Source: Thermoplasmata archaeon (lineage in GTDB: Archaea > Thermoplasmatota > Thermoplasmata > RBG-16-68-12 > EA-27). Taken from it: a stretch of 58,296 nucleotides of DNA. How positions within the stretch are numbered: position 1 is the first letter of the stretch; every line of letters begins with the position of its first letter. The position numbers and the translations under genes were made by a program. The DNA is taken from contig DATEUK010000007.1 of the NCBI GenBank assembly GCA_035283165.1, positions 1 to 58,296 on the forward strand, written 5' to 3'. Shown piece by piece: positions 1 to 58,296 of this stretch. The notes below the pieces were generated by a model. The model was not told the origin of the DNA and ran no database searches. It saw only the letters and a program-made list of their open reading frames with translations.

Positions 1-1650
1 CGTGTTGTGGTACAACCCGTAGTCAGGGTTCGCCGGGTCCGTGAACGCGGGAATCGCGAAAGGGAGGGAGGCGAGGACGGCAGCCGCCAGACCGCGCCCC
101 ATCACGATCGTGATAGCCTGACGGTCGTCCTTGCTCTCCCGGTGAAGGCGTACGGTAACTCTGGCGGCAATGGCCCGGAGCGCCCAAATCCCAAGGAACG
201 CGAGGACGATGGCGAACGCAACGAGCCAGAAGGTGTTGTTGAGGAGGGAGAACCCGGGGAGAGGGGATCGCACCGCCCATGCCACCGCGAACGGTAACGT
301 GAACGAGAATCCGAGGAAGACGAAGAAGAACGTGCGTACGGCGAACGTGATTTCCGAATGAAACTGCTTGAACGAGTCATTGACGAAGAGCGGATTCCAC
401 ACCTTCGTCACTCCGGCAAGCCGTCGGCGCTTTCCGAGGGTTTCAGCGATTTGGTGGTGGTTTCCGAGGATGAGGCCGAACATTAGGGCGGCCATGCCTC
501 CGCTGCCACCGAGGAACTCCGTACCGGCGTACAGGACGAAAAGCGCGGCGATGGTGATCATGAAACCGAATGGCTTCTCTTGCATGCGGCTTAGGACCCG
601 AAGCCAGAGAAATCCTACCACTGCGCCGAGCACCAGGGCGACCAGAAACGCGGTCGCAATGCCGCCAATCGTTTCGGGGAGGGTTCCTCCACCGCTCAGG
701 ATGCCGATGACCGTGAGCGCACCGATGATGCAGAGCACGTCCGTGATCGTGGATTCCAGGACGAGGATCGTCCGCGAGTCCTCGCTCATGGACATTCCCC
801 GGACGAGGCCGATGACAATCGCGCCGCTCGTGCCGCCCAGGATGGTGCCCAAGAGGACGCCGACCAAGAACGGGTATCCCAGGAGCAGCATCGCGACGAA
901 CGTGACCACGAAGACCGAGCCGAACCATGTGATGCCCGTCTGGACAATCGATACGCCGGCGCGCGAGACGACCTGGCGGATGTTCAGGTTGAGCCCACCG
1001 TCGAACAGGATGATCATGAGCGCAAGAGCGGCGAAGTAGGGAGTCGCGAGCTTCAAAAGATTGAGGGGGACGAGCGTGACATTGAAGAAGGTGGCGAGGA
1101 TCGGGCCGAGGAACAACCCAAGGACGATCAGGAAGATCAGGTCGGGTACTTTCGTGCGTTCGAAGACGAGGGCGGCCAGGAAGCCGATGAAGATGATCGC
1201 CCCGACGGCGAGGAATGCGGTCCCTATGTCAACAAAGCGCACCGGAGCACTGGCAAGGACGGTTGCTCGAAAGTGCGCATGGCGACCATCATCGAGGCGA
1301 ACGACGATGTCGACGACGGCTTGCGAAGCGCGCGGGCTTCCCGGCACCGTCACGCTCGCGAGAACGCTGAGGACTTCGCCCGACCCAAGGGAGGCGTTGG
1401 CCGGGACGAGGGCCAGGACATAGTCCGGAGAGGAAACGTTCCCCGTGACGGTCACGTTGTAGTCCGTGGGCCCCACGTTGACGATGGACCAGACGAAGCT
1501 CGCATTCTGCCCGACAGAAGCCTGCTTCGTGTACTCATCGTTGGCCACGATTCGCAGATCCGAAGGGAAGGTGTCGTCCGCCACGGCCACGAGGGACCCG
1601 AGGAGGAAGGCGACCCCGAACAGGAGGACCACGGCTCCCGTTGGGCGCAT
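1..1650 (-). CDS. CPA1 (NhaP-type) Na+/H+ antiporter with an N-terminal signal peptide and a ~120-aa extracytoplasmic domain. The 3' end lies beyond the window.
   Basis: Absent from the supplied track because the frame is open to the window edge. My hand translation of the minus frame from ATG 1650-1648 is stop-free to base 1. It reads MRPTGAVVLLFGVAFLLGSLVAVADD (signal peptide), then a segment with NxS/T sequons (YNVTVTGNVSS, PANAS), then a polytopic part with NhaP-like motifs FERTKVPDLIFLIVLGLFLGP, MIILFDGGLNL and LESTITDV. Confidence 0.8.
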   Translation of the reverse strand, partial: MRPTGAVVLLFGVAFLLGSLVAVADDTFPSDLRIVANDEYTKQASVGQNASFVWSIVNVGPTDYNVTVTGNVSSPDYVLALVPANASLGSGEVLSVLASVTVPGSPRASQAVVDIVVRLDDGRHAHFRATVLASAPVRFVDIGTAFLAVGAIIFIGFLAALVFERTKVPDLIFLIVLGLFLGPILATFFNVTLVPLNLLKLATPYFAALALMIILFDGGLNLNIRQVVSRAGVSIVQTGITWFGSVFVVTFVAMLLLGYPFLVGVLLGTILGGTSGAIVIGLVRGMSMSEDSRTILVLESTITDVLCIIGALTVIGILSGGGTLPETIGGIATAFLVALVLGAVVGFLWLRVLSRMQEKPFGFMITIAALFVLYAGTEFLGGSGGMAALMFGLILGNHHQIAETLGKRRRLAGVTKVWNPLFVNDSFKQFHSEITFAVRTFFFVFLGFSFTLPFAVAWAVRSPLPGFSLLNNTFWLVAFAIVLAFLGIWALRAIAARVTVRLHRESKDDRQAITIVMGRGLAAAVLASLPFAIPAFTDPANPDYGLYHNT

Positions 1651-1670
1651 TGCTGCGGTATCCTTGCGCG

Positions 1671-1680
1671 TGTATATGAA
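1671..1680 (-). promoter_or_regulatory. TATA-like box for the CPA1 gene
   Basis: The minus strand reads TTCATATACA. It ends ~22-27 nt upstream of ATG 1650, which is leaderless-type spacing. Confidence 0.4.
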
Positions 1681-1803
1681 CAGCCACGCGGCCATTGCTC
1701 CGGGTGAAGGACGCGCACTCGGCGGCGGGGAAAATCCGGCTCGCACGCACGTCGTCCTCTCGGGGTCCATGGAGCGAGTCTCAAGAACAAGGCGGAACCG
1801 AAT

Positions 1804-1812
1804 CATTTATTG
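1804..1812 (+). promoter_or_regulatory. TATA-like box for the CPA2 gene
   Basis: CATTTATTG lies ~27-30 nt upstream of ATG 1835. Confidence 0.4.
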
Positions 1813-1834
1813 CCATCCCACGGTTGCGGCACCG

Positions 1835-3109
1835 ATGGCGGCGACCCCGAGCGAGGTGTTCCTCCAGCTCACCGTCCTCCTCCTCGTCGCCGTGGTGGCC
1901 CACTTCGTCATCAAGCGATTTCGCCAGCCCACGATCATCGGGGAAATCGGGATCGGCGTCGTCCTCGGCCCCACGCTCGCCGTCCCCGTGCTGAAAACCG
2001 TGGGACTCCTTCCGCCGAGCGCGACGGGGCTCTTCGACCCCCAGCTGATCACCCTCTTCGCGAGCCTCGGGGCGATCTTCCTCCTCTTCCTGATCGGACT
2101 GGAGACGGACGTGAAGGCGATCTACCAGAGAAAGAACGTGCTCGTCGCGGTCGGCGGCGTCGTCCTGCCTTGGCTCCTGGGCTTCCTGGTCGCGTACCTG
2201 ATGCTCCCTGCGACGGACCTGCTCGCGAGCCCGTTCGTCACCGCCACGTTCGTCGGGGCCACCCTTGTCGCGACGAGCACCGCCATCGCCGCTTCTATCC
2301 TGCTGGAGCTCGGGATGATCCGCTCGAATGTCGCGTCGACGATCATGGGGGCCGTCATCGTCGACGACATCCTGGGTCTCCTCGTCCTCTCGCTGTCGCT
2401 GGGGGTCGCGGAGGGCGCCGTCGACGTCTTCCGCCTCGCCCTCCTCGTCGGGACCGCGGTCGCCTTCATCGCCGTGACGATCTACCTCGGCACGCGGTAC
2501 TTCGCCCGCTTCGTCGTCTGGCTGCACGGGAAGGCTGTCCGGTCGGGCCTCCGGACGGCGGGGTTCATGGTCGCGATCGCCGTCGCCTTCTCCTTCGCCT
2601 TCCTCGCGGAGGTGATCGGGCTCTCCGCCGTGATCGGGGCCTTCCTGGCGGGGGCGATGTTTAGCAGCACGACTCTCCGTCACGATTTCCTGGAGGGGAT
2701 TCAATACCTAGGGGCGATCTTCACCCCGGTGTTCTTCATCTCCCTCGGCCTCCTGGTCGACGCCTGGACGCTCAACCAGGGCCTCCTCCTGTTTGGCGGC
2801 GTCCTCCTGGCCGTCGCCTTCGTTTCGAAGCTCGCCGGGTGCGGACTGATGGCCCGTGCGACAGGAATGGCCCGCGGCGAAAGCTTGGCGGTCGGGTACG
2901 CGATGATCCCGCGCGGGGAGGTCGGTCTCATCATCGCGGTCGTCGCGAGGCAACAGGGTATCATCGGCCCCGACCTCTTCGCGATCATCGTGATCGTCAT
3001 GATCCTGGTCTCGGTCCTGCCCGCGCCTCTCATCCGGAGGTCCCTGCTCCGGGTCCGCGATTCCCAGGCGACCGCCTCGCCCTCCGCGTCCTCGGTCGTT
3101 CCCCCCTAG
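1835..3109 (+). CDS. CPA2 (Kef/NapA-type) monovalent cation:proton antiporter, membrane domain only
   Basis: In-frame ATG inside track ORF 1466..3109. It begins MAATPSEVFLQLTVLLLVAVVAHFVIKRFRQPTIIGEIGIGVVLGPT, a typical Kef-type N-terminus. About 12 hydrophobic spans follow. No KTN/RCK domain is present. Confidence 0.85.
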   Translation: MAATPSEVFLQLTVLLLVAVVAHFVIKRFRQPTIIGEIGIGVVLGPTLAVPVLKTVGLLPPSATGLFDPQLITLFASLGAIFLLFLIGLETDVKAIYQRKNVLVAVGGVVLPWLLGFLVAYLMLPATDLLASPFVTATFVGATLVATSTAIAASILLELGMIRSNVASTIMGAVIVDDILGLLVLSLSLGVAEGAVDVFRLALLVGTAVAFIAVTIYLGTRYFARFVVWLHGKAVRSGLRTAGFMVAIAVAFSFAFLAEVIGLSAVIGAFLAGAMFSSTTLRHDFLEGIQYLGAIFTPVFFISLGLLVDAWTLNQGLLLFGGVLLAVAFVSKLAGCGLMARATGMARGESLAVGYAMIPRGEVGLIIAVVARQQGIIGPDLFAIIVIVMILVSVLPAPLIRRSLLRVRDSQATASPSASSVVPP

Positions 3110-3110
3110 A

Positions 3111-3827
3111 TTACCCTTGGGCCCGCGCGAGGCTCTCGACGCGCCCGAACTCCAGCAGACCTAGCGCGTCGTCGATCCCGTAGACCCGCGCGTCGGATAG
3201 GTCTCGGTTCGCGAGGAGGGGCGACATCCTCGGACCCTCCGTCACGTCGACCCCGAGCGCGAGCGGCGAGAACGCCGGGAGGAGGATCGTGTCCGGTTGG
3301 ACGACGAAGGCCGGGAGGGACATCACCGCCCCGAGGTCGTCTCGCAGCTTGACCGCGGGGTGCTCGTGGCCCAGGACGATCGGGCCCGAGACGCCGGGGT
3401 CGTCGTGGCCGTGGACGAACGTGAAGCCGGCGCACGTGTATTTCCGCTTCAGGTCGAGTCCTCTCTTCGAAAGGATCTGCATCAGGTAGTTGTCGTGGTT
3501 TCCCCGGACAAGCACGGGAGTCGTGCGCGCGTGCAGGAAGTCGAGCACGTCCTGGACGTCCTTCCATTCCTCCTCGAGGTTCCGGGAGAACTCGTGCTTG
3601 AAGTCCCCGTTCACGATGACCGTCTCCGGCGCGCAACGGTCGAGGAGCCGCCCGAGCCGCTCGAGCATCACGCGCTTCTGCCGGCGCGGGATCGCGACGC
3701 CCGCCTCCTGCATCGCGCCCTCGTACCCGAGGTGGAGGTCGCTGATCGCGAGCGTCTTCTCCCGGGGGAACCACAGCGCGTAGTCGCGCGTGACGTGCAC
3801 TCCAGGAAGGACTTCGATCGCGTCCAC
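3111..3827 (-). CDS. Calcineurin-like metallophosphoesterase (archaeal SbcD-related / MJ0037-like)
   Basis: Motifs ISDLHLGYE, VNGDFKH, VRGNHD, FVHGH and GHEHP. The long track ORF (to 4124) overlaps the PP2C gene. The only in-frame start downstream of the PP2C stop is GTG at 3827-3825 (MDAIEVLPG...). Confidence 0.8.
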   Translation of the reverse strand: MDAIEVLPGVHVTRDYALWFPREKTLAISDLHLGYEGAMQEAGVAIPRRQKRVMLERLGRLLDRCAPETVIVNGDFKHEFSRNLEEEWKDVQDVLDFLHARTTPVLVRGNHDNYLMQILSKRGLDLKRKYTCAGFTFVHGHDDPGVSGPIVLGHEHPAVKLRDDLGAVMSLPAFVVQPDTILLPAFSPLALGVDVTEGPRMSPLLANRDLSDARVYGIDDALGLLEFGRVESLARAQG

Positions 3828-3850
3828 GACCCTCGATGGGCGGTCCCGCG

Positions 3851-4600
3851 TTAAAGGTCCCCTCGCGCCAAGCGGATCGCGATGACGCTCACGTTGTCGT
3901 CGTTCTTCTCCAGGGCGGACGCCCGGATGCGGTCCGCCGCGGATTGGGCGGTCGTCTCGCCGCGGGCCAAGTCCGCGACCGCCTCCGGGGTCAGCCCGTC
4001 CCACACCCCGTCGGACCCGAGGATCAGCCATTCGTCCTCCGCCCCCAGGATCCGCTCGGACACGTCCGGCTCCGGGATGATCCCGATGCGCCGGAACGGG
4101 CGGTCCCCGAGGGATCTCGTGCACACGAGGCCCTTCCCCCAGGGGAGGACGGCGTAGGGACCCATGACCCGCCCGCCCGCGGCCACGATGCGCCGGTACT
4201 CGCCCTCGTTCGTCAGGCGATGGTCCCTCGTGAGGAGGCCGACGCCCGCCTTCGAGATGAGGGCTACATGGCTGTCCCCGGCGTTCCCGACGGTCAGCGC
4301 GTCCCCCTGGAGGACGAGGACCGCGGCGGTCGCGCCCGACCCCTCCGAGGCGACCCGCTCGTCGAACGTTCGGAACGTGCTCCGGATCGCCTCGTCAACC
4401 GGCCGTTCCAGCCCGAGTTCCTCCGCGAGGATCCCGTGGAGTTCCTCGGAGGCCCGGCGGGACACCCCATCCCCGTTGTGGCCGTCGAACACGCCCGCGT
4501 ACAGCCAGCCCTCGCGTCCCGCGAAGGAGGGTTCCACGCGGACGAAGTCCTCCATGTAGTGCCGTCCGCCTTGGTCCGTGGCCGCCGCCGTCTCGAGCAC
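3851..4600 (-). CDS. PP2C/PPM-family Ser/Thr protein phosphatase
   Basis: GGRHYMEDF, GVFDGHNG, GNAGDSH, RSLGD, LGSDGVWD and DNVSVI are the classic PPM motifs. GTG start at 4600. Confidence 0.9.
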   Translation of the reverse strand: MLETAAATDQGGRHYMEDFVRVEPSFAGREGWLYAGVFDGHNGDGVSRRASEELHGILAEELGLERPVDEAIRSTFRTFDERVASEGSGATAAVLVLQGDALTVGNAGDSHVALISKAGVGLLTRDHRLTNEGEYRRIVAAGGRVMGPYAVLPWGKGLVCTRSLGDRPFRRIGIIPEPDVSERILGAEDEWLILGSDGVWDGLTPEAVADLARGETTAQSAADRIRASALEKNDDNVSVIAIRLARGDL

Positions 4601-4684
4601 GCGAGTAAATCGCTTCCCGCCTTAAGGCCCACGGTGGGCGGCCCACGCGAAGGCCTTTTCACGGGGGGTGGCGTTGCCCTCCTC

Positions 4685-6055
4685 ATGAAGCCGGGGGAGC
4701 AGGACGCGGTGTTCCGTTACGTGGACGAGCGCTTCGACGACTTTCTCGCGGACCTCACGGCCTACGCGAGCGTTCCGACGATTTCGGCGCAGGGCAAGGG
4801 GTTCGGGGAGGGCGCGGCCGCCACCGTGCGGCTCCTCGGTCGCCACGGGGTCGTCGCGCGCCGCTTGCCGGTCGCGAACGGGCCCGATCTCGTGGTCGGA
4901 AACGTCGTGGAGGATCCCGAGCTACCCACCCTGGCGATGTACAACCACTACGACGTGCAGCCCGTCGATCCGATCCACGAGTGGGAGTCCGAACCGTTCC
5001 GGCCGGAGGTGCGGGACGGCGCGCTGTACGGGCGGGGCGTCGCGGACACGAAGGGCAACACAGCGTCCCAGTGCCTCGCGCTTGCGGCGATCCGGGAGAC
5101 CGTCGGGTCTCTTCCGGTGAACCTGCGGTTCGTCGTCGAGGGCGAGGAGGAGATGGGCAGCCCCCACCTGCTCCCGTTCGCGGACGCGCACCCGGAGGTC
5201 TTCCGCGCGGACGGTGCCACGATCGAGGGCGGCGACCACAACGAGGCCGGCATCCCGATCTTCTACATGGGTTCGAAGGGGATCCTGAGCGTGGAGATGA
5301 CCGTCCGGACGGCGGCGGTGGACCAGCACTCCTCGATTGCGACCGTCGTGCCGAACGCCGCCTGGCGGTTGATCCACGCGCTGAACACGCTCCGGGACGC
5401 GGACGGCCGGATCACGATCAAGGGATTCTACGACGGGGCCCAGAAGCCGATGAGGGAGGAACTCGCGTACCTCCGGAGGAACACGTGGGATCCGAAGGAT
5501 TGGGAGCGGACGTACGGCACGAAACTGCTCGTACAGGGCACGCGGCTCGACCGCCAGAAGGCGTACGTGTACCGGAACACGTGCACGATCGACGGGTTTT
5601 GGTCGGGCTACACAGGCGAGGGCCACAAGACCGTGAACCCGGCGGTCGCGCACGCGAAGATCGACTTCCGCCTCATTCCAGGGCAACGGCCGGAGGCGAT
5701 CTACAAGAAGCTCCTCGCCCACCTGAAGGCAAAGGGGTTCAAGGATGTCGCGGTCGAGAAGCATTCCGTGTTCGAGCCCGCCGCCACGCCCGCGACTGCC
5801 GGGATTTCCCAGGCGATCGTCGCCGCCACGAAGCAGGTCTACGGGCGAGAGCCGAACATGCTCCCGTGGATGGCGGGCTCGTCCACGACCTGGTACTTCA
5901 CGCGGGTCGGGACGCCCGCCGTCGCCGGTCCCGGGGTCGGCTGGACCGGGGAGCGCATCCACGCGCCGAACGAGAACATCCGGCTCGCAGACGCGAGGAA
6001 CGCGATCAAGACGACGGCGGCGATGGTCTTGGAGTTCGCGACTCGTGCACGTTGA
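4685..6055 (+). CDS. M20-family metallopeptidase (dipeptidase / ArgE-DapE-like)
   Basis: ATG 4685 lies inside track ORF 3836..6055; the upstream part of that ORF is antisense to PP2C. Motifs NHYDVQP, RGVADTKGN, EGEEEMGS and HAPNENI. Confidence 0.85.
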   Translation: MKPGEQDAVFRYVDERFDDFLADLTAYASVPTISAQGKGFGEGAAATVRLLGRHGVVARRLPVANGPDLVVGNVVEDPELPTLAMYNHYDVQPVDPIHEWESEPFRPEVRDGALYGRGVADTKGNTASQCLALAAIRETVGSLPVNLRFVVEGEEEMGSPHLLPFADAHPEVFRADGATIEGGDHNEAGIPIFYMGSKGILSVEMTVRTAAVDQHSSIATVVPNAAWRLIHALNTLRDADGRITIKGFYDGAQKPMREELAYLRRNTWDPKDWERTYGTKLLVQGTRLDRQKAYVYRNTCTIDGFWSGYTGEGHKTVNPAVAHAKIDFRLIPGQRPEAIYKKLLAHLKAKGFKDVAVEKHSVFEPAATPATAGISQAIVAATKQVYGREPNMLPWMAGSSTTWYFTRVGTPAVAGPGVGWTGERIHAPNENIRLADARNAIKTTAAMVLEFATRAR

Positions 6056-6694
6056 ATCTGCTTCCGAGGACACGGATTATCCCTCCCCACAGCTCGTCCG
6101 CGTCCACCGCGTCCAAGACAGATCTGAGGCGCTCTATCCATCGGTTCGCCTCAGGCCGTTCGTCCGCACGATCGCGAGAGGACAGCCTCGTCGCCATGAG
6201 TCACCCTGCGTGCCGAGATCGAACGATCCTAACTGGGTCGAAATGGACGCAACCTCGACGAGGGGTCCTTCCTGGACAACGATCATGCCGAATTCGCAGG
6301 CCGGGCAGACCGCACGGTCCGAATGTGACGCAGGACGGCGGATCCGGTTCGCCGCAAGCTTGAAATAACCTGGGGAATCCGTCCCAATCTTCCCTTGTAC
6401 CTCCAAGCTTCTCCTCGCCCGAGGCGATTACGTGTCAGACCTCAATGGAATAGGGTGGATCGCATTCGGACGTGGGAGGGCCCCAGGTGCGATCGGATCG
6501 GCCGGGGCGCTCCTCCGGCCGCTGCGCACGGTCCCTGTTGGCTGCGGGGTTCCGACGCACGCCGATGATGTCCAGGTTGCCATCGATCCCGTCCGGGGCG
6601 CCATTCCCGTGTGGAAGCAGTCAGACGCGACGACCGTCCGTGTCAGCGCTAACGTACTATACTCCAGGAACCTCTACCTCCCCCGGGGTGCCCT

Positions 6695-9600
6695 ATGAGG
6701 AGAGTCGGTCCGACGGCGGTCGTGGGCCTTCTCGTCCTCGGCGGCTTGTTGGGCGTCCTCACACTCTCCTCGCGAGTTGCAACGGCAAACACCCTTTACG
6801 TCGGCGGCGGAGGTCCGGGAAACTACACGAGCATCCAGGCAGCGGTGAACGCCGCGTTCCCCGGGGACACGGTGTTCGTTTACAGCGGTAACTACACGGA
6901 GAATGTGACCGTGACCAAGACCTTGAACCTCGTGGGTGAAGGCATGGAGACGACCTTTCTCCACGGCGCTGGAGCGTATTATACCCTTAACGTGGGGGCG
7001 GACTGGGTGAATGTCACGGGGCTCAGCGTGGTTGGGGGTGTGGCATATGAAACCGTCTTTGGCATAGGGATGAGTGGCCATCACAATAGGATCTTTCGCA
7101 ACAACGCCTCCATCCGTTTTGATGCGACCCTGTGGGCGTACACCACAATCACGGACAACGTAATCCACCGGATCTCACGCGAGAGTAGCGCCTTTGTCCA
7201 TCCTGGCCTTCAGGTCCGTTCTTCATCATTCGTCACCATTGACGCTAACACCTTTCCCGACAGCGGAATCGACCTATGGGACTCAACCGACGTTACCATC
7301 ACCGCCAACAACTTCACCTCGGTCGCGGATGTCAGCGCGGGCGTTGGTTTCGGGCCCCTCAGTCAATGGGTACATGGTTCCCTCGCCAACCATAACTCCC
7401 ACACCATCACGCCAGACAACCTGGTCAACGGGAAGCCCCTCTACTACCACAAGAACTGCAGTGGCCTCACCGTGGATGGCGTCCCACTGGGACAACTGAT
7501 CGTGGTGAATTGCACCGCTGTGCAGATCTCCCATCTCCAGCTGGCGAATCCCGCACCGCCAATCTACGTGGCCTATTCCAACGGAGTGAACATCTCCACC
7601 AGCAACGTCGCCTCATACATCCTTTCCTTGCAGTCCTCCGACCTCTCCATTGTCAGCAATACCGTAGGCTTCATCTCCCTTTGGTATACTACCAACGCCC
7701 GTCTCATCGCCAACTACATCGACTTCGGTACCGATGTCGCCATTAGCTCCAGCGTCGTCATCAGCGGTAACATCATCTACGATGGATCTGTCCGTTTACA
7801 TTGGTGCAATGACATCCAGGTTACGGATAACCACATCACCAGCTCTGACTTCGCTGCGATCGAGGTCGGCGGGCCGGGTCCCTGGGGATACCGTACTTGT
7901 TCGAATGTCGTCATCCTTCGGAACACACTCGAGAGCAACTATGTGATTTATTACATCATCAGCGTCACATTGGGCTCCTCCATCCTGACCGTGCACCACA
8001 ATAACATTGGCACGACCCAGGGCGGGGGTTATGGGACCGTTTCAGATGAAGGATCCGGAACTACTTGGGACGACGGGTACCCCAGCGGGGGTAACCATTG
8101 GTGGGATTACACCGGCGTGGATCTGCTCAGCGGTCCGAACCAGGATCTGCCGGGGACCGACGGCATCGGCGACACTCCCTATGTGATCGACTCCGACTCG
8201 ATTGACCGATATCCCCTGATGAGCCCGATGGTTCCTGGTACAATGCCCGTCCTCTCCGCGACAGGCGAGCCGAACTACGGGACGGACGGTGTGGACCCGG
8301 AGACGGGCACCCTCGGAGCGACGTTCACGTACCGCGTGAGCTACCTCGACGCGGACAACGACTTTCCCCTGGCGGGCGACCCGAAGGTCCACATCCGGAA
8401 GGGCAGCGTCGAGATCGCCGGCAGCCCCTTCACCATGACCGCCGTCGACCCGCTCGACGCGGACGTCACGGACGGGAAGCTGTACACCTACACGACGACC
8501 CTCACCTCACGTGGCACCGACTACACCTACGAGTTCACCGCCAGCGACGCCGTGGGGCTCGCCGCGGCGGACTGGCCCGCCCCGCCCGCGGACGCGCCGG
8601 ACGTGCTGAACCGCCCCCCGACCGCGGACGCGGGACCCGACCAGAACGTGCCCAAGGGGACCCTCGTCACGCTGGACGGTGCGCTCTCCAGAGACCCGGA
8701 CAACGACCCTCTCTCCTACACGTGGGCCGCCCCGCCGGGCATCGCCCTCTCCAGCGCGAACGTCCCCATGCCGACCTTCACCGCCACGCGGACCGGCACG
8801 TTCCCCTTCACCCTCACCGTGGACGACGGCGACCCCGCCAATGGCACAGACACCGACACGGTCGTCATCACGGTCTGGGGCCTGCCGCCGGTGGCGAACC
8901 TCACCGCGGATCGGATGCGCGCGAACGTCGGCGGGGCCTTCCTCTTCAGCGGCGCGGGGTCCACCGACGCGGACGGCAGCATCGCTGCCTACCTCTTCGA
9001 GTTCGCGGACGGCACGGACCAGACCGGCGGGAGCGACACCGCCATGCACGCGTACGCCGCGCCGGGGAGCTACGTCGTGCGCCTCACCGTTTGGGACGAT
9101 GACGGGAACGCGAGCGCCGCCGACACGCTGACGGTCACCGTCAATGCACCGCCGGTCGCCTCGGGCACGGTGACCCCCGCGTCGGGCACGCTGGCGACAA
9201 CGTTCACATTCACGAGCACCTCCACGGACTCCGACGGGACGATCGTCACGACCTCCTGGGACTTTGGGGACGGCGCGACGGACTCCGGGACGCCGGTCAC
9301 GCACGCCTACGCGACGCGCCAGACGTTCACGGTCACCCTCACGGTCTGGGACGACGACGGCGCCACCGCCACGTCTACCCTTTCGGTGTCCGTCGGGAAC
9401 CTCCCACCGACGGCTGCGTTTGCGGTCACCCCGGCCTCCGGGGACGTGGCCACCGAGTTCACGTTCGACGGATCCGCCTCCACGGACGACGGCACGATCG
9501 TCGCCTACGCCTGGGACTTCGGAGACGGGACGACGGGCTCGGGGGTCGTCGTGACCCACCGGTACTCGCGCAACGGATCGTTCGCGGTCACTCTTACCGT

Positions 9601-10213
9601 GACGGACGACGGCGGCCTCGAGGGGAACGCGACAGCTTCCGTAGCGGTGTCCCGGGCTCCCGGATTGGACGACGGGACGGTCATCGGAATCATCGGGATC
9701 ATCATCGGGGCGATCATCGTGGCCCTCTGGCGGCTGCGCGTCCTATGGTTCCCGTACTTCATCCTCTGGTGTTACACGAAGCTCCGGAAGGACGAGGTGC
9801 TCGACAATTTCCTGCGTGGCCGGATCTACGAATACGTCCGCCTCAACCCCGGCGACGCGTACACGGAAATCAAGCGGAACCTCGACCTGTCCAACGGTCC
9901 GCTTCTCTATCATTTGGCGGTGCTGGAGCGGGAAGAGCTCGTGCGCTCCATCCAGCAGGGCTCCCGGAAGCGGTTCTATCCGAACGACGTGGCGGTACCG
10001 GAAGACGGGGGCCTCCACGCGCTTCAGGCTCGCATCCTCGAGGCCCTTCGCGGGGAGCCCGGAGTCGCCGTGACGGAGTTGGCGATGGCTCTTGGTGTCA
10101 GCCGCCACGTGGCGCTGTATCACATCCGCAAACTCGTCCGCTCGGACCTCGTCCGCCTCGAACGTCGGATGGCGCGACTGCGGGCGTACCCAGTCCGCCC
10201 GTCGTCTCGATGA
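6695..10213 (+). CDS. Membrane-anchored surface protein: signal peptide, parallel beta-helix repeats, ~5 PKD/Ig-like domains, TM span(s), and a cytoplasmic double winged-helix (wHTH) tail
   Basis: MRRVGPTAVVGLLVLGGLLGVLTLSSRVATA is the signal peptide. Beta-helix repeats include ITDNVI, ITANNF, VSNTVG, ISGNIIYDG and VTDNHI. PKD signatures are PPTADAGPDQ plus WDFGDG three times. The TM span is GTVIGIIGIIIGAIIVALW (9674-9733). The tail (9776-10210) has two wHTH modules. Confidence 0.85.
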   Translation: MRRVGPTAVVGLLVLGGLLGVLTLSSRVATANTLYVGGGGPGNYTSIQAAVNAAFPGDTVFVYSGNYTENVTVTKTLNLVGEGMETTFLHGAGAYYTLNVGADWVNVTGLSVVGGVAYETVFGIGMSGHHNRIFRNNASIRFDATLWAYTTITDNVIHRISRESSAFVHPGLQVRSSSFVTIDANTFPDSGIDLWDSTDVTITANNFTSVADVSAGVGFGPLSQWVHGSLANHNSHTITPDNLVNGKPLYYHKNCSGLTVDGVPLGQLIVVNCTAVQISHLQLANPAPPIYVAYSNGVNISTSNVASYILSLQSSDLSIVSNTVGFISLWYTTNARLIANYIDFGTDVAISSSVVISGNIIYDGSVRLHWCNDIQVTDNHITSSDFAAIEVGGPGPWGYRTCSNVVILRNTLESNYVIYYIISVTLGSSILTVHHNNIGTTQGGGYGTVSDEGSGTTWDDGYPSGGNHWWDYTGVDLLSGPNQDLPGTDGIGDTPYVIDSDSIDRYPLMSPMVPGTMPVLSATGEPNYGTDGVDPETGTLGATFTYRVSYLDADNDFPLAGDPKVHIRKGSVEIAGSPFTMTAVDPLDADVTDGKLYTYTTTLTSRGTDYTYEFTASDAVGLAAADWPAPPADAPDVLNRPPTADAGPDQNVPKGTLVTLDGALSRDPDNDPLSYTWAAPPGIALSSANVPMPTFTATRTGTFPFTLTVDDGDPANGTDTDTVVITVWGLPPVANLTADRMRANVGGAFLFSGAGSTDADGSIAAYLFEFADGTDQTGGSDTAMHAYAAPGSYVVRLTVWDDDGNASAADTLTVTVNAPPVASGTVTPASGTLATTFTFTSTSTDSDGTIVTTSWDFGDGATDSGTPVTHAYATRQTFTVTLTVWDDDGATATSTLSVSVGNLPPTAAFAVTPASGDVATEFTFDGSASTDDGTIVAYAWDFGDGTTGSGVVVTHRYSRNGSFAVTLTVTDDGGLEGNATASVAVSRAPGLDDGTVIGIIGIIIGAIIVALWRLRVLWFPYFILWCYTKLRKDEVLDNFLRGRIYEYVRLNPGDAYTEIKRNLDLSNGPLLYHLAVLEREELVRSIQQGSRKRFYPNDVAVPEDGGLHALQARILEALRGEPGVAVTELAMALGVSRHVALYHIRKLVRSDLVRLERRMARLRAYPVRPSSR

Positions 10214-10314
10214 GGGATACGACGAGGGGCGGGAGACTTGGATCTCCGCTCCCACGCCCCGCCGGCCGTCGAAGGGTTCAATCGTTCCTCTGCAATGGCC
10301 CAGGCGAGGATCCC

Positions 10315-10608
10315 ATGCAGTTTGTCGTAACCCAGATGCATGCGCCGAGCGACTGCCCGAGCGACGAGCCCGAGGTGCTGAAGAGGCTTGGGCGCGACTT
10401 CTCCGAGGGGGAGGCCCGCAAGAAGGGCGTGAAGCTCCTCGGCGCGTACATCGCACCGCTCGAGCACACATTCTTCTTCATCCTCGAAGCGGACAGTCTG
10501 GCCAAGGTGACGGAGTTCCTGAAGCCCGCCGCCAAGCTCGGGACCGCGAAGGTCACGCCCGTCGACGAGTTCCAGAAGGTCGTGCGGCAACTGTCGCGGG
10601 GGCGCTGA
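10315..10608 (+). CDS. Small hypothetical protein (97 aa)
   Basis: ATG 10315 lies inside track ORF 9745..10608. It reads MQFVVTQMHAPSDCPSDEPEVLKRLGR...GAYIAPLEHTFFFILEADSLAKVTEFL. Composition is protein-like and third codon positions are G/C-rich. No family recognised with confidence. Confidence 0.55.
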   Translation: MQFVVTQMHAPSDCPSDEPEVLKRLGRDFSEGEARKKGVKLLGAYIAPLEHTFFFILEADSLAKVTEFLKPAAKLGTAKVTPVDEFQKVVRQLSRGR

Positions 10609-10648
10609 ACGGACCCGAAGTCCGGAGCCAACTCAGGGGACCTATCCC

Positions 10649-10674
10649 TGGACCGGCTGCGAGATGAACCCAAG
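10649..10674 (-). repeat. Degenerate copy of the tRNA-Ala 3' end (att-like direct repeat)
   Basis: TGGACCGGCTGCGAGATGAACCCAAG here versus TGGACCGGCTGGGATTTGAACCCAGG at 11802-11827. The orientation is the same, 22/26 positions are identical, and there is an 11-nt exact run. Confidence 0.5.
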
Positions 10675-10707
10675 ACTTCCGCGGCAAGTGATTCTCCAGC
10701 ATGCGGT

Positions 10708-11238
10708 TCAGCGTCTCCCGAGGACATGGTCCGAGAACTCTTTCAGGAGTGCGGGAGAGCAGTACCAACCAGACCGGATCATCCGTTCCACGGTCTGCAC
10801 GGCCTCGGCACCGGTGACCCGCGTACGTTCGACCGCCAGGCCCAAAATGTACAGGGAACCTCCGAGTGACACGTCCAGCGCCCGGGCGGCGGCGCGGAGG
10901 TCCCGGTCGTCGGCCACGAGTCGGCCGCCGACCTCCACGGCCAGACCAAGCGACGTCGCGTCGGCGGTGGAGAGACGGGGACTCTCGCGGATTCGGTCCA
11001 CAAGCCTCCGGTTCCGCACACGGCGAACCTCGATCGCGCCCTCGCGGAGCATCCGTGTCAAGAGAAGGTGCTCGGGCGTCCCGGGTCCTCGGCCCTCGGC
11101 CGACACCTCGTCCCGAACCTCATCCGCGATCACGATTCGAGCGCCGAGTCTCGTAACATGGGGAAGGAACCCGGCCGCGGACAGGGCGATGAGGGGCGCC
11201 GCGTCGAACACGAGCGTCTCTTGGCGGGGCATGACCAA
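10708..11238 (-). CDS. PIN-like nuclease toxin (DUF3368 / COG2405-type)
   Basis: LVFDAAPLIALSAAG, IADEVRDEV, LSTADATSLGLAVEVGGRLVADDRDLR and GSLYILGLAVE. It lies 6 nt downstream of a UPF0175-like antitoxin gene. Confidence 0.75.
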   Translation of the reverse strand: MVMPRQETLVFDAAPLIALSAAGFLPHVTRLGARIVIADEVRDEVSAEGRGPGTPEHLLLTRMLREGAIEVRRVRNRRLVDRIRESPRLSTADATSLGLAVEVGGRLVADDRDLRAAARALDVSLGGSLYILGLAVERTRVTGAEAVQTVERMIRSGWYCSPALLKEFSDHVLGRR

Positions 11239-11244
11239 CCTGCC

Positions 11245-11544
11245 TCACCGGCGAACGCCACGCAGATCCTCCATGAGATCGTCGTCGACCCAGGCGATGT
11301 GGCGGTCCCGGGCGAGGGACATGATCTCCCAGATGCTCACCTTCGCGATCTCTGCGGCCCGGGACAGCGTGGCCTTCCGCTCGGACAGGAGGCGCAACGC
11401 TCGCTCACGCCGGTATCCCTCAAGCCCCAGGTGGAGGACCTTCCGGAGAGCGGCAGACTTTTCGAGGTGCTCCTCGCGCATGAGATCCTCGACCTCCTTC
11501 TCCATCTCCCGCGGGATCCGGGCAGAGACCGTGACTTCGGTCAT
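11245..11544 (-). CDS. Antitoxin with an RHH-like N-terminus plus a UPF0175-type HTH
   Basis: Internal ATG at 11544 of track ORF 11245..11640. It reads MTEVTVSARIPREMEKEVEDLMREEHLEKSAALRKVLHLGLEGY...ATLSRAAEIAKVSIWEIMSLARDRHI. Confidence 0.7.
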   Translation of the reverse strand: MTEVTVSARIPREMEKEVEDLMREEHLEKSAALRKVLHLGLEGYRRERALRLLSERKATLSRAAEIAKVSIWEIMSLARDRHIAWVDDDLMEDLRGVRR

Positions 11545-11553
11545 GCTTCCATA

Positions 11554-11568
11554 GTATGCATTGCATAC
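11554..11568. promoter_or_regulatory. Perfect palindrome GTATGCA-T-TGCATAC; candidate operator of the TA promoter
   Basis: 7-bp arms, 10-24 nt upstream of the antitoxin ATG (11544), within the only AT-rich patch of this intergenic region. Confidence 0.4.
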
Positions 11569-11801
11569 AAATGAACCTTGCGCCCTGGTTCCGTGGGACC
11601 AGGGGTTGGACGCACAATCGCCAGGACCGCTGCGAGGCAATCGGAAGGACCATGGCGGGTGGCCGAGAGACTGTGCGCGCTGCGACTTCTCGGCCGATTC
11701 AGACGTGGGGCCGCTGCAAGGTGCCCTGAGGGGACCATGGACGACTCATGGACTCTGAAGGCCCACCTCGCGGGGTGAGGGGGCCAATTCGAGAGGAGCA
11801 G

Positions 11802-11873
11802 TGGACCGGCTGGGATTTGAACCCAGGGCCTCCTGCTTGCAAAGCAGGCGATCTTCCGCTGATCTACCGGCCC
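11802..11873 (-). tRNA. tRNA-Ala (UGC)
   Basis: Hand-folded cloverleaf GGGCCGGTAGATCAGCGGAAGATCGCCTGCTTTGCAAGCAGGAGGCCCTGGGTTCAAATCCCAGCCGGTCCA. It has the G3:U70 Ala identity pair and anticodon loop TTTGCAA. It is 72 nt with no encoded CCA. Confidence 0.93.
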
Positions 11874-11911
11874 GCCCCTCCGTAGAGGGATGCCGCCAAA
11901 AACCTATCGGG

Positions 11912-12223
11912 CTACGAGCGCAGCACGATCTCGATGTTCACGCCGTCCGGCACGCGGATTCGCATGAGCTGCCGCAACGCCCGTTCGTCCGCGTCGAGGT
12001 CGATGAGCCGCTTGTGGATCCGCATCTCCCACCGGTCCCACGTCTCGGACCCCTCGCCGTCGGGGGACTTCCGCACCGGCACGACGAGCCGCCGCGTCGG
12101 CAGCGCGATCGGCCCACCCATTGCGACGCCCGTCCGCTCGCTGATCAACTTGATCTGCTGGCACACGTTGTCGACCTTCTTCGGGTCGGTGCCGGAGAGC
12201 GAGATGCGCGCCTTCTGCGCCAT
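11912..12223 (-). CDS. rps10: 30S ribosomal protein uS10
   Basis: [24 protein letters not shown]...[47 protein letters not shown] Shine-Dalgarno (SD) motif lies just upstream of the ATG. Confidence 0.97.
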
Positions 12224-12263
12224 TCAGTCACCAAAACAAGGATGAGAAAAGGGGGAAGGGGGT

Positions 12264-13535
12264 TCAACGCTTCTCGACATCGATGCACATCCCCGCGGCT
12301 ACGGTCTGGCCCATGTCACGGATCGCGAATCGACCGAGCTGCGGGAAGGCCTTCGCGGGCTCGATGACCATCGGTTTCGTGGGCCGGATCTTGACGATCG
12401 CGGCGTCCCCGGTCTTGAGGAGCTCGGGCTTCTCCTCCTTCGTCGCGCCCGTCTTCGGGTCCAGCTTCTTCTGGAGCTCCTCGAAGGTGCACGCGACCTG
12501 CGCGGTGTGCGCGTGGAACACGGGCGTGTAGCCGGGCGTGATCACGGAGGGGTGGTTGAGCACCATGATCTGGGCGGTGAAGGACTTCGCGACCGTCGGC
12601 GGGTTGTCCACCGGGCCCGCGACGTCGCCGCGCCGGATGTCCTTCTTCTCGACCCCGCGGACGTTGAAGCCCACGTTGTCCCCCGGGACCGCCTCCGGGA
12701 TCTGCTCGTGGTGCATCTCGATCGACTTGATCTCGCCCACCTTGTCCGCAGGCTGGAAGGAGACCTTCATCCCCGGCCTCATCACGCCGGTCTCCACGCG
12801 CCCCACGGGGACCGTGCCGATCCCCTTGATCGTGTACACGTCCTGGACGGGGAGGCGGAGCGGCTTGTCCGTCGGCTTCGGCGGCTCCTTCAGCGTGTTC
12901 AGCGCGTCGACGATCGTCGGGCCCTTGTACCACCCGAGGTTCGTCGACGCCTTGGTGATGTTGTCGCCCTTGTACGAGCTGAGCGGGACGAACAGGATGT
13001 CGTCGACCTTGTATCCGACCGCCTTCAGGAGGCCCGTCACCTCCGTCCGGATCTCGCCGAACCGGTTCTCGTTGTACGCCGGCTTCGTCGCGTCCATCTT
13101 GTTCACCCCCACGATGATCTGGGCCACGCCCAGCGTCCGCGCGAGGAAGATGTGCTCTTTCGTCTGCGCCTGCACCCCCTCCGCGGCGGACACGACGAGG
13201 ACCGCGCCGTCCGCCTGGGACGTCCCCGTGATCATGTTTTTGACGAAGTCCCGGTGCCCGGGCGCATCGATGATCGTGAAGTAGATCTTGTCCGTCTCGA
13301 ACCGCTGGTGCGCGACGTCGATCGTGAGGCCGCGCTCGCGCTCCTCCTTCACCCGGTCCATGACCCAGGCGAACTCGAAGGTGGCCTTCCCCTTCTGCTC
13401 GGCCTCCTTCCGGAACCCCTCGAGGATGTGCGGTTCGACGTGCCCCGTGTCGTACAGGATCCGGCCGACGGTCGTCGACTTCCCGTGGTCGACGTGGCCG
13501 ATGAACACGAGGTTCAGATGCGGTTTCGCTGCCAT
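12264..13535 (-). CDS. tuf: Translation elongation factor EF-1alpha (aEF-1A)
   Basis: [21 protein letters not shown] and full-length similarity to aEF-1alpha. GGTGG lies 4 nt upstream of the ATG. Confidence 0.98.
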
Positions 13536-13569
13536 TTTTCCACCGTAGCCGGCCCTTAGAGCCTATCCC

Positions 13570-13577
13570 TATATATG
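13570..13577 (-). promoter_or_regulatory. TATA box upstream of EF-1alpha
   Basis: The minus strand reads CCATATATAGGG, ~35-42 nt upstream of ATG 13535, followed by the SD motif GGTGG. Confidence 0.4.
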
Positions 13578-13614
13578 GTTTTCTTACCGAGATATGGAGG
13601 AAACCCGAAATGCC

Positions 13615-16600
13615 TCACGCAGCGTAGTACGCCTCGTCGTACGGCTCGGGCGCGAGTCCCTTGCGCTCCCGGATTCCCCGGACGACGTCTCCCTGGAGGT
13701 CCGACGGAACCGGCTGGAAACCGGCGTTCTCCGTGGACCAGAGGACGCGGCCCTGCGTCGCGCCGCGGATGGCGGTCGCGAACCCGAACATCGCCGCCAC
13801 AGGGACCTTCGCGGAGATCTTCGTGACCTCGCCCTCCTGCTGAATGTCCTCGATGGTGCCGCGCCGACTCTGCACGTCGCCGATCGCGGCGCCCATCACG
13901 TCCTGCGGAAGGTCGAGGAACAGCTTCTGTTTCGGTTCCATGAGGATCCGCTCGCCCTGGACCATCGCCCCATAGATCGCGCTCCGAACGGCCGGAATCA
14001 CTTGCGCAGGGCCGCGGTGCACGCTGTCCTCGTGCAGTTTCGCGTCGACGAGGCGGATCTTCATCGCCATGCACTTCTCCTGTGCGAGCGGGCCCTTCGT
14101 CATCGCCTCCGTGTAGGCTTCCTTCACGAGCTCCATCGTCTCGTTCAGGTACTGGATCCCCTTCGTCGCGTCGATCAGCATGTTCGTGTCCTTGATCCAC
14201 ACGACGTTCTTAGCCTCGTCCTTGTCCATCCCGAGATCCTGCAGCTGTCTCGCGAGCGCCTTCGCGTCCTTGATGCGCTGGCCGCTGGGGATCGCCCCCT
14301 CGTGGATCGCCGCCACGATCGCGTCGGCGAGCGGTTCCGCCTCGACGTAGAAGCGATTGTGTCTGTTCGGGGACTTCCCCTCGAACGGGCCGCCCGCCCC
14401 GCGGACGCGCTCCCGGTACACGACGATCGGCGCGCTCGCGGTGATGGGGACCTTGTAGTCGTTCACGATCCGGTACTGCGTGATCTCCAGGTGGAGCTCG
14501 CCCATCCCCGACATAAGGTGCTCGCCCGTCTCCTGGTTGATGTCCACCTCGATGCTCGGGTCCGCCTTCGCGATCTTCCGGAGCACCTCGACGAGCTTGG
14601 GCAGATCCGCGGTGGCCTTCGCCTCGATCGCGACGGTGACGACCGGCTCCGAGTAGTGCACGATGGGCTCGAACGCCTGCATCGACCGATCGTCGCTGAC
14701 CGTGGACCCCGCGATCGCGTCCTTCAGGCCGATGACGGCGACCACGTTCCCCGCGTCGATCTCTTCGACCGGGACCCTCTCCGGCCCCACGATCATCGCG
14801 ACGGTCTGAACGCGCTGTGGATGCGGCATCCCGGACACCCAGAGCTCTTGGCCGCGTCGGATCCTCCCGCTGAACAGGCGGCCCGCGGCGACCTCCCCCG
14901 CCTGGGGGTCGACGATGATCTTCGTCACCATGTAGGCGACGGGGGCATCCTCCTTCACCTTCGTCATCGCCTTCCCGACGGGGCTCTCGGGGTCTCCCTT
15001 CCAGATCACGGGGATCCGCATCGGCTGGGCGACGAGCGGGTTCGGCAGGTGGTGGATGACCATGTCGAGGACGACCTGGTGGAGCGGCGCCCGCTTGCTG
15101 AGGTCGTCCTGCTTCTCCTCCGACAGGTAGCGGTAGATCTCCTTGAACGTGATCCCCGTCTTCTTCATGTACGGCACGGAGATCGCCCACTTGTTCCGCG
15201 CGCTGCCGAACGCGACGTTCCCTGCCTCGACGTTCAGCGCCCACGGTCCCTTCAGCTCGTCGGGGAGGATCTTCCTGATGCGGACGTTGACGTCCGTGAT
15301 GATCTTCACGAACCGCTGCTGCATGCGGTCCGCGTCCAGCTTCAGCTCGTTGATGAGGCGGTCCACCTTGTTGATGAATAAGACGGGCTTCACGCGCTCC
15401 TTCAGCGCCTGCCGGATGACGGTCTCCGTCTGCGGCATGACGCCCTCGACCGCGTCCACGAGGATGATCACGCCGTCGATCGCACGCATCGCGCGGGTGA
15501 CGTCACCGCCGAAGTCCACGTGGCCGGGCGTGTCGATCAGGTTGACGAGGTACGCCTTCCCGTCGAACTGATGGACCATCGAGGCGATCGCAGCATTGAT
15601 CGTGATGCCTCGCGCCTGCTCCTGCTCGTCGAAGTCCATGAACAGCTGCGTGCCGGCCAGTTCCTCGCTCATCATCCCTGCGCCGGCGATTAGCGAATCG
15701 GATAGCGTCGTGTTGTGAACAAAGAAGCCCTCAGCCACGAAATTTCGCGGGCCAGGAACAGAGAAGTCGTAGACCCATTCTTCCTCGACTCGATGAACGC
15801 TGTGAACTTCGACGAAAGCGACATCTTGATTGAGGACTGGCTCGAGTTCCTCGAAATCGCTCCCGGCCATGAGGATTAGGGATGCTGAGGATGGCTTCTG
15901 TTCCAGACGTGCGTAGGTTCTCGTCTTCCACGTGTTCGTTTGCAGTCTGTTCCAGTTGACGGGGACGAGATCCACCACATAGGAGGGACCGGCTCGTGCT
16001 TCCAGGCCCGCCTGTCGGCTCGATTTCTCAGAATCGTGCAGCCGCGGGAATCGAGAGAGGTTGGTTCGGCCGGAGACGTACAATGTGGAGTGCGACACGC
16101 CTTGATCGAGGATAGCTCGCACCCCCAAGCGCAGGAGCAGGAGCTGGAGGTCGCCTAGGAAGGTGGGGGACGCACTAGTCGCGGTCACCGCGCGCCGGCC
16201 TGATTCGACAGAGCCGTCTGCGTCGAAGTATCCCTGAACAAAGGCCCTGACCGTTGATATCGGGGCCGTGAATAGGAGATCGGGTAGCCGCATCGTTCGC
16301 GCCTTCGCGAGAAGAGGGTAGCCGAGGACGACATGAAGAAACATCAAGAGAGTCTTCGATCGACTCTCGACGCGCGGGACCCGCGGGGGATGGCGGGCGA
16401 TCGCGGGCTTTGGGACGAATCCCTGAAGCGACGCCAACACCTCGTGAATGAGATCCTCGTCCGCCCCGTGAAGGAATCCATTCCCGTCACCGTCTCCGTA
16501 GAGAAGGCCAAGGTATCGGAAGAATCGCTCCATAGAGGCCCGCTTCGGCAAGTACATCGGGGACGCTGCTTTCTTCGTACCGACCCTGTAGGTCACGCGC

Positions 16601-17268
16601 CAGATCTGGCGGTAGACGGCATCGCGAGAGAATCCTGACTTGGCGGCGGCCTCGAAGAGCGACGCGCCATTGACGATGCCCCCTAGCCCTAGAAAGGTTT
16701 CTCCTTCGGCCGTCAGTTCGAAGTGGAAGCGTGGATCTGCGGCAAGGCGGGACACAACGGTCGCTTCAAGATCCGACCATGGCTCGTCGTCTCGCGACGG
16801 GAGCCGCCTGGGAACCGCCAGCATGTCCCCCTTCCTTAACTGGTTCGCTTCTCGGAACTCCAGCTCATGCCCTTTGGCGGCGACGAACCTATGCTCCCGC
16901 GTCGTGCGGAGTCTTCGCCCATCTCGAGTCTCGATCTCCAAGAGAGGCTCCGTTGCTCGGAGCCGCCACACATGGGTAATCTCCGCAAATTGTGTCTCCC
17001 CCGATGAGATGTTGATGGAGCGAGTCCACAGAGACCCATTTGGGACCTGGCGCACGTCCGCACCTTGGCGGTTGGGGACTGGTTCCAGTGACGAGTAGCG
17101 CGCCCACAGATCTCCGGCCGCGATCCACAAGCCATCGACCCATATTCTCGCATCACCGGAGACACATTTCCCGTGATCGATGTGGGCCGCGGTCCCGATG
17201 TTTCGAATCTGCTCCTTCGTGTGGATAAGGTCCTGCGCCTTCCGGATGTTGTCCTCCTTTCGTCCCAT
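13615..17268 (-). CDS. fusA: Translation elongation factor EF-2 (aEF-2) interrupted by a 485-aa intein
   Basis: The 1217-aa ORF contains 732 aa of extein: AHIDHGK|TTLSDSL, DTPGHVDF, NKVD and the diphthamide region HEDSVHRGPAQ. An AGGAG SD lies 9 nt upstream of the ATG. Confidence 0.97.
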   Translation of the reverse strand: MGRKEDNIRKAQDLIHTKEQIRNIGTAAHIDHGKCVSGDARIWVDGLWIAAGDLWARYSSLEPVPNRQGADVRQVPNGSLWTRSINISSGETQFAEITHVWRLRATEPLLEIETRDGRRLRTTREHRFVAAKGHELEFREANQLRKGDMLAVPRRLPSRDDEPWSDLEATVVSRLAADPRFHFELTAEGETFLGLGGIVNGASLFEAAAKSGFSRDAVYRQIWRVTYRVGTKKAASPMYLPKRASMERFFRYLGLLYGDGDGNGFLHGADEDLIHEVLASLQGFVPKPAIARHPPRVPRVESRSKTLLMFLHVVLGYPLLAKARTMRLPDLLFTAPISTVRAFVQGYFDADGSVESGRRAVTATSASPTFLGDLQLLLLRLGVRAILDQGVSHSTLYVSGRTNLSRFPRLHDSEKSSRQAGLEARAGPSYVVDLVPVNWNRLQTNTWKTRTYARLEQKPSSASLILMAGSDFEELEPVLNQDVAFVEVHSVHRVEEEWVYDFSVPGPRNFVAEGFFVHNTTLSDSLIAGAGMMSEELAGTQLFMDFDEQEQARGITINAAIASMVHQFDGKAYLVNLIDTPGHVDFGGDVTRAMRAIDGVIILVDAVEGVMPQTETVIRQALKERVKPVLFINKVDRLINELKLDADRMQQRFVKIITDVNVRIRKILPDELKGPWALNVEAGNVAFGSARNKWAISVPYMKKTGITFKEIYRYLSEEKQDDLSKRAPLHQVVLDMVIHHLPNPLVAQPMRIPVIWKGDPESPVGKAMTKVKEDAPVAYMVTKIIVDPQAGEVAAGRLFSGRIRRGQELWVSGMPHPQRVQTVAMIVGPERVPVEEIDAGNVVAVIGLKDAIAGSTVSDDRSMQAFEPIVHYSEPVVTVAIEAKATADLPKLVEVLRKIAKADPSIEVDINQETGEHLMSGMGELHLEITQYRIVNDYKVPITASAPIVVYRERVRGAGGPFEGKSPNRHNRFYVEAEPLADAIVAAIHEGAIPSGQRIKDAKALARQLQDLGMDKDEAKNVVWIKDTNMLIDATKGIQYLNETMELVKEAYTEAMTKGPLAQEKCMAMKIRLVDAKLHEDSVHRGPAQVIPAVRSAIYGAMVQGERILMEPKQKLFLDLPQDVMGAAIGDVQSRRGTIEDIQQEGEVTKISAKVPVAAMFGFATAIRGATQGRVLWSTENAGFQPVPSDLQGDVVRGIRERKGLAPEPYDEAYYAA
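15712..17166 (-). mobile_element. Full-size intein with a LAGLIDADG homing-endonuclease domain in the EF-2 P-loop
   Basis: It starts CVSGDARIWVDG and ends GFFVHN, followed by +1 Thr. LAGLIDADG motifs are LGLLYGDGDG and VQGYFDADGSV. Excision restores AHIDHGKTTLSD. G+C is locally lower: ~55% versus ~67% in hand-counted 60-nt samples. Confidence 0.9.
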
Positions 17269-17330
17269 GCGCGGTCACGCTCCTACTTTGGAGCCCGTAC
17301 TTAACGATTCCCTCGGGGGGACGCACCAAA

Positions 17331-18101
17331 CTACCGCGCGGACGCTGACACCCGCTCGATTTCCTCTTTCTTCGCAATCGCGGAGCTCGCCATGTCCCCG
17401 CGCGCCGCTGCCAGAATCTCCTGCGCAAGGAACTGGGCGATCGGCTCGAACCCCCTCTCCTTCTCGAGGGTCTTCTTCGACGCGCCGCTCTTGAACGTCG
17501 ACAGGACCGCGCCGTTGGACAGGTTCCGTAGCGCGACATCGAGCCGCCTCCCGGGCGCGATGTCCACCGCGCGGGGCACGGAGATGCCGCCGAACCGGAG
17601 ACGGGTGATCTCCTCGCGCGGCGCCGCCTTCTCGAGCGCGTCCACGAGGACCTGCACGGGATTCTTCTTCGCCTGCTCCTCGATGATCGTGAACGCCTGC
17701 GTCACGATCTTGATCGCCTTGCTCTTCTTCCCCGTGTACAGCTCGAACCGCATCATGTTGTTGATCAGCCGCTCGACAATGTTCGTCTTGCCCTTGCCGA
17801 ACGGCTTGTTCGCGTGGCGGCCGGCCGTGTGCGGGATCACGATCGGAGAGAGGTTGATGTACCGATCGAGGCCCTTGTCGTGGACCACGACCTCGCTCGT
17901 GTCCCATCGCTCGAACAGGCGGAGCTGGTAGGAGGGTTTCTTCTTCGCGGGCTTCTTCCTCGGCCGCTCGGGCGCGGGCGCCTCCCCCTCCGGTGCCGCG
18001 AGCGGGGACACGCCCTCCGGTGGCGGCGGCGCGGATTCCGGCGGCGAGGGCGTGCCTTCCGGCGGGGGCGGTCCTTCCGGGTCCGGGGCCTCGTCCGCCA
18101 T
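17331..18101 (-). CDS. rps7: 30S ribosomal protein uS7 with a ~60-aa Pro/Glu/Ala-rich N-terminal extension
   Basis: Core motifs RLINNMMR, KKSKAIKIV, GGISVPRAVDIAP and AIAKKEEIERVSASAR. The N-terminus reads [30 protein letters not shown]. The ATG overlaps the S12 stop (TGATG). Confidence 0.93.
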   Translation of the reverse strand: MADEAPDPEGPPPPEGTPSPPESAPPPPEGVSPLAAPEGEAPAPERPRKKPAKKKPSYQLRLFERWDTSEVVVHDKGLDRYINLSPIVIPHTAGRHANKPFGKGKTNIVERLINNMMRFELYTGKKSKAIKIVTQAFTIIEEQAKKNPVQVLVDALEKAAPREEITRLRFGGISVPRAVDIAPGRRLDVALRNLSNGAVLSTFKSGASKKTLEKERGFEPIAQFLAQEILAAARGDMASSAIAKKEEIERVSASAR

Positions 18102-18529
18102 CAGCGCACCGGCTTCTCCTGACGTCCCCGGACGAGTTCGTCCAAGGACACGTTGTTGACCTTGATGACCTTGTACCGCACGCCGGGGATGTCCCCGTAG
18201 GACCGGCCCATGCGACCTCCGATCCCCTCCACGAGGACCTCATCGTGCTCGTCGATGAAGTTGATCGCGCCGTCCCCGACGGCGAATGCCGTGATCTGGC
18301 GGCCGTTCTTGATCAGCTGCACCTTGACGCACTTGCGGAGTGCGGAGTTCGGCTGCTTCGCCTCGATCGCGACCTTCTCCAGGACGATGCCGCGGGCCTG
18401 CGCGGCGCCCTCGAGGGGGTCCGACTTCTCCTTCAGGTGGAGCACGCGGCGCTTGTAGTACCGGTCCGCCCAGCGGGCGTCCTGGCGGTCCTTCCGGAGC
18501 TTCCTGGCGGCGTGGAGACCTTGGGGCAA
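18101..18529 (-). CDS. rps12: 30S ribosomal protein uS12
   Basis: [44 protein letters not shown]...[19 protein letters not shown] chose TTG at 18529 because it is preceded by GGTGA (18534-18538), which gives the normal ~142 aa. The track ORF extends to 18682. Confidence 0.9.
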
Positions 18530-18568
18530 CGATTCACCTGATGAGGGGTCGCGCTTAGGTCGAGGGGG

Positions 18569-18575
18569 TATAAAA
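18569..18575 (-). promoter_or_regulatory. TATA box of the S12-S7-EF2 transcription unit
   Basis: The minus strand reads GGTTTTATACC, ~40 nt upstream of the proposed TTG start. Confidence 0.4.
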
Positions 18576-18688
18576 CCCTTCCATGGCCGTCGTGCGGAAC
18601 TCCGGTGGGAGAGCACAGGGGTGGCGATCCCCCATCGAGGACTTGCCCAGCCTTGCCTGAGGCGGGAGACCAAGTCGAGCAAGGTCGA

Positions 18689-19267
18689 CTAGCGACGGAC
18701 GTACGCCGGCGGTGGGGGAGGGGGCGGGGGCACGGAGGCCGCGATGACCGAACTGCAGTAGGGGCAGACGGGGGTCTCCCCGACCAGGAACTGCCGCTGC
18801 ACGTTCGCGCCGCAGCGCGGGCACGCGCCTACGAACATCGATTGGCCGATCGCTTCGGGGACCACGAACTCGTTCGCCGCCCGATCGATGAAGCCGCGCA
18901 CGAGCCCCCGGTCCACCACGGTGACGAGCAGTTTTTCCGTCTCCATCTCACTCTTCCCGAGCTTCCGCGCGAGGTCCGCGAGGCCAATCCGGCGGTACGC
19001 CCGGACCCATCCGGAGAACTCCTCGAGCTCCTTTGCGAACGCGCGCGCCTTGAAGCCGCGCCAGATCAGGAGCGCCCCGGGCACGATGGCGACCCCCGTG
19101 CAGAAGGCTCCGACAATGAGGCTCTGCCCCGCCTCAAACGCGGGCGTGCCCCGGGGCGGGCTCATCGTGAGCACGATCGCCGTGAGGACCATGACGATGC
19201 CGCCGACGAGGAGCAGCGCGCCGAGTGTGAAGTACGTCTTGTCCTTCATCCGCACCCAAGTCGACAC
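18689..19267 (-). CDS. Hypothetical membrane protein: 2 TM spans, a winged-helix-like domain, a zinc ribbon and a poly-Pro tail
   Basis: TM spans FTLGALLLVGGIVMVLTAIVL and LIVGAFCTGVAIVPGALLIW. Then IGLADLARKLGKSEMETEKLLVTVVDRGLVRGFID, the ribbon CPRCG...CPYC, and the C-terminus VPPPPPPPPAYVRR. Confidence 0.65.
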   Translation of the reverse strand: MSTWVRMKDKTYFTLGALLLVGGIVMVLTAIVLTMSPPRGTPAFEAGQSLIVGAFCTGVAIVPGALLIWRGFKARAFAKELEEFSGWVRAYRRIGLADLARKLGKSEMETEKLLVTVVDRGLVRGFIDRAANEFVVPEAIGQSMFVGACPRCGANVQRQFLVGETPVCPYCSSVIAASVPPPPPPPPAYVRR

Positions 19268-19418
19268 GGGCCCCCCACGAAGAGATTGGGGCTACCCTAT
19301 TTCAAGGGATTGGCGGCCGGGTCGCACGACCAGGCCATGGGTTGGGCGCATCACTCCGAGACGGAAAAATCGCCACGCCTTGGACTCGCGTCCCCACGCC
19401 GCGGGCTCGCGGGTCAGC

Positions 19419-19529
19419 CTACTCCTCGAATTCCTCGGACTCCTCGTAGTCGCCGAGGATCGCCCCGCAGTTCGGGCACTCGTCGTCTCCCGGCTCCACG
19501 TCGAAGCCGCACTCCGGGCACCGGGCCAT
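19419..19529 (-). CDS. 36-aa zinc-ribbon protein (below the size cutoff of the supplied track)
   Basis: Hand translation gives MARCPECGFDVEPGDDECPNCGAILGDYEESEEFEE*. The pattern is CxxC-x12-CxxC. Of 35 sense codons after the ATG, 33 end in G/C, as in the real genes here. TATA-like GCTTTATGC lies ~35 nt upstream. Confidence 0.5.
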   Translation of the reverse strand: MARCPECGFDVEPGDDECPNCGAILGDYEESEEFEE

Positions 19530-19580
19530 CGCTGCCTCTCGCGAACGCCATCTGCGACGGAAGCATAAAGCGAACGGCGA

Positions 19581-21233
19581 TCAGAAGTCCGCGAGGTCCG
19601 CCTGCCCAGGCCGCCTCGGGCTGGGGACACTCTCCGGTTTCGGCCGCGTTCCGCGCAGACTGTCGATGCGTTTCGCCGGGTCTCCGGACACGAACGTCTC
19701 CCCCGTGGGGGTTCCGACGAAGATCCGCTGCCGTAGATCCTTGCGGAGACGGTCGAGTTCCGTGTGCATCTTCCGCTCCTTCCGTCGGGCGGAGTACAGG
19801 TACGCCTCGTCCCGGGTGTCCCTCGTGACGAGCACCGCCACGCGGCCCTCGTACCGCCGCCCGGTCCGCCCGCGCCGCTGGATCGTCCGGATCTCCGACG
19901 GGACCGGCTCGTAGAACACGACGAGGTCGACCTGCGGCACGTCCAGCCCCTCTTCCGCCACGGAGGTCGCGACGACCACGTTGTACTCCCCCGCGCGGAA
20001 CTTGTCGAGGATCTCCACCTGCTCCCTCTGGGTGAGCCCCACGTCTCCCGCGCGGGAGGCCTGGCCGACGAAGCGGACGGGGCGGACCCCGGGGAGCCGT
20101 GCCAGCTCCCGCTCCATGACCGTGGCCATGTCGCGGTAGTGCGTGAACAGGATCACGCGGGAGTCGGACTTCCTCATGAACTGGTCCCGCACCGCCCAGA
20201 CCGCACGGCGGACCTTGGGATGCTCCGGGTCCGCGCTCGACGCAAGCGCAAGGGCCTCCGCCACCTTCGGGTGGCCCAGGAACGCCTTGTCCGCGCGGGA
20301 ATCGCCGCCCGCGCGCACCCGCCCCACGTAGTTCGCGAGCGTCTCCAGCCCCTGGGTCTCCGCGAGTTCGATCGCATGGTTGATTTTCATCGCGAGCGCT
20401 TGGACCGTGGCGGCGCGGAACGTCTGTCCCGCCCGTCGGCCCGAGTCGAGCTCCGCGCGCACTTGGCGGCCGACCGCAAGGAGGTCCCGCGTCGTGGGCC
20501 GGGGTGCGGTCGTCAGATATCCGAGCCTGCGCAGGGACTCGACCTGCTCCTCGAGCGCGGCGCGCAACAGGTCTCGCATGCGGGCGGTCTCCCGGGGCAC
20601 GTCGACCGGGATCTTCTCCACCAGGATTCCATGCACGTAGGGGGCGACGTCGGGATCGAGCTCCGTGCGGATCTCGACGCCGGAGATCCCGAGGTTGCCG
20701 CACACCTCGAGGATCTTCTCGACCTGGCTCCCCGGGCTCGCGGTCATGCCGAGGACGAGGCCGCCGCGTTCCCGGTAGGCCGCCGCGACGTCCACGTAGG
20801 CGTAGTCCCCGACCGCCCGGTGCGCCTCGTCGAACACGACGAGGGACACCTCCTCCAGGGTGATGCGCTCATGCCGCAGGTCGTTCTCGACCACCTGGGG
20901 CGTGGAGCAGACGATCTTGCTGGCGCGCCACTCGAGCTCCCGGTCCTCCGGGGGCTTCTCCCCGGTGAACACGGCCACGTCCCCCGCGAGCAGCGCGTCC
21001 CGGAGGTAGGCGGCGTGCTGCTCCACGAGGGGCTTCGTGGGCGCGAGGAACAGGACGCGGCCCCCCCTCGAGCGGAGGATCTCCGCGATTACGAGGGCGG
21101 CGATGACGGTCTTGCCCATCCCGGTCGGAAGGACGACCAGGGTGGACCGCTCCAGGCACGCGCGCGCGATGTTCCCCTGGTACGCGCGGTCCTCGATCGC
21201 GCCGCGGCGGAGGAGGGGATGCTCCACGTGCAC
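19581..21233 (-). CDS. hef: Hef/FANCM-type SF2 helicase, helicase module only (no XPF-type nuclease domain)
   Basis: LPTGMGKT, VFDEAH, MTASPG, ATSVAEEGLDVP and QRRGRTGR. The 550-aa protein ends ...GQADLADF. Confidence 0.85.
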   Translation of the reverse strand: MHVEHPLLRRGAIEDRAYQGNIARACLERSTLVVLPTGMGKTVIAALVIAEILRSRGGRVLFLAPTKPLVEQHAAYLRDALLAGDVAVFTGEKPPEDRELEWRASKIVCSTPQVVENDLRHERITLEEVSLVVFDEAHRAVGDYAYVDVAAAYRERGGLVLGMTASPGSQVEKILEVCGNLGISGVEIRTELDPDVAPYVHGILVEKIPVDVPRETARMRDLLRAALEEQVESLRRLGYLTTAPRPTTRDLLAVGRQVRAELDSGRRAGQTFRAATVQALAMKINHAIELAETQGLETLANYVGRVRAGGDSRADKAFLGHPKVAEALALASSADPEHPKVRRAVWAVRDQFMRKSDSRVILFTHYRDMATVMERELARLPGVRPVRFVGQASRAGDVGLTQREQVEILDKFRAGEYNVVVATSVAEEGLDVPQVDLVVFYEPVPSEIRTIQRRGRTGRRYEGRVAVLVTRDTRDEAYLYSARRKERKMHTELDRLRKDLRQRIFVGTPTGETFVSGDPAKRIDSLRGTRPKPESVPSPRRPGQADLADF

Positions 21234-21335
21234 GGCCCCGCGAGGGGTCCGCGCCGATATAAGGTCGAGGACGGGAGGGGTGAATGTGGCGGCACTCCGA
21301 GCCGTTCACGCCCGCCCACGGCGCCCGAGGCTCCG

Positions 21336-24068
21336 TCACCACCGTCGATAGGTGCCCTTCTGCTTCTTCACCGCGTCGAGGATCACCGCGATCACGATCA
21401 CCGCCGCGAAGACGATCAGGAAGACGAACAGGTACTGGGTCAAGCCCGCGAGGCCGAACGGGTCGTTGATGATCGTGAGGGTGTCGAACGTCGCGGAGAT
21501 CGACGTGTTCAGGGTGCTGGAGGCCGTCACGGGGATGCTGTGCCGGGTCCCCCGCTGCGCGTCCCCGACCTGGAACCCGAGGAAGAGGTTCGCCTCCGAG
21601 TCCGGTCCCATGTCAATCAGGGCGGTGTCATACGCCTGCATGTACGACTGGTTGACGCCGATTGCCGCCGACCATCCGGTGGGCAGTGCGAGAGAGAACC
21701 TCACCCGTTCGTCCTCGTCCCCGACGTTCGCGAGTTTGAACCGGAAGAACGCGACCCCGCCGGGCTCGACGACGACCTCCGAGTTCACGGCGCGGGCGAC
21801 GAGTCCGCCGCGGAGCGGCGTTCGTGCCACGACGATGTCGTCGACCCACCACCCTCCCGTTCCCGTGAACACCCCCGACGAGGCGCTGAGTTGGACGACG
21901 AGCGTCGACGCCCCGACCGCCCATTGGGTCAGGTCCGCGTACACGAGCCCCCAGTCCGACTGCGCCCCGGTGAACTCCAATTCCTCCCGCGGCGTACCGT
22001 CCACAATGACGTTGAGATACGCGACGTCCGTCTCCGCCGAGCCGTTCAGCTCGACCCGGCCCCGCAGGTCATATCGATGCCATAAATAGAAGTAGAGCGG
22101 GCTGCCGGAGGCGAAGCTCACATCCACGGACGTCAGCGTGTGGAACTCCGGGCACAACACGCACAGTCCCGTCTGGGGGCCGAACTTCCATGCGTACGCT
22201 CCGCCGTGGCTCCCGCTCGTGTTGCCGTCTTGGACGATCTCCCAGCGGACCGGGTCGGACCCCGTGCCGTTGCGCGTCCAGCCCCGGTTCCCGGCCTCTA
22301 CGTCGTCGTGGAAGTAGTACGTGCCGGCGTTGATGTGGCCGAACATGAAGTTGTTCTCCGGGATCTCGTCGAGGGCCAGGGGCACGGAGGCCTCGAGGAT
22401 GTACTTCCCTTCCGACGCCAAGGGCACGGTCCACGAGAGGTTCCGGGCCTCCCCGCGACGGAGAGAGGCGACCGTCTGGTCGGAGCAGCAGACGACGGGC
22501 GAAGGGTACGCGTCGAGGTACACGTGGAGCCGGACGGCGAAGCCCTGCTGTTCCCGGGCGCCCCGGTTTCCGACGGTGATCGTCACGGCGGCGTTCCCGC
22601 CCACCGCCACGGCCCACGGGCGCTGGATGCCCATGACCACGAGGTCGTCGTCCACCTCGCGGGACAGGTCGGCGGTCATCGCGGCCCCGGACCCGGAGAT
22701 GTTCCGGACCTTCCAGCCCGTCCGCTGATTCGCATAGGAGTTCGAGTTCGGCGAGCTCTCCGGCCCGAACCCGTCCACAGTGCTCTCCCACGAGTCCGCA
22801 GCCTGCGTCGGCCGGTCGTTCCCGTCCGCCTCCTCGAGGTCCACGAGGCGGTGCGCGTCGTTCCCGTTTCCGGGGATCGCCTCGTCGATGTGCCAGATCA
22901 GCAACCCGGCACCGGGGAGCCCGCGATCGAAGCCGACCTGCTGGCGGTTTTCGATGACGAAGTACTCCTCAAGCCCGGTCGTCTGGATTGGAAGCTTGAA
23001 CACCTGGGGGATTGCGCCCCCGGGCGTCCTCGTCTCCGTTTGGTCGATGGCTTGTCCGAGGAGGGCGGACGTGACGGAATTCGGCTGTACCCACCCGAGC
23101 TTGACCTTGCTCCACGCGCTGAAGTGCGCGGGCATCGTCCCGCGGTTCTGCCCCGTCAGCGCGTTCCATGATCCGGTGCCCATGACGTCCCACTTCCCGA
23201 CCCCGTCAGTGATTCCGTCCGTGTCGTCCGTGTCGTAGAGGTCTGGGAGACCGAAGTCGTGGCCGAGCTCATGCACGAAGACGCCGAGGGGAGAAGACTC
23301 GGAGGTCATGATATACCCGTAGATTTGCACCCCGTCCGCCATGAGCCGCTGGTTCCCCGGGACCCCCGGGTCCGCGTCGACGACGGACCACCGGTGCGAC
23401 CAGATCTGGTTCGAGGACCCGCCTTCCTCCTGCGCGCCGCCCGCATGGACGACGATCAGGTGGTCGAGGACCCCGTCCCCGACCCCGCCGTCGCGGTCGA
23501 AGCTCGGGTTGGCAAAGTTCATGCCGGCGGAGTCCGCGGCCTGGACGGCCTCCACGACGAGGTCATAGATGGGACCGTTCGCGTCGTCGAAGGACGACGT
23601 GGAGCTGTCGGCGCCGTAGTAGGCCATGGAGCGGGTCGAGGAGAGCCAACTCGAAGCCGGAAACACCGTGCCCTGGAGGGCGAGCTGACCCCAGCTCGTC
23701 TCCGCGTAGAAGTCCGCCGCGCTGTCCGTCGGCCCGTTCATGAGCGCGCCGATCTGCGCGGACGACCCCGGGGCGCCCTGCACGTCCGTGAAATCGATCA
23801 TGAGGACCAGCACGTCCTGGGGGCCCGTGGCTGTGGGAGCGTTCGCGGCGCCTCGGGTGCCCGGCGGCGTCCCCGTCCATCCCGTCGGCTGCACGAAGGG
23901 CGCGCGGGGGTAGACGTCCGGGTTCGGGAGCATCAGGTGGGGCCCGTATGCCGCGGGGTCCGTGGCCGCGCGAGCGATCGCGGGGGCCCCGGTCGGAACC
24001 GGGAGGAGTGCGCCGACCGCGGGTGCGATTGCCGCCGCCGCCAAGAGGAGTGCGAGGACGCGACCCAT
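21336..24068 (-). CDS. Secreted, C-terminally membrane-anchored M6-family (InhA-like) metalloprotease with beta-sandwich domains
   Basis: Signal peptide MGRVLALLLAAAAIAPAVGA. Zinc site VFVHELGHDFGLPDLYD. Also FSAWSKVKLGWV. C-terminal TM span YLFVFLIVFAAVIVIAVIL followed by KKQK. Confidence 0.85.
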   Translation of the reverse strand: MGRVLALLLAAAAIAPAVGALLPVPTGAPAIARAATDPAAYGPHLMLPNPDVYPRAPFVQPTGWTGTPPGTRGAANAPTATGPQDVLVLMIDFTDVQGAPGSSAQIGALMNGPTDSAADFYAETSWGQLALQGTVFPASSWLSSTRSMAYYGADSSTSSFDDANGPIYDLVVEAVQAADSAGMNFANPSFDRDGGVGDGVLDHLIVVHAGGAQEEGGSSNQIWSHRWSVVDADPGVPGNQRLMADGVQIYGYIMTSESSPLGVFVHELGHDFGLPDLYDTDDTDGITDGVGKWDVMGTGSWNALTGQNRGTMPAHFSAWSKVKLGWVQPNSVTSALLGQAIDQTETRTPGGAIPQVFKLPIQTTGLEEYFVIENRQQVGFDRGLPGAGLLIWHIDEAIPGNGNDAHRLVDLEEADGNDRPTQAADSWESTVDGFGPESSPNSNSYANQRTGWKVRNISGSGAAMTADLSREVDDDLVVMGIQRPWAVAVGGNAAVTITVGNRGAREQQGFAVRLHVYLDAYPSPVVCCSDQTVASLRRGEARNLSWTVPLASEGKYILEASVPLALDEIPENNFMFGHINAGTYYFHDDVEAGNRGWTRNGTGSDPVRWEIVQDGNTSGSHGGAYAWKFGPQTGLCVLCPEFHTLTSVDVSFASGSPLYFYLWHRYDLRGRVELNGSAETDVAYLNVIVDGTPREELEFTGAQSDWGLVYADLTQWAVGASTLVVQLSASSGVFTGTGGWWVDDIVVARTPLRGGLVARAVNSEVVVEPGGVAFFRFKLANVGDEDERVRFSLALPTGWSAAIGVNQSYMQAYDTALIDMGPDSEANLFLGFQVGDAQRGTRHSIPVTASSTLNTSISATFDTLTIINDPFGLAGLTQYLFVFLIVFAAVIVIAVILDAVKKQKGTYRRW

Positions 24069-24202
24069 GGATTCTCGGAGTCACGAATGCGCCGCGGTCT
24101 TACTTAAAGGTTCATCCGCACGTGTCCCGACCTGATAACGGACGGGTGGATGGGCCGGGCACTCCCACGAAATGTACTTCCGTGGCGGTCCGCACCCCGC
24201 GT

Positions 24203-25474
24203 TCACAGCGTCGCCTTGAGGAACATCTCCGGCTTCGCGGTCAGGGGTCGCGTCGCGTCGATCCCCATCTTGGCGGTGGTCTCGCCGGCGCTCGGGTCGA
24301 TCGACGAGCCCCGGACGCCCGTGAGGACCACGAGCCCACGGTCCGCCTGGAAGCGTGTGGCCACCGCCCACTCGACCTCGCGGTCATCCCAGACGTTCAC
24401 GTCCGCGTCGACGACGGTCACGTGCTTGAGGCTCGTGTGGGACGCGAACGCCGCCATGATCGCGTTCTTGCCGTCGCCGTCCGTGTGCTTCTCGATCGCG
24501 ACGACCGCATGGAGCCACGCGCAGCCGCCCTCCGTGAGCCGCACCCCCGCGACGCGCGGCACGACCTTCGAGACCCCGTCGCGGATCACGGGCTCGCGCG
24601 GCATGCCCATGAAGTTGAAGTGCTCGTCGCTCCCGCCGAGGATCATGTGGAAGATCGGGTCCTGGCGGTGATACACCCGTTCGAACTCCACGACGGGCTC
24701 CTGCCGCACGCGATCGTACGTGAGCACCGCGTCCACGAACGGTCCCTCATCGTGCGTTTCCCCGGTGAGGCGCCCCTCGAGCACGTACTCGGCGTCGGCG
24801 GGGACCGTGAGCCCGTTCTTCAGCTTCACGCACTCGACCGGCTGGCCGAGCGTCCGCCGCTTCAGGGAGGACGCGATGCGGGATTCATCGACGCCGTACT
24901 CCACGCTCGTGCCGCCGCCGATCAGCAGCCAAGGGTCGAGGCCGATGCAGACGGCCACCTTCAGCTCCTGACCCGCCGCCTGCGCCTGGCCGTGCATCGT
25001 GCGCAGATGGCGCGGCACGATCCGGGCGACGCCGCGCCGTGCGTCGAGGAGGAGGATCCGGTGGAAGCTCAGGTTCCGCTTCCCCTCCCATTCCGCGACC
25101 CACACGCCGGCCGTGATGTACCGGCCGGCGTCCTTCGGGTAGAACTTCGGGACGGGGGAGTCCCGGAGGTCGAAGTCCGTGCTCTCGTTCGCGGAGAAGT
25201 CCGCGTGGTCCACGAGGCGGACGTCCTCCGGGTGGCGCTGGGAGTCCCCCACGGCGTCGAGGAGGCCTTCCTCCGGGATCGTCATCGCGCGCGCGATCCG
25301 GGCCCGGCTGGCCCACAGGCCGCCGACGCCCTCATACCCGTCGAGGTCGCGGAAGTGGACCGGGGCGCGAGGGTTCGCGAGCAGATGGCGGGTCACCTCG
25401 AGTTCGCGGCTCACCGGTGCATCGATCGTGACCACGTCGTCCCGGAACGTCTCCAGCCATTCGCGAACCGCCAT
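24203..25474 (-). CDS. UbiD-family (prenyl-FMN dependent) decarboxylase
   Basis: ATG 25474 lies inside track ORF 24203..25888. It reads MAVREWLETFRDDVVTIDAPVSRELEVT..., with NLSFHRILLL, EGPFVD and VVDADVNVWDDREVEWAVATRFQ. 423 aa. Confidence 0.85.
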   Translation of the reverse strand: MAVREWLETFRDDVVTIDAPVSRELEVTRHLLANPRAPVHFRDLDGYEGVGGLWASRARIARAMTIPEEGLLDAVGDSQRHPEDVRLVDHADFSANESTDFDLRDSPVPKFYPKDAGRYITAGVWVAEWEGKRNLSFHRILLLDARRGVARIVPRHLRTMHGQAQAAGQELKVAVCIGLDPWLLIGGGTSVEYGVDESRIASSLKRRTLGQPVECVKLKNGLTVPADAEYVLEGRLTGETHDEGPFVDAVLTYDRVRQEPVVEFERVYHRQDPIFHMILGGSDEHFNFMGMPREPVIRDGVSKVVPRVAGVRLTEGGCAWLHAVVAIEKHTDGDGKNAIMAAFASHTSLKHVTVVDADVNVWDDREVEWAVATRFQADRGLVVLTGVRGSSIDPSAGETTAKMGIDATRPLTAKPEMFLKATL

Positions 25475-25604
25475 GGGAGGACCCGAGCGCGGAAGGGGGG
25501 CGCGGTATTTGGCGGTGCCGCCGGGGGGGATGCACGGCGCCTTGGGGCCGCCCAAAGGCTTTTCGTCCGACCGGACATTGGAATCGAACGTGCCCCAGGC
25601 GACG

Positions 25605-26351
25605 ATGGCGACGTGCCCGAAGTGCGGCGCGAAGGTCCGCAAGGAGCGGCTCCGCCGGCACGTGAGCACGGTCCACGTGGAGGGAACGCGGGCCCCCAAG
25701 GTCGCGACCGGTTCCGCGAGGGCGGCCGCGAGGGCCGCGACGGTCACGTTCCCGTGGCAACTGATCGCCGTCATCGGCGTGGTGTCCGCCGTCGTGGGTG
25801 CCGGGTACTGGGCGCTCGCCCAGCAGCCGTCCAGCCCGCCGAACCCGCCCGGTCCCTCCGTTTCGCGGATCGCGGTCTTGGAGGTCACCTACGGGTCGTT
25901 CTCGGGCGTCATCAAGATCCACCTCGACGAGCGGGCCCCTGGGACGGCGGCCAACTTCATCCAGCTCGTGGAGAACGGCGACTACGACGGGAACTCATTT
26001 CACCGGGTGGCGGCGAGCTTCGTGATCCAGGGAGGCGCGGTGTCGGGTGCGGCCTCCGTCGCGTGGGAGAGCACGGGGCTCCTGAACGAGTACCTCTCCG
26101 TCGCGATGGCCCGCTCCGGGGACGCGAACGAGGCGAGTTCGAAGGACACCGCGACGAGCCAGTTCTTCATCAACCTGAACAACAATCCCTCGCTCGACAA
26201 CTTCGCCTGGCCGTACGTGGTCTTCGGGCACGTGGTTTCCGGCGAGTCCCTGGTGCGCGGGATCGGCGGGCTGTTCCCGTCGGGGGAACCTTCGTACGAC
26301 GGACCACCGACGCAGACCGTGACGATCACGCGCGCGTACATGGAGAGCTAG
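25605..26351 (+). CDS. Membrane-anchored cyclophilin-type peptidyl-prolyl isomerase with an N-terminal C2H2-like zinc finger
   Basis: MATCPKCGAKVRKERLRRHVSTVH, then TM span WQLIAVIGVVSAVVGAGYWAL, then the cyclophilin core GTAANFIQLVENGDYDGNSFHRV...QFFINL...VFGHVVSG. Confidence 0.85.
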   Translation: MATCPKCGAKVRKERLRRHVSTVHVEGTRAPKVATGSARAAARAATVTFPWQLIAVIGVVSAVVGAGYWALAQQPSSPPNPPGPSVSRIAVLEVTYGSFSGVIKIHLDERAPGTAANFIQLVENGDYDGNSFHRVAASFVIQGGAVSGAASVAWESTGLLNEYLSVAMARSGDANEASSKDTATSQFFINLNNNPSLDNFAWPYVVFGHVVSGESLVRGIGGLFPSGEPSYDGPPTQTVTITRAYMES

Positions 26352-26362
26352 GCCGACATACG

Positions 26363-26370
26363 TTTATCTA
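26363..26370 (+). promoter_or_regulatory. TATA-like box for GluRS
   Basis: TTTATCTA lies 22-29 nt upstream of GTG 26392. Confidence 0.4.
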
Positions 26371-26391
26371 GCGACCTCGGATTCGACGCGC

Positions 26392-28062
26392 GTGGTCCGC
26401 GATCTCGCACGGAAGTATGCGCTCCTCAACGCTGTCCAGCACGATGGAAGGGCGAACGCGAAGGCCGTGTTGGGCCGCCTCCTCGCGGAGGACGCGTCCC
26501 TCCGACCCCGCGCGAAGGACCTAACGAAGCTCGTCGAGGACGTCGTCGCCGCGGTGAACGCCCTCGACCGGGACGCCCAGCGGGCGGAGATCGAGGGGAC
26601 GGCCCCCGAGCTGCTCAAGAGACGGCGGGAGGTGAAGGCGCGCGAGTTGCCCGACCTTTCGAACGTCCGCGGATCCGTCGTGATGCGCTTTGCGCCGTTC
26701 CCCTCAGGCCCCCTCCACATCGGCCACGCCCGCGCGATCTTCCTGAACGACTACTACGTGCGCCGATACGGCGGGAAGCTCATCCTCGCGTACGACGACA
26801 CGATCGGGAGCGAGCAGAAGCCCCTGATGCCGGAAGCGTACGACCTCATCCGCGATGGGATCGGGTGGCTCGGCGTGAGCGTCCACGAGGAGATCTACAA
26901 GAGCGACCGCATGCCCGCGTTCTACCAGACCGGCGACCTGCTCCTCGCGCGCGGCGGCGCGTACGTGTGCGAGTGCCCGCCCGCGGACCTGAGGGCAAAC
27001 CGGGAGAAGGGCGTCGCGTGCGCACACCGGGGCCGCGCGCCCGAGGAGAACCTCGACCTCTGGCGGCGGATGCTCAAGGGCGAGTTCGGGGAGGGGGAGG
27101 CGATCGTCCGGATCCGGACGGACGTGAGGCACCCGAACCCCGCGTTCCGGGACCGCGTCCTCTTCCGGATCAGCGAGCGCGAGCATCCGCGCGTGGGCAG
27201 GAAGTACCGCGTGTGGCCGCTCCTCGAGTTCTCCTGGGCGGTGGACGACCACCTGCTGGGAGTCACGCACGTGCTCCGCGGCAAGGACCTCGTCATGGAG
27301 GACGAGATGGAGAGGGCGATCTGGGACCGCCTGGACGTGCAGCGCCGCCCGGAGTTCATCCACTACGGCTTCCTCTTCTTCAAGGACATGGACCTGAGCA
27401 AGAGCCAGCTCGCGCGGGACATCCGGGAAGGCCGTCTGGCGGGTGTCGACGACCCCCGCACGTGGACGCTCCAGTCCCTTCGCCGCCGCGGGATCTCCCC
27501 GGAGGCGTTGCGGACGTTCATCCTATCCTTCGGGATCTCCCTGACGGACGTCGAGGTCAGCGCGGACAACCTGTACGCGGAGAACCGCAAGGTCATCGAC
27601 GCGTCCGCGAACCGGTACTTCTTCGTCCCCGAGCCGGTGAAGATCACGATCGAGGGGCTGCCGGCCATCGACCAGGTCCAGGCGCCGGTCCACCCGGACT
27701 TTCCGGAGCGCGGCACGAGGGCCCTGGCGGTGTCGCCGATCGTCTACGTCCCGCACGTCGACTACGATGCGTTCACGCGCCAAGAGGTGCGACTCAAGGA
27801 CTTTTGCAATGTAGTCTTGGACGTGCGGTCGGAGTTCACGGGCCGCGAGCTGAAAGACGTCCCGAAGATTCAGTGGGTTGCCGAGCCCCACGGCGTCGCG
27901 ACGCGCGTCGTGATGCCCGACGGCGGGGTGTCGGAAGGCCTCGCGGAGTCGAACCTGCGAAGCGCCAGGGAAGGTGACGTCGTGCAGTTCGAGCGGTTCG
28001 GGTTCGTGCGGGTCGACTCGATCGGTGCGGACGGCATCACGTGCTGCTTCGCACACCGATGA
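26392..28062 (+). CDS. gltX: Glutamyl-tRNA synthetase (archaeal type)
   Basis: FAPFPSGPLHIGHARA, WPLLEFSWAVDDHLLGVTHVLRGKD. The 556-aa length is typical of archaeal GluRS. Confidence 0.93.
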   Translation: MVRDLARKYALLNAVQHDGRANAKAVLGRLLAEDASLRPRAKDLTKLVEDVVAAVNALDRDAQRAEIEGTAPELLKRRREVKARELPDLSNVRGSVVMRFAPFPSGPLHIGHARAIFLNDYYVRRYGGKLILAYDDTIGSEQKPLMPEAYDLIRDGIGWLGVSVHEEIYKSDRMPAFYQTGDLLLARGGAYVCECPPADLRANREKGVACAHRGRAPEENLDLWRRMLKGEFGEGEAIVRIRTDVRHPNPAFRDRVLFRISEREHPRVGRKYRVWPLLEFSWAVDDHLLGVTHVLRGKDLVMEDEMERAIWDRLDVQRRPEFIHYGFLFFKDMDLSKSQLARDIREGRLAGVDDPRTWTLQSLRRRGISPEALRTFILSFGISLTDVEVSADNLYAENRKVIDASANRYFFVPEPVKITIEGLPAIDQVQAPVHPDFPERGTRALAVSPIVYVPHVDYDAFTRQEVRLKDFCNVVLDVRSEFTGRELKDVPKIQWVAEPHGVATRVVMPDGGVSEGLAESNLRSAREGDVVQFERFGFVRVDSIGADGITCCFAHR

Positions 28063-28107
28063 CCTGGCGGCATGCGACCGCGCGATAAGGCTTAGTAGAG
28101 GCCCGCG

Positions 28108-29286
28108 ATGCGCGGCGGGATGCGCCCCGTCGCGGCCCGCCTGAAGCCCATCACGCCGTCCGCGACGGTCCGCTTGGGCGCGCTCGTAAACGAATTGAAG
28201 GCCCGCGGCGAGGATCTCGTTTCCTTCTCCGTGGGCGAACCCGATTTCCCCACACCGTCACACATCGTCGAGGCCGCCAAACGCGCGCTGGACGCGGGCA
28301 TGACGAAGTACGTGGGGCCTCAGGGTATCCCCGCGCTGCGCGAGGCGATCGCGGAGAAGATGAAGCGGGAGAACGCGGTCCCCTGCGGTCCGGAGGGCGT
28401 CCTCGTCGCCCCGACGAAACACGCGCTGTTCATCACGCTCATGGGCCTCGTCGAGCCCGGCGACGAGGTCTTGTTCCAAGATCCGGGCTGGGTGTCCTAC
28501 GCGCCAATGGTCCACCTGGCAGGGGGTCGACCCGTGCCCGTCGCTGCGGACGAATCCACGGGATTCGAGCTCACGCCGGAGGCCGTGGCCCCGGCGATCA
28601 CGGACCGCACGAAGGTCCTGGTCATCAACTCCCCGAGCAACCCCGCTGGGTCCGTGTTCTCGAAGGAGACGCTGAAGGGCCTTTGCGACGTCGTCATGGA
28701 CCACGACCTCTTCTTGGTCAGCGACGAGATCTACGAGAAGATCCGGTACGAGGGGTCGCACTACAGCCCCGCCTCGTTCGACGGCATGTTCGACCGGACC
28801 GTCACGGTCCACGGCTTCTCGAAGACGTACGCGATGACCGGCTGGCGGCTCGGATGGCTCTGCGGGGAGACGTCGTTGGTGAAGCAGCTTGTGAAGGTGC
28901 AGGAACACACGATCACGTGCGCCCCAGGGTTCGTCCAGATGGCGGGCGTGGCGGCTCTGAACGGAGCCCCGGCGGTCGTCCAGTCGATGGTCGACGAGTT
29001 CCGCGCGCGGCGGGACCTCATGATGGGGGAGTTCGCGTCGATCCCGGGATTCCACGTCTCCCGCCCCGCCGGGGCGTTCTACTTCTTTCCCCGATACGAC
29101 GCGGACATCCCGAGCGACGAGTTCGCGGAGCGCCTGCTGACGGAGGCGCGTGTGGCGGTGACGCCCGGCTCCGCATTCGGCGCGGCGGGGGAGGGCCACC
29201 TCCGGTTCTCCTACGCCTGCTCCCAGGAGGACATCCGGACGGGGATGGCCAGGGTACGCTCGTTCGTGGGGAAGGTCGCGGGTTAA
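28108..29286 (+). CDS. Class I/II pyridoxal-phosphate aminotransferase (aspartate aminotransferase-like)
   Basis: GEPDFPTP, NSPSNPAGSVF and HGFSKTYAMTGWRLGW (PLP lysine motif). Confidence 0.88.
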   Translation: MRGGMRPVAARLKPITPSATVRLGALVNELKARGEDLVSFSVGEPDFPTPSHIVEAAKRALDAGMTKYVGPQGIPALREAIAEKMKRENAVPCGPEGVLVAPTKHALFITLMGLVEPGDEVLFQDPGWVSYAPMVHLAGGRPVPVAADESTGFELTPEAVAPAITDRTKVLVINSPSNPAGSVFSKETLKGLCDVVMDHDLFLVSDEIYEKIRYEGSHYSPASFDGMFDRTVTVHGFSKTYAMTGWRLGWLCGETSLVKQLVKVQEHTITCAPGFVQMAGVAALNGAPAVVQSMVDEFRARRDLMMGEFASIPGFHVSRPAGAFYFFPRYDADIPSDEFAERLLTEARVAVTPGSAFGAAGEGHLRFSYACSQEDIRTGMARVRSFVGKVAG

Positions 29287-29312
29287 AGGGGAAGGCGTAG
29301 GGTGAAAAGGCC

Positions 29313-31661
29313 CTACGCGACCATCTCCGTGTTCCCGCACTTCGGGCACATGACCTCGATCGGCCGCTTGCTCGTCGTGATCTCGATCGGCGAGCCGCAC
29401 GAGCGGCACGTGACGGTCATGGGCGACGTCGGGGGCGCGTACACCGGGGTCGACGGGGACGGGGCGACCTCCTTCGGCGGTTTGGGCGCCTTGGGAGCGC
29501 GAAGGCCGCCGAGGACGCCGCCGCGCATCAGCATCACGAACAGAAGGATCACGAGGATCAGAGCGATGATGCCGAGAATGTCCACCGCCGTGCCGGCCAG
29601 GTTCCCTCCACCGATCCTGACGACCTCAAGGGCCGCCGCGCCGCTGTTCGCGTCGTAGACGATGAACTCCTGACTCCCTTCGTTCGCGTTCGACGGCACG
29701 ACGTACTGGAGGTCCCCTTGCGACTTCGCCGTGGCCACCGAAGTCAGCGGAAGGTTCTCCAGCCCGAGGCGGAAGTCGAATGTCGAGGGCAGCGGGTCAC
29801 CGCCCAGGGCGATTACCCGGTAGTGGACCTTTACCGTGTCGCCGCGCGCGTACGAGTCCCTGTCCAAGGTGATGTCAAGGGTGAACCCGCCGACCTGAAC
29901 AATCGTCAGACGGCCCTCGATCGCCCGCCCCGCTTCGACCGCGGTGACCTTCACGTCGTACCAAGGGGCGGGTGACGCCGGCACGGTGAACACGAAGCTT
30001 GACGCCGCCTCGCCGGATAAGACCAGGGACCCGCCGGCGCCCTGCACTTCGTAGAAGTAGCTGGGGTTCCGGATCCGGTTGCTGGAAAGCTCCCAGCTGA
30101 ATGTGACGGCCTGGTTCGGTACATATCGGTCCGGATTCGCGTTCACGAGAAGCCGACCGAAGACTACGTCGACCTCCACCACATCCCCGTCCCTATTTCC
30201 CTGCCCATCGTCCGCCACGACGGTGAAGCACAAGCGGCCCACGAAATTCCGGTCGATGGCGTACCTGTAGTCCTCGCTCGTCTGCGATGTGGAGGTTGTC
30301 TGCGATCCTCGGAACGTTCCCTGGGGCGGGGGGGCGCCACAGAAGTACGAGCTGGAATCCCGGACCTCGAACGAGTATGTGAGTGTGGCGCCCGCCGCTC
30401 CCGTGACGGATGCCGTGGCCGTGGCGGTGTCGCCCGCTTGGTATTCTGGGCGGTCCAGGTCGAGGACGACGCTCAGGCCGGCCGCGGCGCTAATCATGAA
30501 CGTGTCCGGTCGAGCGGAGAAATTCCAGAAGCCGTAGAACGCGTTCACGCGCACCTCCCAAATCGAATTGTTCGGCACGCTCATCAGGCGGAACAAATAC
30601 GTCAGCTCCCCCTGCGCGTCCGTGACGAGGCCGGTCGCGCCATACTCAGGGTGGAGCACTTCGTTGCCGGAACCCGCGGTGACGTCCCACACCGCGATCA
30701 CCACGGTGGCTCCCGGGGCGGGCGGGTCAAGGATCGAGGGCGACGATTGGGTGTCCGTGGCGACAGTGAGCACTTCGGTCGTGACGATCCCGTTCGGGGC
30801 GTACACGTTCGGGAAGCGACCAGGGGCGACATCCACGATTGCGCTCAGCCGTTCGATGAGGAAGAACGCCCACGCCTGCCGGGCCCGCAGGCCTACGGTC
30901 GTGCTGTTGAACCAGCCCATGACGATGCCCTCGCGATCCGGGTCGACCCCAACAGGGAGCCGCGCCTGGGTCGTTCCAGAGGCTTTCGTGAACTGGAAAG
31001 GCGTCGGGTTGGGCTGGAGGAACGAGTATCCCCACGTCTGGTTATAGACCCAGATCTGGCCGACCCCGTCCGGGGCGAGCGAGCCGTCCTTGAGTCGGGT
31101 CGCGGACCATGAGACGGTGACATTGTCGCCCCCGAGGTACGCAGGGCGATCAACCTCGATCCGGAACTCGTATTCCTGGACTTCGAAGGGACTCGACGCG
31201 GTCATCCTCACGGGTTTTGAATTGCAGTACGCCGTGTCGCCGACCTCGACCGCATACACTGCATCCGGGAGCGGGGACGGCTGGAGGGGCGTCGGGGGGA
31301 TTGTGTACGTGATGGTGAGCTGGCCTGAGGGGGGGATCACCAGATCTTCGATGCACGCGGGATACCCCGATGGCCCTCGGATCGCGACGTCATACACGTC
31401 CCCCGGCTGCGGCGGAACGGTCGTGGTTTCGAGGGTGATGATCAGGTCCTCGCCGGGGATGTAGATGTTCGTCTGTGTGTATCGCCCCGGCGTCAGGATC
31501 GGCGAGGCGAGCGTGAGGGGGGCCCGGGCGGTGGGCACCGCCACCAGGAGGCTGGTTCCGACCGTCATGACGACCAAAACGAAGGCCAACGCACGCGTTC
31601 CGACAACTGCGAACCGAGTCATGGCTAACTCATCCCTTCTGATCCGTGAGGGGGGGCTCAC
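29313..31661 (-). CDS. Surface protein: signal peptide, ~5 repeated beta-sandwich modules, TM anchor and a cytoplasmic zinc ribbon
   Basis: The repeated module opening is D-R-x-x-Y-x-x-G-D-x-V: DRPAYLGGDNVTV, DRPEYQAGDTATA, DRDSYARGDTVKV. TM span ILGIIALILVILLFVMLM. The C-terminus is CRSCGSPIEITTSKRPIEVMCPKCG. The start is either GTG 31661 or ATG 31622. Confidence 0.75.
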   Translation of the reverse strand: MSPPSRIRRDELAMTRFAVVGTRALAFVLVVMTVGTSLLVAVPTARAPLTLASPILTPGRYTQTNIYIPGEDLIITLETTTVPPQPGDVYDVAIRGPSGYPACIEDLVIPPSGQLTITYTIPPTPLQPSPLPDAVYAVEVGDTAYCNSKPVRMTASSPFEVQEYEFRIEVDRPAYLGGDNVTVSWSATRLKDGSLAPDGVGQIWVYNQTWGYSFLQPNPTPFQFTKASGTTQARLPVGVDPDREGIVMGWFNSTTVGLRARQAWAFFLIERLSAIVDVAPGRFPNVYAPNGIVTTEVLTVATDTQSSPSILDPPAPGATVVIAVWDVTAGSGNEVLHPEYGATGLVTDAQGELTYLFRLMSVPNNSIWEVRVNAFYGFWNFSARPDTFMISAAAGLSVVLDLDRPEYQAGDTATATASVTGAAGATLTYSFEVRDSSSYFCGAPPPQGTFRGSQTTSTSQTSEDYRYAIDRNFVGRLCFTVVADDGQGNRDGDVVEVDVVFGRLLVNANPDRYVPNQAVTFSWELSSNRIRNPSYFYEVQGAGGSLVLSGEAASSFVFTVPASPAPWYDVKVTAVEAGRAIEGRLTIVQVGGFTLDITLDRDSYARGDTVKVHYRVIALGGDPLPSTFDFRLGLENLPLTSVATAKSQGDLQYVVPSNANEGSQEFIVYDANSGAAALEVVRIGGGNLAGTAVDILGIIALILVILLFVMLMRGGVLGGLRAPKAPKPPKEVAPSPSTPVYAPPTSPMTVTCRSCGSPIEITTSKRPIEVMCPKCGNTEMVA

Positions 31662-31682
31662 GGTGGCGCGACATCTATCCGT

Positions 31683-31692
31683 TTATATAAAT
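31683..31692 (-). promoter_or_regulatory. TATA box for the 782-aa surface protein gene
   Basis: TTTATATAAA (near-palindromic) lies 22-31 nt upstream of GTG 31661. Confidence 0.45.
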
Positions 31693-31747
31693 AGATTTGT
31701 GCGGCGGTTGAATCCTGAGATGTGGAGAATCTCGCAAGGAGGAATCG

Positions 31748-32347
31748 TCACGCCGCGACCCCGACCGGTGGGGCGTGGGGCGGACCAAGCACGACCGCGA
31801 CGTGCCACTCGTAGGGCTGGGCAAACATCTTGGAGAAGACGGCGCGGGCGCGCACCTCCGGGGACCGAGCGATGGGCGGCGGGGGCGGCATCCTCCGTCT
31901 CGGTGAGGTGCCCCGCACGTCGATCCGGTGTCGGGTCAGGAGCAGCAGGACCGCGTGGGCCTCAGCGACCTTGTGCCTCCGAAGGGCGTCCAGGGCTTGC
32001 GGCCCCGGCATCGTCTCGACGCGGCCGTCTGGAAGGACAAGATCCACCACGCGCCCAAGCGCCCGGTCATGGACCGCGCGAGCGAGTCCCTCGCCCTTGG
32101 GCGTGAGCCGGTACACCTTCCGTCGCGTCGGGTAGCCCGTGATGTGCCCGGTCCGGACCTCGACCCGACCCGCGTCCATCGCCCGCCTCAGTTCGATGGC
32201 GGCGTGGGCTCGGGAGATCCCGAGGGAGTGCGCGATGCCGGACTGACCGAGTTCCGGCGGCACGACGTATTCGTCCTGGACGCGGGCATACTGCGCGAGG
32301 TGCACGACGATCCGTTCCCCGATCGTGACCGGCTTGTTCTCGACCAT
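31748..32347 (-). CDS. Winged-helix transcriptional regulator (MarR/PadR-like N-terminus, Pro-rich C-terminal part)
   Basis: QSGIAHSLGISRAHAAIELRRAMDAGRVEV...RRKVYRLTPKGEGLARAV. Confidence 0.7.
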   Translation of the reverse strand: MVENKPVTIGERIVVHLAQYARVQDEYVVPPELGQSGIAHSLGISRAHAAIELRRAMDAGRVEVRTGHITGYPTRRKVYRLTPKGEGLARAVHDRALGRVVDLVLPDGRVETMPGPQALDALRRHKVAEAHAVLLLLTRHRIDVRGTSPRRRMPPPPPIARSPEVRARAVFSKMFAQPYEWHVAVVLGPPHAPPVGVAA

Positions 32348-32404
32348 GTCAAGGGGATGTGGGCCTGACGGGAACCGTTGTTTGGTACGGCTGCTGTATA
32401 AGGA

Positions 32405-33103
32405 CTAGGGCTTTTTGGTACGTTCTTTTATCCCACTGTCTCTATTTTTATCGCGCCGGTCTCGGGCGTGAGAACACCCGCCTTCGAGGGGGCACTCCCA
32501 GCACCGCGGGCGGGGCCGGCACAGGTGCTTGCCATGCGCGACGAGGAGCGCATGGAACTCCCGATAGCGCGCGAGGTCCGGAGGCACTTGGGACTCGAAG
32601 TACGCCTTCACCGCCGGGTACGCGGGGGAGTTGAACCAGCCGATCCGCGTACCGATCCGCACCGTGTACGCGTCGACGACGAACGTCGGGAACCCTCCTG
32701 CATAGAGCAGGATCGAGTCCGCGGTCTCCGGCCCGATGCCGTCGAGCGCGAGGAGTTCCTCCCGGACCGCCTCGAGGTCGCGTGCGAAGAAGCGACCGAG
32801 GTCGCCCTCCGCGACGCGCACGAGGTGCTGGCAGAAGGCCCTGAGCCGACGCGGCTTCGTCCGATGCAGGCCCGCGGGTCGGACGAGGCTCCGCAGGCGG
32901 TGGATCGAGATCGCCGCCAGCGCGCGGGGATTCAGAACCCCCGTCCGCTTCAAATTCCCGAGCGCCTGCTCGACGTTCGCCCACGACGTCTGGGCCATGA
33001 GGAGGGCGCCGCCGACGACCTCGAACGGCGTCTCTGCGGGCCACCAGTGCTGCGGCCCGAAGCGGGCGAGGAGCCGGTCGTAGACCGCCCCCGGATCGTG
33101 CAC
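32405..33103 (-). CDS. Endonuclease III-related HhH-GPD protein with a C-terminal Fe-S Cys cluster
   Basis: LALDGIGPETADSILLYA (HhH-GPD) and CRPRPRCWECPLEGGC. Confidence 0.8.
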   Translation of the reverse strand: MHDPGAVYDRLLARFGPQHWWPAETPFEVVGGALLMAQTSWANVEQALGNLKRTGVLNPRALAAISIHRLRSLVRPAGLHRTKPRRLRAFCQHLVRVAEGDLGRFFARDLEAVREELLALDGIGPETADSILLYAGGFPTFVVDAYTVRIGTRIGWFNSPAYPAVKAYFESQVPPDLARYREFHALLVAHGKHLCRPRPRCWECPLEGGCSHARDRRDKNRDSGIKERTKKP

Positions 33104-33160
33104 GACGCGCGAAGGACGGAGGCGGAAAAATACTTACCCCACCCTCCGCTTCCGCCGCCA

Positions 33161-33724
33161 GTGGGCCTGAACGAGGACGTGTTCCTCGCCCTGAACGGCG
33201 CGCGCAACGACACGCTCGACCCCGTGATGATTGCGTTCGGCGTGATCGGCCTATCCTACGTCACGTTCCTGTGGGTGGTGCCGCTCTGGCTCGCGAGACG
33301 CCGGAGGGACGCCCTCGACCTCCTCGCCCTCTTGGCGGTCGCGGAACTCCTCGTCTTCCTCCTGAAGTGGGGTCTGGCGGTGGAACGGCCGACCTTCGGA
33401 GACCCCCTCGAGATTCCGCTCGACGACGTCTCCGACCCCGCGTTCCCGAGCGGACACGCGACGCGCGCGTTCGTCCTGGCGACGCTCCTCACCTTGCGAA
33501 TGAAGGATTGGCGGCTGGCGGCGCCGCTGTTCGCGTACGCCACGGTGATGGGCCTCTCCCGGGTCTACGCGGGCGTCCACTGGCCCTCCGACGTGACCGG
33601 AGGGGCGATCCTCGGGATCGCGCTCGCCCTCGCGTTCGATCGAATCACCCGGACGCACGCGTACGCGCGTGCTCGCGATCGCCTCTTGAGGCGCCTGGCG
33701 CCGGAAGCGGCCGCGACCGCCTGA
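33161..33724 (+). CDS. PAP2-family (type 2 phosphatidic acid / polyprenyl-diphosphate) phosphatase
   Basis: PSGHATRA and SRVYAGVHWPSDV. The GTG 33161 start was chosen ~30 nt downstream of AAAAATAC. The track ORF starts at 32468, where it is antisense to the EndoIII-like gene. Confidence 0.8.
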   Translation: MGLNEDVFLALNGARNDTLDPVMIAFGVIGLSYVTFLWVVPLWLARRRRDALDLLALLAVAELLVFLLKWGLAVERPTFGDPLEIPLDDVSDPAFPSGHATRAFVLATLLTLRMKDWRLAAPLFAYATVMGLSRVYAGVHWPSDVTGGAILGIALALAFDRITRTHAYARARDRLLRRLAPEAAATA

Positions 33725-34090
33725 TCACGACTTCGTCCCGAGCACGGACCGAAGCCCCTCGGTCATGTCCTCGATCCCGCGAAGGATCTCCTCCCGCCGC
33801 CCGAGCGCGACGAGCATCGCCTTCGACCCGAGCCCGGACGCCACCAAGGTCCCGTTCGCGGACTCCACCACGATCCGATCCGGGATCGTCCGCCCGAGGC
33901 CGATGTAGAGGACCTCCGCGGCGTTCATCAAGGTCGCGGCCAGGCTCGCGAACGTGTCCGCGTTCAACTCCTTCGGCCCCTGGTGCGCGATGGGCACGCC
34001 GGTTCGCGAGACGACCATCGAGAGGTCGGCGCTGTGGCGTTCGTTGAACTCCCCAAGGAGGCGGTTCAGCTCGCCCGTGGCGGTGGGCAC
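33725..34090 (-). CDS. Roadblock/LC7 (MglB-like) domain protein
   Basis: LSMVVSRTGVPIAHQGPKELNADTFASLAATLMNAAEV...IVVESANGTLVASGLGSKAMLVALG. The GTG 34090 start was chosen 21 nt downstream of the TATA box. Confidence 0.75.
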   Translation of the reverse strand: MPTATGELNRLLGEFNERHSADLSMVVSRTGVPIAHQGPKELNADTFASLAATLMNAAEVLYIGLGRTIPDRIVVESANGTLVASGLGSKAMLVALGRREEILRGIEDMTEGLRSVLGTKS

Positions 34091-34110
34091 GCCGTCGGAT
34101 TCGGCGGTCG

Positions 34111-34118
34111 CTATATAA
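34111..34118 (-). promoter_or_regulatory. TATA box for the Roadblock gene
   Basis: The minus strand reads CGTTATATAGCG. GTG 34090 follows after 21 nt. Confidence 0.45.
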
Positions 34119-34138
34119 CGATTCGCGGATGGGCAAGG

Positions 34139-34144
34139 ATTAAT
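34139..34144 (+). promoter_or_regulatory. TATA-like box for the aminopeptidase gene
   Basis: GATTAATCC lies 27-32 nt upstream of ATG 34171. Confidence 0.35.
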
Positions 34145-34170
34145 CCGGAGCGTGCCGATGGCCGCGTCCG

Positions 34171-35112
34171 ATGGGCGTTGAGGTGGGTGCGCAACGCGTC
34201 GTCGGCACGTGCCTCGCCGTGAAGAAGGGAGAGCGCGTGCTCGTCCTCGCGGACGCGCGGACGCAGTCCATCGGGGCCGCGCTGTTCGATGCCGCGGTCG
34301 CGGCGGAGGCGGAGGCCGTCCTCGCACTCGTCCCCCCGCCCAAGGAGCCGGGCGAGGAGCCGACGGACCCGCTCGCGCGCATGATGGCGGACTGCGACGT
34401 GGTGATCCTCGCGACGTCCCAGAGCATGACCCACACCGCGGCGCGGCGGATGGCGAACCGCGCCGGGGCCCGGATCGCCTCCCTCCCGGGCGTCACGGAG
34501 GAGATGATGGCCGAGGGCGCGCTGACCGCAGACTACGTGGAGATCCAGAAGGCCACCCGGCGACTGGAGCGCCGCCTGCGGAGCGCGAAGTCCGTCCACC
34601 TGACGACCGGGGCGGGCACGGACGTGACCTTCGACGTCACGCGGCGGGACTGGGTCGTGGACGACACGGGCATCTGCCACCGCCGCCAGGAGATGACGAC
34701 GCTCCCTGCGGGGGAGATCTTCGTCGCACCCGTCGAGGGATCGGCGGAGGGACGCCTCGTGATCGACGTCACGTTCCACACCCGCCTCGCCGAGCCCGCG
34801 AGCGTCGTCCTCAAGGAGGGCCACGCGACGAAGGTGACGGGGGCGGCGGGGGCCGTCCAGGAGATGAACCGGGGTGGCCGCGACGGTCGGAACTTCGGCA
34901 AGTTCGGCCTCGGGCTGAACCCGAACGCCCGGATCACCGGAAACGTCCTCGAGTCCGAGAAGGCGCTCGGTGCCGTGCACGTCGTGTTCGGCGACAACGC
35001 CGCCTTTGGGGGGACCGTGCGTTGCGGGATCCGCGTGGACGCGATCCTCACGGGGGCGACCGTCGAGGTCGACGGGAAGACGATCATGGAGCGCGGCGCG
35101 CTCAATGCGTGA
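34171..35112 (+). CDS. M29-like (AmpS/PepS-related) aminopeptidase
   Basis: GERVLVLAD, LPAGEIFVAPVEGSAEGRLVID and GAVHVVFGDN. Confidence 0.7.
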   Translation: MGVEVGAQRVVGTCLAVKKGERVLVLADARTQSIGAALFDAAVAAEAEAVLALVPPPKEPGEEPTDPLARMMADCDVVILATSQSMTHTAARRMANRAGARIASLPGVTEEMMAEGALTADYVEIQKATRRLERRLRSAKSVHLTTGAGTDVTFDVTRRDWVVDDTGICHRRQEMTTLPAGEIFVAPVEGSAEGRLVIDVTFHTRLAEPASVVLKEGHATKVTGAAGAVQEMNRGGRDGRNFGKFGLGLNPNARITGNVLESEKALGAVHVVFGDNAAFGGTVRCGIRVDAILTGATVEVDGKTIMERGALNA

Positions 35113-36136
35113 TCATCGGAACCGTTCGGAAGTGCTCCCATCCGTGCGCGAAGAGCGTCTCCCGCTTGCCGTCGACGACGAGCACGTTCGGGGGGGCGGG
35201 GAGGACGCGGCCGCACACCGTGAGCGCGTGTCGCTTCCCCTGGAACGACTGGACGAGCGCGTCCACCTGGTCCGGCTTCACGGTCGCGACGAGCTCGTAG
35301 TCCCCTCCCCAGTACATCGCGAGCTCCGCCTGCTCCGCGGGCGGGAGTCCGCGGATCTCCTTGAAGGTCGGGAGCTTCGCCCACTCGATCTCGAACCCGA
35401 CCTTGGCGGCGGCGCCCATCTGCGCGAGCGTCGTCCCGAGGCCGTCGGAGATGTCCATGCAGCTCGTGACGACGCCGCTCTCCGCGAACAGCTTCCCCTC
35501 CTCCACGCGCGCGTGGGGACGCATGATCAACTCCGTCGCCCGCGCGACGTCCGTCGCAGAGCGGAGGATCCGGGCGCCCCAGCCCCCGCGCCCGAGGTCC
35601 CCGGTGATGACGACGGCGTCGCCGGCCCTCGCGCCGTTCCGTAGGAGCACGCGGTCCTTCCTAACGCGGCCGAACGCGGTCCCCGCAAGGGCGATCCGGT
35701 CCGCCTCCTTCGTGTCGCCGCCGAGGACCGCGATCCCGAACTCCTTCGTGCACTCGTCCATCCCGCGGCCGAGCTCGCGGAGCCAGTTCACGTCCAGCGA
35801 CCGGGGGAGCGAAAGCGCGGCGACGAACCCGAGCGGGTAGCCGCCCATCGCCGCCACGTCGCTGAGGTTGATCGCGACGAGGAACCACCCGATCTGGAAC
35901 GGCGTCGCGGTCGGCGGCAGGTGGGCGCGCTGGGAGATCACGTCGGTCGTCACGAGGAGATAGTGGTCGCCCCAGTCGATCAGCGCGCAGTCGTCTCCGA
36001 TCCCGAGGGGGAATCCGCGGTCGAAGATCCGCTTTAGGACCTCGATCGCGCCGCGCTCGCCGAGCTCCTCGAGCTTCACGGGCGGTCGCGATGCCGCTGG
36101 GCTATTTACGGGTTCGGTCCGCGACGTCCGTGGCAC
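35102..36136 (-). CDS. thiL: Thiamine-monophosphate kinase (AIR-synthase-related fold)
   Basis: GIGDDCALI, LVTTDVISQRAHL, AINLSDVAAMGG and VLGGDT. The N-terminal start is uncertain (ATG 36136 or a downstream GTG). Confidence 0.8.
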   Translation of the reverse strand: MPRTSRTEPVNSPAASRPPVKLEELGERGAIEVLKRIFDRGFPLGIGDDCALIDWGDHYLLVTTDVISQRAHLPPTATPFQIGWFLVAINLSDVAAMGGYPLGFVAALSLPRSLDVNWLRELGRGMDECTKEFGIAVLGGDTKEADRIALAGTAFGRVRKDRVLLRNGARAGDAVVITGDLGRGGWGARILRSATDVARATELIMRPHARVEEGKLFAESGVVTSCMDISDGLGTTLAQMGAAAKVGFEIEWAKLPTFKEIRGLPPAEQAELAMYWGGDYELVATVKPDQVDALVQSFQGKRHALTVCGRVLPAPPNVLVVDGKRETLFAHGWEHFRTVPMITH

Positions 36137-36158
36137 GCGAACTCGGGCACGGTCAAAG

Positions 36159-36231
36159 TGCGTGGACCGGGATTCGGACCCGGGCTACAAGCTTGGCAAG
36201 CTTGTGTCCTACCAGGCTAGACTATCCACGC
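36159..36231 (-). tRNA. tRNA-Gly (GCC)
   Basis: Hand fold of GCGTGGATAGTCTAGCCTGGTAGGACACAAGCTTGCCAAGCTTGTAGCCCGGGTCCGAATCCCGGTCCACGCA. It has a 7-bp acceptor stem and anticodon loop TTGCCAA. 73 nt. Confidence 0.9.
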
Positions 36232-36274
36232 GCGAGCCGTGCGAAAGAAGAGGTCTCATTAAAGGGTTGCGACC

Positions 36275-38491
36275 CTATCGATGCGAAAGCACGCTGTAGT
36301 ATCGTTCGTCCTTCACCGTCTTCTCGAGCGAGCCGAAGATCGGGAGCTTGTAGTCGCATGACTTGCACCGGTTGTCCTTCGTCAGGTTCCATCCGGTGAT
36401 GTCGAACCCGTACCGGCGGATCGCGATCGTCCCGCACCCCGGGCAATACGTGTGCTCGAGCGGGTGACCGGGCACGTTTCCGATGTACACGTACCGGAGC
36501 CCGACCTCCTTCGCGACCGCGCAGTGCTTCTCGAGCGTCTCGACGGGCGTCCACGGGAACTCCATCATCTTGTAATCCGGGTGGAACCGCAGGAAGTGGA
36601 TCGGCGTGTCCGGTCCCAGCTCGTCGTACACGAACTTGGACAACGTCCGGGCGGCGTCGAGGTTGTCGCCGACCTGGGGCACGATGAGGTCCGTGATCTC
36701 CGTGTGGATCTTCGTCCGGTCCCGGATGTCCTTCAGGGTCTGGAAGATCGGGTCCGCGTTCGGGATCGAGATGTACTTCCGCACGAACTGCGTTTCGCCA
36801 GAACCCTTGAAGTCGACCGTGATGCAGTCGAGGAACGGCTTCATCTGCTCGACGACCTCCGGCGTGTCGTACCCGTTCGAGACGAAGATGTTGATGAGCC
36901 CGGCCTTCCGCGCGAGGACGCCGATGTCCCGCGCGAACTCGATGAAGATCGTCGGCTGGTTGTACGTGTACGCGAGGCCCTGACAGCCTTGGTCGAGGGT
37001 CATGCGGACGATGTCCTCCGGCTGCGCATCGATGCCCTCGATCTTCCGTCGCTGGGAAATGTCGTAGTTCTGGCAGTTCGCAACCGCCAGGAAATTGGCG
37101 GTGTAGCTGTGGTCGTCATCGACCTCGATGTTGTAGACCGGGCCCACGTAAGTCTTCGTCCGAATGTCCCTGATGGGCGCGAAGATGTGGTCCTCCGTGG
37201 CATACCGCTCCATCGCGTGGGAAACGACTTGCGTTTGCAGACCTCCGCTAGAGCCGAGAGCAATCGCCTCCTCCAGCGAACCCCAGTGTGCGATCCATCC
37301 AGGCATGGCCGTTGCTTCGCTCGGAGTCCTGGGCCGGGGAATCACAAGGCAGTCGCCGGCGCTAAGGGATTCTGCCCGAACTTCGGTGACGGCCGCTCCC
37401 TTGATTGACGCGTACACGTTGTGATCGGGGGTGCACTCCAGCGCGCCCATCCCCGCCAGCCGAATTTCCAAGGCAGGGCCCGAGTAGAAGTGCTCGAACG
37501 CCTGGACGATTCGCCGCCATCGCCTCTTGTGGGTGAAGGCCATTCGCCCGTCGGCGCCGCGAACTTCCGGATTCAGGGAGGGCGGCGAAGAAGCGAAGAT
37601 TCGCTCGATTCTTTCCTGGCCCCGATCCGTCAGCACCTTCGTGCCCGGGAGGAAACAATATCGACAGTTGTGCACGACGACATCCGCGGCGACGTAGTTG
37701 TGAAACGGAACGCATTCGAAGCTATAGACCCGTTCTCGGGAACCTTCGGGCGAAACGCGTAGGACGCTCGACCATCCGAAGGTCGGCAAATTGAGTTCTT
37801 GGTACAAGAGATCCAGGAACCTGGAAGTCTCGACCGGGTGAGCGCTCGGACCGTGCGGGGGCAGCAGGATGCGTCCAGCATGCGCGGGTCTTGAAGCGAG
37901 ACCCTCGTGGACTAGGACGCGATCGCCAGCACTGAGCCCTGAAATGGTCTTCCAACCTTCGGCCGTCAACACCGGGTGTTCGGCCGTCCCGAAGAGCGGC
38001 TCGCGAAGACGTTCGATCGAAACGCGGTATACGGGGGCCTTTCGAGCGCCCGCCAGGGTCACGACGTCGGGGATCGCGCGGCCCCGGGTGCCCGTTGACC
38101 AAAGGGCATCACCCGGCGCGATCTCCTCGACAGGCCTCGTTGTCCCGTCCATCATGAGTATTTGTGTCCCCGCGGGATGGCACAGCCAATTGCACCCGGT
38201 CGTCGCAATGCTGAAGATCTTCGACCCCGGCCGGTAGTGCGTCACCGGCTTCTTCTCGATCGGGTCGACGTGACCGGTGATCACCTTCCCGTACGTGTAC
38301 AGCCACAACTTCCCTTGATGGACGCCGCGGATTCCGCAGAGGCCGACCTGCCCCTCGCCGATCTTGCAGTACCGTGCGCACGCGGTGCACACGATCCGGC
38401 CGGACTCCGTGGGCTTCCACAGCTCCGCGACCTTGCCCATCGCGTGGCCCGGCGCCTCGCGGACGTCGAGCGGTTCCCTCTGGGGCAGCAC
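36275..38491 (-). CDS. Radical-SAM enzyme (AmmeMemoRadiSam / PflA-like family) interrupted by two mini-inteins
   Basis: The N-terminal Cys-rich region is [20 protein letters not shown]. The spliced motif is [16 protein letters not shown]. The C-terminal part reads GYDTPEV...[10 protein letters not shown]...CPGCG...CKSCDY. The start is ambiguous: GTG 38491 (23 nt after the TATA box), ATG 38440 or ATG 38560. Confidence 0.88.
37076..37657 (-). mobile_element. Mini-intein 2 (194 aa) inserted before the third Cys of CX3CX2C
   Basis: [13 protein letters not shown]...[11 protein letters not shown] (TxxH)...[21 protein letters not shown], followed by +1 Cys. The penultimate residue is Ala rather than His. 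Confidence 0.85.
37667..38182 (-). mobile_element. Mini-intein 1 (172 aa) inserted before the second Cys of CX3CX2C
   Basis: [13 protein letters not shown]...[10 protein letters not shown] (TxxH)...[21 protein letters not shown], followed by +1 Cys. No endonuclease domain. Confidence 0.88.
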
Positions 38492-38513
38492 GGGTTCACG
38501 AGCCGCTCCGGCG

Positions 38514-38522
38514 CTATAAAGG
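38514..38522. promoter_or_regulatory. TATA element in the divergent region between the radical-SAM gene and the 428-aa gene
   Basis: CTATAAAGG on plus, CCTTTATAG on minus. On the minus side GTG 38491 follows after 23 nt. Confidence 0.35.
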
Positions 38523-38586
38523 AAACGCCCTGACTCTCGCGGACGCACGCGAAGGTTCATTCGAAGCGTGCGGCTTCCGCCGCAGG

Positions 38587-39873
38587 ATGCCTTCCCGGGC
38601 CGCGCAGGTCACGGACGTCCCAGGAGTCGAGGACGCCCTCGCCACCGGCGATCCTCGGCGGTGCGCCCGGGCGATCGCAGAGATCCTCCGATCCGGAGCG
38701 GACCGACGGGAGGTCGCCCGCACGGCCGGCCTCGCCGCCGCACGACACTTCGACGTCGGACTTCCGCCGCCACATGCGCTCCTTGCCCTGTCCGCGGCGC
38801 TGGACCTTGCCCCCGCATCCGAGCCGCCGGAGCTCCCGATCGTTCAGGCGTGCGCGCTCGCCGCGTCCGAATGGCGGCCGGGGACCCTTTCGGCCACCGC
38901 CCAGACGGTGTCCGGGGATGAACTCCATCTCGGCCTCTCCTTTCGTTCCGCGGTCCGCGCGATGGACTCCCATGAGGCGGATGGGATCTTCTCCGGCCTC
39001 CTTCGGGAGGGGGAGGAGCGACGCTTGGCGGGGGACGTGCTCTTCGAGGTGTGTGAGGCGGACGTCGCAGGGCAGGGTCACAAGCTCACGTTGGCGGTCG
39101 GCGCGTGGCGGTTGGCCCGAGCGTTGGGCTGGTCGCGCGGCCCGGTCCTCCTGCGACCCGTGGTCCACCTCGCCGCAGGCGCGACGCAGGACCTTGCGGA
39201 ATTCGCCGCGGTCCTTCGTGAGGTCGGCCGCGCTCGGATGGATTTCGACCTCGCGGCGCGGAACGTGGCGCCGATCGACGCGGTCGCGCAGAACACGTTC
39301 GACATCGCGTTGAGAGTCGGGCCTGACCGGCTCGTCGCAGACGTGATCCACGGCCTGAAGCGCGGCCGCTCCGGTTCAGGGTATGCGGATCTCCTCGCTG
39401 CGACCGCCTCTCAACAACTGATCGGGAATCCTGCGGCGCTCGAACCCGCGTTGTTCTGCCTCGCGGCACGGTTCGTCCTCGGGTTCTCGCGGACGCCGAC
39501 CCACCTCCAGGCGCTCCTCTTGGCGGCGCGGATCGTCGCGCAGGTCGTCGAGGGGTCGGTCCCGGCGCCGGCGCGGATCGCGGATGCGGACGGAGGACTT
39601 CGCGACCTGGCGGAGGCGATCCGAGGGGGCGACGGGCGGGGAGCGGCCGGCCTCGCCCTCGGTCTCGTGGACGCGGATCACGCGGAGGCGCTCGCGGGAC
39701 GGCTCGTGCGGGAAGCCGTGCGGGAGGACGCCCACGCGGACGGCGGACACCGTCTCCTGTACGCCTCGTGGGCGGCGGAATTCGCCCGCATCGTACCGGG
39801 ACCGGCGCTCGCGTCGTTGGCGGCCCTCCTCGCACGCACCCCCACGTCGCGGAGCGTGGCGGGAGTCCTCTAG
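38587..39873 (+). CDS. Hypothetical all-alpha, Ala/Leu/Arg-rich protein (428 aa)
   Basis: ATG 38587 lies inside track ORF 38374..39873. Composition is consistent across the ORF and no family motif was recognised. The antisense ORFs here are R/P/G shadow-type. Confidence 0.55.
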
Positions 39874-40844
39874 GAGCCCTTCCGCAGTTCTTGGCCGAAG
39901 AGCACGAACCGCGCGAGGAGGCTCTCGAGCTGGATCCGCTCGTTGCTCCCCTCGACGAGCCGGAACTCCGCCTCTCCCACGACGTCCACGAGGCGCACGC
40001 GGAAGTCCTCCGGAAGCGACGTGTCGAGGATGATCCGGTGGATCTGCCGGAGGATGTCCTCGCCCGCCAGGCCGTACTCGATGAGCAGGTTGTCAAGGAC
40101 GTCCCGCGCCCGGAGGAATTCGCCGCCGAGAGCCGTCTCGATGAGCTTCTTCACCTCCTCCGGCCGCGCGGTGCTCGCGGTCTTGTACAGGACGTCCTCG
40201 TCGATCTCGTTGGAGACGGACGCCCCGACCTGCAACGCGTTCACGGCCTTCCGCATGTCCCCGCCCGCGATGTACACGAGCGCCTCGAACGCCCGGTCCG
40301 TGACGTTGAGGCCCTCCCCGTTCGCGATCCGGAGGAGGTATGCACGGATCGCCTCCGGCTTCAGGGGCCGGAACCGGAACACCGCCGTGCGGCTCTGGAT
40401 CGGCTCGATGAGCCGGCTCGAGTAGTTCGCGCTCAGGACGAAGCGGCTCGTCCGCGTGAACATCTCCATCGTCCGCCGGAGGGCGGCCTGCGCGTCGCCG
40501 GTCAGGTGGTCGCACTCGTCGAGGAAGATGATGTTGAAGCCGCCGCCCATCGGCGCCATCCGCGCGTACTCCTTGATCTTGTTCCGCACGACGTCGATGC
40601 CGCGCTCGTCGCTGCTGTTCAGCTCGAAGAAGTTCGACCGCCACGCCTCCCCGAACAGTTCCCGGGCGAGGGCGATCGCGCACGTCGTCTTCCCGGTGCC
40701 GGGGGGGCCCGCGAAGAGGAGGTGGGGCAGGTTCCCGGTCCTCACGTACGCCTTCAACCGCTCGACGATCTCATCCTGGCCGACGACCTCGTCGAGGGTC
40801 CTCGGGCGGTACTTCTCGAGCCAGATCTGCTTCATTTCCCCCAT
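39870..40844 (-). CDS. rfcS: Replication factor C small subunit (intein-free)
   Basis: WLEKYRP, GPPGTGKT, IIFLDECD, SANYSSRLIEPIQSRTAVFRF and GDMRKAVNALQ. Confidence 0.96.
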   Translation of the reverse strand: MGEMKQIWLEKYRPRTLDEVVGQDEIVERLKAYVRTGNLPHLLFAGPPGTGKTTCAIALARELFGEAWRSNFFELNSSDERGIDVVRNKIKEYARMAPMGGGFNIIFLDECDHLTGDAQAALRRTMEMFTRTSRFVLSANYSSRLIEPIQSRTAVFRFRPLKPEAIRAYLLRIANGEGLNVTDRAFEALVYIAGGDMRKAVNALQVGASVSNEIDEDVLYKTASTARPEEVKKLIETALGGEFLRARDVLDNLLIEYGLAGEDILRQIHRIILDTSLPEDFRVRLVDVVGEAEFRLVEGSNERIQLESLLARFVLFGQELRKGS

Positions 40845-40987
40845 GAACCACGCCGGCGGCGCGGCATCCCGGGGAACGGGGATAAAGGTTTGCGGCGGCG
40901 TAGTGCAGGCGGCGACGGCGGGTGCAGGGGCTCTGAAACTCCTCGATGGGGCGTGGAAGGGACCGGCGGGGCCCGGCGCTCCGTGGG

Positions 40988-43900
40988 CTACAACTCGGGC
41001 TCGTCCTCGCGCGGCTTCGGTTCCACCGCAACCCCATCTCTCGGCTCGGCCCCTATCCCCGCGTCCTCGATCTCTTCCCTCGTGCCGACTTCCACTTCAT
41101 CCTCGGGCTTCTTCCGTCGTCGCCAGGCCGCGAGAACGAACAGGCCAAAGAGCACCAGGATTGCGAGGATCACGACGATGAGGAGAACGGTCTCGACTCG
41201 CGTCAGAGGGTTGGCGGGCTCGACGACGATGGTTACGGTGTCCGATGCAGACGCGTCCGTGCCGTCGCTCACGATCAGGGAGAACACGTACGTTCCGGCG
41301 GCGGTCGCGGCGAACGCGGGGGTCGCGCTGTTCGCGTTCGTGAGGGTCACGCTCGGCGGCCCGCTGATCCCCGTCCACGTGTACGTGAGTGGGTCGCCGT
41401 CGGGATCGGAGCTGAGCGTTCCATCCAGGGTCACGAGCGCGCCCACGATGACGGTCCGCTGGTCCGGCCCGGCGTTCGCGGTCGGAGGTCGGTTCATTGC
41501 GCCCACGGCGACCGTGTCCTGCGAAAGCCCGCCGTTGTCGTCCATGACGTCGACCCGAAACGTGTAGACACCGCTCGTTGGCGGCGTGAACGTGGGCGTC
41601 GCGGTGTTCGGGCCCGTCAGCGAGACCGCCAGTCCGGAGACCTGAAACCACGCGAAGCTCAGCGTGTCTGGGTCCGGGTCCGAGGAGAGGCTGGCGTCGA
41701 GCGTGACAAGGCTCCTCTTGAGCACGTCTTGATCCTGTCCAGCGTTCGCGATCGGCGGGCGGTTCCCGACCCCGATCGTGAGAGTGTCCGTGTCGAATTG
41801 GTCGATCGCGTCCCAGACCGTCAGGGTGACCGTGAACGTGGCCCGCGTGGCGTACAGGTGCGTGGCCGTCTCCGTGGTCGCGGTGTCGCCGTCCCCGAAG
41901 TCCCACCGCCACGCGACGATCCCCTGGTCGTCCGCCGACGCGGAGCCGTCGAAAGAGAAGGTCGTTGCGAGCGTGCCCGTCTGGTCGGGCCCTGCGTCGG
42001 CATCTGGCGGGAGGTCGACCGTGATCGTCACGGAGAGCGTCGCGTCGTCCGTGCTCCCTTCGTCGTCCGTCACCGTGAGCGTCGCCACGTACGTGCCGGC
42101 GGCGGCGTACGCGTGCGCGGCGGTCGTCGGCGGCCCGCCCCCGTTCGCGGAGTTCCCGTCCCCGAAGGCCAGCGTCCACGAGGCGATCGTGCCGTCGGGA
42201 TCCGTGGACACGGAACCGTCGAACGTGATCGTCTGTCCGGTCAACGCGCTCAGCCGGTCCGCGGTGAGGTCCGCGACCGGGGCCATGTTCCAGACGTCCA
42301 CCGCCACGTCGTCCGTGTCCGTCCCGCCGTCGAGGTCGTCCACCGCGAGGCGGAGCATGTAGAGGCCAGCGATCGTCGGGGTGAACGTCGCCGTCGCGGC
42401 GTTCGGATTCGCAAGGATTATCACAATCGGCCCGCCGATCTGCGTCCAAGAGAAGGACAGCGGGTCGCCGTCGGGATCAGCGGACCCGGTGCCGTCCAGC
42501 GTGACGACGACCCCCTTCAGGAAGCCCGCCTGGTCCGGGCCCGCGTTCGCGATCGGCGGTCGGTTCACCACGTTGATCGTAAGCGCGTCCGTGTCGTTCT
42601 GATTGAAGGCGTCCCAGACGGTCAGGGTGACCACGAAAATGCTTCTCGTAGCATAGGTGTGCGCGGCTACCTGCGTGGTCGCCGTGCTCCCGTCTCCGAA
42701 ATCCCACAGCCAGCGGACGACCCCGTGGTCGTCCGTCGAGGCGGACGCGTCGAAGCTGAACAGTGTGGCCAGGGTCCCCGTCGTCCCCGGGGTCACCGCA
42801 GCCACCGCGGTGGGCGGGTCGTCTACGAAGACCGTCACGAGAACGGTCGCGGTGTCGGAGGCCCCCTCGTCGTCCCAGACCGTGACGTTGACCGCGTAGG
42901 TGCCCGCGGCGGCCCACGCGTGCGGGACGAGGGAGGTCGTGACGTTTCCCGAGCCGCTGCCGTCCCCGAAGGTGAAGTTGTACTGCACGATCGTGCCGTC
43001 GCCGTCCACCGATCCGCGCGCGTCGACATCGGCGAGGGCGCCGGTCTGCAAGGGGTTCGGGGTCACGGTCAGGTTCCCCGTCGGCGCGGCGTTCGCGACG
43101 CTGACGGACACGGAGTCGCTCACGTTCGTGCCCTCGGGGTCGTAGACAAAGAGGTCGAAGGTGTAGATTCCGGCGCCCGCAGTCGTGAAATTCGTGATCG
43201 CCGCAAACGGCGTCGTAAGGGTCACGCGACTTGGGCCGCCGGTCTGCCACCAGAAGTAGGTGATCGGCTCAGCGTCGGGGTCCGAGCTGTTCGAGCCGTT
43301 GAGCGTCACGTTGGAGAACTTCGCCGCGTTCTGATCGGGGCCCGCATCTGCGACCGGGGGTCGGTTCGCGACCGTGACGTTCGTGCCGTCCGTCTCGTTC
43401 GTCCCGAGCGGGTCCGTGACTCTCAGGGAGAATATATAGACACCCGAGGCGAACGCCCCGTTCGAGGCCGTGAACGAGGCGATGGCGGTGTCGGGACCGT
43501 TCAGGGTCACGGGCTGGGGGCCCGCGGTCTGCGTCCAATTGTACGCGAGCAGGTCCCCGTCCGGGTCCACGCTCGCCGAGCCGTCGAGGGCCACGAGGGC
43601 GTTCTCGAACGTCATCTGGTCGGGCCCGGCGTCCGCAATCGGGCCCTGGTTCAGGATGACAACGTCGATCCAGTCGGAGTCGGATTCGGTCCGGTTATCT
43701 GTGACCGTGAGGTTGAACGTGTACGTCCCGACCATCGTCGGCACGACGGAGGCGACGCTCGTGTCCGCGTCGGGGATCGGGAGGAGATTCGGGCCGGCCA
43801 CCTGCGTCCAGTTGAAGGTGATCGGGTCGCCATCCGGGTCGAAGCTCGCGCTCCCGTCCAGCGTGACCGTCGCGTTGCGCACAGACATCTGGTCCGGCCC

Positions 43901-46165
43901 CGCGTTCGCCACGGGCGGGCCGCTGAGGGCGTCGATCGATATCTTCGCCACGAAGACGTCGCCGGTGCCGCCGGAACTCGCGTTGAAAGCACCGGGGGTC
44001 ACCGGGAAGTCGATGGAATCCGTGGCTCCGGTCACGTAGGCGCTCCCGCCTGAATAAGCGTTCGAGAAGGCAACGTCGCCGCCTCCACCGCCGCCGAGGT
44101 AGGTCGAATAGAGGAGGGAGCCGCCCGTGGGGTCCAGCTTCGCCACGAAGGCGTCGCACACTCCGTCGAATCCCATGTCGTAGGCACCAGGGGTCACCGG
44201 GAAGTCGGTGGAGAACGTGCCTCCGGTCACGTAGGCAGCGCCGCTTGAGACAGCGATCGAAAAGCCAACGTCCCAGTCTACGCCGCCGAGGTAGGTCGAA
44301 TAGAGGAGGGAGCCGCCCGTGGGGTCCAGCTTCGCCACGAAGGCGTCCCCGCCAGTTCCTCCAGTCGTGTTGAAAGCACCGGAAGTCACCGGGAAGTCGA
44401 TGGAGAGCGTTTCTCCGGTCACGTAGGCAGCGCCGCTTGAGACAGCGATCGAAAAGCCCCTGTCCCAGTCTTCGCCGCCGAGGTAGGTCGAATAGAGGAG
44501 GGAGCCGCCCGTGGGGTCCAGCTTCGCCACGAAGGCGTCCCCAAGGGTACCTCCAGTCGTGTTGAAAGCACCGGGGGTCACCGGGAAGTCGGTCGAGTCC
44601 GTGAATCCGGTCACGTAGGCAGCGCCGCTTGAAACAGCAATCGAAAAGGCCCTGTCCCAGTTTACGCCGCCGAGGTAGGTCGAATGGAGGAGGGAGCCGC
44701 CCGTGAGGTCCAGCTTGGCCACGAAGGCGTCTCCGGCGATCCCTCCGGTCGTGTTGAAAGCACCGGGGGTCACCGGGAAGTCGGATGAATACGTTTCTCC
44801 GGTCACGTAGGCGTGGTCGGTTGAGACAGCGATCGAAAAGCCAACGTCCCAGTCTACGCCGCCGAGGTAGGTCGAATAGAGGAGGGAGCCGCCCGTGGGG
44901 TCCAGCTTGGCCACGAAGGCGTCTCCGGCGATCCCTCCGGTCGTGTTGAAAGCACCGGGGGTCACCGGGAAGTCGGTCGAGTCTGTGAATCCGGTCACGT
45001 ATGCGCTACCGTTGGAAACCGCGATCGAACGGCCAATGTCATAGCCCGCACCGCCGAGGTAGGTCGCGTATAGAAGGGAGCTGCCCGCGGGGCTAAGCTT
45101 GGCGACAAAGGCATCCCCAAGGGAACCTCCGGTCGTGTTGAAAGCGCCGGGAGTCACCGGGAAGTCGGTCGAGTCTGTGAATCCGGTCACGTATGCGCTA
45201 CCGTTGGAAACCGCGATCGAACGGCCAAAGTCGTAGCCTGCTCCCCCGAGGAGGGCCGCGTAAACGAGCGGGTCGATGAGAAGGGGACGGGACTCGTCCA
45301 TGCCTCGGCAGTCGAATCCGCTGGTCAGCCGAGAACGGAGAGCGAAAGCGCAGGGAACGAGATTCTCCCCCTGGTAGGCCACCGGAGCGGTGTCCCGGAC
45401 AGGCCCTAGGAGCGTGTGGACCCGCAGATCGCCGGTCTCGCCCACCTCAAGGCCGTCGGCCCCCTCATATGACAGAGCGATTACGGTCGGGTCCGCGCCC
45501 GGGTCGAGGCGGAACTCGTACTTCAGCCCCTCCGAGCCGAACCGGTACACGAGGTCGATACCCTCGTAGAGGCCCTCGTACACGACTTCGGAGTAGCTCC
45601 GCACGTGGGTCCGCCACGCCGCGGGATCGTTCCCGAGGAAGAAGTGGCTTCGGTGCGGCAATTCACCGCGGCCTTTGGGGACGATGGGGTTCGCCCCTTC
45701 GAAAGTAAGGCGGATGAGGACGCCTCGCGCGGTGGAGAGAGGTTCAGCGTCGGTCAGGCCCGCCCGTTCCGTTGAAAGAAGGTCCACTCGCGCCGGGGGG
45801 GAGCGCTCTTGCAACTTGAAGAGCACGCCGGAGGGGATGAACCCGACATCCATGCTGCCCGAGGACGTGTAGAACCGCACGTCCCGATTCCCTACCTGGC
45901 CAGCGTTTTCCGAGAATCCCGCGCCGAGGAGGGTCCCCAAGGCATCGGAGCCCGGAATCGGAATCGTGGGAGGGGTGAGGTTGTCGGAGGTGGCGGTGGA
46001 AGTCGCGCCCGGAGGCGGCGCGAGCAGGAGCAGAGCCCCTCCGACCGCGGCTACCAGCAGATTTCGGCTCGTCGCCCCCAGGCATCGCCGGCCCCTCACG
46101 TCCAATCCTCCTCGACTCGGGCCATCGAATCTCGTTCGCTTAACCTTTGTGACACCGCATATCAC
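40988..46165 (-). CDS. Giant surface protein (1725 aa): signal peptide, 7 SBBP beta-propeller repeats, ~10 PKD/Ig-like domains, TM anchor and an acidic tail
   Basis: The SBBP unit is AYVTGFTDSTDFPVTPGAFNTTGG..DAFVAKLDPTGGSLLYSTYLGG. The PKD linkers (N)RPP(V/I/T)A(N/D)AGPDQ recur. C-terminal TM span VLLIVVILAILVLFGLFVLAAW. Confidence 0.85.
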   Translation of the reverse strand: MICGVTKVKRTRFDGPSRGGLDVRGRRCLGATSRNLLVAAVGGALLLLAPPPGATSTATSDNLTPPTIPIPGSDALGTLLGAGFSENAGQVGNRDVRFYTSSGSMDVGFIPSGVLFKLQERSPPARVDLLSTERAGLTDAEPLSTARGVLIRLTFEGANPIVPKGRGELPHRSHFFLGNDPAAWRTHVRSYSEVVYEGLYEGIDLVYRFGSEGLKYEFRLDPGADPTVIALSYEGADGLEVGETGDLRVHTLLGPVRDTAPVAYQGENLVPCAFALRSRLTSGFDCRGMDESRPLLIDPLVYAALLGGAGYDFGRSIAVSNGSAYVTGFTDSTDFPVTPGAFNTTGGSLGDAFVAKLSPAGSSLLYATYLGGAGYDIGRSIAVSNGSAYVTGFTDSTDFPVTPGAFNTTGGIAGDAFVAKLDPTGGSLLYSTYLGGVDWDVGFSIAVSTDHAYVTGETYSSDFPVTPGAFNTTGGIAGDAFVAKLDLTGGSLLHSTYLGGVNWDRAFSIAVSSGAAYVTGFTDSTDFPVTPGAFNTTGGTLGDAFVAKLDPTGGSLLYSTYLGGEDWDRGFSIAVSSGAAYVTGETLSIDFPVTSGAFNTTGGTGGDAFVAKLDPTGGSLLYSTYLGGVDWDVGFSIAVSSGAAYVTGGTFSTDFPVTPGAYDMGFDGVCDAFVAKLDPTGGSLLYSTYLGGGGGGDVAFSNAYSGGSAYVTGATDSIDFPVTPGAFNASSGGTGDVFVAKISIDALSGPPVANAGPDQMSVRNATVTLDGSASFDPDGDPITFNWTQVAGPNLLPIPDADTSVASVVPTMVGTYTFNLTVTDNRTESDSDWIDVVILNQGPIADAGPDQMTFENALVALDGSASVDPDGDLLAYNWTQTAGPQPVTLNGPDTAIASFTASNGAFASGVYIFSLRVTDPLGTNETDGTNVTVANRPPVADAGPDQNAAKFSNVTLNGSNSSDPDAEPITYFWWQTGGPSRVTLTTPFAAITNFTTAGAGIYTFDLFVYDPEGTNVSDSVSVSVANAAPTGNLTVTPNPLQTGALADVDARGSVDGDGTIVQYNFTFGDGSGSGNVTTSLVPHAWAAAGTYAVNVTVWDDEGASDTATVLVTVFVDDPPTAVAAVTPGTTGTLATLFSFDASASTDDHGVVRWLWDFGDGSTATTQVAAHTYATRSIFVVTLTVWDAFNQNDTDALTINVVNRPPIANAGPDQAGFLKGVVVTLDGTGSADPDGDPLSFSWTQIGGPIVIILANPNAATATFTPTIAGLYMLRLAVDDLDGGTDTDDVAVDVWNMAPVADLTADRLSALTGQTITFDGSVSTDPDGTIASWTLAFGDGNSANGGGPPTTAAHAYAAAGTYVATLTVTDDEGSTDDATLSVTITVDLPPDADAGPDQTGTLATTFSFDGSASADDQGIVAWRWDFGDGDTATTETATHLYATRATFTVTLTVWDAIDQFDTDTLTIGVGNRPPIANAGQDQDVLKRSLVTLDASLSSDPDPDTLSFAWFQVSGLAVSLTGPNTATPTFTPPTSGVYTFRVDVMDDNGGLSQDTVAVGAMNRPPTANAGPDQRTVIVGALVTLDGTLSSDPDGDPLTYTWTGISGPPSVTLTNANSATPAFAATAAGTYVFSLIVSDGTDASASDTVTIVVEPANPLTRVETVLLIVVILAILVLFGLFVLAAWRRRKKPEDEVEVGTREEIEDAGIGAEPRDGVAVEPKPREDEPEL
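43930..45270 (-). repeat. Seven tandem ~189-192-nt coding repeats (the SBBP blades) with long identical nucleotide runs
   Basis: For example, 44961-45036 and 45153-45228 are a 76-nt perfect repeat at 192-nt spacing. Confidence 0.85.
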
Positions 46166-46211
46166 GGGTGAGGAAGTGCAGGTGCGCCACGAGGCAGGGT
46201 CCCGGGAGAGC

Positions 46212-46219
46212 CTTAATAC
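46212..46219 (+). promoter_or_regulatory. TATA-like box for the UPF0200 / UPF0201 / AcnX operon
   Basis: CTTAATAC lies 24-31 nt upstream of ATG 46243. Confidence 0.4.
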
Positions 46220-46242
46220 GGCGGTCCCTTTGCACCGCCAAA

Positions 46243-46776
46243 ATGCCCGTAATCTGCGTCACCGGCATGCCGGGCTGCGGGAAGGAGGAGCTGCTCAAGG
46301 TCGCGGCGGAGCGCGGGCTGGCGGTCGTCCGCATGGGCGACATCGTCCGCGAGGAGGCGCACCGGCGCGGCCTGAAGTTCAGCGACGAGAGCGTCGGGGG
46401 CATGGCCCACGAGGAGCGCGTGAAGCACGGCTTCGGAGTCTGGGCGGAGCGGACGATCCCGCGCATACGGGACGAAGTGACCGTGATCGACGGCATCCGC
46501 GGTCGCGAGGAACTCGACGTGTTCCGACGCGCCTTCGGGGAGCGCCTCATCGTCGTCGCGATCCACGCCTCCCCCGCGATCCGGCACGATCGGATCCGGA
46601 AACGAGCGCGGGGCGATGACGCCGTGTCCTGGGAGGAGTTCCTCCGCCGTGACGACCGCGAGCTCGGGTGGGGACTCGGCGAGGTGATCGCGACGGCGGA
46701 CCGCATGGTTGTGAACGAAGGGGGCATCGAGGAGATGCAGCAACGGTGCCGCGACCTCCTCGACGCAGTCGCGTGA
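46243..46776 (+). CDS. UPF0200-type P-loop nucleotide kinase (dephospho-CoA-kinase-like fold)
   Basis: MPVICVTGMPGCGKEE (Walker A), IDGIRGREE and RDDRELGWG. Confidence 0.75.
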   Translation: MPVICVTGMPGCGKEELLKVAAERGLAVVRMGDIVREEAHRRGLKFSDESVGGMAHEERVKHGFGVWAERTIPRIRDEVTVIDGIRGREELDVFRRAFGERLIVVAIHASPAIRHDRIRKRARGDDAVSWEEFLRRDDRELGWGLGEVIATADRMVVNEGGIEEMQQRCRDLLDAVA

Positions 46777-46781
46777 CTTCC

Positions 46782-47201
46782 ATGTTCCACTGGATCGAGG
46801 CCCGTGCGTTCTGCCATGCCACGGAGGACGAGGAGAAGGTCTTGGCGGCGCTCCACACCGTCCTCCCGGAGGGCGAAGTCCGGCGCGACGCCCTCGAGGG
46901 CCACTTCGGGAACCCTCTGGTCATCCTCGCCGCGCGGACGGAAACGTACCCGGGCACGAAGTCAGCCTGGCGGCGCATCGCAGAGGCCCTCGGCCCTAAG
47001 GAGATCCTCCAGGACGTCGAGGCGCGGATCGACGAGGATCTCGTGTATCATCTCCGCCTGGACAAGCAACGCGCCTGTCTCGGAGCGATTCATCGGGCCG
47101 GAGGCGCGGACGTGATCGATGTCAAAGCGAAGGTGGCGACATTCCCGAGGAAACGCGAGCTTGCGATCCAGGCGCTACGTGAGTCGGTCGGAGGGTCCTG
47201 A
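46782..47201 (+). CDS. UPF0201 / DUF54-like predicted RNA-binding protein
   Basis: MFHWIEARAFCHATEDEEKVLAALHTVLP...GNPLVILAAR...YHLRLDKQRA. It is the typical partner of UPF0200 genes in archaea. Confidence 0.65.
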   Translation: MFHWIEARAFCHATEDEEKVLAALHTVLPEGEVRRDALEGHFGNPLVILAARTETYPGTKSAWRRIAEALGPKEILQDVEARIDEDLVYHLRLDKQRACLGAIHRAGGADVIDVKAKVATFPRKRELAIQALRESVGGS

Positions 47202-48364
47202 TGCACCTGGAGGCGGACGAGGAGCGGATGGCCATCGAGGGCACGCCCGCGGAACGGCTCTCGATGAAGATCCTGAAGACCCTCGGGGACGTCTACGGGG
47301 CGGACCGCCTAATCCCCATCGCGAGCGCCCACGTTTCGGGCGCGTCCCCGCGAACACTCGGTGAGGCCGGAATCGAGTTCCTCGAGGGGTTCGCGACCTC
47401 TGCCAAGGTGCGCGTCCGCACGACCGTGAACCCGACGGGAATGGACCCGGATCGATGGCGCGAACTCGGCGTGCCAGAGGCGGAGATCCGGTCGCAGGAG
47501 CGAATCGTGGCGGCATACTCGAAGATGGGCATCGAGCCCACGTTCTCGTGCACGCCTTACCTGGTGGGGAACCGCCCCAGGTTCGGCGACCACCTCGCGT
47601 GGGCGGAATCCTCCGCCGTCGTGTTCGCGAACGCGGTGCTCGGGGCGCGGTCGAACCGGGAAGGCGGTCCCTCGGCGCTCGCAGCGGCGGTGATCGGTCG
47701 AACGCCGGACTATGGACTTCATCGGGACGAGGACCGGATGGCGACCCACGTCGTGGACGTGGACGTCCCGATGCGGGGGTATCGATGGTCCCTCCTCGGG
47801 CTCCATCTTGGTGCGGTCATCGGCGACGGGGTGCCCTACCTCCGCGGCGTCTCGGCGGCGGACTCGGATCTGAAGTGGTTCGGGGCGGCCCTCGCGGCCT
47901 CGGGCAACATCGGCATGTTCCACGTCGAGGGGACGACGCCCGAATGGCGGCAGGCGAATCCCCGGGGGTTGCCGAAGGTCTCCGTCACCGAGGCGGATCT
48001 GCTCGCGACGAAGGAGAGGCACACGTCGGGTGTCGAGCCAGACGCGATCGGCCTCGGGTCCCCGCAGCTGTCCGCCGACGAGCTACGGCACCTCGCAGAG
48101 CTGATCGAGCGTCACCGCCCGCGGCCGCGGGTGTACGCATTCACGAGCCGCGCCGCGCGGGCAGAGGCCGGCGACGCCGCCAAACGGATCGAGGCTCTCG
48201 GTCACGTCGTGCTCGTCGACACGTGTCTCGAGGTGGCGCCGATGGACCTGTGGGCGAAGACCACCGCCACGCCTTCGGGGAAGGGCGCCGTCTACCTGCC
48301 GACGTTGTGCGGGCAGAAGGTCGTACTCGACGATCTGGAGGAACTCCTCCGGAGGTTCGCATGA
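47201..48364 (+). CDS. Aconitase X catalytic (large) subunit, DUF521; candidate phosphomevalonate dehydratase large subunit
   Basis: MKILKTLGDVYGADRLIPIASAHVSG, FSCTPYL, WAESSAVVFANAVLGARSNREGG and MFHVEGTTPE. Its start overlaps the upstream stop (TGATG). Confidence 0.8.
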   Translation: MHLEADEERMAIEGTPAERLSMKILKTLGDVYGADRLIPIASAHVSGASPRTLGEAGIEFLEGFATSAKVRVRTTVNPTGMDPDRWRELGVPEAEIRSQERIVAAYSKMGIEPTFSCTPYLVGNRPRFGDHLAWAESSAVVFANAVLGARSNREGGPSALAAAVIGRTPDYGLHRDEDRMATHVVDVDVPMRGYRWSLLGLHLGAVIGDGVPYLRGVSAADSDLKWFGAALAASGNIGMFHVEGTTPEWRQANPRGLPKVSVTEADLLATKERHTSGVEPDAIGLGSPQLSADELRHLAELIERHRPRPRVYAFTSRAARAEAGDAAKRIEALGHVVLVDTCLEVAPMDLWAKTTATPSGKGAVYLPTLCGQKVVLDDLEELLRRFA

Positions 48365-49143
48365 GGCTCGTCGGACGAACCGTCGTGGCGGGTCTGGCGG
48401 AGGGCCCCGTCCTCGCCTCGGACCGACCGCTCTCTCTCCTTGGCGGCGTGGACAACGAGACGGGCGAGGTCCGCGACCCGGAGAGCCCGCTGCGTGGAGA
48501 GCGGCTCGGAGGCCGCGTCCTCGTCGTACCGCACGGGAAGGGGAGCACGGTCGGCTCCTACGTTCTGTACGCGCTCCGGAAGCGGAATGCAGCCCCACGC
48601 GCGATCCTCGTCTCCAAGGCGGACACGATCCTTGCGGTCGGTGCCGTCCTTGCGGAGGTCCCGATGGTGGACCGGATTCCCGTGGATGTCTTGCGTACGG
48701 GGGACCGGGTCGTCGTGGATGCGGCCGCCGCCATCGTCGACGCCCCCGACCTCGTGGAACGGGACGTGGTGACGTCCTTCCTGGAGCGGGAGGGTCGCAT
48801 CCTGGTCGTCCGGCGCAGCGAACAGGTCGGCTCCTTCCGGGGGAAGTGGTCCGGCGTCTCCGGGTTCCTCGAGGGCGTGGACGCGGAGGCCCACGCCCGT
48901 CGCGAGATCGAGGAGGAGACGGGGCTCACGGACGTACGACTCCTGGCGGCGGGCCCCGTGGTCCGGAGCCGAGGACCGGACAACACCGTGTACGCGATTC
49001 GACCGCATCGGTTCGCCTCCCGCGCGGGAGGCGTCCGGCTCGATTGGGAAAACGTCGAATACCGCTGGGTGGTGCCGGCGGAGCTCGCGGGCCTGGACGC
49101 GGTGCCGAAGCTCCGGGCCGCGTACGAGGCGACCCTAGGCTGA
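48361..49143 (+). CDS. Fusion of the aconitase X swivel (small) subunit, DUF126, with a C-terminal Nudix hydrolase domain
   Basis: N-terminal half: GLAEGPVLASDRPLSLLGGVDNETGEV...VVPHGKGSTVGSYVLYAL...AAPRAILV. C-terminal half has the Nudix box GFLEGVDAEAHARREIEEETGL. ATGA overlap with the upstream gene. Confidence 0.8.
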   Translation: MRLVGRTVVAGLAEGPVLASDRPLSLLGGVDNETGEVRDPESPLRGERLGGRVLVVPHGKGSTVGSYVLYALRKRNAAPRAILVSKADTILAVGAVLAEVPMVDRIPVDVLRTGDRVVVDAAAAIVDAPDLVERDVVTSFLEREGRILVVRRSEQVGSFRGKWSGVSGFLEGVDAEAHARREIEEETGLTDVRLLAAGPVVRSRGPDNTVYAIRPHRFASRAGGVRLDWENVEYRWVVPAELAGLDAVPKLRAAYEATLG

Positions 49144-52100
49144 CGGGACCGGCACGGTCACGACGCCGTCGACTTCCTTCTCGAGCAGGTTCAACTGATG
49201 CGCGTCGAGCGTCGCGGGGTTCACGGACAGCACCATGGTCGCCCCGTTGATCGCGACCTGGTCCCGCAACGCCTGCACGAGCCGGAGGACGGTCAGGAAG
49301 TTGTTGTTCGTGATGAGGTATTCGATCCCGTCGAGGAGGACGAGCCCCGCCTCTTTCACGATGAACTGCTCGAGCGCGAGGGACAGCTTCTCCAGGTCCT
49401 TCGGCCGCACGCTGTCGTCCTTGCCCACGTTGCTGAGCCACAGGATCGGGACGTCCGCCGGGATCCCAAACTTCTCGCGGACCTTGGCGGGGTACACGCG
49501 GGTGACGCAGAAGCCACGCCGTCCCTTCCGGAGCGCGTCCAGGAAGAGAGCGTACGACTGCTGGGGCTTCTCCTCCTTCACGAGATATGTGGACGACGCG
49601 CCCGGCTCCATCGCGGGTGCGGGGAGCGCCTCCTGGATCGGTGCTTGGACGCGGACCGCGACCGGAGTGGGCGCCATCGTGGGGGCCTCAGCGACGGGTT
49701 CCATGGCCCGTGGGGCCGGGGCGGCGGCGACCGGAACGGCCACGGCCGGCGTTTCGGGCGCAGGCTCCGGCTCGGGCTTCGCCGGCTTCTCCGCGCCGAA
49801 CCCGCAGTGGGGGCAGGCGTACGTCCCCTTGGCGATCGGCTTCCCGCACGCCGGGCACGGCAGGGTCCCCTCGGGGAGCTCCCCGCACCGCCAGCAGCGT
49901 GACTCCTCGGGCCTCCCCGGTGCGCCACACACCGCGCAGGCGGGGACCTTCGCGGCGGGTTCCCGCCCGAGGAATTCCCAGATGCGCCGGGCGTCCCCCT
50001 CCTCGATCCCCTGGATGTGGAGGATCTCGTCGCGGCTCGCGGCGCGGACGGCTGCGAGGGTCTTGTATCCCGCATCGAACAGCGCGATCGCCTTCTTCTC
50101 CGTGATGCCGGGGATCTCCGTGAAGGCGTCCAACGCCTCCCGCATGTGGAGGGGGGTGATCCCGACCAGCAGCGACTCCCCCTCCACATTCGGCCACTCC
50201 ACGATGTACTCCTCGTCGACGTCGCCCGTTCCGATCGTGAGCGTGCGGCTCCGGACTTCCCGCGCGATGTACGACCGCCAGGGCTCCAGGGGGGCGACCA
50301 GCCCTTCGGGGACCCGGATGATGGCCCGGATGTAGTCCTCCACGTCGAGATCGATGTCCTTCCGCATCTGCTGCACGCGCCGCACGACCTCCCGTGCCAT
50401 GCCCTCCGCGCGGAGTTCGGGCGTGATCCGGAGGTCGATGAACAGCTCCCCGTACGGCGTCTCCGCACGCACGATTCCCTCCGGCAGGCGGTGCTCGACC
50501 CGCACCATGTTCGGCAGGATCTTGATGATCTGTCCCTCGATCCCCATCTTGTACTCCCCGTGCTCCTGCAGCTCCCGTTGGACCTCCGAGGCCGGACGCA
50601 TCTCGAGGATCGTCGCGATCTTCGACCACCACGCCTTGTACGCCTTCCCGATTGCCTGCGGGTCCGGCGACAGCGCGAGTTCCATCTCCGCGTACGGGGA
50701 GTCCTCGGCGAGGATCTGCACTTCCTTCACGTTCGCCATGTCCCGGAAGATGTGCAGGAGCTGTCGGATGGCGTCCGCCGCGTCCGCTGGCGCCCCCTGG
50801 ATCGTCACGGACCGCACCGGCCACCGGAGCTTCAGGTTCTCCTTCTGGCGCACCTTCGCCACGACGTCCACGAGATCCCGGATCGTGTTCATCGACCTCT
50901 CGAGGCCCGCGTTCAGGAAGTCCTCTCGGGATCGGGGCCAGTCCGCCATGTGCACGGAGAGCATGCGGCCGTCGAGGTCCTGGTAGATCTCCTCCGCGAT
51001 GTGCGGACAGAACGGGGCGAGGAGCCTGGCGGTCGTGACCAACGCCTCGTACAGCACCCTGTACGCCGCCATCTTGCCCCGGTCCTCGCCCTCCGCCCAC
51101 GTCCGGTCCCGAACGATCTTCACGTACCATCGCGAGAGGTCCTCGACGACGAACTCCTCGAGCGCGCGCGTCGCCCGGTGCAGCTCGTACGCTTCGAGCA
51201 GGGCCGTCATCGTCTCCTTGATCCGCTCCACCCGGGACAGCAGCCACCGGTCCTCCGGCGTGAGGTGTTTCACGACCTCGTCGAGCCGGTGCGCGTCCGG
51301 GTCGAATCGGTCCATCGCCATATACGTCGTCGCGAACCGGAGGACGTTGTACAGGATCGTCAGCGTCCGGCCCGCGTTCTTCACGTCCTCCCAGGAGAAC
51401 GTGACGTCCTCCCACGGCGCGTTCGCCCGCAGCAGGTACAGACGGAGGGCGTCGACCCCGTGTTTGGCGATGACCTCGAACGGTTCGATGTAGTTTCCCA
51501 GGGACTTGTGCATCTGCCTCCCGTCCGGGCCGTTCACCCACCCGTGCATGAGGACGGACTCGAACGGGGATCGGTCGAACGCAGCCACACCCAAGGTGAG
51601 CTGGGCGTTGAACCACCCGCGTGTCTGGTCGGGCCCTTCGACGATCCAGTCGACCGGCCACCACCGCTTGAACAGGTCCTTCGTCCGCGGAAGGTTGAGC
51701 TGCGCCCACGACGCGACCCCGGAGTCGAACCAGACGTCGAGGACGTCGGGCACGCGGCGTTCCGTCCCGCCGCACTTCGGGCACCGGAACGTGACCGCGT
51801 CGATCCACGGCCGGTGCAGGTCCATGCCCTCGCGGTAGTTCTGCCCCGCCCGCAACTCCTCCGTGGAACCGACGACGCGCAGGTCCCCGCACTTCTCGCA
51901 CACCCAAATCGGGAGGGGCGTGCCCCAGTACCGTTGCCGGGAGATTGTCCAGTCACGCAGGTTCGTCGTCCACTCCATCTGCCGGGCGGAACCCGCCCAG
52001 TCCGGGACCCATCGGACTCGCCGGATCTCTTCGATCATCTTCGCCCGTAGGGGGTCCACGCGGAGGAACCACTGCTCCGTGACCCGGAAGATGACCGGCG

Positions 52101-53310
52101 TGTGGCACCGCCAGCAGTGGCCGTACCGGTGGACGACCTGCCCCTGGTGGAACAGGGCTCCGGCCGCCTTCAGGTCCTCGATGACCGATGCGCTCGCCTC
52201 CCGCACGTGGCGGCCCGCGTACGAACCCGCCTCCGCGGTGTACACGCCCCGCTCATCGACGGGGGAGAACGGGGGGAGTCCCTGGGCCTGTCCGAGCTCG
52301 AAGTCCTCGGGCCCGTGTCCCGGCGCCGTGTGCACGAGGCCCGTATGCTCGTTCGTCACGGTGGGCGAGGCGAGGACCTTGTGCGCGTTCGGTGCAATGG
52401 CCTGAGCATGGTACGGCACCTTGTCGGCGAGCGGGTGCTCGTAGGCCCATCCCACCATCTCCGATCCCACGAGGAGGTCCCCGATTCGACCCAGCACGTC
52501 CGCCTCGTCCAAGATGCGCGCGGCGGTCTCCTCCAGGACCCACACCGCCCCGTCGCCTAGCTCCACCTTCGCGTACTTGAACTCGGGGTGCACCGCCACG
52601 GCGAGGTTCGCGGGGAGTGTCCACGGGGTCGTCGTCCAGATCAGGAGGGACTCTCCCGGGCGGTCCTTCAAGGGGAACTTCACGTAGATCGAGGGGTCCG
52701 TCTCGTCGGAGTACTCGACCTCCGCCTCCGCGAGCGCGGTCTCGCACCGCGTACACCACTGGAGGGAGCGGACGTTCTTCGACAGGAGGCCTTTCTCGTG
52801 AGCGAGCTTGAGGGTCCACCATTCCGTCTCGATGAACGGGTTCACGATTGTAATGTACGGGGCCTCCCAGTCCATCCACACGCCGAGCTGCTGGAACTGC
52901 TCCGTCATCTTCCCGAGGAGGTCGAGCGAGAACTCGCGGCACGTGGTGACGAACTTCTCGATTCCGAGCTCCTCGATCTCGCGCTTGTTCGTGATCCCGA
53001 GGGTCTTCTCGACCTGCACCTCGATCGGCAGGCCGTGCATGTCATACCCGGGTTGATCGCGGACGTTGTACCCCTGCATCCGCCGCCAACGGACGATCGC
53101 GTCCTTGATCGTCTTGTTCAGGGTCGCACCCAGGTGGATCGATCCCGTCGTGTACGGGGGCCCGTCCACGAAGTAGAAATCCCTCCCCTTCTCGCGGAGC
53201 GTCCGCGTCTTCTCGTACGCCTTCGTCCTCCGCCAGAACTCCTGGACCCGCTTTTCCTGCTCGAGCGGAGCGTGGTCCTTCCTCGCCTGCTTTATCATCG
53301 CACTCCCCAC
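49135..53310 (-). CDS. ileS: Isoleucyl-tRNA synthetase fused in frame to a ~335-aa HhH / double Zn-ribbon / Pro-Ala linker / DUF835 extension
   Basis: PYTTGSIHLGA (HIGH), QMHKSLGN (KMSKS) and a complete IleRS up to about residue 1053. The frame then continues without a stop to residue 1391. Confidence 0.93.
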   Translation of the reverse strand: MGSAMIKQARKDHAPLEQEKRVQEFWRRTKAYEKTRTLREKGRDFYFVDGPPYTTGSIHLGATLNKTIKDAIVRWRRMQGYNVRDQPGYDMHGLPIEVQVEKTLGITNKREIEELGIEKFVTTCREFSLDLLGKMTEQFQQLGVWMDWEAPYITIVNPFIETEWWTLKLAHEKGLLSKNVRSLQWCTRCETALAEAEVEYSDETDPSIYVKFPLKDRPGESLLIWTTTPWTLPANLAVAVHPEFKYAKVELGDGAVWVLEETAARILDEADVLGRIGDLLVGSEMVGWAYEHPLADKVPYHAQAIAPNAHKVLASPTVTNEHTGLVHTAPGHGPEDFELGQAQGLPPFSPVDERGVYTAEAGSYAGRHVREASASVIEDLKAAGALFHQGQVVHRYGHCWRCHTPVIFRVTEQWFLRVDPLRAKMIEEIRRVRWVPDWAGSARQMEWTTNLRDWTISRQRYWGTPLPIWVCEKCGDLRVVGSTEELRAGQNYREGMDLHRPWIDAVTFRCPKCGGTERRVPDVLDVWFDSGVASWAQLNLPRTKDLFKRWWPVDWIVEGPDQTRGWFNAQLTLGVAAFDRSPFESVLMHGWVNGPDGRQMHKSLGNYIEPFEVIAKHGVDALRLYLLRANAPWEDVTFSWEDVKNAGRTLTILYNVLRFATTYMAMDRFDPDAHRLDEVVKHLTPEDRWLLSRVERIKETMTALLEAYELHRATRALEEFVVEDLSRWYVKIVRDRTWAEGEDRGKMAAYRVLYEALVTTARLLAPFCPHIAEEIYQDLDGRMLSVHMADWPRSREDFLNAGLERSMNTIRDLVDVVAKVRQKENLKLRWPVRSVTIQGAPADAADAIRQLLHIFRDMANVKEVQILAEDSPYAEMELALSPDPQAIGKAYKAWWSKIATILEMRPASEVQRELQEHGEYKMGIEGQIIKILPNMVRVEHRLPEGIVRAETPYGELFIDLRITPELRAEGMAREVVRRVQQMRKDIDLDVEDYIRAIIRVPEGLVAPLEPWRSYIAREVRSRTLTIGTGDVDEEYIVEWPNVEGESLLVGITPLHMREALDAFTEIPGITEKKAIALFDAGYKTLAAVRAASRDEILHIQGIEEGDARRIWEFLGREPAAKVPACAVCGAPGRPEESRCWRCGELPEGTLPCPACGKPIAKGTYACPHCGFGAEKPAKPEPEPAPETPAVAVPVAAAPAPRAMEPVAEAPTMAPTPVAVRVQAPIQEALPAPAMEPGASSTYLVKEEKPQQSYALFLDALRKGRRGFCVTRVYPAKVREKFGIPADVPILWLSNVGKDDSVRPKDLEKLSLALEQFIVKEAGLVLLDGIEYLITNNNFLTVLRLVQALRDQVAINGATMVLSVNPATLDAHQLNLLEKEVDGVVTVPVPSA

Positions 53311-53409
53311 CGGGGACCGGGCTTCTTTCTTCGCCCGTGGTGCCGTCCCATCGAAAGGCCTGGCGTATTAAAAGGTGCCGTCCTCATTGTCGGCCGGGAA
53401 AGCGGGAAG

Positions 53410-53485
53410 GGCCGGGACCGAGATTTGAACTCGGGTCAAGGGATCCACAGTCCCCTAGGATGTGCCAGGCTACCCCATCCCGGCC
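53410..53485 (-). tRNA. tRNA-His (GUG) with a genomically encoded G-1
   Basis: G-GCCGGGA...TCCCGGC-C: the extra 5' G pairs with discriminator C73. Anticodon loop CTGTGGA. T arm CCGAG-TTCAAAT-CTCGG. Confidence 0.88.
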
Positions 53486-53584
53486 ACGCCTCCGTGCGAA
53501 GCGGCGCGGTGTATACAAAGATATGCTCGACCCGCCGAACGCCGGGGCGCTTGCATCGCCGATCGCGGGAAGGGGTCGGAAAGG

Positions 53585-53590
53585 TTTATG
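53585..53590 (+). promoter_or_regulatory. TATA-like box for OTC
   Basis: GGTTTATGC lies ~27-32 nt upstream of ATG 53617. Confidence 0.35.
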
Positions 53591-53616
53591 CGCGTCATCC
53601 TCATCGATACGGGTCG

Positions 53617-54540
53617 ATGAAGCGCGACTTCCTCGGCGTCCTCGATGCCGAGAAGGACTTTGTCGCGATCCTGGAACTCGCGACGACGTTGAAGAACCGT
53701 GCGCGGGCGGGAGAGCACTACGAACCCCTTCGGAACAAGAACCTCGCGCTCATCTTCGAGAAGGCATCCACAAGGACGCGCGTGAGCTTCGAGGTAGCGA
53801 TGTCCCAGCTCGGGGGGCACGCGCTGTACCTCAATCCCCAGGACCTCCAACTCGGCCGCGGGGAGACGATCGGGGATACCGCGCGCGTCCTCAGCCGGTA
53901 CGTCGACGCGATTGTGTACCGCGCGTTCCGGCACGCCGACGTCGTCGAGCTCGCGCGGTGGACCACTATCCCGGTGATCAACGGGCTGGATGACCTCGAG
54001 CATCCGTGCCAGGCGCTGGCGGACCTCTTCACGGTTCTCGAGCACAAGGGTGACCTCAAAGGGCGTCGTCTCGCGTACGTCGGCGACGGGAACAACGTGT
54101 GCAACTCCCTCATCCTCGCGACCGCCCTCGTGGGGATGGACATGGCGGTCGCGTGCCCGAAGAAGTACGAGCCGGACGCGTCGACCGTGAAACATGCGAA
54201 GGACCTCGCCGGACGGACGGGCTCCCGGATCTCCGTCCTCCAAGACCCCGTGGACGCCGCGCGGGGCGCCGACGTCATCTACACGGACGTCTGGGTTTCC
54301 ATGGGGATGGAGAAGGAGAAGGCGGAGCGTGAGCGGATCTTCGAGCCGTATCAGGTCAACCAGCAGCTCCTGAACAAGGCGAAGGAGGACGCGGTCGTCA
54401 TGCACTGCCTTCCCGCCCATCGGGGCCTCGAGATCACGGACGAGGTGATCGACGGACCGCGGTCGGTCGTGTGGGACCAGGCCGAGAACCGACTCCACGC
54501 CCAAAAGGCGCTGCTCGTGACGTTGCTCGGTGCCGCGTAA
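53617..54540 (+). CDS. argF: Ornithine carbamoyltransferase
   Basis: FEKASTRTRVSFE, LEHPCQALADL, DVWVSMG and HCLPAHRG. Confidence 0.92.
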   Translation: MKRDFLGVLDAEKDFVAILELATTLKNRARAGEHYEPLRNKNLALIFEKASTRTRVSFEVAMSQLGGHALYLNPQDLQLGRGETIGDTARVLSRYVDAIVYRAFRHADVVELARWTTIPVINGLDDLEHPCQALADLFTVLEHKGDLKGRRLAYVGDGNNVCNSLILATALVGMDMAVACPKKYEPDASTVKHAKDLAGRTGSRISVLQDPVDAARGADVIYTDVWVSMGMEKEKAERERIFEPYQVNQQLLNKAKEDAVVMHCLPAHRGLEITDEVIDGPRSVVWDQAENRLHAQKALLVTLLGAA

Positions 54541-54543
54541 AAC

Positions 54544-54551
54544 GTATATGG
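54544..54551 (+). promoter_or_regulatory. TATA box for the DUF4184-like gene
   Basis: GTATATGG lies 22-29 nt upstream of GTG 54573. Confidence 0.4.
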
Positions 54552-54572
54552 CGGAGCCGCGCGTGCCGCATC

Positions 54573-55106
54573 GTGCCCCTCACGCCGTTTCACGCCGCCA
54601 TCCCCTGGATCCCCTATGTGAAATGGCCGCGGGCGTTCTCGTTCTGGGGTCTGACCCTCGGCGCGATGGTTAGCGACCTGGAGGTCGCCCCGATCTGGGC
54701 CCTCTCGGGGGACATCTTCCAGTCTCGGGGCCTGATGCACTCCGTCCTCGGCGTCCTCTCGGTGAACGCGGTGATCACGATGATCGCAACCCTATACATC
54801 GTCCCGCCCGTCATGCGTTGGTTCGACCGACGGGGGCGTGATTTCCGCATCTTCCGATTCGCGGGCCAGGACCTCCACGCCGACCCGAAGGACCTGACGA
54901 CGGTGTACGCCTCCGCGGTCTTGGGTGGCCTTACTCACATCCTGATCGACATCCCGACCCACTCCTACAATCCTGTCTTCTGGCCCGCGCAAGTCGGGCC
55001 GCTGAACGTCGTGCCGTTCGCGGACCAGCTCTGGTGGGACGTCGTCGCGGGCGTCCCGCCACTCCTGCTGTTCGCTTGGATGATGTACGCGCTCTGGCGG
55101 CGCTGA
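54573..55106 (+). CDS. DUF4184-like membrane-embedded putative metal-dependent hydrolase
   Basis: (M)PLTPFHAAIPWIP is a typical DUF4184 start. Also GLMHSVLG, GGLTHILIDIPTH and 4-5 hydrophobic spans. Confidence 0.6.
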   Translation: MPLTPFHAAIPWIPYVKWPRAFSFWGLTLGAMVSDLEVAPIWALSGDIFQSRGLMHSVLGVLSVNAVITMIATLYIVPPVMRWFDRRGRDFRIFRFAGQDLHADPKDLTTVYASAVLGGLTHILIDIPTHSYNPVFWPAQVGPLNVVPFADQLWWDVVAGVPPLLLFAWMMYALWRR

Positions 55107-55109
55107 CCG

Positions 55110-56699
55110 TTACTCGACGCCGAAGAAGGACCGCAGGATCGGGTGCATCTCCATCATCTGCTCGCGCCCGATCGCCTCGAAGAGCTGGATCATGATCCCC
55201 ACGGTGAGAAGCACACCCGTGCCGCTCGCCTGTCCGACGGTGCCGATCATGTCCGCCCCTGCGGCGAGGGCGCCGACGCCGGCGCCGCCGATCACGGTCA
55301 CGACGGGGATGTAGCGGCCGAGCACGCGGCGGAGGACCCTAGGGTCCCGCCGGAACCCGGGGATCTGCATGCCGCTCCGCTCGATCTGACGCGCGACGGC
55401 CTCGGGCCCCATGTTCGTGGTCTCGATCCAGAACCGGGAGAACAGGATGGACCCACCGACGAACACCAGCACGTAGATGAAGAGATGGAGCAGCAGCTGC
55501 CATTGACTATGGCCGAGGAGCACCGCCTCGTACCCGGCGGGCGAGACCAGCGGCATGAGCCACGACGTGGGGCCGTTGATCGTCTGCGTGTACCAGGCGA
55601 GGCCCCCGATGGGCGTCGACGCGCTGAGCTGGGGATTGGCCCTGAGCATGACCGGATCCGGGTACGCCCCGATCAGCCAGTTACGGCCGACGATGGGCCA
55701 CTCGGGGTGCTGCCAGAACAGGAGGGAGAACATGCTCACGTTCGCGAGCACCGCGGCCACGAGGATCACGGGGATGTTCGAGGCGTAGATCAGCCGGATC
55801 GGATATCTCCCTCGGGCTCCCCGCGCCTGCCCATGCGCGAGGGGCAGCTCGATCCTCGTGGACTCCAGGTACGCCACCAGGAAGAAGATGATGATCGTTC
55901 CCACGAGGGCGACCACGGGGTTGGGCTGACGCAGGAGGATTGTTTCGAGCCCGCCGCCCGCGAGCTGCCCCGCATTCATGTTCGAGAGGAGATAGAACGT
56001 CTTGGGGATCGTCCCGGCCGGGGGGTTGTCGATGCTCACCGCCTGGTTCGGGGTGGAGGGCTCCCAGTTGAACGTGCCCGTGAAGATCTGCTGGGCGACC
56101 CCGGCCGCGATGAAGAGGGAGATGCCGCTCCCGATCCCCCATTTGCTGACCACCTCGTCCATCAGGAACACGAGGTAGGAGCCCACGACGAGCTGGGCGA
56201 CGAGGAGGCCGAGCGCGAGGTTCTTCCCGTTGCCCTGCCACACGCCCTCCAGGCCGGAGATGAAGGACGGCGCCGGTGTGAGGAAGCCGAACACCTGGGG
56301 GACCGCCTCGACGAAGATCATGATCACGACGACGAGCTTCTGCGTCCCCTGGTAGACGGACTTGTCCTCGTCTTTCGTGAGGTCGAGCTTGATGATCTTC
56401 GCGCCGGCGAACAGCTGCATGATGATCGACCCGGTCACGATCGGGCCGATGCCGAGGTGCATGAGCGAGCCCTGCTGGCCCGCGAGGATCGCTCTGAGGG
56501 ACGAGAAGAAGTCGACGACCGTCGAACGTTCCAACCCGTACAGCCAGATGTTCGTGAGTCCGAAGTACATGAGGAGGATGAGGATGACCCACATGATCTT
56601 CGTCCGGAAGTGCACATGGCCTTCCGGGCGGCGGACCGCCGGCATCCGGTCCGTGATCGGCTTGAGTTTGTAGAGCAGGCTCTGTTTCTCTTCCGCCAT
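55110..56699 (-). CDS. secY: Preprotein translocase subunit SecY
   Basis: MPAVRRPEGHVHFRTKIMWVILILLMYFGLTNIWLYGL and 10 TM spans. It sits downstream of L15 as in archaeal spc clusters. At 529 aa it is on the long side. Confidence 0.95.
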   Translation of the reverse strand: MAEEKQSLLYKLKPITDRMPAVRRPEGHVHFRTKIMWVILILLMYFGLTNIWLYGLERSTVVDFFSSLRAILAGQQGSLMHLGIGPIVTGSIIMQLFAGAKIIKLDLTKDEDKSVYQGTQKLVVVIMIFVEAVPQVFGFLTPAPSFISGLEGVWQGNGKNLALGLLVAQLVVGSYLVFLMDEVVSKWGIGSGISLFIAAGVAQQIFTGTFNWEPSTPNQAVSIDNPPAGTIPKTFYLLSNMNAGQLAGGGLETILLRQPNPVVALVGTIIIFFLVAYLESTRIELPLAHGQARGARGRYPIRLIYASNIPVILVAAVLANVSMFSLLFWQHPEWPIVGRNWLIGAYPDPVMLRANPQLSASTPIGGLAWYTQTINGPTSWLMPLVSPAGYEAVLLGHSQWQLLLHLFIYVLVFVGGSILFSRFWIETTNMGPEAVARQIERSGMQIPGFRRDPRVLRRVLGRYIPVVTVIGGAGVGALAAGADMIGTVGQASGTGVLLTVGIMIQLFEAIGREQMMEMHPILRSFFGVE

Positions 56700-56700
56700 C

Positions 56701-57138
56701 CTACCCGCCCGTCTCCGTTGTCGTCACCGTTCCCCCCGCGGCCCTGACCTTCTCCGCCGCAGAATCCGTGGCCGCCGCCACGGTGATCCGCAGGGCCCGC
56801 GTCGCCCTGCCGCCGCCCAAGAGCTTCCGGAAGCCGGCCTTCCCGAGGTCGACCTCGTACCCGTCCCCGACCTTGGCGGCGAAGCCTTCCGCGACGAAGG
56901 CGTCCAACCGCCGCTCCACCTCCTCGACGTTGATGCTCGCGGTCTTCCCCTCCCCGTCGTGGTGCCGCGTGAACCCGTGGGCGCCGAAGTGGTCGGGCTC
57001 GTTGATCAGCATCCACACGAACTTGTGCTTGTGGAGTCCTGCGTTTCCGGTGCCGCCCCGGTCGCCGTGGCCGCGGCCGTGCTTCTTGCCCCGACCGTGC
57101 GTCCGGCTCCCGCGCAACTTCCGCGTCCGACTGACCAT
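56701..57138 (-). CDS. rpl15: 50S ribosomal protein uL15
   Basis: ATG 57138 lies inside track ORF 56701..57642. It reads MVSRTRKLRGSRTHGRGKKHGRGHGDRGGTGNAGLHKHKF. Confidence 0.93.
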   Translation of the reverse strand: MVSRTRKLRGSRTHGRGKKHGRGHGDRGGTGNAGLHKHKFVWMLINEPDHFGAHGFTRHHDGEGKTASINVEEVERRLDAFVAEGFAAKVGDGYEVDLGKAGFRKLLGGGRATRALRITVAAATDSAAEKVRAAGGTVTTTETGG

Positions 57139-57617
57139 CAGCCCACCCCTGCTCCCAACATGCGCTGGAGGAGCGCGTTGATCTCCTTCCCCCGATACCC
57201 GAGGGCCCCGCCCTGCCTGTACGATCGCTTGATCCCCCCGAGGCCGCCCCGCGCGGGATCCAGCCGGATCACCGGCTTCAGCCCCGTCACGTCCCTCAGG
57301 GTCGCCTGTCCCGCGGCGATCGCCTTCGCGAGGGAGTTGATGCTCGGGTACTTGGAATTCGCCTTCACGTAGGCATCGTCGATGGACCGGCGCCCCGGGA
57401 GGCGGGCGCGCCGGACGAGCAGCATCGCCGCCATCGTCGGGTCGACCTCGCCCCACGTGAGATAGTCCTTCGCCCGCCGGAGCATCCCGTCTACGGTCGG
57501 GTTCTTCGGGAGCAACACGCAGTGGTTCACGCGATGGAGCCGCAGGTAGCCGAGCGTGTCCCGGATCCCGCCGCGGACGTTCACGTGCCCCCGGATCCGC
57601 ACAACCGCGTACGTCAT
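57138..57617 (-). CDS. rpl30: 50S ribosomal protein uL30
   Basis: MTYAVVRIRGHVNVRGGIRDTLGYLRLHRVNHCVL. ATGA overlap with the S5 stop. Confidence 0.95.
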   Translation of the reverse strand: MTYAVVRIRGHVNVRGGIRDTLGYLRLHRVNHCVLLPKNPTVDGMLRRAKDYLTWGEVDPTMAAMLLVRRARLPGRRSIDDAYVKANSKYPSINSLAKAIAAGQATLRDVTGLKPVIRLDPARGGLGGIKRSYRQGGALGYRGKEINALLQRMLGAGVG

Positions 57618-58296
57618 GACGCCGCCTCCGGCGGGGGTTCATCGGCGTCGGGCGGGTTCTCGGCTCCCGGGGGCGGCGGTGCCCCCCCGCGCACGTACAC
57701 CTTCTCCGCCCCGGTGTGGATCTTGAGCTTGGATTCCTGGCTGGACGTCACTTTCATCCGGGCCGTCCGTCGGAGCGCGTCGAACGTCGCGAGCGCGTAG
57801 TTCACGGTCGTCTTCGTGTGGCCCTGCGTGAAGCCCCATGCGTCTCGGATCCCCGCGAGGCGGAGGACCGATTTCGCGACGTCGCCCACCGCGAGGCCGA
57901 CGCCCTGCGGCGCCGGCTTCAGGGTCACGCGGACGGAGCCGCTGACGCCGGTGACCTTCACGGGGAACGTGTGCGCCCGGTAGCACCCACACTCCCAAGA
58001 CCCGCACCCGCGCTTGACCTGGAGGATCTTCACCTTGGCCGCGTCGATTGCCCTCCGAATCGCCGGACCCACCTCCGTGCCGCGCGCCCGCCCGAGGCCC
58101 ACGAACCCGTCCGCGTTCCCGACCACGACGGTGATCGCGAAGTTCACGCGCCGCCCGGAGTCCGTCATCCGTTGGACCATGTTCACGTCGAGCACCTCGT
58201 CCTCCAGCTCCGGAAGGAGGATGTCCACGATTTCCGGCTCCCGGAGGGGCAGGTTCGTCGCGAGCGCCTCGCTGAGCGTCGTCACGTCTCCCTTCA
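57614..58296 (-). CDS. rps5: 30S ribosomal protein uS5 (5' end beyond the window) with a Pro-rich C-terminal tail
   Basis: EIVDILLPELEDEVLDVNMVQRMTDSGRR, GLGRARG and AGIRDAWG. The frame stays open upstream of the track's GTG 58285 (..KGD-V-TTLSEAL), so the true start is probably off-window. Confidence 0.9.
   Translation of the reverse strand, partial: KGDVTTLSEALATNLPLREPEIVDILLPELEDEVLDVNMVQRMTDSGRRVNFAITVVVGNADGFVGLGRARGTEVGPAIRRAIDAAKVKILQVKRGCGSWECGCYRAHTFPVKVTGVSGSVRVTLKPAPQGVGLAVGDVAKSVLRLAGIRDAWGFTQGHTKTTVNYALATFDALRRTARMKVTSSQESKLKIHTGAEKVYVRGGAPPPPGAENPPDADEPPPEAAS

What the first reader, a model, noticed from the sequence alone, without database searches (positions are those of the whole stretch)
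6695..10213. Huge beta-helix/PKD ectodomain tethered through the membrane to two cytoplasmic winged-helix DNA-binding modules
The 1172-aa product has these parts in order: a Sec signal peptide; ~480 aa of parallel beta-helix repeats (NosD/pectate-lyase-like); ~5 PKD/Ig-like domains; hydrophobic spans GTVIGIIGIIIGAIIVALW and VLWFPYFILWCY (9674-9775); and a 145-aa C-terminal tail. The tail is made of two wHTH modules (RGRIYEYVRLNPGDAYTEIKRNLDLSNGPLLYHLAVLEREELV; QARILEALRGEPGVAVTELAMALGVSRHVALYHIRKLVRSDLV). Topologically this resembles a ToxR/CadC-style membrane-bound one-component regulator, but with a ~1000-aa carbohydrate- or surface-binding type sensor. Alternatively the tail could anchor the chromosome or a partner protein to the envelope. 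The same logic recurs in this window: a cytoplasmic Zn-finger or wHTH, one TM span, and an extracytoplasmic domain (see 25605, 29313 and 18689).
Basis: partly seen in the sequence, partly recalled or inferred. Interest (0 to 1): 0.7.

Follow-up and report, generated by a model that had tools for sequence, protein, structure and literature searches.

The report
Archaeal surface protein with DNA-binding tail
This gene encodes a large cell-surface protein of an uncultured Thermoplasmatota archaeon whose single membrane-spanning helix runs directly into two DNA-binding-type winged-helix domains inside the cell, and it belongs to a very large, unstudied family that may link what the cell touches outside to its DNA inside.

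Summary
ORF 6695-10213 (+) encodes an intact 1172-aa type I membrane protein. In order it has a signal peptide, a ~480-aa right-handed beta-helix head, one unassigned Ig-like segment, four PKD domains, one strong TM helix (aa 994-1012), a 12-aa aromatic stretch, and a 145-aa tail of two duplicated ArsR/MarR-type winged helices.

It is not a fusion artefact. The identical gene sits on an independent contig, and 2283 cluster representatives (E<=1e-10) match the TM+tail query; in the 150 best the match lies at the C-terminus, under highly varied adhesin- or enzyme-like ectodomains. Every member that carries an organism name is Thermoplasmatota.

AlphaFold2 (pLDDT 92.9) predicts that the TM helix, the aromatic stretch and helix 1 of the first winged helix form one continuous helix. 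Charge bias places the tail in the cytoplasm.

The nearest full-length relative shares the stalk, TM and tail at 75% identity but has an unrelated head. A GC3 step lies at the junction, so heads are swapped on a conserved chassis.

Best reading: a membrane-tethered one-component regulator. It is analogous to ToxR/CadC but has the opposite topology and a different DNA-binding fold. DNA binding is inferred, not shown. A structural tether is the main rival.

The parts
6655..6662 (+). Candidate archaeal TATA-like element (TACTATAC), centred about 36 nt upstream of the ATG
   Evidence: Read directly from the sequence. It is an AT-rich octamer in a ~67% GC window. It has not been tested. The sigma-70 scan is irrelevant for an archaeon.
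6695..6787 (+). Sec-type signal peptide, aa 1-31 (MRR, hydrophobic core, A-T-A|N)
   Evidence: Hydropathy segment at aa 3-30, score 2.18. AF2 models a helix at aa 4-27. The A-x-A position before 'TLYVGGGG' is conserved in 43 homologues. No dedicated signal-peptide predictor was available.
6788..8230 (+). Right-handed parallel beta-helix head (NosD/CASH-like), aa 32 to about 512, including the conserved C-terminal cap motif WDDGYPSGGN.W.DY.G.D...GDGIGDTPY
   Evidence: 990 homologues; the best 120 all carry PF13229+PF05048. NCBIfam NosD E 3.7e-14 but below cutoff. AF2 pLDDT is 85-97 over most of aa 40-390. Foldseek finds AlgE4, tailspikes, PL6 lyases and NosD. GC3 is 0.726 here against 0.894 in the rest of the gene.
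8231..8629 (+). Unassigned, probably Ig-like segment, aa 513-645. It is the first part of the conserved 'stalk' shared with P0005.
   Evidence: No Pfam hit. The AF2 model is low-confidence with a few strands. The segment lies within the stretch that is 75% identical to P0005, whose breakpoint falls at VPGTMPVLS.
8630..9646 (+). Four PKD domains, aa 646-984
   Evidence: PKD_4 E 7.6e-67 (4 stretches), PKD E 5.1e-46, K319L-like_PKD E 3.3e-28.
9674..9730 (+). Single transmembrane helix G994-W1012, with a glycine-zipper-like pattern GxxxGxxGxxxG
   Evidence: Kyte-Doolittle 19-residue window score 2.58. 127 of the 136 proteins surveyed with a non-N-terminal hydrophobic segment have it ending 140-199 aa from the C-terminus. 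It forms part of the continuous AF2 helix.
9731..9790 (+). Juxtamembrane segment, aa 1013-1032: RLR, a 12-aa aromatic/hydrophobic stretch VLWFPYFILWCY, then TKLRK. It aligns to the family-wide motif (TE.GK)-hydrophobic-PLYtRLkk.
   Evidence: Too short and too weakly hydrophobic for a TM. It is flanked by basic residues on both sides. It is conserved across the family. AF2 predicts it as the continuation of the TM helix.
9791..9991 (+). Winged helix 1, aa 1033-1099. The recognition helix is NGPLLYHLAVLER (aa 1067-1079) and the wing is VRSIQQ/RKRFYP.
   Evidence: PF24266 at 59.5 bits against a cutoff of 31. AF2 secondary structure. PDB sequence hits are 5DUK_A (E 2.8e-5) and PH1061.
10010..10192 (+). 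Winged helix 2, aa 1106-1166. The recognition helix is RHVALYHIRKLVR (aa 1137-1149) and the wing is VRLERR/RLRAYP.
   Evidence: HTH_20 E 6.8e-16, HTH_24 5.1e-12, HTH_5 (ArsR) 8.3e-9, MarR_2 1.3e-8. It is 41% identical to winged helix 1 over 59 aa, E 7e-12. Foldseek single-domain matches to ArsR/SmtB/CzrA/MarR have rmsd about 1 A.

Best explanation
The product is a type I membrane protein of a Thermoplasmatota archaeon.

Shown by computation:
- After the signal peptide is removed, a beta-helix head of the glycan-binding or glycan-modifying type sits on a stalk of one Ig-like segment and four PKD domains outside the cell.
- A single glycine-rich TM helix crosses the membrane.
- According to AlphaFold2, this helix continues without a break through a short aromatic juxtamembrane stretch into helix 1 of the first of two tandem, internally duplicated ArsR/MarR-type winged helices in the cytoplasm.

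Inferred:
- The tandem winged helices act as a covalent 'pseudo-dimer' that binds DNA from the membrane.
- Engagement or clustering of the ectodomain, for example on a polysaccharide or surface, changes the packing of the TM and juxtamembrane helices. This alters the geometry or local concentration of the DNA-binding tail. That would make it a transmembrane one-component regulator.
- Hundreds of different ectodomains share a nearly invariant tail, so the family probably converges on one common target rather than many specific regulons. The design is comparable to chemoreceptors, which pair variable ligand-binding domains with a conserved output domain.
For: Architecture and integrity.

Family-wide conservation of the TM + juxtamembrane motif + tandem wHTH at the extreme C-terminus:
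- 5897 hits at E<=1e-3 and 2283 at E<=1e-10.
- All of the top 150 match at the C-terminus of proteins 143-1737 aa long.
- The TM position and N-terminal signal peptides are consistent across members.

Cytoplasmic tail:
- K+R is 0.70 per 15 aa on the outer flank against 1.78 on the inner flank, with about 4 K/R in the juxtamembrane 19 aa.
- Net charge averages +2.4 for wHTH1 and +3.8 for wHTH2.
- N-glycosylation sequons are 1.44 per 100 aa in ectodomains against 0.57 in tails.

Structure of the tail:
- The AF2 model has pLDDT 92.9, with one helix spanning aa ~993-1050 followed by two canonical winged helices.
- Homology to DNA-binding wHTH families is above Pfam cutoffs.
- The ArsR-like 'YHL..L' and 'YHxR.L' recognition-helix signatures are among the most conserved columns.
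- wHTH1 and wHTH2 arose by internal duplication.

Context in the literature:
- Transmembrane transcription regulators are an established class, also in archaea (PMC10269533).
- The membrane-bound factors ArnR and ArnR1 have been studied experimentally in Sulfolobus (PMC6396743).
Against: - No DNA-binding, topology or expression experiment exists for any member. I found no paper on the family.
- The ectodomains are adhesin- or enzyme-type: PKD, Big_5, Beta_helix, NosD, CARDB. Classical sensor domains are not among them.
- There is no conserved neighbouring or target gene.
- There is no convincing operator-like repeat upstream; the only hit is one weak 12-nt inverted repeat.
- The best Foldseek matches to the two-domain arrangement are tandem-WH proteins that bind proteins or RNA as well as DNA: ESCRT-II, ScpB, SelB, TFIIIC. 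E-values are 4e-5 to 1e-3 and TM-scores only about 0.3.
- In this particular protein wHTH1 has net charge -1.
- Topology rests on hydropathy, charge bias and AF2. No dedicated predictor was run.
Confidence: 0.5

Rival explanations
1. Structural tether. The protein is primarily a surface adhesin or enzyme. The conserved tandem winged-helix tail is a generic anchor that binds DNA non-specifically or binds a common cytoplasmic partner, in an ESCRT-II-like or ScpB-like protein-protein mode. It would couple envelope proteins to the nucleoid or to a cytoplasmic scaffold without regulating specific genes.
For: - The tail is nearly invariant under very different ectodomains, and also between paralogues in one genome.
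- Heads are swapped on a constant stalk-TM-tail chassis.
- The ectodomains are adhesin- or enzyme-type.
- The genes are scattered, with no conserved neighbours.
- Foldseek tandem-WH hits include ESCRT-II Vps25/22 (TMq 0.35-0.37) and ScpB.
- Other type I surface proteins in the same window carry other small cytoplasmic modules, such as a Zn ribbon.
Against: - Sequence profiles match DNA-binding regulator families, not ESCRT-II or ScpB.
- The conserved residues sit in the recognition helices and wings, and the tails are net basic.
- A simple TM with a short basic tail suffices as an anchor in neighbouring surface proteins. The cost of a conserved 145-aa module therefore suggests an output function.
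Confidence: 0.25
2. Proteolytically released regulator. The protein is a membrane-held precursor. Ectodomain shedding followed by intramembrane cleavage releases the tandem-wHTH tail, which then acts as a soluble transcription factor, in an SREBP/ATF6-like or anti-sigma-like logic.
For: - The TM helices are rich in Gly/Ala, in the query and across the family. The motif (G)TE.GK at the cytoplasmic end of the TM is strongly conserved and could be a recognition site.
- A stand-alone single-wHTH relative exists: P0004, 103 aa, seen on 13 contigs.
Against: - AF2 predicts a rigid, continuous helix from the TM into wHTH1, with no flexible linker.
- The query clade lacks the TE.GK motif and has WRLRV instead.
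- No protease gene is linked in any locus examined.
- Nothing in the data tests cleavage.
Confidence: 0.15
3. The tail lies outside the cell. The two hydrophobic stretches form a helical hairpin, so the winged helices are extracellular and do not bind the chromosome.
For: Two hydrophobic stretches are separated by only three residues, RLR.
Against: - The second stretch is 12 aa, with 11-13 aa typical in the family members shown. That is too short to span a membrane.
- Basic residues flank both of its ends.
- AF2 gives one straight helix.
- Charge bias and sequon depletion fit a cytoplasmic tail.
Confidence: 0.04
4. Assembly or sequencing artefact that fuses a surface-protein gene to a regulator gene near 9.7 kb.
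For: None found.
Against: - The identical gene is on an independent contig.
- The 150 best of 2283 matching cluster representatives (E<=1e-10) all carry the module at the C-terminus, and a survey of those proteins shows the same TM placement and N-terminal signal peptides.
- P0005 is 75% identical straight across the PKD-TM-tail junction.
- The coding signal is uniform.
Confidence: 0.01

Closest known systems
Transmembrane transcription regulators (TTRs) as defined by Demey et al. 2023 (PMC10269533): any protein with at least one TM region and a DNA-binding domain
   Same: The protein has one TM helix plus Pfam DNA-binding domains (HTH_20, HTH_24, MarR_2). That census counted 635 HTH_20 and 601 HTH_24 TTRs and found single-pass proteins to be the commonest type.
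   Different: The main text I read does not describe this family. PKD and Beta_helix were not found in the stored (partly truncated) supplements. Here the ectodomain is about 960 aa of adhesin- or enzyme-type modules, and the DNA-binding part is a duplicated wHTH at the C-terminus behind a signal-peptide-led type I topology.
ToxR / CadC (ToxR-like receptor family, bacteria)
   Same: Single-pass membrane protein with a winged-helix DNA-binding module in the cytoplasm and a sensing domain outside. The presumed logic is the same: a one-component regulator acting from the membrane.
   Different: ToxR/CadC have an N-terminal OmpR-type wHTH and a C-terminal periplasmic sensor, with no signal peptide (CadC as described in PMC5430869, listed; otherwise established knowledge). 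Here the order is reversed, and the fold family is ArsR/MarR-like and duplicated. No Trans_reg_C hit was found. The resemblance is analogy, not homology.
ArnR / ArnR1 of Sulfolobus acidocaldarius (archaeal membrane-bound transcription factors; PMC6396743)
   Same: Archaeal; an HTH factor held at the membrane; a one-component system.
   Different: ArnR has an N-terminal HTH, then HAMP-like and sensing domains, and two C-terminal TM helices. It has no large ectodomain. The order of HTH and membrane anchor is reversed relative to this protein, and there is no sequence relationship in my searches.
ArsR/SmtB and MarR winged-helix repressors; HVO_0163-type archaeal ArsR-like regulators (Pfam PF24266); PDB 5DUK and PH1061 (1UB9)
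   Same: Sequence and fold of each winged helix. HVO_0163 is called an ArsR-type transcription protein in PMC10294847.
   Different: Those are soluble proteins; ArsR and MarR act as homodimers. Here two copies are fused in one chain and welded to a TM helix. Metal-site residues of ArsR/SmtB were not examined.
Tandem winged-helix modules of ESCRT-II (Vps22/25/36), ScpB, SelB and TFIIIC
   Same: Two consecutive winged helices. These are the best Foldseek matches to the whole tail (E 4e-5 to 1e-3).
   Different: TM-scores are only about 0.3 with rmsd 8-20 A. There is no sequence similarity. These modules mostly bind proteins or RNA.
NosD / CASH right-handed beta-helix surface proteins of Thermoplasmata
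   Same: The head is 30-37% identical to hundreds of them, including the conserved C-terminal cap motif.
   Different: None of the 120 best head homologues carries an HTH domain. The query itself fails the Pfam and NCBIfam NosD thresholds.

Membership tests
Transmembrane transcription regulator (TTR, operational class of Demey et al. 2023) | At least one predicted TM region | tested here: met
   Hydropathy 2.58 at aa 994-1012. The TM helix position is conserved in the family.
Transmembrane transcription regulator (TTR, operational class of Demey et al. 2023) | A recognised DNA-binding domain | tested here: met
   HTH_20 58.4 bits (cutoff 27), HTH_24 45.6 (21.9), HTH_5 35.6 (22), MarR_2 35.3 (27), PF24266 59.5 (31).
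Transmembrane transcription regulator (TTR, operational class of Demey et al. 2023) | Actually binds DNA and regulates transcription | not testable with these tools
   This needs EMSA, DAP-seq or genetics. No member of the family has been studied, as far as the literature searches show.
ToxR/CadC-like receptors | OmpR/PhoB-type winged helix (Pfam Trans_reg_C) | tested here: not met
   No Trans_reg_C hit even at E<=10 on the tail.
ToxR/CadC-like receptors | DNA-binding domain N-terminal and cytoplasmic, sensor C-terminal and periplasmic | tested here: not met
   The order here is signal peptide, ectodomain, TM, wHTH tail.
ArsR/SmtB family | wHTH with the HTH_5/HTH_20 profile | tested here: met
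   Foldseek matches to SmtB, CzrA and ArsR have rmsd about 1 A over about 61 columns. NCBIfam HTH_metalloreg reaches only 35 bits, below its cutoff of 55.
ArsR/SmtB family | Homodimer through flanking helices, and metal-sensing sites | not tested
   No flanking dimerisation helices are seen in the AF2 secondary structure. Metal ligands were not analysed.
Pfam PF24266 (HVO_0163 N-terminal HTH) | Score above the gathering threshold | tested here: met
   50.9 bits for the full protein and 59.5 bits for the tail, against a cutoff of 31. 54 of 55 family members also match.
NosD (nitrous oxide reductase maturation) / Pfam Beta_helix | Profile score above the curated cutoff | tested here: not met
   No Pfam hit. 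TIGR04247 gives 52 bits against a cutoff of 300. The right-handed beta-helix fold class is supported by homologues and by structure search. NosD orthology is not supported.
PKD domain | Profile score above the cutoff | tested here: met
   PKD_4 221.8 bits, four stretches.
ESCRT-II / ScpB-type tandem winged helix | Structural superposition of both winged helices and sequence relationship | tested here: inconclusive
   Foldseek E about 2e-4, but TMq 0.3-0.37 and rmsd about 8 A. No sequence hit.

The most novel reading that the evidence does not exclude
The tandem winged-helix tail is not a gene-specific regulator. Instead it is a common cytoplasmic 'plug' shared by hundreds of interchangeable surface heads across Thermoplasmatota. 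It would physically couple envelope proteins to the chromosome or to a conserved scaffold such as the ESCRT machinery. This would be a previously undescribed envelope-to-nucleoid linkage system in archaea, with heads exchanged by recombination on a fixed stalk-TM-tail chassis.
Probability: 0.2. Interest if true: 0.8.

Novelty: new variant of a known kind. Interest (0 to 1): 0.5.

Why it matters
Signal transduction in uncultured Thermoplasmatota is almost unknown. The few membrane-bound transcription factors studied in archaea have a quite different design; ArnR, for example, has its HTH, HAMP and sensing domains followed by two C-terminal TM helices.

This family has thousands of members. In each, an outward-facing adhesin- or glycan-active module is joined by one rigid helix to a conserved DNA-binding-type tail. 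If the tail works as inferred, this would be a major and simple outside-in pathway in these abundant sediment, soil and marine archaea. It would also be an attractive minimal chassis for studying how a single TM helix transmits information.

The head-swap evidence further shows how such receptors or adhesins diversify.

Even if the tail turns out to be only an anchor, a conserved link between surface proteins and DNA or a scaffold would be new cell biology. The claim is directly testable with a 145-aa soluble fragment.

Tried and rejected
- Artificial fusion or frameshift: rejected.
- Second hydrophobic stretch as a true TM (tail outside): rejected as unlikely.
- Conserved operon partners or linked proteases: none found. 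I checked the window neighbours, which are an M20 peptidase, DUF3303, and a PIN-like (DUF3368) and a UPF0175-like gene, the last two on sub-threshold Pfam matches. I ran all-against-all ORF comparison of 8 related loci and examined five further contigs. The two closest relatives have PD40/Kelch beta-propeller genes upstream, but the window does not.
- Operator search: upstream of the gene there is only one weak 12-nt inverted repeat and no direct repeats. The upstream regions of 16 family genes share nothing general. The exception is an ~85-nt segment shared by tandem paralogues in one sub-clade.
- Other copies: no second copy of the tail module was found in the window.
- Word-indexed protein searches with the tail returned only fragments. 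The exhaustive representative search was needed.
- The search for related loci failed with the broad alignment. A narrower alignment worked but samples only close relatives, so the phyletic range beyond Thermoplasmatota is not established.
- Pfam on the head and on aa 511-652 gave nothing.
- Rfam and tRNA scans found only three tRNAs, none near the gene.
- Literature searches for the family, for HVO_0163, COG numbers and the Pfam name found no study.

Full report

Yes. The ORF 6695..10213 (+) starts with ATG and encodes 1172 aa. The third-codon-position GC bias typical of this ~67% GC window holds in frame along the whole gene. The identical 1172-aa product is called on an independent ENA metagenome contig, with the same downstream genes.

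Pfam finds four PKD domains at aa 646-984. In the last 145 aa it finds PF24266 (HVO_0163 N-terminal HTH, aa 1041-1099) followed by HTH_20, HTH_24, ArsR and MarR_2 (aa 1106-1157). All are above their curated cutoffs when the tail is scanned alone.

Hydropathy shows three features:
- an N-terminal signal-type segment, aa 3-30;
- one strong TM helix, G994-W1012;
- a 12-aa aromatic stretch, V1016-Y1027, that is too short and too weakly hydrophobic to span a membrane.

**2. The head**

Pfam gives nothing for aa 1-582. NCBIfam NosD reaches 52 bits against a cutoff of 300. The 'NosD/pectate-lyase-like' label therefore could not be taken from profiles of the query alone. Other evidence supports the fold:
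- A search with aa 1-642 found 990 homologues. The 120 best are 26-53% identical over their best local alignments, and all carry Pfam Beta_helix + NosD. Those with names are mostly Thermoplasmata 'right-handed parallel beta-helix repeat-containing proteins'.
- An AF2 model built on 43 of them is confident over about aa 33-440, with the short-strand periodicity of a beta-helix.
- Foldseek retrieves AlgE4 mannuronan epimerase, phage tailspikes, PL6 lyases and NosD. TM-scores are low, so only the fold class is claimed.

None of the 120 best head homologues carries an HTH domain. The segment aa 513-645 has no Pfam hit and a poor model.

**3. The tail and its connection to the membrane**

An AF2 model of aa 990-1172, built on a 35-sequence alignment, has mean pLDDT 92.9. 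It predicts a single uninterrupted helix from about aa 993 to 1050. This helix comprises the TM helix, the RLR triplet, the aromatic stretch, TKLRK and helix 1 of the first winged helix. Two canonical winged helices follow:
- wHTH1: helices at aa 1056-1063 and 1067-1079, with a beta-hairpin at aa 1083-1096.
- wHTH2: helices at aa 1109-1120, 1126-1133 and 1137-1149, with a hairpin at aa 1153-1166.

The two winged helices are 41% identical over 59 aa (E 7e-12). They are therefore an internal duplication, in effect a covalent version of the dimer that ArsR and MarR proteins form.

Foldseek against the PDB gives two kinds of match:
- For single domains: ArsR, SmtB, CzrA and MarR at about 1 A rmsd.
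- For the two-domain unit: tandem-WH proteins (TFIIIC, ESCRT-II, ScpB, SelB, RPC34) at E 4e-5 to 1e-3, but with TM-scores of only about 0.3.

By sequence, the closest solved structures are 5DUK_A ('putative DNA binding protein', E 2.8e-5) and PH1061.

**4. Topology**

No dedicated predictor was available, so I used indirect tests.
- In 127 of the 136 surveyed proteins that have a non-N-terminal hydrophobic segment, that segment ends 140-199 aa before the C-terminus. An N-terminal signal-type segment is present in most complete sequences.
- Across 117 aligned members, the 15 residues outside the TM hold 0.70 K+R and 1.74 D+E. The 15 residues after it hold 1.78 K+R and almost no acidic residues. 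The juxtamembrane 19 aa hold about 4 K+R.
- The winged helices are net basic on average, +2.4 and +3.8. In the query itself, wHTH1 is -1 and wHTH2 is +4.
- N-glycosylation sequons are 2.5-fold denser in the ectodomains than in the tails of the family.

Together with the straight AF2 helix, this places the tail in the cytoplasm. The 'tail outside' refutation condition is unlikely to be met.

**5. It is a member of a very large family**

An exhaustive phmmer search of 1.84 billion cluster representatives with aa 985-1172 gave 5897 hits at E<=1e-3, 2283 at E<=1e-10 and 61 at E<=1e-30. In all of the 150 best, the match lies at the extreme C-terminus of proteins 143-1737 aa long.

The family consensus is TM - (G)TE.GK - about 12 hydrophobic residues - PLYtRLkkeeVLDhFtRG.IyGYI.aNPGDHY..IK..L.L.NGtLaYHL.VLEREG.I.S..DG..KRFYP - linker - second wHTH. 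The query's own clade has WRLRV in place of TE.GK.

In 55 full-length members:
- the tail domains are found in 52-55 of 55;
- the ectodomains vary: PKD_4 (25), Big_5 (10), Beta_helix (10), NosD (7), Big_9, NPCBM_assoc, CARDB, CarboxypepD_reg, DUF11 and PPC;
- these are adhesin- or enzyme-type modules, and no classical sensor domain appears among the 25 commonest families.

Eight loci found in species-representative genomes are all Thermoplasmata, Methanomassiliicoccales or 'Methanobacteriota archaeon' MAGs. Every family member that carries an organism name is Thermoplasmatota. These are annotated 'winged helix-turn-helix transcriptional regulator', 'PKD domain-containing protein' or 'predicted transcriptional regulator'. 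Three loci carry two family genes each, adjacent in L005 and L006. The window has one copy.

**6. Head swapping**

The nearest full-length relative is P0005 (1077 aa). It is 75% identical to the query from the motif VPGTMPVLS (query aa ~514) to the C-terminus. That stretch covers the Ig-like segment, four PKD domains, the TM and the tail. Its head is unrelated: DUF7948 plus SBBP repeats. That head is 47% identical over 420 aa to the head of another giant surface protein in this same window, 40988..46165 (-). This other protein ends in a TM helix and a short acidic tail without winged helices.

In the query gene, GC3 steps from 0.726 in the head to 0.894 in the stalk and tail, at the same junction. 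I read this as recombinational exchange of heads on a conserved stalk-TM-tail chassis.

**7. Context**

The neighbours are an M20 peptidase, DUF3303, a PIN-like (DUF3368) and a UPF0175-like gene (both below Pfam's cutoffs), tRNA-Ala, S10 and EF-1alpha. They are functionally unrelated. Five other family genes sit among unrelated housekeeping genes. Only the two closest relatives share upstream PD40/Kelch propeller genes.

A TATA-like TACTATAC lies about 36 nt before the ATG. No convincing operator-like repeat was found.

**8. Mechanism**

Shown by computation:
- type I topology;
- a rigid helical connection from the TM into a duplicated, basic, ArsR/MarR-homologous tandem winged helix;
- family-wide conservation of that module under interchangeable heads.

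Inferred: the tail binds DNA at the membrane, and ectodomain engagement or clustering is transmitted through the glycine-rich TM and the aromatic juxtamembrane helix. This would be a transmembrane one-component regulator.

The recognition helices are nearly invariant, even between paralogues in one genome. The family therefore probably addresses one common target rather than many regulons. That fits a converging receptor family, but it equally fits a structural tether to DNA or to a common partner. I give 0.5 to the regulator model, 0.25 to the tether and 0.15 to proteolytic release.

**9. Comparison with known systems**

The protein meets the operational definition of a TTR (PMC10269533). It is not a ToxR/CadC member, because the topology is opposite and the DNA-binding domain is not OmpR-type. 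It is also unlike ArnR/ArnR1 of Sulfolobus, which have an N-terminal HTH, a HAMP domain and two C-terminal TM helices. HVO_0163, the name-giver of PF24266, is mentioned only as an ArsR-type protein induced by hypochlorite. I found no paper describing this family.

**10. Verdict**

This is a new variant of a known kind: a Thermoplasmatota-wide, type I family of putative transmembrane regulators with a tandem-wHTH tail and modular adhesin-like heads. Interest is moderate at 0.5. The family is large and unstudied, and the hypothesis is cleanly testable, but no function has been demonstrated and the general concept of membrane-bound regulators is established.

Noticed in passing
window 6695-8230 versus 8231-10213: GC3 steps from 0.726 in the beta-helix head to 0.894 in the stalk and tail. 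The step falls at the point where identity to P0005 begins (75% from aa ~514 onwards). This suggests a recombinational head swap, with the head possibly coming from a lower-GC donor.
   Followed up: partly
window 40988-46165 (-): A 1725-aa surface protein with DUF7948, SBBP repeats, about 10 PKD domains, a TM helix and a short acidic tail. Its head is 47% identical to the head of P0005, which is the closest relative of the query's tail. The same heads therefore occur with and without the winged-helix tail.
   Followed up: partly
window 18689-19267 (-): A 192-aa protein with hydrophobic, TM-like N-terminal segments (by reading the sequence), a PCI-like winged-helix segment (E 6e-5) and a C-terminal Zn ribbon (DUF7573, E 5.5e-5). 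It is another membrane-anchored WH protein, unrelated to the finding's tail.
   Followed up: partly
window 29313-31661 (-) and about 25605-26351 (+): The first is a 782-aa type I surface protein with no Pfam hit in the ectodomain, followed by a TM helix and a cytoplasmic CxxC...CxxC Zn-ribbon tail. The second has an N-terminal CxxC Zn finger, a TM helix and, by reading, a cyclophilin-like outside domain.
   Followed up: partly
window 13615-17268 (-): The EF-2 gene appears to be interrupted by an intein right after the GTP-binding motif AHIDHGK (C...VHN boundary residues). This was read from the translation only.
   Followed up: no
window 36275-38560 (-): This 761-aa ORF looks like a radical-SAM-type enzyme. 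Its cysteine motif (CNWLC...RYC) is split by what appear to be two intein-like insertions, CHPAGT...VVHNC and CFLPGT...VANC. This was read from the translation only.
   Followed up: no
window 49135-53310 (-): The isoleucyl-tRNA synthetase carries a long C-terminal extension. It contains several CxxC pairs, a Pro/Ala-rich linker and a further globular domain. This was read from the translation only.
   Followed up: no
L005 1806-1971 and 6335-6500; L006 789-954 and 6323-6488; L003 2499-2664: Adjacent family paralogues in two Thermoplasmata MAGs (L005 and L006), and a relative in a third, share a conserved ~85-nt segment upstream. It reads ..TTGAAATA..GTAAAA..CA.CAA..AC.TCTA...GGGATTG..TTG. It could be a duplicated promoter and 5' leader, or a shared regulatory site. 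It is absent upstream of the window gene.
   Followed up: partly
window 6056-6694: This 640-bp intergenic region upstream of the gene is unusually long. Its only sizeable ORF, 6134-6406 (-), 90 aa, has no Pfam hit. No Rfam family matches here.
   Followed up: partly
window 10708-11640 (-): A gene pair that looks like a toxin-antitoxin module lies just downstream: a DUF3368/PIN-like protein and a UPF0175-like small protein. Both Pfam matches fall below the curated cutoffs. A DUF3303 gene at about 10321-10608 (+) lies between it and the finding.
   Followed up: no
P0004 (103 aa; 13 contigs, longest 51 kb): A short stand-alone protein matches only the second winged helix of the tail (68% identity). 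It may be a soluble relative or a remnant. It bears on the 'released tail' idea.
   Followed up: no

Follow-up and report, generated by a model that had tools for sequence, protein, structure and literature searches.

Our analysis of a 58,296-nucleotide stretch of DNA from a Thermoplasmata archaeon (contig DATEUK010000007.1, positions 1 to 58,296; referred to below as the window) identified a gene that encodes the precursor of a radical-SAM enzyme with two inteins, here named intein-a and intein-b (Table 1). The gene lies in a single ORF that encodes 761 amino acids from its first ATG and stays open across all 761 codons. Two alternative starts were noted, one at MGKVAELW (position 38440), which gives a 721 amino acid precursor, and one at a Val codon (position 38491), apparently the start taken in the initial annotation, which gives 738 amino acids; one of these two is likely the real start. 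The coordinates of the elements coincide exactly with those proposed in the initial annotation of this DNA. No second copy of the enzyme was found within the window.

Table 1. Features of the intein-bearing radical-SAM gene in the window.
Feature	Position	Strand	Evidence or remark
Precursor gene, AmmeMemoRadiSam-type radical-SAM enzyme with two inteins	36275..38560	minus	ORF listing, TIGR04337
N-extein, 86 aa counted from MGKVAELW, holds Cys1 of CX3CX2C	38183..38440	minus	97% identity to P0300 residues 18-104
Intein-a, CHPAGTQ...VVVHN, 172 aa, before motif Cys2	37667..38182	minus	Intein profiles, HINT fold model
Inter-intein extein Cys-Arg-Tyr (TGT CGA TAT)	37658..37666	minus	Cys = motif Cys2
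Intein-b, CFLPGTK...LAVAN, 194 aa, before motif Cys3	37076..37657	minus	PF14890, TIGR01445, TIGR01443
C-extein, 266 aa, begins CQNYDISQ (Cys = motif Cys3, 37073..37075), remainder of radical-SAM barrel	36278..37075	minus	89% identity to P0300 residues 107-372; Pfam Radical_SAM match

The host protein is an AmmeMemoRadiSam-type radical-SAM enzyme, as had been proposed. Excising both inserts in silico rejoins GCNWLCRYCQNYD and yields a 355 amino acid product that scores 322.3 bits against TIGR04337 (cutoff 220; model positions 2-330 of 349), and the unspliced precursor scores 297 bits against the same model. The cluster motif CX3CX2C, here CNWLCRYC, is contiguous only once both inserts are removed. 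An intein-free homologue that is 91% identical (P0300) aligns without gaps across GCNWLCRYCQNYD, and many other intein-free homologues of 352-381 amino acids also read GCNWLCRYCQN. This alignment places the inserts where the initial annotation had put them, directly before the second and third cysteines of the motif with CRY between them, and the abundance of intein-free homologues led us to reject the view that the inserted segments are ordinary conserved domains. The inter-intein tripeptide is CRY in 107 of 115 homologues, and its cysteine has three positions at once, as motif Cys2, as the +1 nucleophile of intein-a and as residue -3 relative to intein-b. No AMMECR1- or Memo-family gene was found among 20 large window ORFs (Pfam) or the called neighbours, which are a subset of the ORFs and would not include non-adjacent partners.

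That both inserts are inteins with these boundaries is confirmed far beyond chance. The whole precursor matches the Pfam Intein_splicing model (PF14890) with E=4.7e-17, and its AlphaFold model (mean pLDDT 78.5) contains two beta-rich domains. All 50 Foldseek matches listed from the PDB (E <= 7e-5) are inteins, intein-like (BIL) domains or intein-type homing endonucleases, including the DnaB, RecA and KlbA inteins, with a best TM-score of 0.86 on the target; identity to the nearest solved inteins is only 11-24% in these alignments. The hallmarks claimed for the inserts (Cys1, TxxH, a terminal Asn and Cys+1) are present in both, and profile searches, suggested as a check, returned PF14890 matches in each, in agreement with the HINT fold models. 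Cys1 and the terminal Asn are kept in 80/80 relatives of intein-a and 84/84 relatives of intein-b, and TxxH is conserved too. Neither insert has a Pfam match to a homing-endonuclease family, which is consistent with the mini size initially assigned to them, and the extra endonuclease residues of full-length relatives fall exactly at short low-confidence linkers of the window copies.

Intein-a starts with Cys1-His-Pro, has a TAEH block B and ends in HN followed by Cys+1, features from which it is predicted to be a class 1 mini-intein. Searched alone, it matches PF14890 with E=8.9e-8 and 32.5 bits, slightly below the gathering cutoff of 35.8, and it matches the intein portion of NF038136 (E=6.8e-10); the Ssp DnaB and Mtu RecA inteins are the solved structures closest to it in sequence. 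All 80 relatives share the terminal HN, and 77/80 keep the unusual Cys-His-Pro start; a cysteine in block F (SFEC) is near-invariant. Relatives of 353 amino acids carry a DUF559/MTES_1575 (Vsr-like) endonuclease domain of about 180 extra residues.

Intein-b starts with Cys1-Phe-Leu-Pro-Gly-Thr, carries TPDH within a CTPDH block B whose extra cysteine is invariant, and ends in AN before Cys+1; it too is a putative class 1 mini-intein. Alone, it exceeds the cutoff of PF14890 (E=1.8e-9, 38 bits) and those of TIGR01445 (27.7 bits) and TIGR01443 (20.3 bits), and it matches part of NF045703 (E=3e-4). Among solved structures, Mja KlbA and PI-PkoII come closest to it in sequence. In relatives of about 404 amino acids, a LAGLIDADG domain (LAGLIDADG_3) of about 210 extra residues lies between residues 116 and 153. 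The lack of a penultimate His, correctly pointed out at first (VAN), is a fixed trait of this lineage, in which all 84 relatives end in Ala, Ser or Gly followed by Asn (AN 66, SN 16, GN 2). A penultimate His is common in inteins and is not obligatory for Asn cyclisation, and natural inteins without it exist, so its absence does not bar intein-b from the class. Both inserts have the HINT fold and the blocks A, B, F and G in common with the Ssp DnaB and Mtu RecA inteins (PDB 1MI8, 2IN0) and with Mja KlbA and PI-PkoII (PDB 2JMZ, 2CW7); they differ from these in the conserved Cys-His-Pro start of intein-a and in the penultimate Ala/Ser/Gly of intein-b.

The two inteins are unrelated lineages of independent origin. 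They are only ~20% identical to each other, a generic HINT-level similarity, and this figure, together with their different nearest solved structures and different endonuclease families, led us to reject a tandem duplication of one intein. Across relatives, the inteins have diverged far more than the exteins (mean distance 0.46-0.49 vs 0.11), and in relatives with the double arrangement they share 46-61% identity with the copy in the window. In both inteins pN (0.25-0.43) is below pS (0.58-0.78); synonymous sites are near saturation, which makes dN/dS rough and leaves only this direction usable, and it shows that purifying selection acts on both inteins, as it does on the extein.

The initial annotation had described the inserts as less G+C-rich than their surroundings (57% versus 67%), a drop that disappears when the complete elements are compared: total G+C is 62.8% in intein-a, 62.5% in intein-b and 62.4% in the extein, and only GC3 is lower in the inteins (0.70 and 0.76 vs 0.92). 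A difference in total G+C was therefore rejected as a sign of foreign origin. A third intein, located in the window's EF-2 gene, has the same GC3 offset.

We classified 115 related protein clusters from uncultured Thermoplasmata, of which 49 carry both inteins, 31 only intein-a and 35 only intein-b (counts of 90%-identity clusters, uncorrected for phylogeny). Empty alleles are found in two genome bins (L023 and L024), and intein-free alleles are up to 91% identical to the window's gene, so that all four occupancy states (empty, a-only, b-only and double) exist; they are interspersed among exteins with a median identity of 87%, which, like the strong divergence of the inteins and their GC3 offset, speaks for mobility. 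The number of doubles in genome bins is close to that expected under independence, although the search for loci was biased by intein-derived patterns. A double intein is also present in three proteins from two other radical-SAM families, and in many other radical-SAM families the Cys3 site is widely occupied by a single intein. The double insertion is thus real, but many related uncultured archaea have it, public metagenomes contain it frequently and it is seen again in other iron-sulfur enzymes, which is at odds with the rarity implied by the initial annotation.

Taken together, the reading we favour, with a probability of about 0.75, is that the gene was invaded independently by two unrelated class 1 mini-inteins, selfish elements at adjacent homing sites. 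These sites lie 9 bp apart in the DNA encoding CX3CX2C, site a before Cys2 and site b before Cys3, a choice that follows selfish-element logic: the motif offers a highly conserved DNA target, a ready-made +1 Cys and an essential residue that forbids imprecise loss. Both window copies would have lost their homing endonucleases, which leaves vertical inheritance as their only means of persistence and still obliges them to splice. Each excision would proceed through an N-S acyl shift at the intein's Cys1, trans-thioesterification to the downstream Cys+1, Asn cyclisation and an S-N shift. Either order of excision would give the same product, since the most important junction residues (Leu-1/Cys+1 for intein-a and Tyr-1/Cys+1 for intein-b) do not depend on the presence of the other intein. 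Only after both excisions would GCNWLCRYCQNYD be restored and the enzyme be able to ligate its [4Fe-4S]/SAM cluster. Within this reading we infer that the inteins do splice, in what order they do so and that they have no regulatory function; purifying selection and the long retention of the inteins in an otherwise well-conserved enzyme support splicing indirectly. The initial claim that the precursor cannot bind its cluster can be upheld only in part: in b-only alleles, and in the intermediate left once intein-a has spliced, a linear CX3CX2C persists because the intein's own Cys1 replaces the displaced cysteine.

It is hardly credible that the locus is instead a decaying pseudogene with non-splicing inserts, or an assembly chimera. 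The loss of both endonucleases, the missing penultimate His of intein-b and the score of intein-a, slightly under the Pfam gathering threshold when searched alone, could each be taken as decay; yet the frame is open across the whole gene, all catalytic residues are intact and conserved in the 80 (intein-a) and 84 (intein-b) relatives, purifying selection maintains the extein as well as the two inteins, and the penultimate Ala/Ser/Gly is universal in the intein-b lineage, including endonuclease-bearing, presumably active members. The risk of mis-assembly raised at first was examined against public assemblies: an identical 761 amino acid protein is called on contigs of two separate ENA assemblies, and the same layout is found in 48 further clusters and in at least 11 other species-level genome bins, which led us to reject an assembly artefact.

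A purely selfish reading leaves two patterns unexplained, namely the split among intein-a clades and the enrichment and depletion of endonucleases. Both speak for the proposal that the pair forms a composite mobile unit, in which an endonuclease-less intein-a spreads by hitch-hiking on the LAGLIDADG endonuclease of intein-b; we regard this as possible but doubtful. With its 9 bp, the spacer could not act as a homology arm, and a double-intein donor used to mend a break at site b would therefore pass on intein-a together with intein-b. In line with this, the commonest double state is a mini intein-a with an endonuclease-bearing intein-b (27 clusters) and both endonucleases occur together in only 3; alleles with intein-a are enriched in the site-b endonuclease (odds ratio 7.6), and alleles with intein-b are depleted in the site-a endonuclease (odds ratio 0.11), but these are counts of 90%-identity clusters with no phylogenetic correction. 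Intein-a copies from double alleles fall in clades apart from a-only mini-inteins, and the spacer encodes its Arg with AGR in 6/6 a-only alleles and with CGN in 10/11 double alleles. Distances of the two inteins are correlated (Mantel r=0.24, p=0.006), but weakly, and the shallow co-clustering is equally expected from vertical descent. Hitch-hiking of a mini-intein on a neighbour's endonuclease is a question raised in PMC10643990, which also describes co-homing of neighbouring inteins as inefficient in Haloferax MCM. Moreover, one intein-a clade pairs with different intein-b lineages, and the window copy has neither endonuclease.

MoaA belongs to the radical-SAM superfamily. Its intein in Pyrococcus abyssi is reported to be controlled by a native disulfide between Cys-3 and Cys1 (Callahan et al. 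2011, summarised in PMC3922620 and PMC10663303). This system resembles intein-b in that the host enzyme is oxygen-sensitive, the intein begins with Cys1 and the N-extein offers a Cys-3 able to bond Cys1; it differs in its host family and in that Cys-3 doubles here as the second intein's +1 nucleophile, and the equivalence of the MoaA site to site b is inferred. Intein-b carries the sequence feature of such a redox trap, an N-extein Cys at -3 (C-R-Y and then Cys1), a geometry seen in sequence only. By analogy with this precedent, the CRYC geometry makes redox- or metal-dependent splicing plausible. A step further is the view that the pair is an adaptive conditional-splicing switch, in which oxidation or metal would create a CxxC disulfide or metal site between the cysteine of CRY and Cys1 of intein-b, and maturation of the oxygen-labile enzyme would require reducing conditions. 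A single bond of this kind would stop intein-a at step 2 and intein-b at step 1, since the CRY cysteine is +1 to the former and -3 to the latter. Besides C-R-Y-C and the MoaA precedent, the view draws on C-N-W-L-C upstream of intein-a, on the invariant extra cysteine in block B of intein-b and the near-invariant one in block F of intein-a, and on the maintenance of the double arrangement over deep divergence and its recurrence in other Fe-S proteins. We nevertheless consider the switch unlikely: a CxxC arises automatically with any Cys1 intein placed before the third cysteine of CX3CX2C, without any need for selection; relatives just as close commonly have intein-free alleles, so that a switch would be dispensable; and parasitism is indicated by the relatives that carry endonucleases, by the sporadic occurrence of the inteins and by their foreign GC3. 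Quite improbable, in our view, is a co-adapted composite that joins these ideas, in which the 9-bp distance between the sites makes intein-a spread by obligatory co-conversion with the LAGLIDADG endonuclease of intein-b, a C-R-Y-C redox or metal lock stops both splicings, and the arrangement arose repeatedly at Fe-S motifs (CX3CX2C, SPASM and the ferredoxin CxxCxxCxxxCP). If it were true, the redox state of the cell or its Fe-S supply would decide whether an oxygen-labile Fe-S enzyme can mature.

[quoted passage not shown] These are likewise clustered homing sites in one conserved motif, which are often occupied by two inteins at once, commonly with a mini-intein as one of the pair, and whose endonucleases interact, as here. 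The DnaB sites a and c are two residues apart, and PMC4760082 reports co-occupancy only for b and a. The present case differs in that sites three residues apart are co-occupied in dozens of lineages, that the motif is one of Fe-S ligands rather than an ATPase motif, and that the two endonuclease families differ. Intein-containing radical-SAM proteins are also covered by the curated NCBIfam 'exception' families NF038136 (Rv2578c family) and NF045703 (tetraether lipid synthase Tes), each of them modelled with a single intein. The scores here, 38 bits against a cutoff of 700 and 19 bits against a cutoff of 1700, respectively, are far below both cutoffs because the exteins belong to another family. 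The NCBIfam release searched contains no model for an intein-containing AmmeMemoRadiSam precursor.

There are precedents for inteins and mini-inteins as such, for genes with several inteins and for an intein within a radical-SAM enzyme. In the full-text literature searched, we found no description of a frequent natural intein pair with a three-residue spacer whose cysteine is at once Fe-S ligand, +1 and -3, nor of the radical-SAM CX3CX2C as a two-site intein hotspot across enzyme families. In practical terms, the locus offers two orthogonal, compact and naturally tandem inteins with a 3-residue linker. For the biology of these archaea, the Thermoplasmata allele series (empty, a-only, b-only and double alleles, with mini and endonuclease-bearing forms and two endonuclease families) is a natural test case that makes testable the hitch-hiking of mini-inteins, the mutual exclusion of adjacent endonucleases, the minimum extein required between two inteins and the gating of two splicings by one disulfide.

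The minus strand carries a single uninterrupted ORF (36275..38560), and translation with coordinate mapping reproduced exactly the arrangement proposed by the initial annotation, namely two inserts separated by the tripeptide CRY, the Cys of which is the second cysteine (Cys2) of the radical-SAM CX3CX2C motif. The insert before Cys2 is here called intein-a and that before Cys3 intein-b. Deletion of both leaves a 355-aa protein (from MGKVAELW) with GCNWLCRYCQNYD, and this spliced product scores 322 bits against TIGR04337 (AmmeMemoRadiSam system radical SAM enzyme; cutoff 220 bits; model positions 2-330 of 349), bearing out the host type first assigned.

Layout of the intein-bearing radical-SAM gene
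Feature	Position	Strand	Basis
N-extein	directly before intein-a	-	translation + coordinate mapping
Intein-a, CHPAGTQ...VVVHN, 172 aa	37667..38182	-	translation + coordinate mapping
Tripeptide CRY	37658..37666	-	translation + coordinate mapping
Intein-b, CFLPGTK...LAVAN, 194 aa	37076..37657	-	translation + coordinate mapping
C-extein, first residues CQNYDISQ	directly after intein-b	-	translation + coordinate mapping

The identification of both inserts as mini-inteins was upheld by profile and fold comparisons. Pfam Intein_splicing matched the precursor (E=4.7e-17), intein-a alone (8.9e-8) and intein-b alone (1.8e-9). Intein-b exceeded the curated NCBIfam cutoffs for the intein N- and C-terminal models, and intein-a aligned to the part of the curated "intein-containing Rv2578c family radical SAM protein" model that represents the intein. 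Among solved structures, intein-a is closest in sequence to the Ssp DnaB and Mtu RecA inteins, and intein-b to the Mja KlbA and PI-PkoII inteins. An AlphaFold model of a-CRY-b (mean pLDDT 78.5) contains two beta-rich domains, and every one of the 50 Foldseek PDB matches listed is an intein, an intein-like (BIL) domain or a homing endonuclease of the intein type. Both inteins lack an endonuclease domain, and the low-confidence linkers of the model coincide with its position in full-length relatives.

A search with the spliced protein returned many intein-free homologues of 352-381 aa, the best of which (P0300, 91% identity; N-extein 97%, C-extein 89%) reads CRYC without a gap, confirming true insertions. 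These homologues, together with empty alleles in two species-level genome bins (L023 and L024), rule out native domains. Mis-assembly is not credible, since an identical 761-aa protein is found on contigs from two ENA assemblies.

The precursor search retrieved 366 proteins; among the best 120 clusters (90% identity), 115 were classifiable, of which 49 carry both inteins, 31 intein-a only and 35 intein-b only. Among GTDB species representatives, all of them uncultured Thermoplasmata from soil and sediment, the loci that could be classified (the window excluded) carry both inteins in 10 cases, only a in 6, only b in 6 and neither in 2; one further truncated locus is probably double. The close double-intein arrangement thus occurs widely in public data; a description of it was not found in full-text literature searches. 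The exteins are highly similar (median 87% identity), with the four occupancy states interspersed among them. The finding is real, yet less exceptional than the initial annotation held.

Origin of the two inteins by duplication is ruled out by a profile-profile alignment, which shows no more than generic HINT similarity (20% identity). Both sites have mini and full-length versions: 170-175 aa and 353 aa at site a, and 171-198 aa and 403-405 aa, the latter with a LAGLIDADG domain, at site b. The first 116 and last 41-56 residues of the window intein-b align to a full-length relative, the endonuclease region being missing. The endonuclease of the 353-aa site-a inteins (P0076-P0078, P0093-P0118) is not LAGLIDADG but restriction-endonuclease-like (Vsr-like DUF559/MTES_1575), a less common type for inteins, and in P0094 and P0099 it occurs together with a LAGLIDADG intein-b.

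Relatives of both inteins share the same catalytic residues without exception. Those of intein-a always end in His-Asn and those of intein-b in Ala/Ser/Gly-Asn, which marks the missing penultimate His of intein-b, correctly noticed at first reading, as a lineage trait rather than decay. In both inteins nonsynonymous differences are fewer than synonymous ones, at near-saturated synonymous sites, and both have diverged far more than their own exteins. The lower total G+C initially claimed for the inserts was not reproduced; GC3 alone differs (0.70 and 0.76 in the inteins versus 0.92 in the extein). The EF-2 gene of the window (13618..17274, minus strand) shows the same offset (0.69 versus 0.92) for its 485-aa LAGLIDADG intein (about 15712..17166), which sits inside the GTPase P-loop (AAHIDHGK/C...FVHN/TTLSDS). 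Elsewhere in the window are very large PKD-repeat-rich proteins of 1756 aa (40991..46258, minus strand) and 1186 aa (6653..10210, plus strand), the latter oddly combining extracellular-type repeats with terminal DNA-binding winged-helix HTH domains (HVO_0163-like, ArsR/MarR-type), and a class-I aminoacyl-tRNA synthetase (Ile/Leu/Val/Met-type) fused C-terminally to HhH, zinc-ribbon and DUF835 domains (49138..53367, minus strand; 1410 aa as a stop-to-stop ORF).

The best-supported reading is that two selfish class-1 inteins occupy adjacent homing sites, both as mini-inteins in the window, and that both would have to be excised to rebuild the CX3CX2C motif. The residues closest to each junction (Leu-1/Cys+1 for a, Tyr-1/Cys+1 for b) do not differ between alleles with and without the other intein, and b-only and double alleles share intein-b lineages; special adaptation to its neighbor thus appears unnecessary for intein-b. 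Adaptive gating, by which one disulfide would stall both intein reactions, is an attractive but unlikely alternative to this selfish origin. The Cys of CRY lies at position -3 relative to Cys1 of intein-b (C-R-Y-C), as in the Pyrococcus abyssi MoaA intein, whose splicing is under the control of a native Cys-3/Cys1 disulfide (PMC3922620, PMC10663303). Unlike in MoaA, this Cys doubles as the +1 nucleophile of intein-a, which is why one disulfide could stall both reactions; however, insertion at this point produces the geometry automatically, and alleles without inteins are common. Additional non-catalytic cysteines, invariant in block B of intein-b (CTPDH, 37433..37435) and about 90% conserved in block F of intein-a (SFEC, 37712..37714), are possible internal-disulfide partners for Cys1. 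Cys1 of each intein also stands in for the displaced motif cysteine, and in a b-only precursor or a-spliced intermediate a linear CNWLCRYC remains, ending in the catalytic Cys1, where metal or cluster binding could in principle compete with splicing.

Inteins are already known in the radical-SAM enzyme MoaA, and NCBIfam models NF038136 and NF045703 provide precedents in such enzymes. DnaB sites a and c lie two residues apart, with co-occupancy reported for sites b and a only (PMC4760082), and MCM offers a double-intein precedent (PMC10643990). Apparently undescribed are frequent simultaneous occupancy of two sites with three residues between them within an Fe-S ligand motif, different endonuclease families at two adjacent sites, and recurrence of double occupancy across Fe-S proteins.

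On this last point, 1.84 billion representative proteins were screened with the a-CRY-b profile and flanks were inspected. More than 30 other 50%-identity clusters have an intein-b-like intein directly ahead of Cys3 of CX3CX2C; their hosts, by NCBIfam, include other AmmeMemoRadiSam clades, B12-binding radical-SAM enzymes (HpnJ/BchE-like) and a PA0069/Rv2578c-family member; another host, P0204, had no named-family match in NCBIfam. Both Cys2 and Cys3 sites are occupied in a B12-type radical-SAM protein (P0177; GCPYK/.../CTY/.../CYNS) and in a pair of CXXX-repeat radical-SAM/SPASM maturases (P0202, P0233); the maturases also bear an additional intein farther downstream, in a C-terminal Cys-rich motif that appears to be the SPASM region. 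In a NuoI-like ferredoxin (P0238), six residues separate two inteins within CxxCxxCxxxCP. Together, these cases make inteins with an Fe-S ligand as +1 nucleophile look like a recurrent theme. HINT units can be spaced even tighter than in the window: long tandem-HINT proteins (P0159, P0164, P0165, P0197, P0206, P0217, P0223 and others), with linkers of 1-5 residues (...VHNKGG/CF...) and a non-nucleophilic +1 residue, resemble arrays of bacterial intein-like domains.

There are also hints that the two neighbors are not fully independent. Intein-a and intein-b distances are weakly correlated, and intein-a copies of double alleles form clades apart from a-only mini-inteins. The commonest double state pairs a mini intein-a with an endonuclease-bearing intein-b (27 clusters), and both endonucleases co-occur in 3 clusters. 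With phylogeny ignored, the site-b endonuclease is enriched when intein-a is present (odds ratio 7.6) and the site-a endonuclease depleted in the presence of intein-b (odds ratio 0.11). In the CRY spacer, Arg is encoded (at 37661..37663 in the window) by AGG/AGA in all six a-only alleles (L018, L019, L021, L022, L025, L027, set against L003-L017) and by CGN in 10 of 11 double alleles, 6 of 6 b-only alleles and the CRY empty allele (Fisher p=4e-5, phylogeny ignored). The split may reflect immunity to the site-b endonuclease or a co-conversion tract of that at site a. These patterns fit, rather than prove, interference between close neighbors and reliance of a mini-intein on its neighbor's endonuclease, a dependence left open by work on haloarchaeal MCM inteins (PMC10643990). 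The double-intein system is good natural material for studies of intein-intein interaction.

Follow-up and report, generated by a model that had tools for sequence, protein, structure and literature searches.

A swivel–Nudix fusion in the phosphomevalonate dehydratase operon is common to the AcnX-bearing Thermoplasmata, including Methanomassiliicoccales

The window, by which we mean the whole stretch of 58,296 nucleotides analysed from a Thermoplasmata archaeon, contains a tightly packed operon of four genes, the last of which joins an AcnX swivel domain to a Nudix domain. The following features were found in this region:

46243..46776 (+): gene 1, encoding a 177-aa UPF0200-type P-loop nucleotide-kinase-like protein and ending in a TGA stop
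46782..47201 (+): gene 2, encoding a 139-aa UPF0201 protein (PF01877 'RNA_binding', former DUF54)
47201..48364 (+): gene 3, encoding the large, catalytic AcnX subunit (387 aa) of phosphomevalonate dehydratase (PMDh)
48361..48741 (+): N-terminal half of gene 4 (residues 1-127), the AcnX swivel domain or PMDh small subunit
48742..48765 (+): inter-domain linker APDLVERD (residues 128-135), short and conserved in an alignment of 132 fusion proteins
48763..49143 (+): C-terminal half of gene 4 (residues 135-260), a minimal MutT/NudI-like Nudix hydrolase domain
49135..53310 (-): isoleucyl-tRNA synthetase (IleRS) with a C-terminal HhH/DUF835 extension, convergent to gene 4

Genes 1 and 2 are separated by 5 nt (CTTCC), the TGA stop of gene 2 overlaps the ATG of gene 3 (TGATG), and the TGA stop of gene 3 overlaps the ATG of gene 4 (ATGA). 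Gene 4 (48361-49143, + strand) is a single frame of 260 codons with zero internal stops, and its own stop overlaps that of the IleRS gene by 9 nt. The product of gene 1 has the Walker A motif GMPGCGKE and matched Pfam AAA_17 (4.5e-14) and AAA_18 (1.9e-11), with weak NCBIfam matches, and that of gene 2 matched PF01877 (2.7e-29) and PRK14555 of NCBIfam (1.6e-30). Residues 1-383 of the gene 3 product covered the AcnX profile PF04412 at full length (7.8e-126). In the gene 4 product, in which KGSTVGSY forms residues 60-67, PF01989 (AcnX_swivel) was found at residues 24-103 with 4.2e-31 and 107 bits (cut-off 27), covering all 80 positions of the profile. PF00293 (NUDIX) was found at residues 140-246, above its gathering score (1e-11; 45.4 bits against 21.1). 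The initial annotation of this DNA had thus read the coordinates, the gap, both overlaps and the domains correctly, and by its sequence the gene 4 product is a genuine bifunctional polypeptide. The coupling to the UPF0200 and UPF0201 genes is present here as well, but it is limited to close relatives of this lineage: gene 1 also lies upstream of the fusion in these relatives and not in other fusion-bearing families. The convergent IleRS neighbour is kept in many fusion-bearing genomes (Pfam tRNA-synt_1, Anticodon_1, HHH_5 and DUF835 in the orthologous neighbours), and most fusion loci have large convergent ORFs downstream.

A stop codon or frameshift at the junction would have undone the fusion. 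The frame is uninterrupted, and six near-identical versions of the 260-aa fusion were found in separate ENA/JGI assemblies. Furthermore, 119 of the 120 best homologues listed combine PF01989 with PF00293, at identities down to 48%, and more than 115 database proteins carry the fusion, a count that is a lower bound. Separate assemblies of origin and more than 115 orthologous fusions exclude an assembly artefact at the junction. For this contig, the NCBI record contains only a 124-aa Nudix ORF that starts at an internal GTG, so that the deposited annotation conceals the fusion. Within the class, full-length matches came from families f2, f3 and f6-f11; none was found in f5. Almost all AcnX-bearing families of the class carry the fusion, Methanomassiliicoccales included, and the carriers that bear a name are Methanomassiliicoccales, Methanomassiliicoccus sp., Methanomethylophilaceae, Ca. 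Saliniplasma and Thermoplasmata MAGs. In archaea that do not belong to the class, matches were confined to residues 1-127, and in Thermococcus, Methanosarcinales and others the small subunit is unfused. These results show that the AcnX swivel–Nudix fusion is real and common to the whole group, including the Methanomassiliicoccales. We found no publication mentioning it in the searchable literature. In this sense it is undescribed, as had been supposed, although it is class-wide and already machine-annotated in public databases.

The dehydratase part could be assigned with more detail. The small subunit matched chain B of the T. kodakarensis enzyme (TkPMDh, 7cnr_B) with 2.1e-40 and 55% identity, compared to 2.2e-15 for 7cnp, and an AlphaFold2 (AF2) model of the swivel domain superposed on 7cnr_B with an rmsd of 0.7 A and a TM score of 0.95. 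For the large subunit, TkPMDh (7cnr_A) was likewise the best PDB match (4.9e-92, against 5e-48 for cis-3-hydroxy-L-proline (C3LHyp) dehydratase). The NCBIfam model for cis-3-hydroxy-L-proline dehydratase (AcnX type I/IIa, NF051439) gave 86 bits for the small and 243 bits for the large subunit, with a cut-off of 700, and this assignment was rejected. By sequence, then, the AcnX pair is of the archaeal PMDh type and closest to T. kodakarensis TK1249/TK1248, in line with the initial annotation, which had preferred PMDh to a hydroxyproline dehydratase. At all loci from which both subunit genes were recovered, 14 of the 20 fusion loci examined, the two lie side by side.

The genome was also checked for the other enzymes of the route. 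Mevalonate kinase (MVK; TIGR00549, 196 bits, cut-off 163), isopentenyl phosphate (IP) kinase (NF040647, 228 bits, cut-off 120) and UbiX (TIGR00421, 245 bits, cut-off 109), which the earlier reading had proposed to look for, were all found. In addition, the type 2 isomerase IDI-2 is present (TIGR02151, 370 bits, cut-off 281), encoded next to the IP kinase gene. The window itself contains the single PF01977 match of the genome:

24203..25474 (-): UbiD-family decarboxylase, 423 aa (PF01977 5.5e-52; TIGR00148 328 bits, cut-off 245)

This UbiD is a candidate for the anhydromevalonate phosphate decarboxylase, the next enzyme of the pathway, and UbiD-AcnXL-AcnXS clusters are seen in other classes. 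Beyond MVK and pantoate kinase, no other GHMP-family decarboxylase or kinase was found in the genome, which is 77.6% complete. Judged by these profile matches, MVK, PMDh, UbiD/UbiX, IP kinase and IDI-2 make up the AcnX mevalonate route. Residues 1-127 of the gene 4 product would pair 1:1 with the large subunit encoded directly upstream and, as PMDh, convert mevalonate 5-phosphate to trans-anhydromevalonate 5-phosphate, and the steps would run in the order MVK, PMDh, UbiD/UbiX decarboxylase, IP kinase and IDI-2.

PMDh, the signature enzyme of the archaeal mevalonate pathway, has to our knowledge been studied so far only in unfused forms, those of Aeropyrum and Thermococcus. TkPMDh (TK1249/TK1248, PDB 7CNR/7CNS) and the A. 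pernix enzyme (ApPMDh, APE_2087.1/APE_2089) belong to AcnX type IIb. Like them, the enzyme described here is encoded by adjacent genes for a catalytic subunit of ~390 aa and a swivel subunit, with matching pathway genes in the genome. Unlike them, its small subunit carries a C-terminal Nudix domain of 125 residues, and no solved structure with such a swivel–Nudix architecture was found. The C3LHyp dehydratase of A. tumefaciens (AcnX type I, PDB 7CNP/7CNQ) is of the same superfamily and has homologous swivel and catalytic domains; in contrast to the two-gene enzyme of the window, it is a single chain with a [2Fe-2S] cluster. The sequences show that a whole class, including gut and rumen methanogens (Methanomassiliicoccales), makes the small subunit of this enzyme fused, rigidly according to the model, to an active-looking Nudix domain.

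The motif on which this activity would depend lies at the following position:

48862..48927 (+): Nudix box GFLEGVDAEAHARREIEEETGL, residues 168-189, read from the sequence

The box had been called a textbook one. This holds for its second half, REIEEETGL, which is perfect and leaves the catalytic REx2EE part intact; the first half, however, lacks one residue, with G-x5-D-x6-R for the canonical G-x5-E-x7-R. The canonical spacing is seen in most family members, and the shortened GX5E loop is common to the gene 4 product and its closest relative. The alignment of the Nudix family retains the box and four further motifs (KRSxxVxTxxGxWxxVSG, HPFxF, DWEHxExxW and TVPxL), and the linker has the consensus ..LPDV.E. 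in the alignment of 132 fusion proteins. The AF2 model of the Nudix domain reached a pLDDT of 96.5 and a pTM of 0.90. For the two domains together these values were 96.3 and 0.88, with a linker pLDDT of ~98, and the model predicts that the Nudix domain is rigidly docked on the swivel domain through a confidently predicted interface. Such an interface, together with the shortened loop, might be expected if the Nudix domain were non-catalytic and served the dehydratase heterodimer as a structural brace or ligand sensor. We consider this highly improbable, because none of E182, E185 and E186 varies among 91 fusion proteins, the metal-binding Glu and the other motifs show little or no variation in 91-132 of them, and the motifs of the fused domain are identical to those of free-standing enzymes. 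The sequence therefore points to a Nudix domain that is probably catalytically active.

With this domain, a Foldseek search of the PDB yielded 564 matches (E <= 0.001); the 50 that were listed are without exception Nudix folds (TM up to 0.85). Its top matches were NudI (rank 1-3), BdRppH, 3grn and MutT2 (TM 0.7-0.85); in the profile search, 3grn (1.8e-14) and NudI (1.4e-13) were found. The nearest characterised relatives are nucleotide hydrolases, namely NudI, MutT2, NudG, RppH and Ap4A hydrolase. NudI of E. coli, Salmonella and Klebsiella (PDB 3N77, 3OGA, 6DT3) shares the compact fold of ~130 residues and the box, and the fold is also shared by other minimal MutT-type relatives (M. smegmatis MutT2, NudG/ORF135, BdRppH and Ap4A hydrolases). 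In contrast to all of these, the domain has its own motif set and is just 22-27% identical, and the NCBIfam equivalog cut-offs were all missed by far. NudI was the NCBIfam match for 42 of 44 Nudix family members, but NF012016 gave 23.1 bits for the domain against a cut-off of 95, and the best family member reached only E 1.9e-11. In sequence terms the domain resembles NudI while standing outside that equivalog. The best profile match and highest TM score (0.85, rmsd 2.0 A) belong to the 'MutT related protein' of Methanosarcina mazei (PDB 3GRN), which shares the LLRRSENSRTNAGKW and EHxEYxW features with the domain. It differs in being free-standing, in its low identity (24%) and in having PGG where this family has VSG, and since it is an uncharacterised structural genomics target it gives no functional lead. 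A type 1 isopentenyl diphosphate isomerase was considered and rejected: matches to NF002995 were weak, with a best E of 7e-7, and came from 16 of the 44 family members, E. coli IDI ranked ~40th in Foldseek with 20% identity, the hydrolase signature REx2EE is intact, and the genome has IDI-2.

Furthermore, we followed the domain through 401 Thermoplasmatota genomes by profile search. The scores were bimodal, with orthologues at E <= 1e-22. Free-standing orthologues of 35-48% identity occur in sister classes (families f12, f14, f20, f23, f25, f28, f30-f32, f34, f43, f44 and f46), usually on contigs other than that of AcnX; in a genome that consists of a single contig, 234 kb separate the Nudix gene from AcnXS. 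Their conserved neighbours are purQ in f23 and a PINA-like ATPase gene in f12 and f44. Two genomes, G018 and G038 (96-98% complete), have the Nudix orthologue and UbiD and lack AcnX, and the profile search found no orthologue in the AcnX-bearing families f4, f13, f21, f22, f24, f26, f29 and f35. On this distribution of sequences, the Nudix family is independent of the mevalonate pathway. Whichever substrate it acts on, the ~135-aa orthologous family is widespread, uncharacterised and defined by recognisable motifs.

The initial annotation had suggested that the fused domain could act as a built-in pathway valve. The substrate of such a valve would be IPP, DMAPP, mevalonate diphosphate or a CoA or nucleotide cofactor, its hydrolysis would throttle or vent the flux of isoprenoids, and the domain would oppose the IP kinase in a manner analogous to the plant NUDX1/3-IPK pair. 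The domain is indeed fused to a pathway enzyme in a genome with an IP kinase, Nudix enzymes that hydrolyse IPP and DMAPP offer a general precedent, and AtNUDX1 and geranyl diphosphate hydrolases are among the weaker profile and fold matches. We nevertheless could not uphold the valve. The orthologues are free-standing, independent of AcnX and placed in nucleotide contexts, the nearest relatives act on nucleotides, the domain has no regulatory feature, and tying a futile-cycle enzyme constitutively and 1:1 to a biosynthetic one would waste ATP. Both the venting of flux and the opposition to IP kinase are, in our estimate, very unlikely.

Instead, we lean, with little more than even confidence, towards an active MutT/NudI-like hydrolase that was fused after its gene had come to lie next to the small subunit gene, kept its own function and catalyses no mevalonate step. 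Residues 135-260 would then be a catalytically competent Nudix pyrophosphohydrolase held to the swivel by the 8-residue linker. Its ancestor would be a free-standing enzyme of ~135 aa that survives as such in other Thermoplasmatota, and the fusion would have arisen in an ancestor shared by all AcnX-bearing Thermoplasmata (Methanomassiliicoccales together with uncultured groups such as the RBG-16-68-12 group). The two genes were most likely neighbours before they were fused, and the order in family f32 (AcnXL, AcnXS, one gene, Nudix, MTAP-like) may represent this adjacency before fusion; in a tree of weak support, the f32 Nudix clusters with the domains of the fusions. The domain's own job would most probably be hydrolysis of the small nucleoside di-/triphosphate type, that is, housecleaning. 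Both this substrate class and the status of the domain as a 'passenger' are inferred. Against this reading, a class-long fusion, a short conserved linker and a fixed predicted interface are also expected under functional coupling, and the f32 Nudix, at most one gene from AcnXS outside the fusion clade, could reflect selection for linkage. Moreover, gene neighbourhoods speak only indirectly for a nucleotide role and vary among lineages, and the gene 4 product has the one-residue deletion in its GX5E loop.

Distant free-standing homologues (45-48% identity) suggested another substrate. They lie in operons with either AMP/thymidine phosphorylase, PRPP synthase, the Nudix gene and an IF-2B-family isomerase gene, or RNR, Nudix and IF-2B, and the IF-2B-family neighbours are ribose-1,5-bisphosphate-isomerase-like. 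The Nudix family might thus act on ribose-phosphates (PRPP to ribose 1,5-bisphosphate (R15P), or ADP-ribose to AMP and ribose 5-phosphate) and have been fused by an accident of location. The position between PRPP synthase and IF-2B genes with the phosphorylase upstream (L046, L047), that between RNR and IF-2B (L043) and the MTAP-like next gene in f32 speak for this, as does a Nudix-catalysed step from PRPP to R15P that has been proposed (10.1101/2019.12.22.886556). However, no RuBisCO, AMP phosphorylase or clear R15P isomerase was found in the genome (77.6% complete), the IF-2B neighbours scored 153 and 146 bits against an R15P-isomerase cut-off of 314, and the proximity of the window's domain to those homologues comes from a domain tree of poor resolution. 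We regard this possibility as doubtful at best.

A link to the next step of the pathway was considered as well. In PMC12359138, E. coli NudB, NudF, NudI and NudJ are described, citing Wang et al. 2018, as converting DMAPP to DMAP for UbiX and the prenylated flavin prFMN, and NudI is reported to hydrolyse DMAPP in addition to pyrimidine dNTPs. Because NudI is reported for this reaction, likeness to nucleotide hydrolases is compatible with a prenyl-diphosphate substrate; likewise, since G018 and G038 still carry UbiD, the phyletic data are compatible with a prFMN-related role. The Nudix domain could then be a dedicated C5 prenyl-diphosphate phosphatase on PMDh that turns DMAPP, with which the pathway ends, into DMAP, the prenyl donor of UbiX, and so primes the prFMN of the UbiD decarboxylase acting next. 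Besides the E. coli precedent, we note that NudI is the best characterised match by profile, Foldseek and NCBIfam, that the sole UbiD gene lies within the window and UbiX in the genome, that the fusion is class-wide with a rigid predicted interface, and that Nudix and AcnXS are linked in f32 and Nudix-bearing genomes without AcnX keep UbiD. On the other side, the orthologue is missing from the AcnX- and UbiD-bearing genomes of the eight families listed above, Thermococcus, Methanosarcinales and others manage with an unfused small subunit, free-standing orthologues adjoin genes for purQ, the PINA-like ATPase, PRPP synthase or RNR and not ubiX, ubiD or mevalonate genes, and the NudI match of 23 bits is far from the equivalog cut-off of 95. 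We therefore judge DMAP supply by a dedicated phosphatase to be unlikely, at perhaps one chance in a handful.

The two outcomes would matter in different ways. If the domain does provide DMAP, it would be the first physiological DMAP source in archaea and a self-priming loop hard-wired into the mevalonate pathway of Thermoplasmata, and the free-standing orthologues of sister classes would work likewise in trans. Should the domain act on DMAPP or IPP, this would answer where archaea obtain DMAP for prFMN. If nucleotide housecleaning is correct, the fusion would be a clean natural case of a stable 'passenger' fusion and a caution against inferring function from Rosetta-stone fusions.

Finally, the large subunit differs from other archaeal PMDh at a presumed cluster-ligand position:

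48050..48073 (+): GLGSPQLS motif of the large subunit, with Ser287 where other archaeal PMDh carry the Cys of GCPHLS

The [4Fe-4S] ligands of the ApPMDh large subunit are C122, C297 and C356 (PMC10040528). Two of the three ligand Cys are present here (C116 and C342) and the middle one is Ser287, which from the spacing and the alignment with TkPMDh appears to be equivalent to ApPMDh Cys297. Among the closest homologues, 120 of 121 have S, T or A at this position, and GCPHLS is found in 19 of 19 Methanomassiliicoccales-type homologues. In contrast to TkPMDh and ApPMDh with their GCPH, this lineage thus combines Ser, Thr or Ala with an extra Cys retained in TLCGQK, and this additional conserved Cys370 might substitute for the lost ligand. 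The replacement could bear on how AcnX enzymes hold their cluster, as a whole dehydratase lineage has exchanged one of three mutagenesis-supported Fe-S ligand Cys for Ser, Thr or Ala.

We compared the four-gene layout of the region proposed in the initial annotation with Pfam searches, and it was borne out exactly, in its coordinates, in the 5-nt gap between genes 1 and 2, and in the overlaps of the gene 2 stop with the gene 3 start (TGATG) and of the gene 3 stop with the gene 4 start (ATGA). The genes and their Pfam assignments are:

46243-46776, gene 1, P-loop AAA_17/18 protein, UPF0200
46782-47201, gene 2, PF01877 (UPF0201)
47201-48364, gene 3, AcnX large subunit (7.8e-126)
48361-49143, + strand, gene 4, 260 aa, AcnX_swivel at residues 24-103 (4.2e-31) and NUDIX at residues 140-246 (1e-11)

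Both domains of gene 4 scored above their Pfam gathering scores. The initial annotation had considered an undetected stop or frameshift at the junction. We found a stop-free frame throughout gene 4, and an assembly or frameshift artefact was ruled out by six near-identical 260-aa versions (one identical and five near-identical variants) from separate ENA/JGI assemblies and by more than 115 orthologous fusions. Furthermore, both domains were present in 119 of the 120 best database homologues. The NCBI record for the contig contains only a 124-aa Nudix ORF (P0132; 48769-49143) that starts at an internal GTG (Val137), so the deposited annotation splits off the Nudix half and masks the fusion. The 260-aa product is found in the JGI and ENA gene calls, and public databases carry machine annotations of the architecture, such as JGI's 'predicted aconitase with swiveling domain/8-oxo-dGTP pyrophosphatase MutT'. 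Literature searches for Nudix together with any of AcnX, aconitase X, DUF126 and phosphomevalonate dehydratase (PMDh) returned nothing relevant, and we found no paper that mentions the fusion. The UPF0200 and UPF0201 genes lie upstream in close relatives only and are missing from 20 other fusion loci, which argues against a functional link with the fusion.

The N-terminal half of the fusion belongs to the PMDh small-subunit family, subject to a caveat regarding the cluster ligands of its partner subunit. It matched Thermococcus kodakarensis TK1248 (7cnr_B) at 2.1e-40 with 55% identity, compared to 2.2e-15 for the bacterial cis-3-hydroxy-L-proline dehydratase, and the large subunit matched TK1249 at 4.9e-92, compared to 5e-48 for the bacterial enzyme. 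The pair also fell far below the NCBIfam hydroxyproline dehydratase model, and together with the PDB matches this ruled out a hydroxyproline dehydratase. The AlphaFold2 model of the whole fusion protein superposes on 7cnr_B with an rmsd of 0.7 Å. The 2.0-Mb Thermoplasmatota MAG to which the window belongs (77.6% complete) encodes the mevalonate kinase, IP kinase and UbiX to which the initial annotation had looked for its pathway reading, and in addition IDI-2 and a single UbiD, located inside the window:

24203-25474, - strand, UbiD

No GHMP-family enzymes besides mevalonate kinase and pantoate kinase were found in this incomplete genome. This gene set is that of the AcnX ('archaeal') mevalonate pathway described for Aeropyrum pernix (PMC10040528). 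In other classes of the phylum, genome coordinates place the genes for UbiD and the large and small AcnX subunits side by side, which fits the PMDh-pathway assignment. The genes for IP kinase and the type-2 IPP isomerase are adjacent on the same strand of another contig of the window's genome (C113:2360-4152) and form a second small mevalonate-pathway cluster, apart from the AcnX operon.

The caveat concerns the following motif in the large subunit:

48050-48073, GLGSPQLS, residues 284-291, in which Ser287 replaces the Cys of GCPHLS

This Cys is present in the T. kodakarensis enzyme (TkPMDh) and in 19 Methanomassiliicoccales-type homologues. Judged from spacing, the position of Ser287 corresponds to Cys297 of the A. 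pernix enzyme, one of three [4Fe-4S] ligands supported by mutagenesis (PMC10040528). Among the 121 closest homologues (55-100% identity), the position was occupied by Ser in 106, Thr in 10, Ala in four and Cys in one. Cys116, Cys342 and an extra cysteine, Cys370, were kept in all of the first 45 of these homologues, the last within a [TSMV]LC.Q[KRN] motif that mostly reads TLCGQK. The Methanomassiliicoccales-type enzymes carry both the GCPH Cys and the Cys370 equivalent, whereas TkPMDh has the former and lacks the latter. The Ser/Thr/Ala replacement, the retained Cys370 and the enzymes with both cysteines suggest that a cluster ligand has moved, and such a relocation may extend to a whole lineage of AcnX large subunits.

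The C-terminal half belongs to the Nudix superfamily and is NudI/MutT-like, outside every characterised equivalog: no NCBIfam equivalog threshold was reached. The Nudix box (residues 168-189), previously called textbook, has a perfect REIEEETGL, but the GX5E loop lacks one residue, unlike in most relatives, where the spacing is canonical. An alignment of 132 fusion proteins and a second of 44 domains, both fused and free-standing, revealed a coherent family with the consensus VVTCxL..GKILILKRS.KV.TYKG.W.GVSGY.E..E.P..TA.KEI.EETGL ... W.VHPFLF ... IDWEH.EY.WI ... TVP.L. As the metal-binding glutamates are invariant, the domain should be catalytically active. The isolated domain was modelled with a pLDDT of 96.5 and the whole fusion with a pLDDT of 96.3 and a pTM of 0.88. 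The 8-residue linker was confidently placed, and the swivel and Nudix domains are therefore predicted to be rigidly docked. We found no PDB entries spanning both domains. The closest structure to the Nudix domain was the compact MutT-type protein 3GRN of M. mazei, which has no assigned function (TM 0.85), followed by the likewise compact NudI, BdRppH, MutT2, NudG and Ap4A hydrolases (22-27% identity). A type 1 IPP isomerase was ruled out by the intact hydrolase box, the weakness of the IDI matches and the presence of IDI-2 beside the IP kinase gene.

To map the spread of the fusion, we surveyed 401 genomes of the phylum, counting matches to query residues about 1-255 as full-length. Such matches were found in families f2, f3 and f6-f11, all from the window's own class. 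The small subunit is unfused in family f4 and about 130 aa long in other classes, and the search of the 401 genomes detected no AcnX in family f5. Named carriers include Methanomassiliicoccales, Methanomassiliicoccus sp., Methanomassiliicoccaceae, Methanomethylophilaceae, Ca. Saliniplasma and many Thermoplasmata MAGs, while residues 1-127 alone were matched in Thermococcus, Methanosarcinales, Thorarchaeota and others. The large-subunit gene lies directly 5′ of the fusion in 14 of the 20 loci examined, these 14 being the loci where the ORF scan recovered both genes. On the 3′ side of these 20 loci a large convergent ORF encoding IleRS is common. In the window it is:

49135-53310, - strand, IleRS, 1391 aa, with a C-terminal HhH/DUF835 extension and a 9-nt stop-stop overlap with the fusion gene

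Both this neighbour and the overlap recur in relatives, indicating that much of the class has kept the AcnX-IleRS arrangement.

When the 401 genomes were searched with a Nudix profile, the scores were bimodal, with orthologues at E <= 1e-22 and paralogues at E >= 1e-18. In the window's class the orthologues are part of the fusion; at least 13 other families have them as free-standing genes, usually placed on another contig than the small-subunit gene (234 kb apart in a one-contig genome). The conserved neighbours of these free-standing genes are purQ, immediately 5′ in family f23, and a PINA-like ATPase gene, 5′ in f12 and f44, with purP 3′ in one case. The surroundings of a Methanofastidiosia homologue (P0131) were uninformative. 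The one exception, with a Nudix gene close to the AcnX pair, is family f32, where the order is AcnX large subunit, small subunit, one unrelated gene, Nudix and an MTAP-like gene; its Nudix domain clusters with the fused ones in a tree of weak support, and the arrangement looks like a pre-fusion or post-fission state. This tree of the 132-residue domain, aimed at a single fusion origin, was poorly resolved, with 13 of 15 fused domains on one side of a split (support 0.72) and the window's own domain on a long branch among metagenomic free-standing homologues. The distribution of the orthologues, their gene contexts and the f32 order together indicate that the Nudix domain represents an independent enzyme family, which would have been fused to the small subunit after becoming its neighbour.

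Among the AcnX-positive families, many have no copy of the orthologue, and two nearly complete genomes with UbiD but no AcnX large subunit (G018 and G038) do have one; its co-occurrence with AcnX or UbiD is thus not discriminating. The most interesting rival role, which we consider rather unlikely, is that the domain makes DMAP from DMAPP for UbiX and prFMN. This proposal survives on the retention of UbiD in AcnX-negative, Nudix-positive genomes and on a passage in PMC12359138 (citing Wang et al. 2018) that lists NudI among the Nudix enzymes of E. coli that reportedly perform this conversion.

Distant free-standing homologues (45-48% identity) occur in two types of operon, one with AMP/thymidine phosphorylase, PRPP synthase, Nudix and an IF-2B-family isomerase, the other with RNR, Nudix and IF-2B. 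These compact operons, of the first type at the homologue loci L046/L047 (JGI metagenome contigs) and of the second at L043/L044 (47-48% identity), look like a pentose-bisphosphate/nucleotide-salvage cluster that includes a Nudix step. Some gene neighbourhoods and a published proposal (10.1101/2019.12.22.886556) suggest PRPP or ADP-ribose as a substrate of the family, a role of low probability given that downstream enzymes are missing in the window's genome: for a route from PRPP to ribose-1,5-bisphosphate, neither RuBisCO, AMP phosphorylase nor a convincing R15P isomerase was found there.

Some of the matches in family f3 are limited to fusion residues ~61-260 or ~95-260, within long open frames of 308-671 aa:

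G025:C8:84889-85374, partial match
G176:C38:1071-1568, partial match
G398:C14:12269-12760, partial match
G206:C21:3645-4235, partial match, in a genome that also has a full-length fusion

These may represent a second Nudix-containing architecture or a long-ORF artefact in high-GC DNA. In ten genomes of families f33, f15 and f30 (G037, G081, G225, G189, G005, G017, G177, G185, G210 and G240), the sole large-subunit homologue is divergent (33-35% identity) and lies within a frame of 546-633 aa, which suggests a single-chain AcnX (large plus small subunit) in lineages without the Nudix orthologue.

Follow-up and report, generated by a model that had tools for sequence, protein, structure and literature searches.

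A DUF835 tail fused in frame to archaeal isoleucyl-tRNA synthetase

Appended synthetase domains and the ileS gene of the window

Eukaryotic aminoacyl-tRNA synthetases (aaRSs) with appended domains are well known, and the additions have complex-building and signalling functions. In prokaryotes few cases are known, and most of them have to do with tRNA binding; in MetRS and other synthetases, an appended tRNA-binding domain raises affinity or specificity. In GCN2, a eukaryotic eIF2α kinase, a HisRS-like domain senses uncharged tRNA. DUF835 has been described in archaeal response regulators, where the REC-DUF835 combination was termed "iKaiC" (PMC5847659). That paper, together with the partner domains of 80 non-IleRS DUF835 proteins (which include HisKA_7TM, PAS, GAF, V4R, CBS, and TPR), bears out an earlier note on this DNA, which had DUF835 as the usual C-terminal module of signalling-type proteins, here those of the sensor type. 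A search of the reachable literature found no tested function for any DUF835 protein.

The gene analyzed here lies on the minus strand of a 58,296-nucleotide stretch of archaeal DNA, the whole of which we call the window. The earlier note had described its ileS frame as a single open reading frame of 1391 codons, and both the ORF list and an uninterrupted translation from the GTG at 53310 bear this out. The NCBI product (HKZ62883.1) comprises 1387 aa, with an ATG start four codons downstream of the GTG, and this ATG at 53298 is likely to be the true start, rather than the GTG. All of the peptides that the note had quoted were found in the translation (EIPGITEKKAIALFDAGYKTL, ILHIQGIEEGDARRIWEFL, CAVCGAPGRPEESRCWRCG, CPACGKPIAKGTYACPHCG, the Pro/Ala/Glu linker, and STYLVKEE...LLEKE), and M1056 maps to nt 50145, as it had placed it. 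The order of parts that the note had read was confirmed: a complete IleRS, editing domain included, then an (HhH)2 domain, a pair of zinc ribbons, the Pro/Ala/Glu linker, and DUF835 (Table 1); for the proposed tail, a Pfam search returned HHH_5 and DUF835 above cut-off. Throughout, Pfam matches were scored against the gathering score, and NCBIfam models against their own cut-offs.

Table 1. Position of the fused gene and its encoded domains in the window
Feature	Coordinates	Strand	Residues and evidence
Whole ileS-tail ORF	49135..53310	(-)	uninterrupted translation; stop codon 49135-49137
Catalytic Rossmann domain and CP1 editing insertion	51421..53247	(-)	residues 22-630; Pfam tRNA-synt_1, 426 bits
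Anticodon-binding helical domain	50812..51252	(-)	residues 687-833; Pfam Anticodon_1, 128 bits
Type-2/archaeal IleRS C-terminal tRNA-binding domain	50224..50751	(-)	DUF5915, residues 854-1029, 81 bits
(HhH)2 domain, RAD51/RadA N-terminal type	49963..50145	(-)	residues 1056-1116
Two CxxC...CxxC zinc ribbons	49798..49938	(-)	residues 1125-1171; four CxxC pairs in sequence
Disordered Pro/Ala/Glu-rich linker	49597..49797	(-)	residues 1172-1238; pLDDT 39-57
DUF835/inactivated KaiC-like domain	49156..49596	(-)	residues 1239-1385; RecA-type alpha/beta fold

The body of the protein matches the class Ia IleRS profile, with the whole sequence scoring 934 bits against NCBIfam ileS TIGR00392 (cut-off 621), and tRNA-synt_1, Anticodon_1, and DUF5915 each exceed their Pfam gathering score. 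In an AF2 model searched with Foldseek, the anticodon-binding domain matched IleRS2 (8c8v) and the yeast IleRS-tRNA complex (8wnd), and the DUF5915 region matched P. megaterium IleRS2, which is described as having a "fully-resolved C-terminal tRNA-binding domain". The HIGH motif reads HLGA in the window, and HLGQ, HLGT, or HLGA across the tailed family. Both CP1 editing motifs, TTTPWT (116/117 tailed sequences) and GHGPED (111/117), are present. The KMSKS motif, which is KMSKS in the solved IleRS structures to which we aligned it, reads QMHKS. Its first Lys is absent from 117/117 tailed sequences and its second is present in most; the single tail-less archaeal IleRS that we compared has the motif intact. 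Despite the deviating KMSKS, the window enzyme is, judged by its motifs, probably catalytically equipped.

Distribution and conservation of the fusion

The earlier note implied that tailed IleRS proteins are rare, and this proved wrong. The search it had suggested, for IleRS proteins longer than 1300 aa in related genomes, returned 116 full-length homologues of at least 1300 aa (90%-identity clusters) that share the domain order down to 49% identity, and at 50% identity the fusion spans about 30 clusters. Of the 80 loci taken from GTDB species-representative genomes, 56 carry an ORF of 1345-1672 codons without interruption, contig ends truncate 16, and eight are broken by frame changes. The relatives with split genes are L001, L003, L031, L052, L069, L073, L083, and L087. 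In a large Thermoplasmata/Methanomassiliicoccales clade (NCBI naming), the tail is the rule in IleRS. The note had also considered that the tail might prove common and already annotated. Common it is, and the precomputed Pfam domains of public records already include DUF835, but the records name the protein only "isoleucine--tRNA ligase"; in the searchable literature we found no published description of an IleRS-DUF835 fusion.

The contig comes from a MAG assembly with a GC content of ~68%, where long spurious ORFs are common, and these features, together with the eight split loci, could point to a lost stop codon, a frameshift, or a chimeric join. Such an artefact is nevertheless improbable to the point of being negligible. 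The identical in-frame junction recurs in the 116 full-length clusters and the 56 intact loci, from independent projects, and ten further, independent contigs carry the 1387-aa product in the same 90% cluster (at least 90% identity). The junction peptide, GITPLHM.EAL..FT.IPGIT..KA.ALFDAGY, is kept in the 116 full-length homologues, well outside chance expectation, and is among their best conserved stretches, and the tail genes that seemed to stand alone are all located at the ileS locus, as fragments of it. Because independent assemblies share the in-frame junction, we dismissed an assembly artefact. The fusion is genuine and anciently fixed, common in databases, and it appears to be undescribed in the literature.

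Measured against the window, the homologues have a mean identity of 0.68 in DUF835, 0.67 in the catalytic core, and 0.17 in the linker, and the pairwise identities of body and DUF835 rise and fall together (Pearson 0.76, Mantel 0/500). Tail and body have thus co-diverged, and DUF835 is conserved as tightly as the catalytic core. By this measure, selection on the domain has matched that on the active site. No tail-less close homologue was found among the best 120 matches, from which the fused gene may be the only ileS. Neither in the 80 loci nor in the window is a KaiC-like gene or a second DUF835 gene conserved beside ileS, which tells against the docking proposal made below. In several relatives FEN1 lies directly upstream; it is absent from the window.

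Three clusters of IleRS-like proteins, P0264, P0297 (six members from at least four samples), and P0416, are devoid of the HIGH, KMSKS, DQTRGWF, and editing motifs and have lost ~240 N-terminal residues, while retaining Anticodon_1, DUF5915, HhH, zinc ribbon, and DUF835. P0264 is encoded at the syntenic ileS position, convergent with AcnX-swivel/NUDIX. We assumed that genomes with such a pseudo-IleRS have a separate active IleRS. Because these motif-less derivatives keep the anticodon-binding half and the whole tail, the role of the tail would be independent of catalysis.

Structure of the tail

HHH_5 (PF14520) matches residues 1062-1114 with 37-39 bits (cut-off 27). In the AF2 model no flexible linker separates the (HhH)2 domain from the final strand of the IleRS C-terminal domain (junction pLDDT >90, pTM 0.77), and the HhH2 helices, at tail residues 9-70 (pLDDT >94), form the two-hairpin, five-helix fold. 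Foldseek aligned it with the RAD51 N-terminal domain at rmsd 1.4-1.7 Å and 29-34% identity, as well as with NusA AR and Hef/XPF HhH2 domains (all matches rmsd 1.4-2.5 Å), and an NCBIfam RadA N-terminus model matches the same part over model positions 2-49. The hairpins read PGIT and QGIE, not GhG. The net charge of the domain is -2 in the window (family mean -2.1), and that of the zinc-ribbon segment is approximately neutral. The negative net charge makes it less likely that the HhH domain simply binds nucleic acids.

The zinc ribbons that the earlier note proposed were upheld in part. The four CxxC pairs are present and many homologues have precomputed DZR/Zn_ribbon matches above cut-off, but in the window itself Zn_ribbon_3 (25.8 bits, cut-off 27) and DZR (PF12773; 22.4 bits, cut-off 27.3) fall just short. 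The ribbons are modelled with pLDDT ~80 in the window and number from one to three in relatives. The linker that follows (A 16%, P 16%, E 10%) is about 65 residues long in the window and 5-176 aa across the family; in giant forms the leash runs to hundreds of residues and the unit of HhH2 and zinc ribbon is duplicated.

HhH2 and the zinc ribbons could act in cis, adding contacts to the anticodon stem or backbone of tRNA-Ile and so raising affinity or specificity, with DUF835 as an accessory. HhH domains and zinc ribbons are classic nucleic-acid binders, they recur here as a unit, and the confidently modelled junction sets HhH2 directly onto the tRNA-binding C-terminal domain; the first KMSKS Lys, gone from all tailed IleRS checked and kept in the one tail-less enzyme, could mean compensation. 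We nonetheless consider this role unlikely, given the charges reported above and given that DUF835, rather than the HhH domain or the ribbons, is best conserved and sits at the end of a leash, distant from fixed tRNA contacts. Moreover, the closest structural matches of HhH2 include protein-binding HhH2 domains (NusA AR, XPF/ERCC1).

DUF835 (PF05763) matches residues 1248-1379 with 104-107 bits (cut-off 33.1, E 5e-30), covering profile positions 4-135 of 136. The IleRS tail shares the family-wide motifs WLS, P..LE.L, and LLDG.EYLIT.N.F, which in the IleRS family are extended to the invariant WLSNVGK, RPKDLEKL, and LLDG.EYLITNNNF. The tail was modelled with pLDDT 83 overall and >90 in HhH2 and DUF835, and the relative arrangement of its domains was judged from AF2 confidence values alone. 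Foldseek matches of DUF835 were FlaH (4yds, E 9e-7), PH0284 (2dr3), KaiC, and Rad51, with the CI and CII domains of KaiC aligned at rmsd 3-4 Å over ~170 columns; model and matches agree with the earlier description of a KaiC/RecA-like fold that has no P-loop. Walker A is absent, in that neither a GxxxxGK[ST] motif nor a Gly-rich loop occurs in the window or in the family consensus, and the beta1-alpha1 connection is instead YLVKEEKPQQS, with a loop of ~4 residues. Conserved residues cluster where beta-strands 1-5 reach their C-terminal ends, which in KaiC is the site of the nucleotide cleft. Assignment to the KaiC-like ATPases (PF06745) was rejected, there being no P-loop and no Pfam match at E up to 1, and the NCBIfam ArlH/FlaH model matches weakly (16-18 bits, cut-off 215). 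Membership in RadA/Rad51 was likewise rejected, since TIGR02236 reaches 17.7-20.1 bits (cut-off 361), over the HhH part only, and Walker A is missing. The C-terminal module is built like a dead RadA/KaiC protein.

With such a layout, the tail might dock on DNA or on RadA/RadB filaments and so tie IleRS to the chromosome or to repair. In Foldseek alignments with Rad51 filaments (~370 columns) the tail is matched along its whole length, both domains included, the HhH2 domain on its own resembles that of RAD51 (~30% identity), RadA models match the HhH part, and FEN1 lies upstream in several relatives. The whole-chain rmsd of ~20 Å means, however, that the two domains match and their arrangement does not; the RadA models reach only 17-20 bits against cut-offs of 259-361, the P-loop is lacking, the fold of DUF835 is closest to FlaH/KaiC-like proteins and not to RadA, and the window has no FEN1 neighbour. 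We regard a DNA-linked role as very improbable.

A possible output role for DUF835 and comparison with known systems

DUF835 elsewhere sits behind sensor domains (7TM, PAS, GAF, CBS, V4R, REC), and because of this we propose an output role for it in IleRS, by an analogy that is positional, not functional. The earlier note had suggested that the tail could tether or regulate IleRS, either of which may hold. On our reading, the tail may serve for docking or signalling and connect IleRS and its binding of tRNA-Ile with a network of the DUF835/KaiC type, a proposal to which we give about an even chance. IleRS and its tRNA-Ile-binding half would act as the input, as sensor domains do elsewhere, and the tethered DUF835 would contact whatever partner or ligand the remaining DUF835 outputs engage, with KaiC-like ATPases and further DUF835 proteins as plausible candidates. 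Binding of tRNA-Ile, or its charging status, would thereby be coupled to a regulatory network.

Alternatively, DUF835 may only oligomerise, with itself or with other DUF835 proteins, membrane-bound ones included, and carry no signal; IleRS would then be concentrated or localised in a multi-synthetase, ribosome-associated, or membrane-proximal assembly, much as the C-terminal UNE-I extension does for vertebrate IleRS within the multi-synthetase complex. The RecA, KaiC, and FlaH folds matched by Foldseek are oligomeric, a flexible leash of this length suits a tether, and vertebrate IARS1 UNE-I bound to EPRS (7wrs, rank 17) is among the fold matches of the C-terminal part. In archaea, aaRSs are also documented in complexes with EF-1α and with ribosomes (PMC2094089, PMC4005694). 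A pure tether leaves unexplained why the dead derivatives have kept both tail and tRNA-binding half, and conservation in DUF835 is pocket-like, at the strand ends, and not surface-wide. The GluRS encoded in the same window is without such a tail, and no other aaRS family is among the domain families reported for the relatives of the tail. We therefore think that scaffolding on its own is possible, though doubtful.

A bolder form of the signalling proposal would have IleRS-DUF835 sense charging status in archaea, in the manner of GCN2 or RelA. The signal would be the occupancy of the IleRS body by isoleucine or by tRNA-Ile, charged or uncharged. It would pass through the HhH2/zinc-ribbon unit, which is rigidly attached, to DUF835 and from there into the "hub" network of KaiC-type ATPases that has been proposed in archaea; the dead, tailed IleRS-like proteins would be dedicated sensors derived from IleRS-DUF835. 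We hold this to be a long shot.

An essential synthetase bears a domain that is otherwise the output of archaeal sensors and response regulators, clade-wide and including Methanomassiliicoccales (NCBI naming), and this hints that tRNA charging and signalling are connected. The dead-enzyme derivatives that keep the tail, a natural experiment, point in the same direction. If the signalling proposal is true, DUF835 ("iKaiC") gains a tractable handle in a defined, soluble, and essential fusion partner, and there is a concrete and testable candidate for the connection between tRNA charging and regulation in these archaea. If the tail is only a tether, the family is still a clean case of lineage-wide aaRS domain accretion in archaea.

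The sensor-type DUF835 proteins resemble the fusion in Pfam family, in motifs, and in having DUF835 at the C-terminus behind an "input" module. IleRS-DUF835 differs in that its N-terminal partner is an essential housekeeping enzyme and not a sensor domain, in interposing an HhH2/zinc-ribbon adaptor and a long disordered leash, and in the additional invariant residues of its subfamily (NVGK, RPKDLEKL, NNN). RadA/Rad51 has the same two-domain layout of an N-terminal (HhH)2 and a RecA-fold core, whereas the IleRS tail has no Walker A, falls far below the cut-offs of RadA profiles, is nearer to FlaH/KaiC-like proteins in its DUF835, and has zinc ribbons and a long disordered leash in place of the short polymerisation linker.

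Among synthetases, annotation resources know of additional domains in ileS_w_GNAT (NF040702) and MetRS-type proteins, but there the addition is an acetyltransferase or an OB-fold tRNA-binding domain in place of a signalling-type pseudo-ATPase; with 449 bits, the window stays below the NF040702 cut-off of 1999 and was not assigned to that family. Vertebrate IARS1 UNE-I (7wrs) is likewise a non-catalytic C-terminal extension, for protein-protein assembly, on an IleRS of the type-2 lineage, although its fold is unrelated to HhH2, zinc ribbon, or DUF835 and its partner, EPRS, is eukaryote-specific. The likeness to GCN2 is a functional analogy and one of concept only, namely an aaRS or aaRS-like tRNA-binding body joined to a signalling module, with dead versions here in P0264, P0297, and P0416. 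Pfam finds no kinase domain in IleRS-DUF835, whose output would be a P-loop-less KaiC-like domain, and most members appear fully equipped for catalysis.

The fused reading frame and its domains

The ileS frame of the window runs without interruption for 1391 codons from a GTG. The earlier note, which had described a single unbroken ORF and placed M1056 at nt 50145, was accurate on both points, and the peptides that it quoted are all present in the translation. The start codon is ambiguous: GTG opens the ORF, and both NCBI's record and the protein's 90% cluster begin at an ATG four codons further 3′, giving a 1387-aa product that an exact-sequence look-up returned as HKZ62883.1 (NCBI name, 'MAG TPA: isoleucine--tRNA ligase [Thermoplasmata archaeon]').

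By its profile (934 bits against the NCBIfam ileS equivalog, cut-off 621), editing motifs and domain set, the protein is an IleRS, and its synthetase body is complete and, judged by sequence, equipped for both catalysis and editing. The class I KMSKS loop is unusual. It reads QMHKS in the window, and the first lysine is replaced in all 117 tailed IleRS that were aligned (QMHKS in 75, PMSKS in 16, QMHRH in 8, then AMSKS and others). KMSKS is intact in solved IleRS structures and in P0417, a tail-less archaeal IleRS of 1026 aa; loss of the lysine may correlate with the tail, the tail-less side of this comparison being one sequence.

The tail belongs to DUF835 and to the (HhH)2 family, and the DUF835 assignment made in the earlier note is borne out by a Pfam match well above the cut-off (table). 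Zinc-ribbon models score slightly under their cut-offs, with four CxxC pairs present.

Features of the window and of related loci (strand in brackets; residues are counted from the GTG)
Feature	Location	Residues or length	Evidence or remark
ileS-tail ORF	window 49135-53310 (-)	1391 codons	window translation
Start codon	window 53298-53310 (-)		GTG at 53310 or ATG
tRNA-synt_1		22-630	Pfam
KMSKS loop	window 51514-51528 (-)	595-599	QMHKS
Anticodon_1		687-833	Pfam
DUF5915 (type-2 IleRS C-terminal domain)		854-1029	Pfam
HHH_5		1062-1114	Pfam, 37 bits, cut-off 27
DUF835		1248-1379	Pfam, 104 bits, cut-off 33, E 5e-30
AcnX and AcnX-swivel/NUDIX	window 47201-49143 (+)		convergent with ileS-tail
GluRS	window 26392-28062		normal length
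Elongation factor 2	window 13615-17268 (-)	1217 aa	Intein_splicing and LAGLIDADG_3, residues ~84-519
Radical SAM protein	window 36275-38560 (-)	761 aa	Intein_splicing (two stretches), Hint_2
PKD-domain protein	window 6695-10213 (+)	1172 aa	C-terminal HVO_0163_N, HTH_20
P0264	L085 6144-9419	1091 aa	
P0297	L084 538-3747; L088 5874-9083; L089 185-3394	1069 aa	six members
P0416	L090 170-3406	1078 aa	54% identical to P0297
Split ileS-tail	L087 2507-6061 and 6001-6711		frame change
CARDB protein	L051 48-2582 (+)	844 aa	C-terminal DUF5915, 38 bits

Other genes of the window were also recorded. Elongation factor 2 is split by an intein with a LAGLIDADG homing endonuclease, and a radical SAM protein has intein/Hint matches before its radical SAM core. 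An unusual protein joins at least four PKD domains, which are surface-type repeats, to a winged-helix DNA-binding module of the transcription-factor kind.

Distribution, conservation and gene surroundings

The best 120 matches to the full protein in a homologue search have the same architecture; 116 of them reach 1300 aa or more and their identities to the window protein fall from 100% to 49%; several carry the NCBI or JGI name 'isoleucine--tRNA ligase'. We also scanned one genome per GTDB species with the two most conserved peptides of the tail, which gave 187 relatives, of which 80 loci were kept. At 56 of these an unbroken ORF of 1345-1672 codons carries the tail in frame with a complete IleRS, 16 end at a contig edge, and the other eight are broken by frame changes. 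All but one of the 80 are titled Thermoplasmata, Thermoplasmatota, Methanomassiliicoccales/-coccaceae/-coccus or unclassified 'Methanobacteriota/Euryarchaeota' MAGs, the exception (L022) being titled a bacterial MAG. Complete Thermoplasmata chromosomes with the fusion include CP070748.1, CP070767.1 and OY970070.1. The rarity implied by the earlier note thus did not hold, as the fusion extends well beyond this contig. With so many long homologues and unbroken loci, and with ten further 1387-aa sequences from independent assemblies clustering with the window protein at 90%, the chance that an assembly error created the fusion is negligible.

Mean identity to the window protein across 117 aligned full-length sequences is 0.67 for the catalytic and editing core, 0.60 for the anticodon-binding domain, 0.51 for DUF5915, 0.54 for HhH2, 0.42 for the zinc ribbons, 0.17 for the linker and 0.68 for DUF835, so that conservation of the terminal domain matches that of the active site. 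The junction peptide (GITPLHM.EAL..FT.IPGIT..KA.ALFDAGY) also belongs to the most conserved parts of the protein. The IleRS body and DUF835 show correlated pairwise identities (Pearson 0.76, a value reached by none of 500 permutations), as would be expected had they fused once, long ago, and then been inherited together vertically. The fusion is ancient, and strong purifying selection acts on it.

The segments between the conserved parts vary. The linker, rich in Ala, Pro and Glu, ranges from 5 to 176 residues across the family, and each protein has one to three zinc ribbons. More distant relatives include giant forms of 1644-2329 aa (P0245, P0246, P0247, P0249, P0251 and P0254 are from 'Candidatus Thermoplasmatota' MAGs); their tails hold nothing beyond HhH2 and zinc-ribbon repeats, TPR-like helices and acidic linkers of low complexity, the last running for hundreds of residues before the terminal DUF835. 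Throughout, the IleRS body, the HhH2 directly behind it and DUF835 at the extreme C-terminus are constant.

In the window, ileS-tail and its convergent neighbour overlap by 9 nt at their ends, and the convergent arrangement with AcnX is kept in distant relatives (L081, L083, L085, L086 and L087). The rpe-fen1 pair found upstream of ileS in relatives is absent from the window. We considered four apparently stand-alone HhH-DUF835 genes of 236-434 aa (P0092, P0022, P0102 and P0084) as the source or partners of the tail and rejected them. All four lie at the ileS locus (rpe - fen1 - ileS, with convergent nudix/acnX) and are C-terminal fragments, the frame being intact at L081 and frame-shifted or split at L083, L086 and L087.

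At L087, L001, L003, L031, L052, L069, L073 and L083 a frame change splits ileS-tail; at L087 it falls in the linker region, immediately 5′ of DUF835. Such split genes could be assembly errors or could have genuinely separated into an IleRS and a free DUF835 protein. In one sub-lineage, a CARDB protein encoded immediately upstream of ileS (L051; similar genes in L039, L041, L043, L044, L065, L072 and L075) has a C-terminal domain resembling the tRNA-binding domain of IleRS, a DUF5915 paralogue outside any synthetase.

Predicted folds of the tail

AlphaFold2, given a 64-sequence alignment, models the tail (346 residues) with a mean pLDDT of 83 (HhH2 >94, zinc ribbons ~80, linker <57, DUF835 >90). 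Searched against PDB sequences, the DUF835 profile gave no match even at E = 10; only fold comparison is of use for this domain. Its top Foldseek matches are FlaH/ArlH (4yds, E 9e-7), the KaiC-like RecA-superfamily ATPase PH0284 (2dr3) and KaiC CI/CII, at 3-4 Å rmsd over ~170 columns. The connection between strand 1 and helix 1 (YLVKEEKPQQS) is about four residues and lacks both a glycine-rich loop and GK[ST], so DUF835 has no Walker A. Its invariant residues (E after β1, TR.YP.K after β2, WLSNVGK after β3, RPKDLEKL, LLDG.EYLITNNNF at or after β4, and N.P after β5) lie at the strands' C-terminal ends, the nucleotide-binding region of KaiC and RecA. From this placement we infer that the modelled domain has a conserved pocket or interface and is not inert.

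In a second model (residues 687-1125; pLDDT 88.5, pTM 0.77) no segment of low confidence separates the final strand of the IleRS C-terminal domain from the HhH2 helices. The structures that it matches best are yeast IleRS-tRNA-Ile and the IleRS2 of P. megaterium, 'with a fully-resolved C-terminal tRNA-binding domain'. A complete IleRS is permanently joined, via a rigid HhH2 and a flexible leash, to a P-loop-less domain of KaiC fold. Taken alone, HhH2 resembles the N-terminal domain of RAD51 (rmsd 1.4-1.7 Å, 29-34% identity), as well as NusA AR domains and Hef/XPF/ERCC1 HhH2 domains. It is slightly acidic (net charge -2; family mean -2.1), a charge that does not point to a simple electrostatic clamp on tRNA. 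We consider it improbable that the tail acts in cis as an enhancer of tRNA binding.

Rad51 filament subunits align over ~370 columns of the tail because the HhH N-domain and the RecA core both match, but their mutual arrangement does not. The RadA-like layout is what speaks for a DNA- or RadA-linked role, which we regard as highly improbable. The protein belongs neither to RadA/Rad51 nor to the KaiC ATPases, whose profiles score far under their cut-offs; it has no Walker A.

Probable tail-bearing pseudo-synthetases and possible roles of the tail

Three clusters (P0264, P0297, with members from at least four independent samples, and P0416) share alignable sequence with the window protein (~29% identity) only beyond about residue 616-642. 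In their N-terminal ~400 residues HIGH, the KMSKS loop, DQTRGWF and both editing motifs are gone, and tRNA-synt_1 is absent or only faint in Pfam; Anticodon_1, DUF5915, HhH2, a zinc ribbon and DUF835 are retained. P0264 stands where ileS stood ancestrally and converges on the AcnX-swivel/NUDIX gene, an arrangement shared with the window and other relatives. A search seeded with P0297 found only two further proteins. Genes of this kind are carried by GCA_024275705.1 and GCA_964455305.1. On their sequences, the three clusters probably arose from the fused gene as pseudo-enzymes; in that case the tRNA-binding half and the tail are kept by selection without aminoacylation.

With E up to 1e-3 as the limit, a profile-free scan of 1.84 billion representatives returned 2755 proteins of the DUF835 type; of those listed and newly found by it (P0241-P0380), an IleRS body is present in 28. 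The IleRS tail and other DUF835 proteins have in common the motifs WLS, P..LE.L and LLDG.EYLIT.N.F. In a Pfam scan of eighty non-IleRS members, DUF835 is usually C-terminal, its partners being HisKA_7TM, PAS, GAF, V4R, CBS, TPR, PEGA and zinc-ribbon modules. It therefore takes the transmitter or output position behind such modules, and in the fusion IleRS takes that of the input.

We give about an even chance to the tail being a docking or signalling module independent of catalysis. On this reading, whatever partner or ligand the sensor-DUF835 proteins engage, plausibly a KaiC-like ATPase or another DUF835 domain, would also be bound by the DUF835 of IleRS, and this binding would couple IleRS and its tRNA-Ile occupancy to regulation. 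No conserved KaiC-like ATPase or second DUF835 gene lies near ileS at L001-L083 or in the window; a KaiC-like gene is found at L083 only, ~7 kb away. The tail matched none of the PADLOC anti-phage defence families, and the GluRS of the window lacks it.

Literature searches on DUF835, PF05763, Thermoplasmata IleRS and synthetases with KaiC found only a census of archaeal two-component response regulators that mentions DUF835 and lists REC-DUF835 regulators as 'iKaiC' (PMC5847659), and a term search of an aminoacyl-tRNA synthetase review (PMC7373986) gave nothing relevant. As far as the searchable literature goes, the joining of a synthetase to an inactivated KaiC-like (iKaiC) signalling-type domain is undescribed. 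The fusion is real, widespread, strongly selected and suggestive, and public databases hold many copies of it as plain 'isoleucine--tRNA ligase'.

Among known systems, the UNE-I extension of vertebrate IleRS would be the likeness if the tail were purely a tether or an oligomerisation device, a possible but doubtful reading. That IleRS-DUF835 is a sensor of charging status similar to GCN2 we hold to be quite improbable. Synthetases with appended non-catalytic domains are of a known kind.
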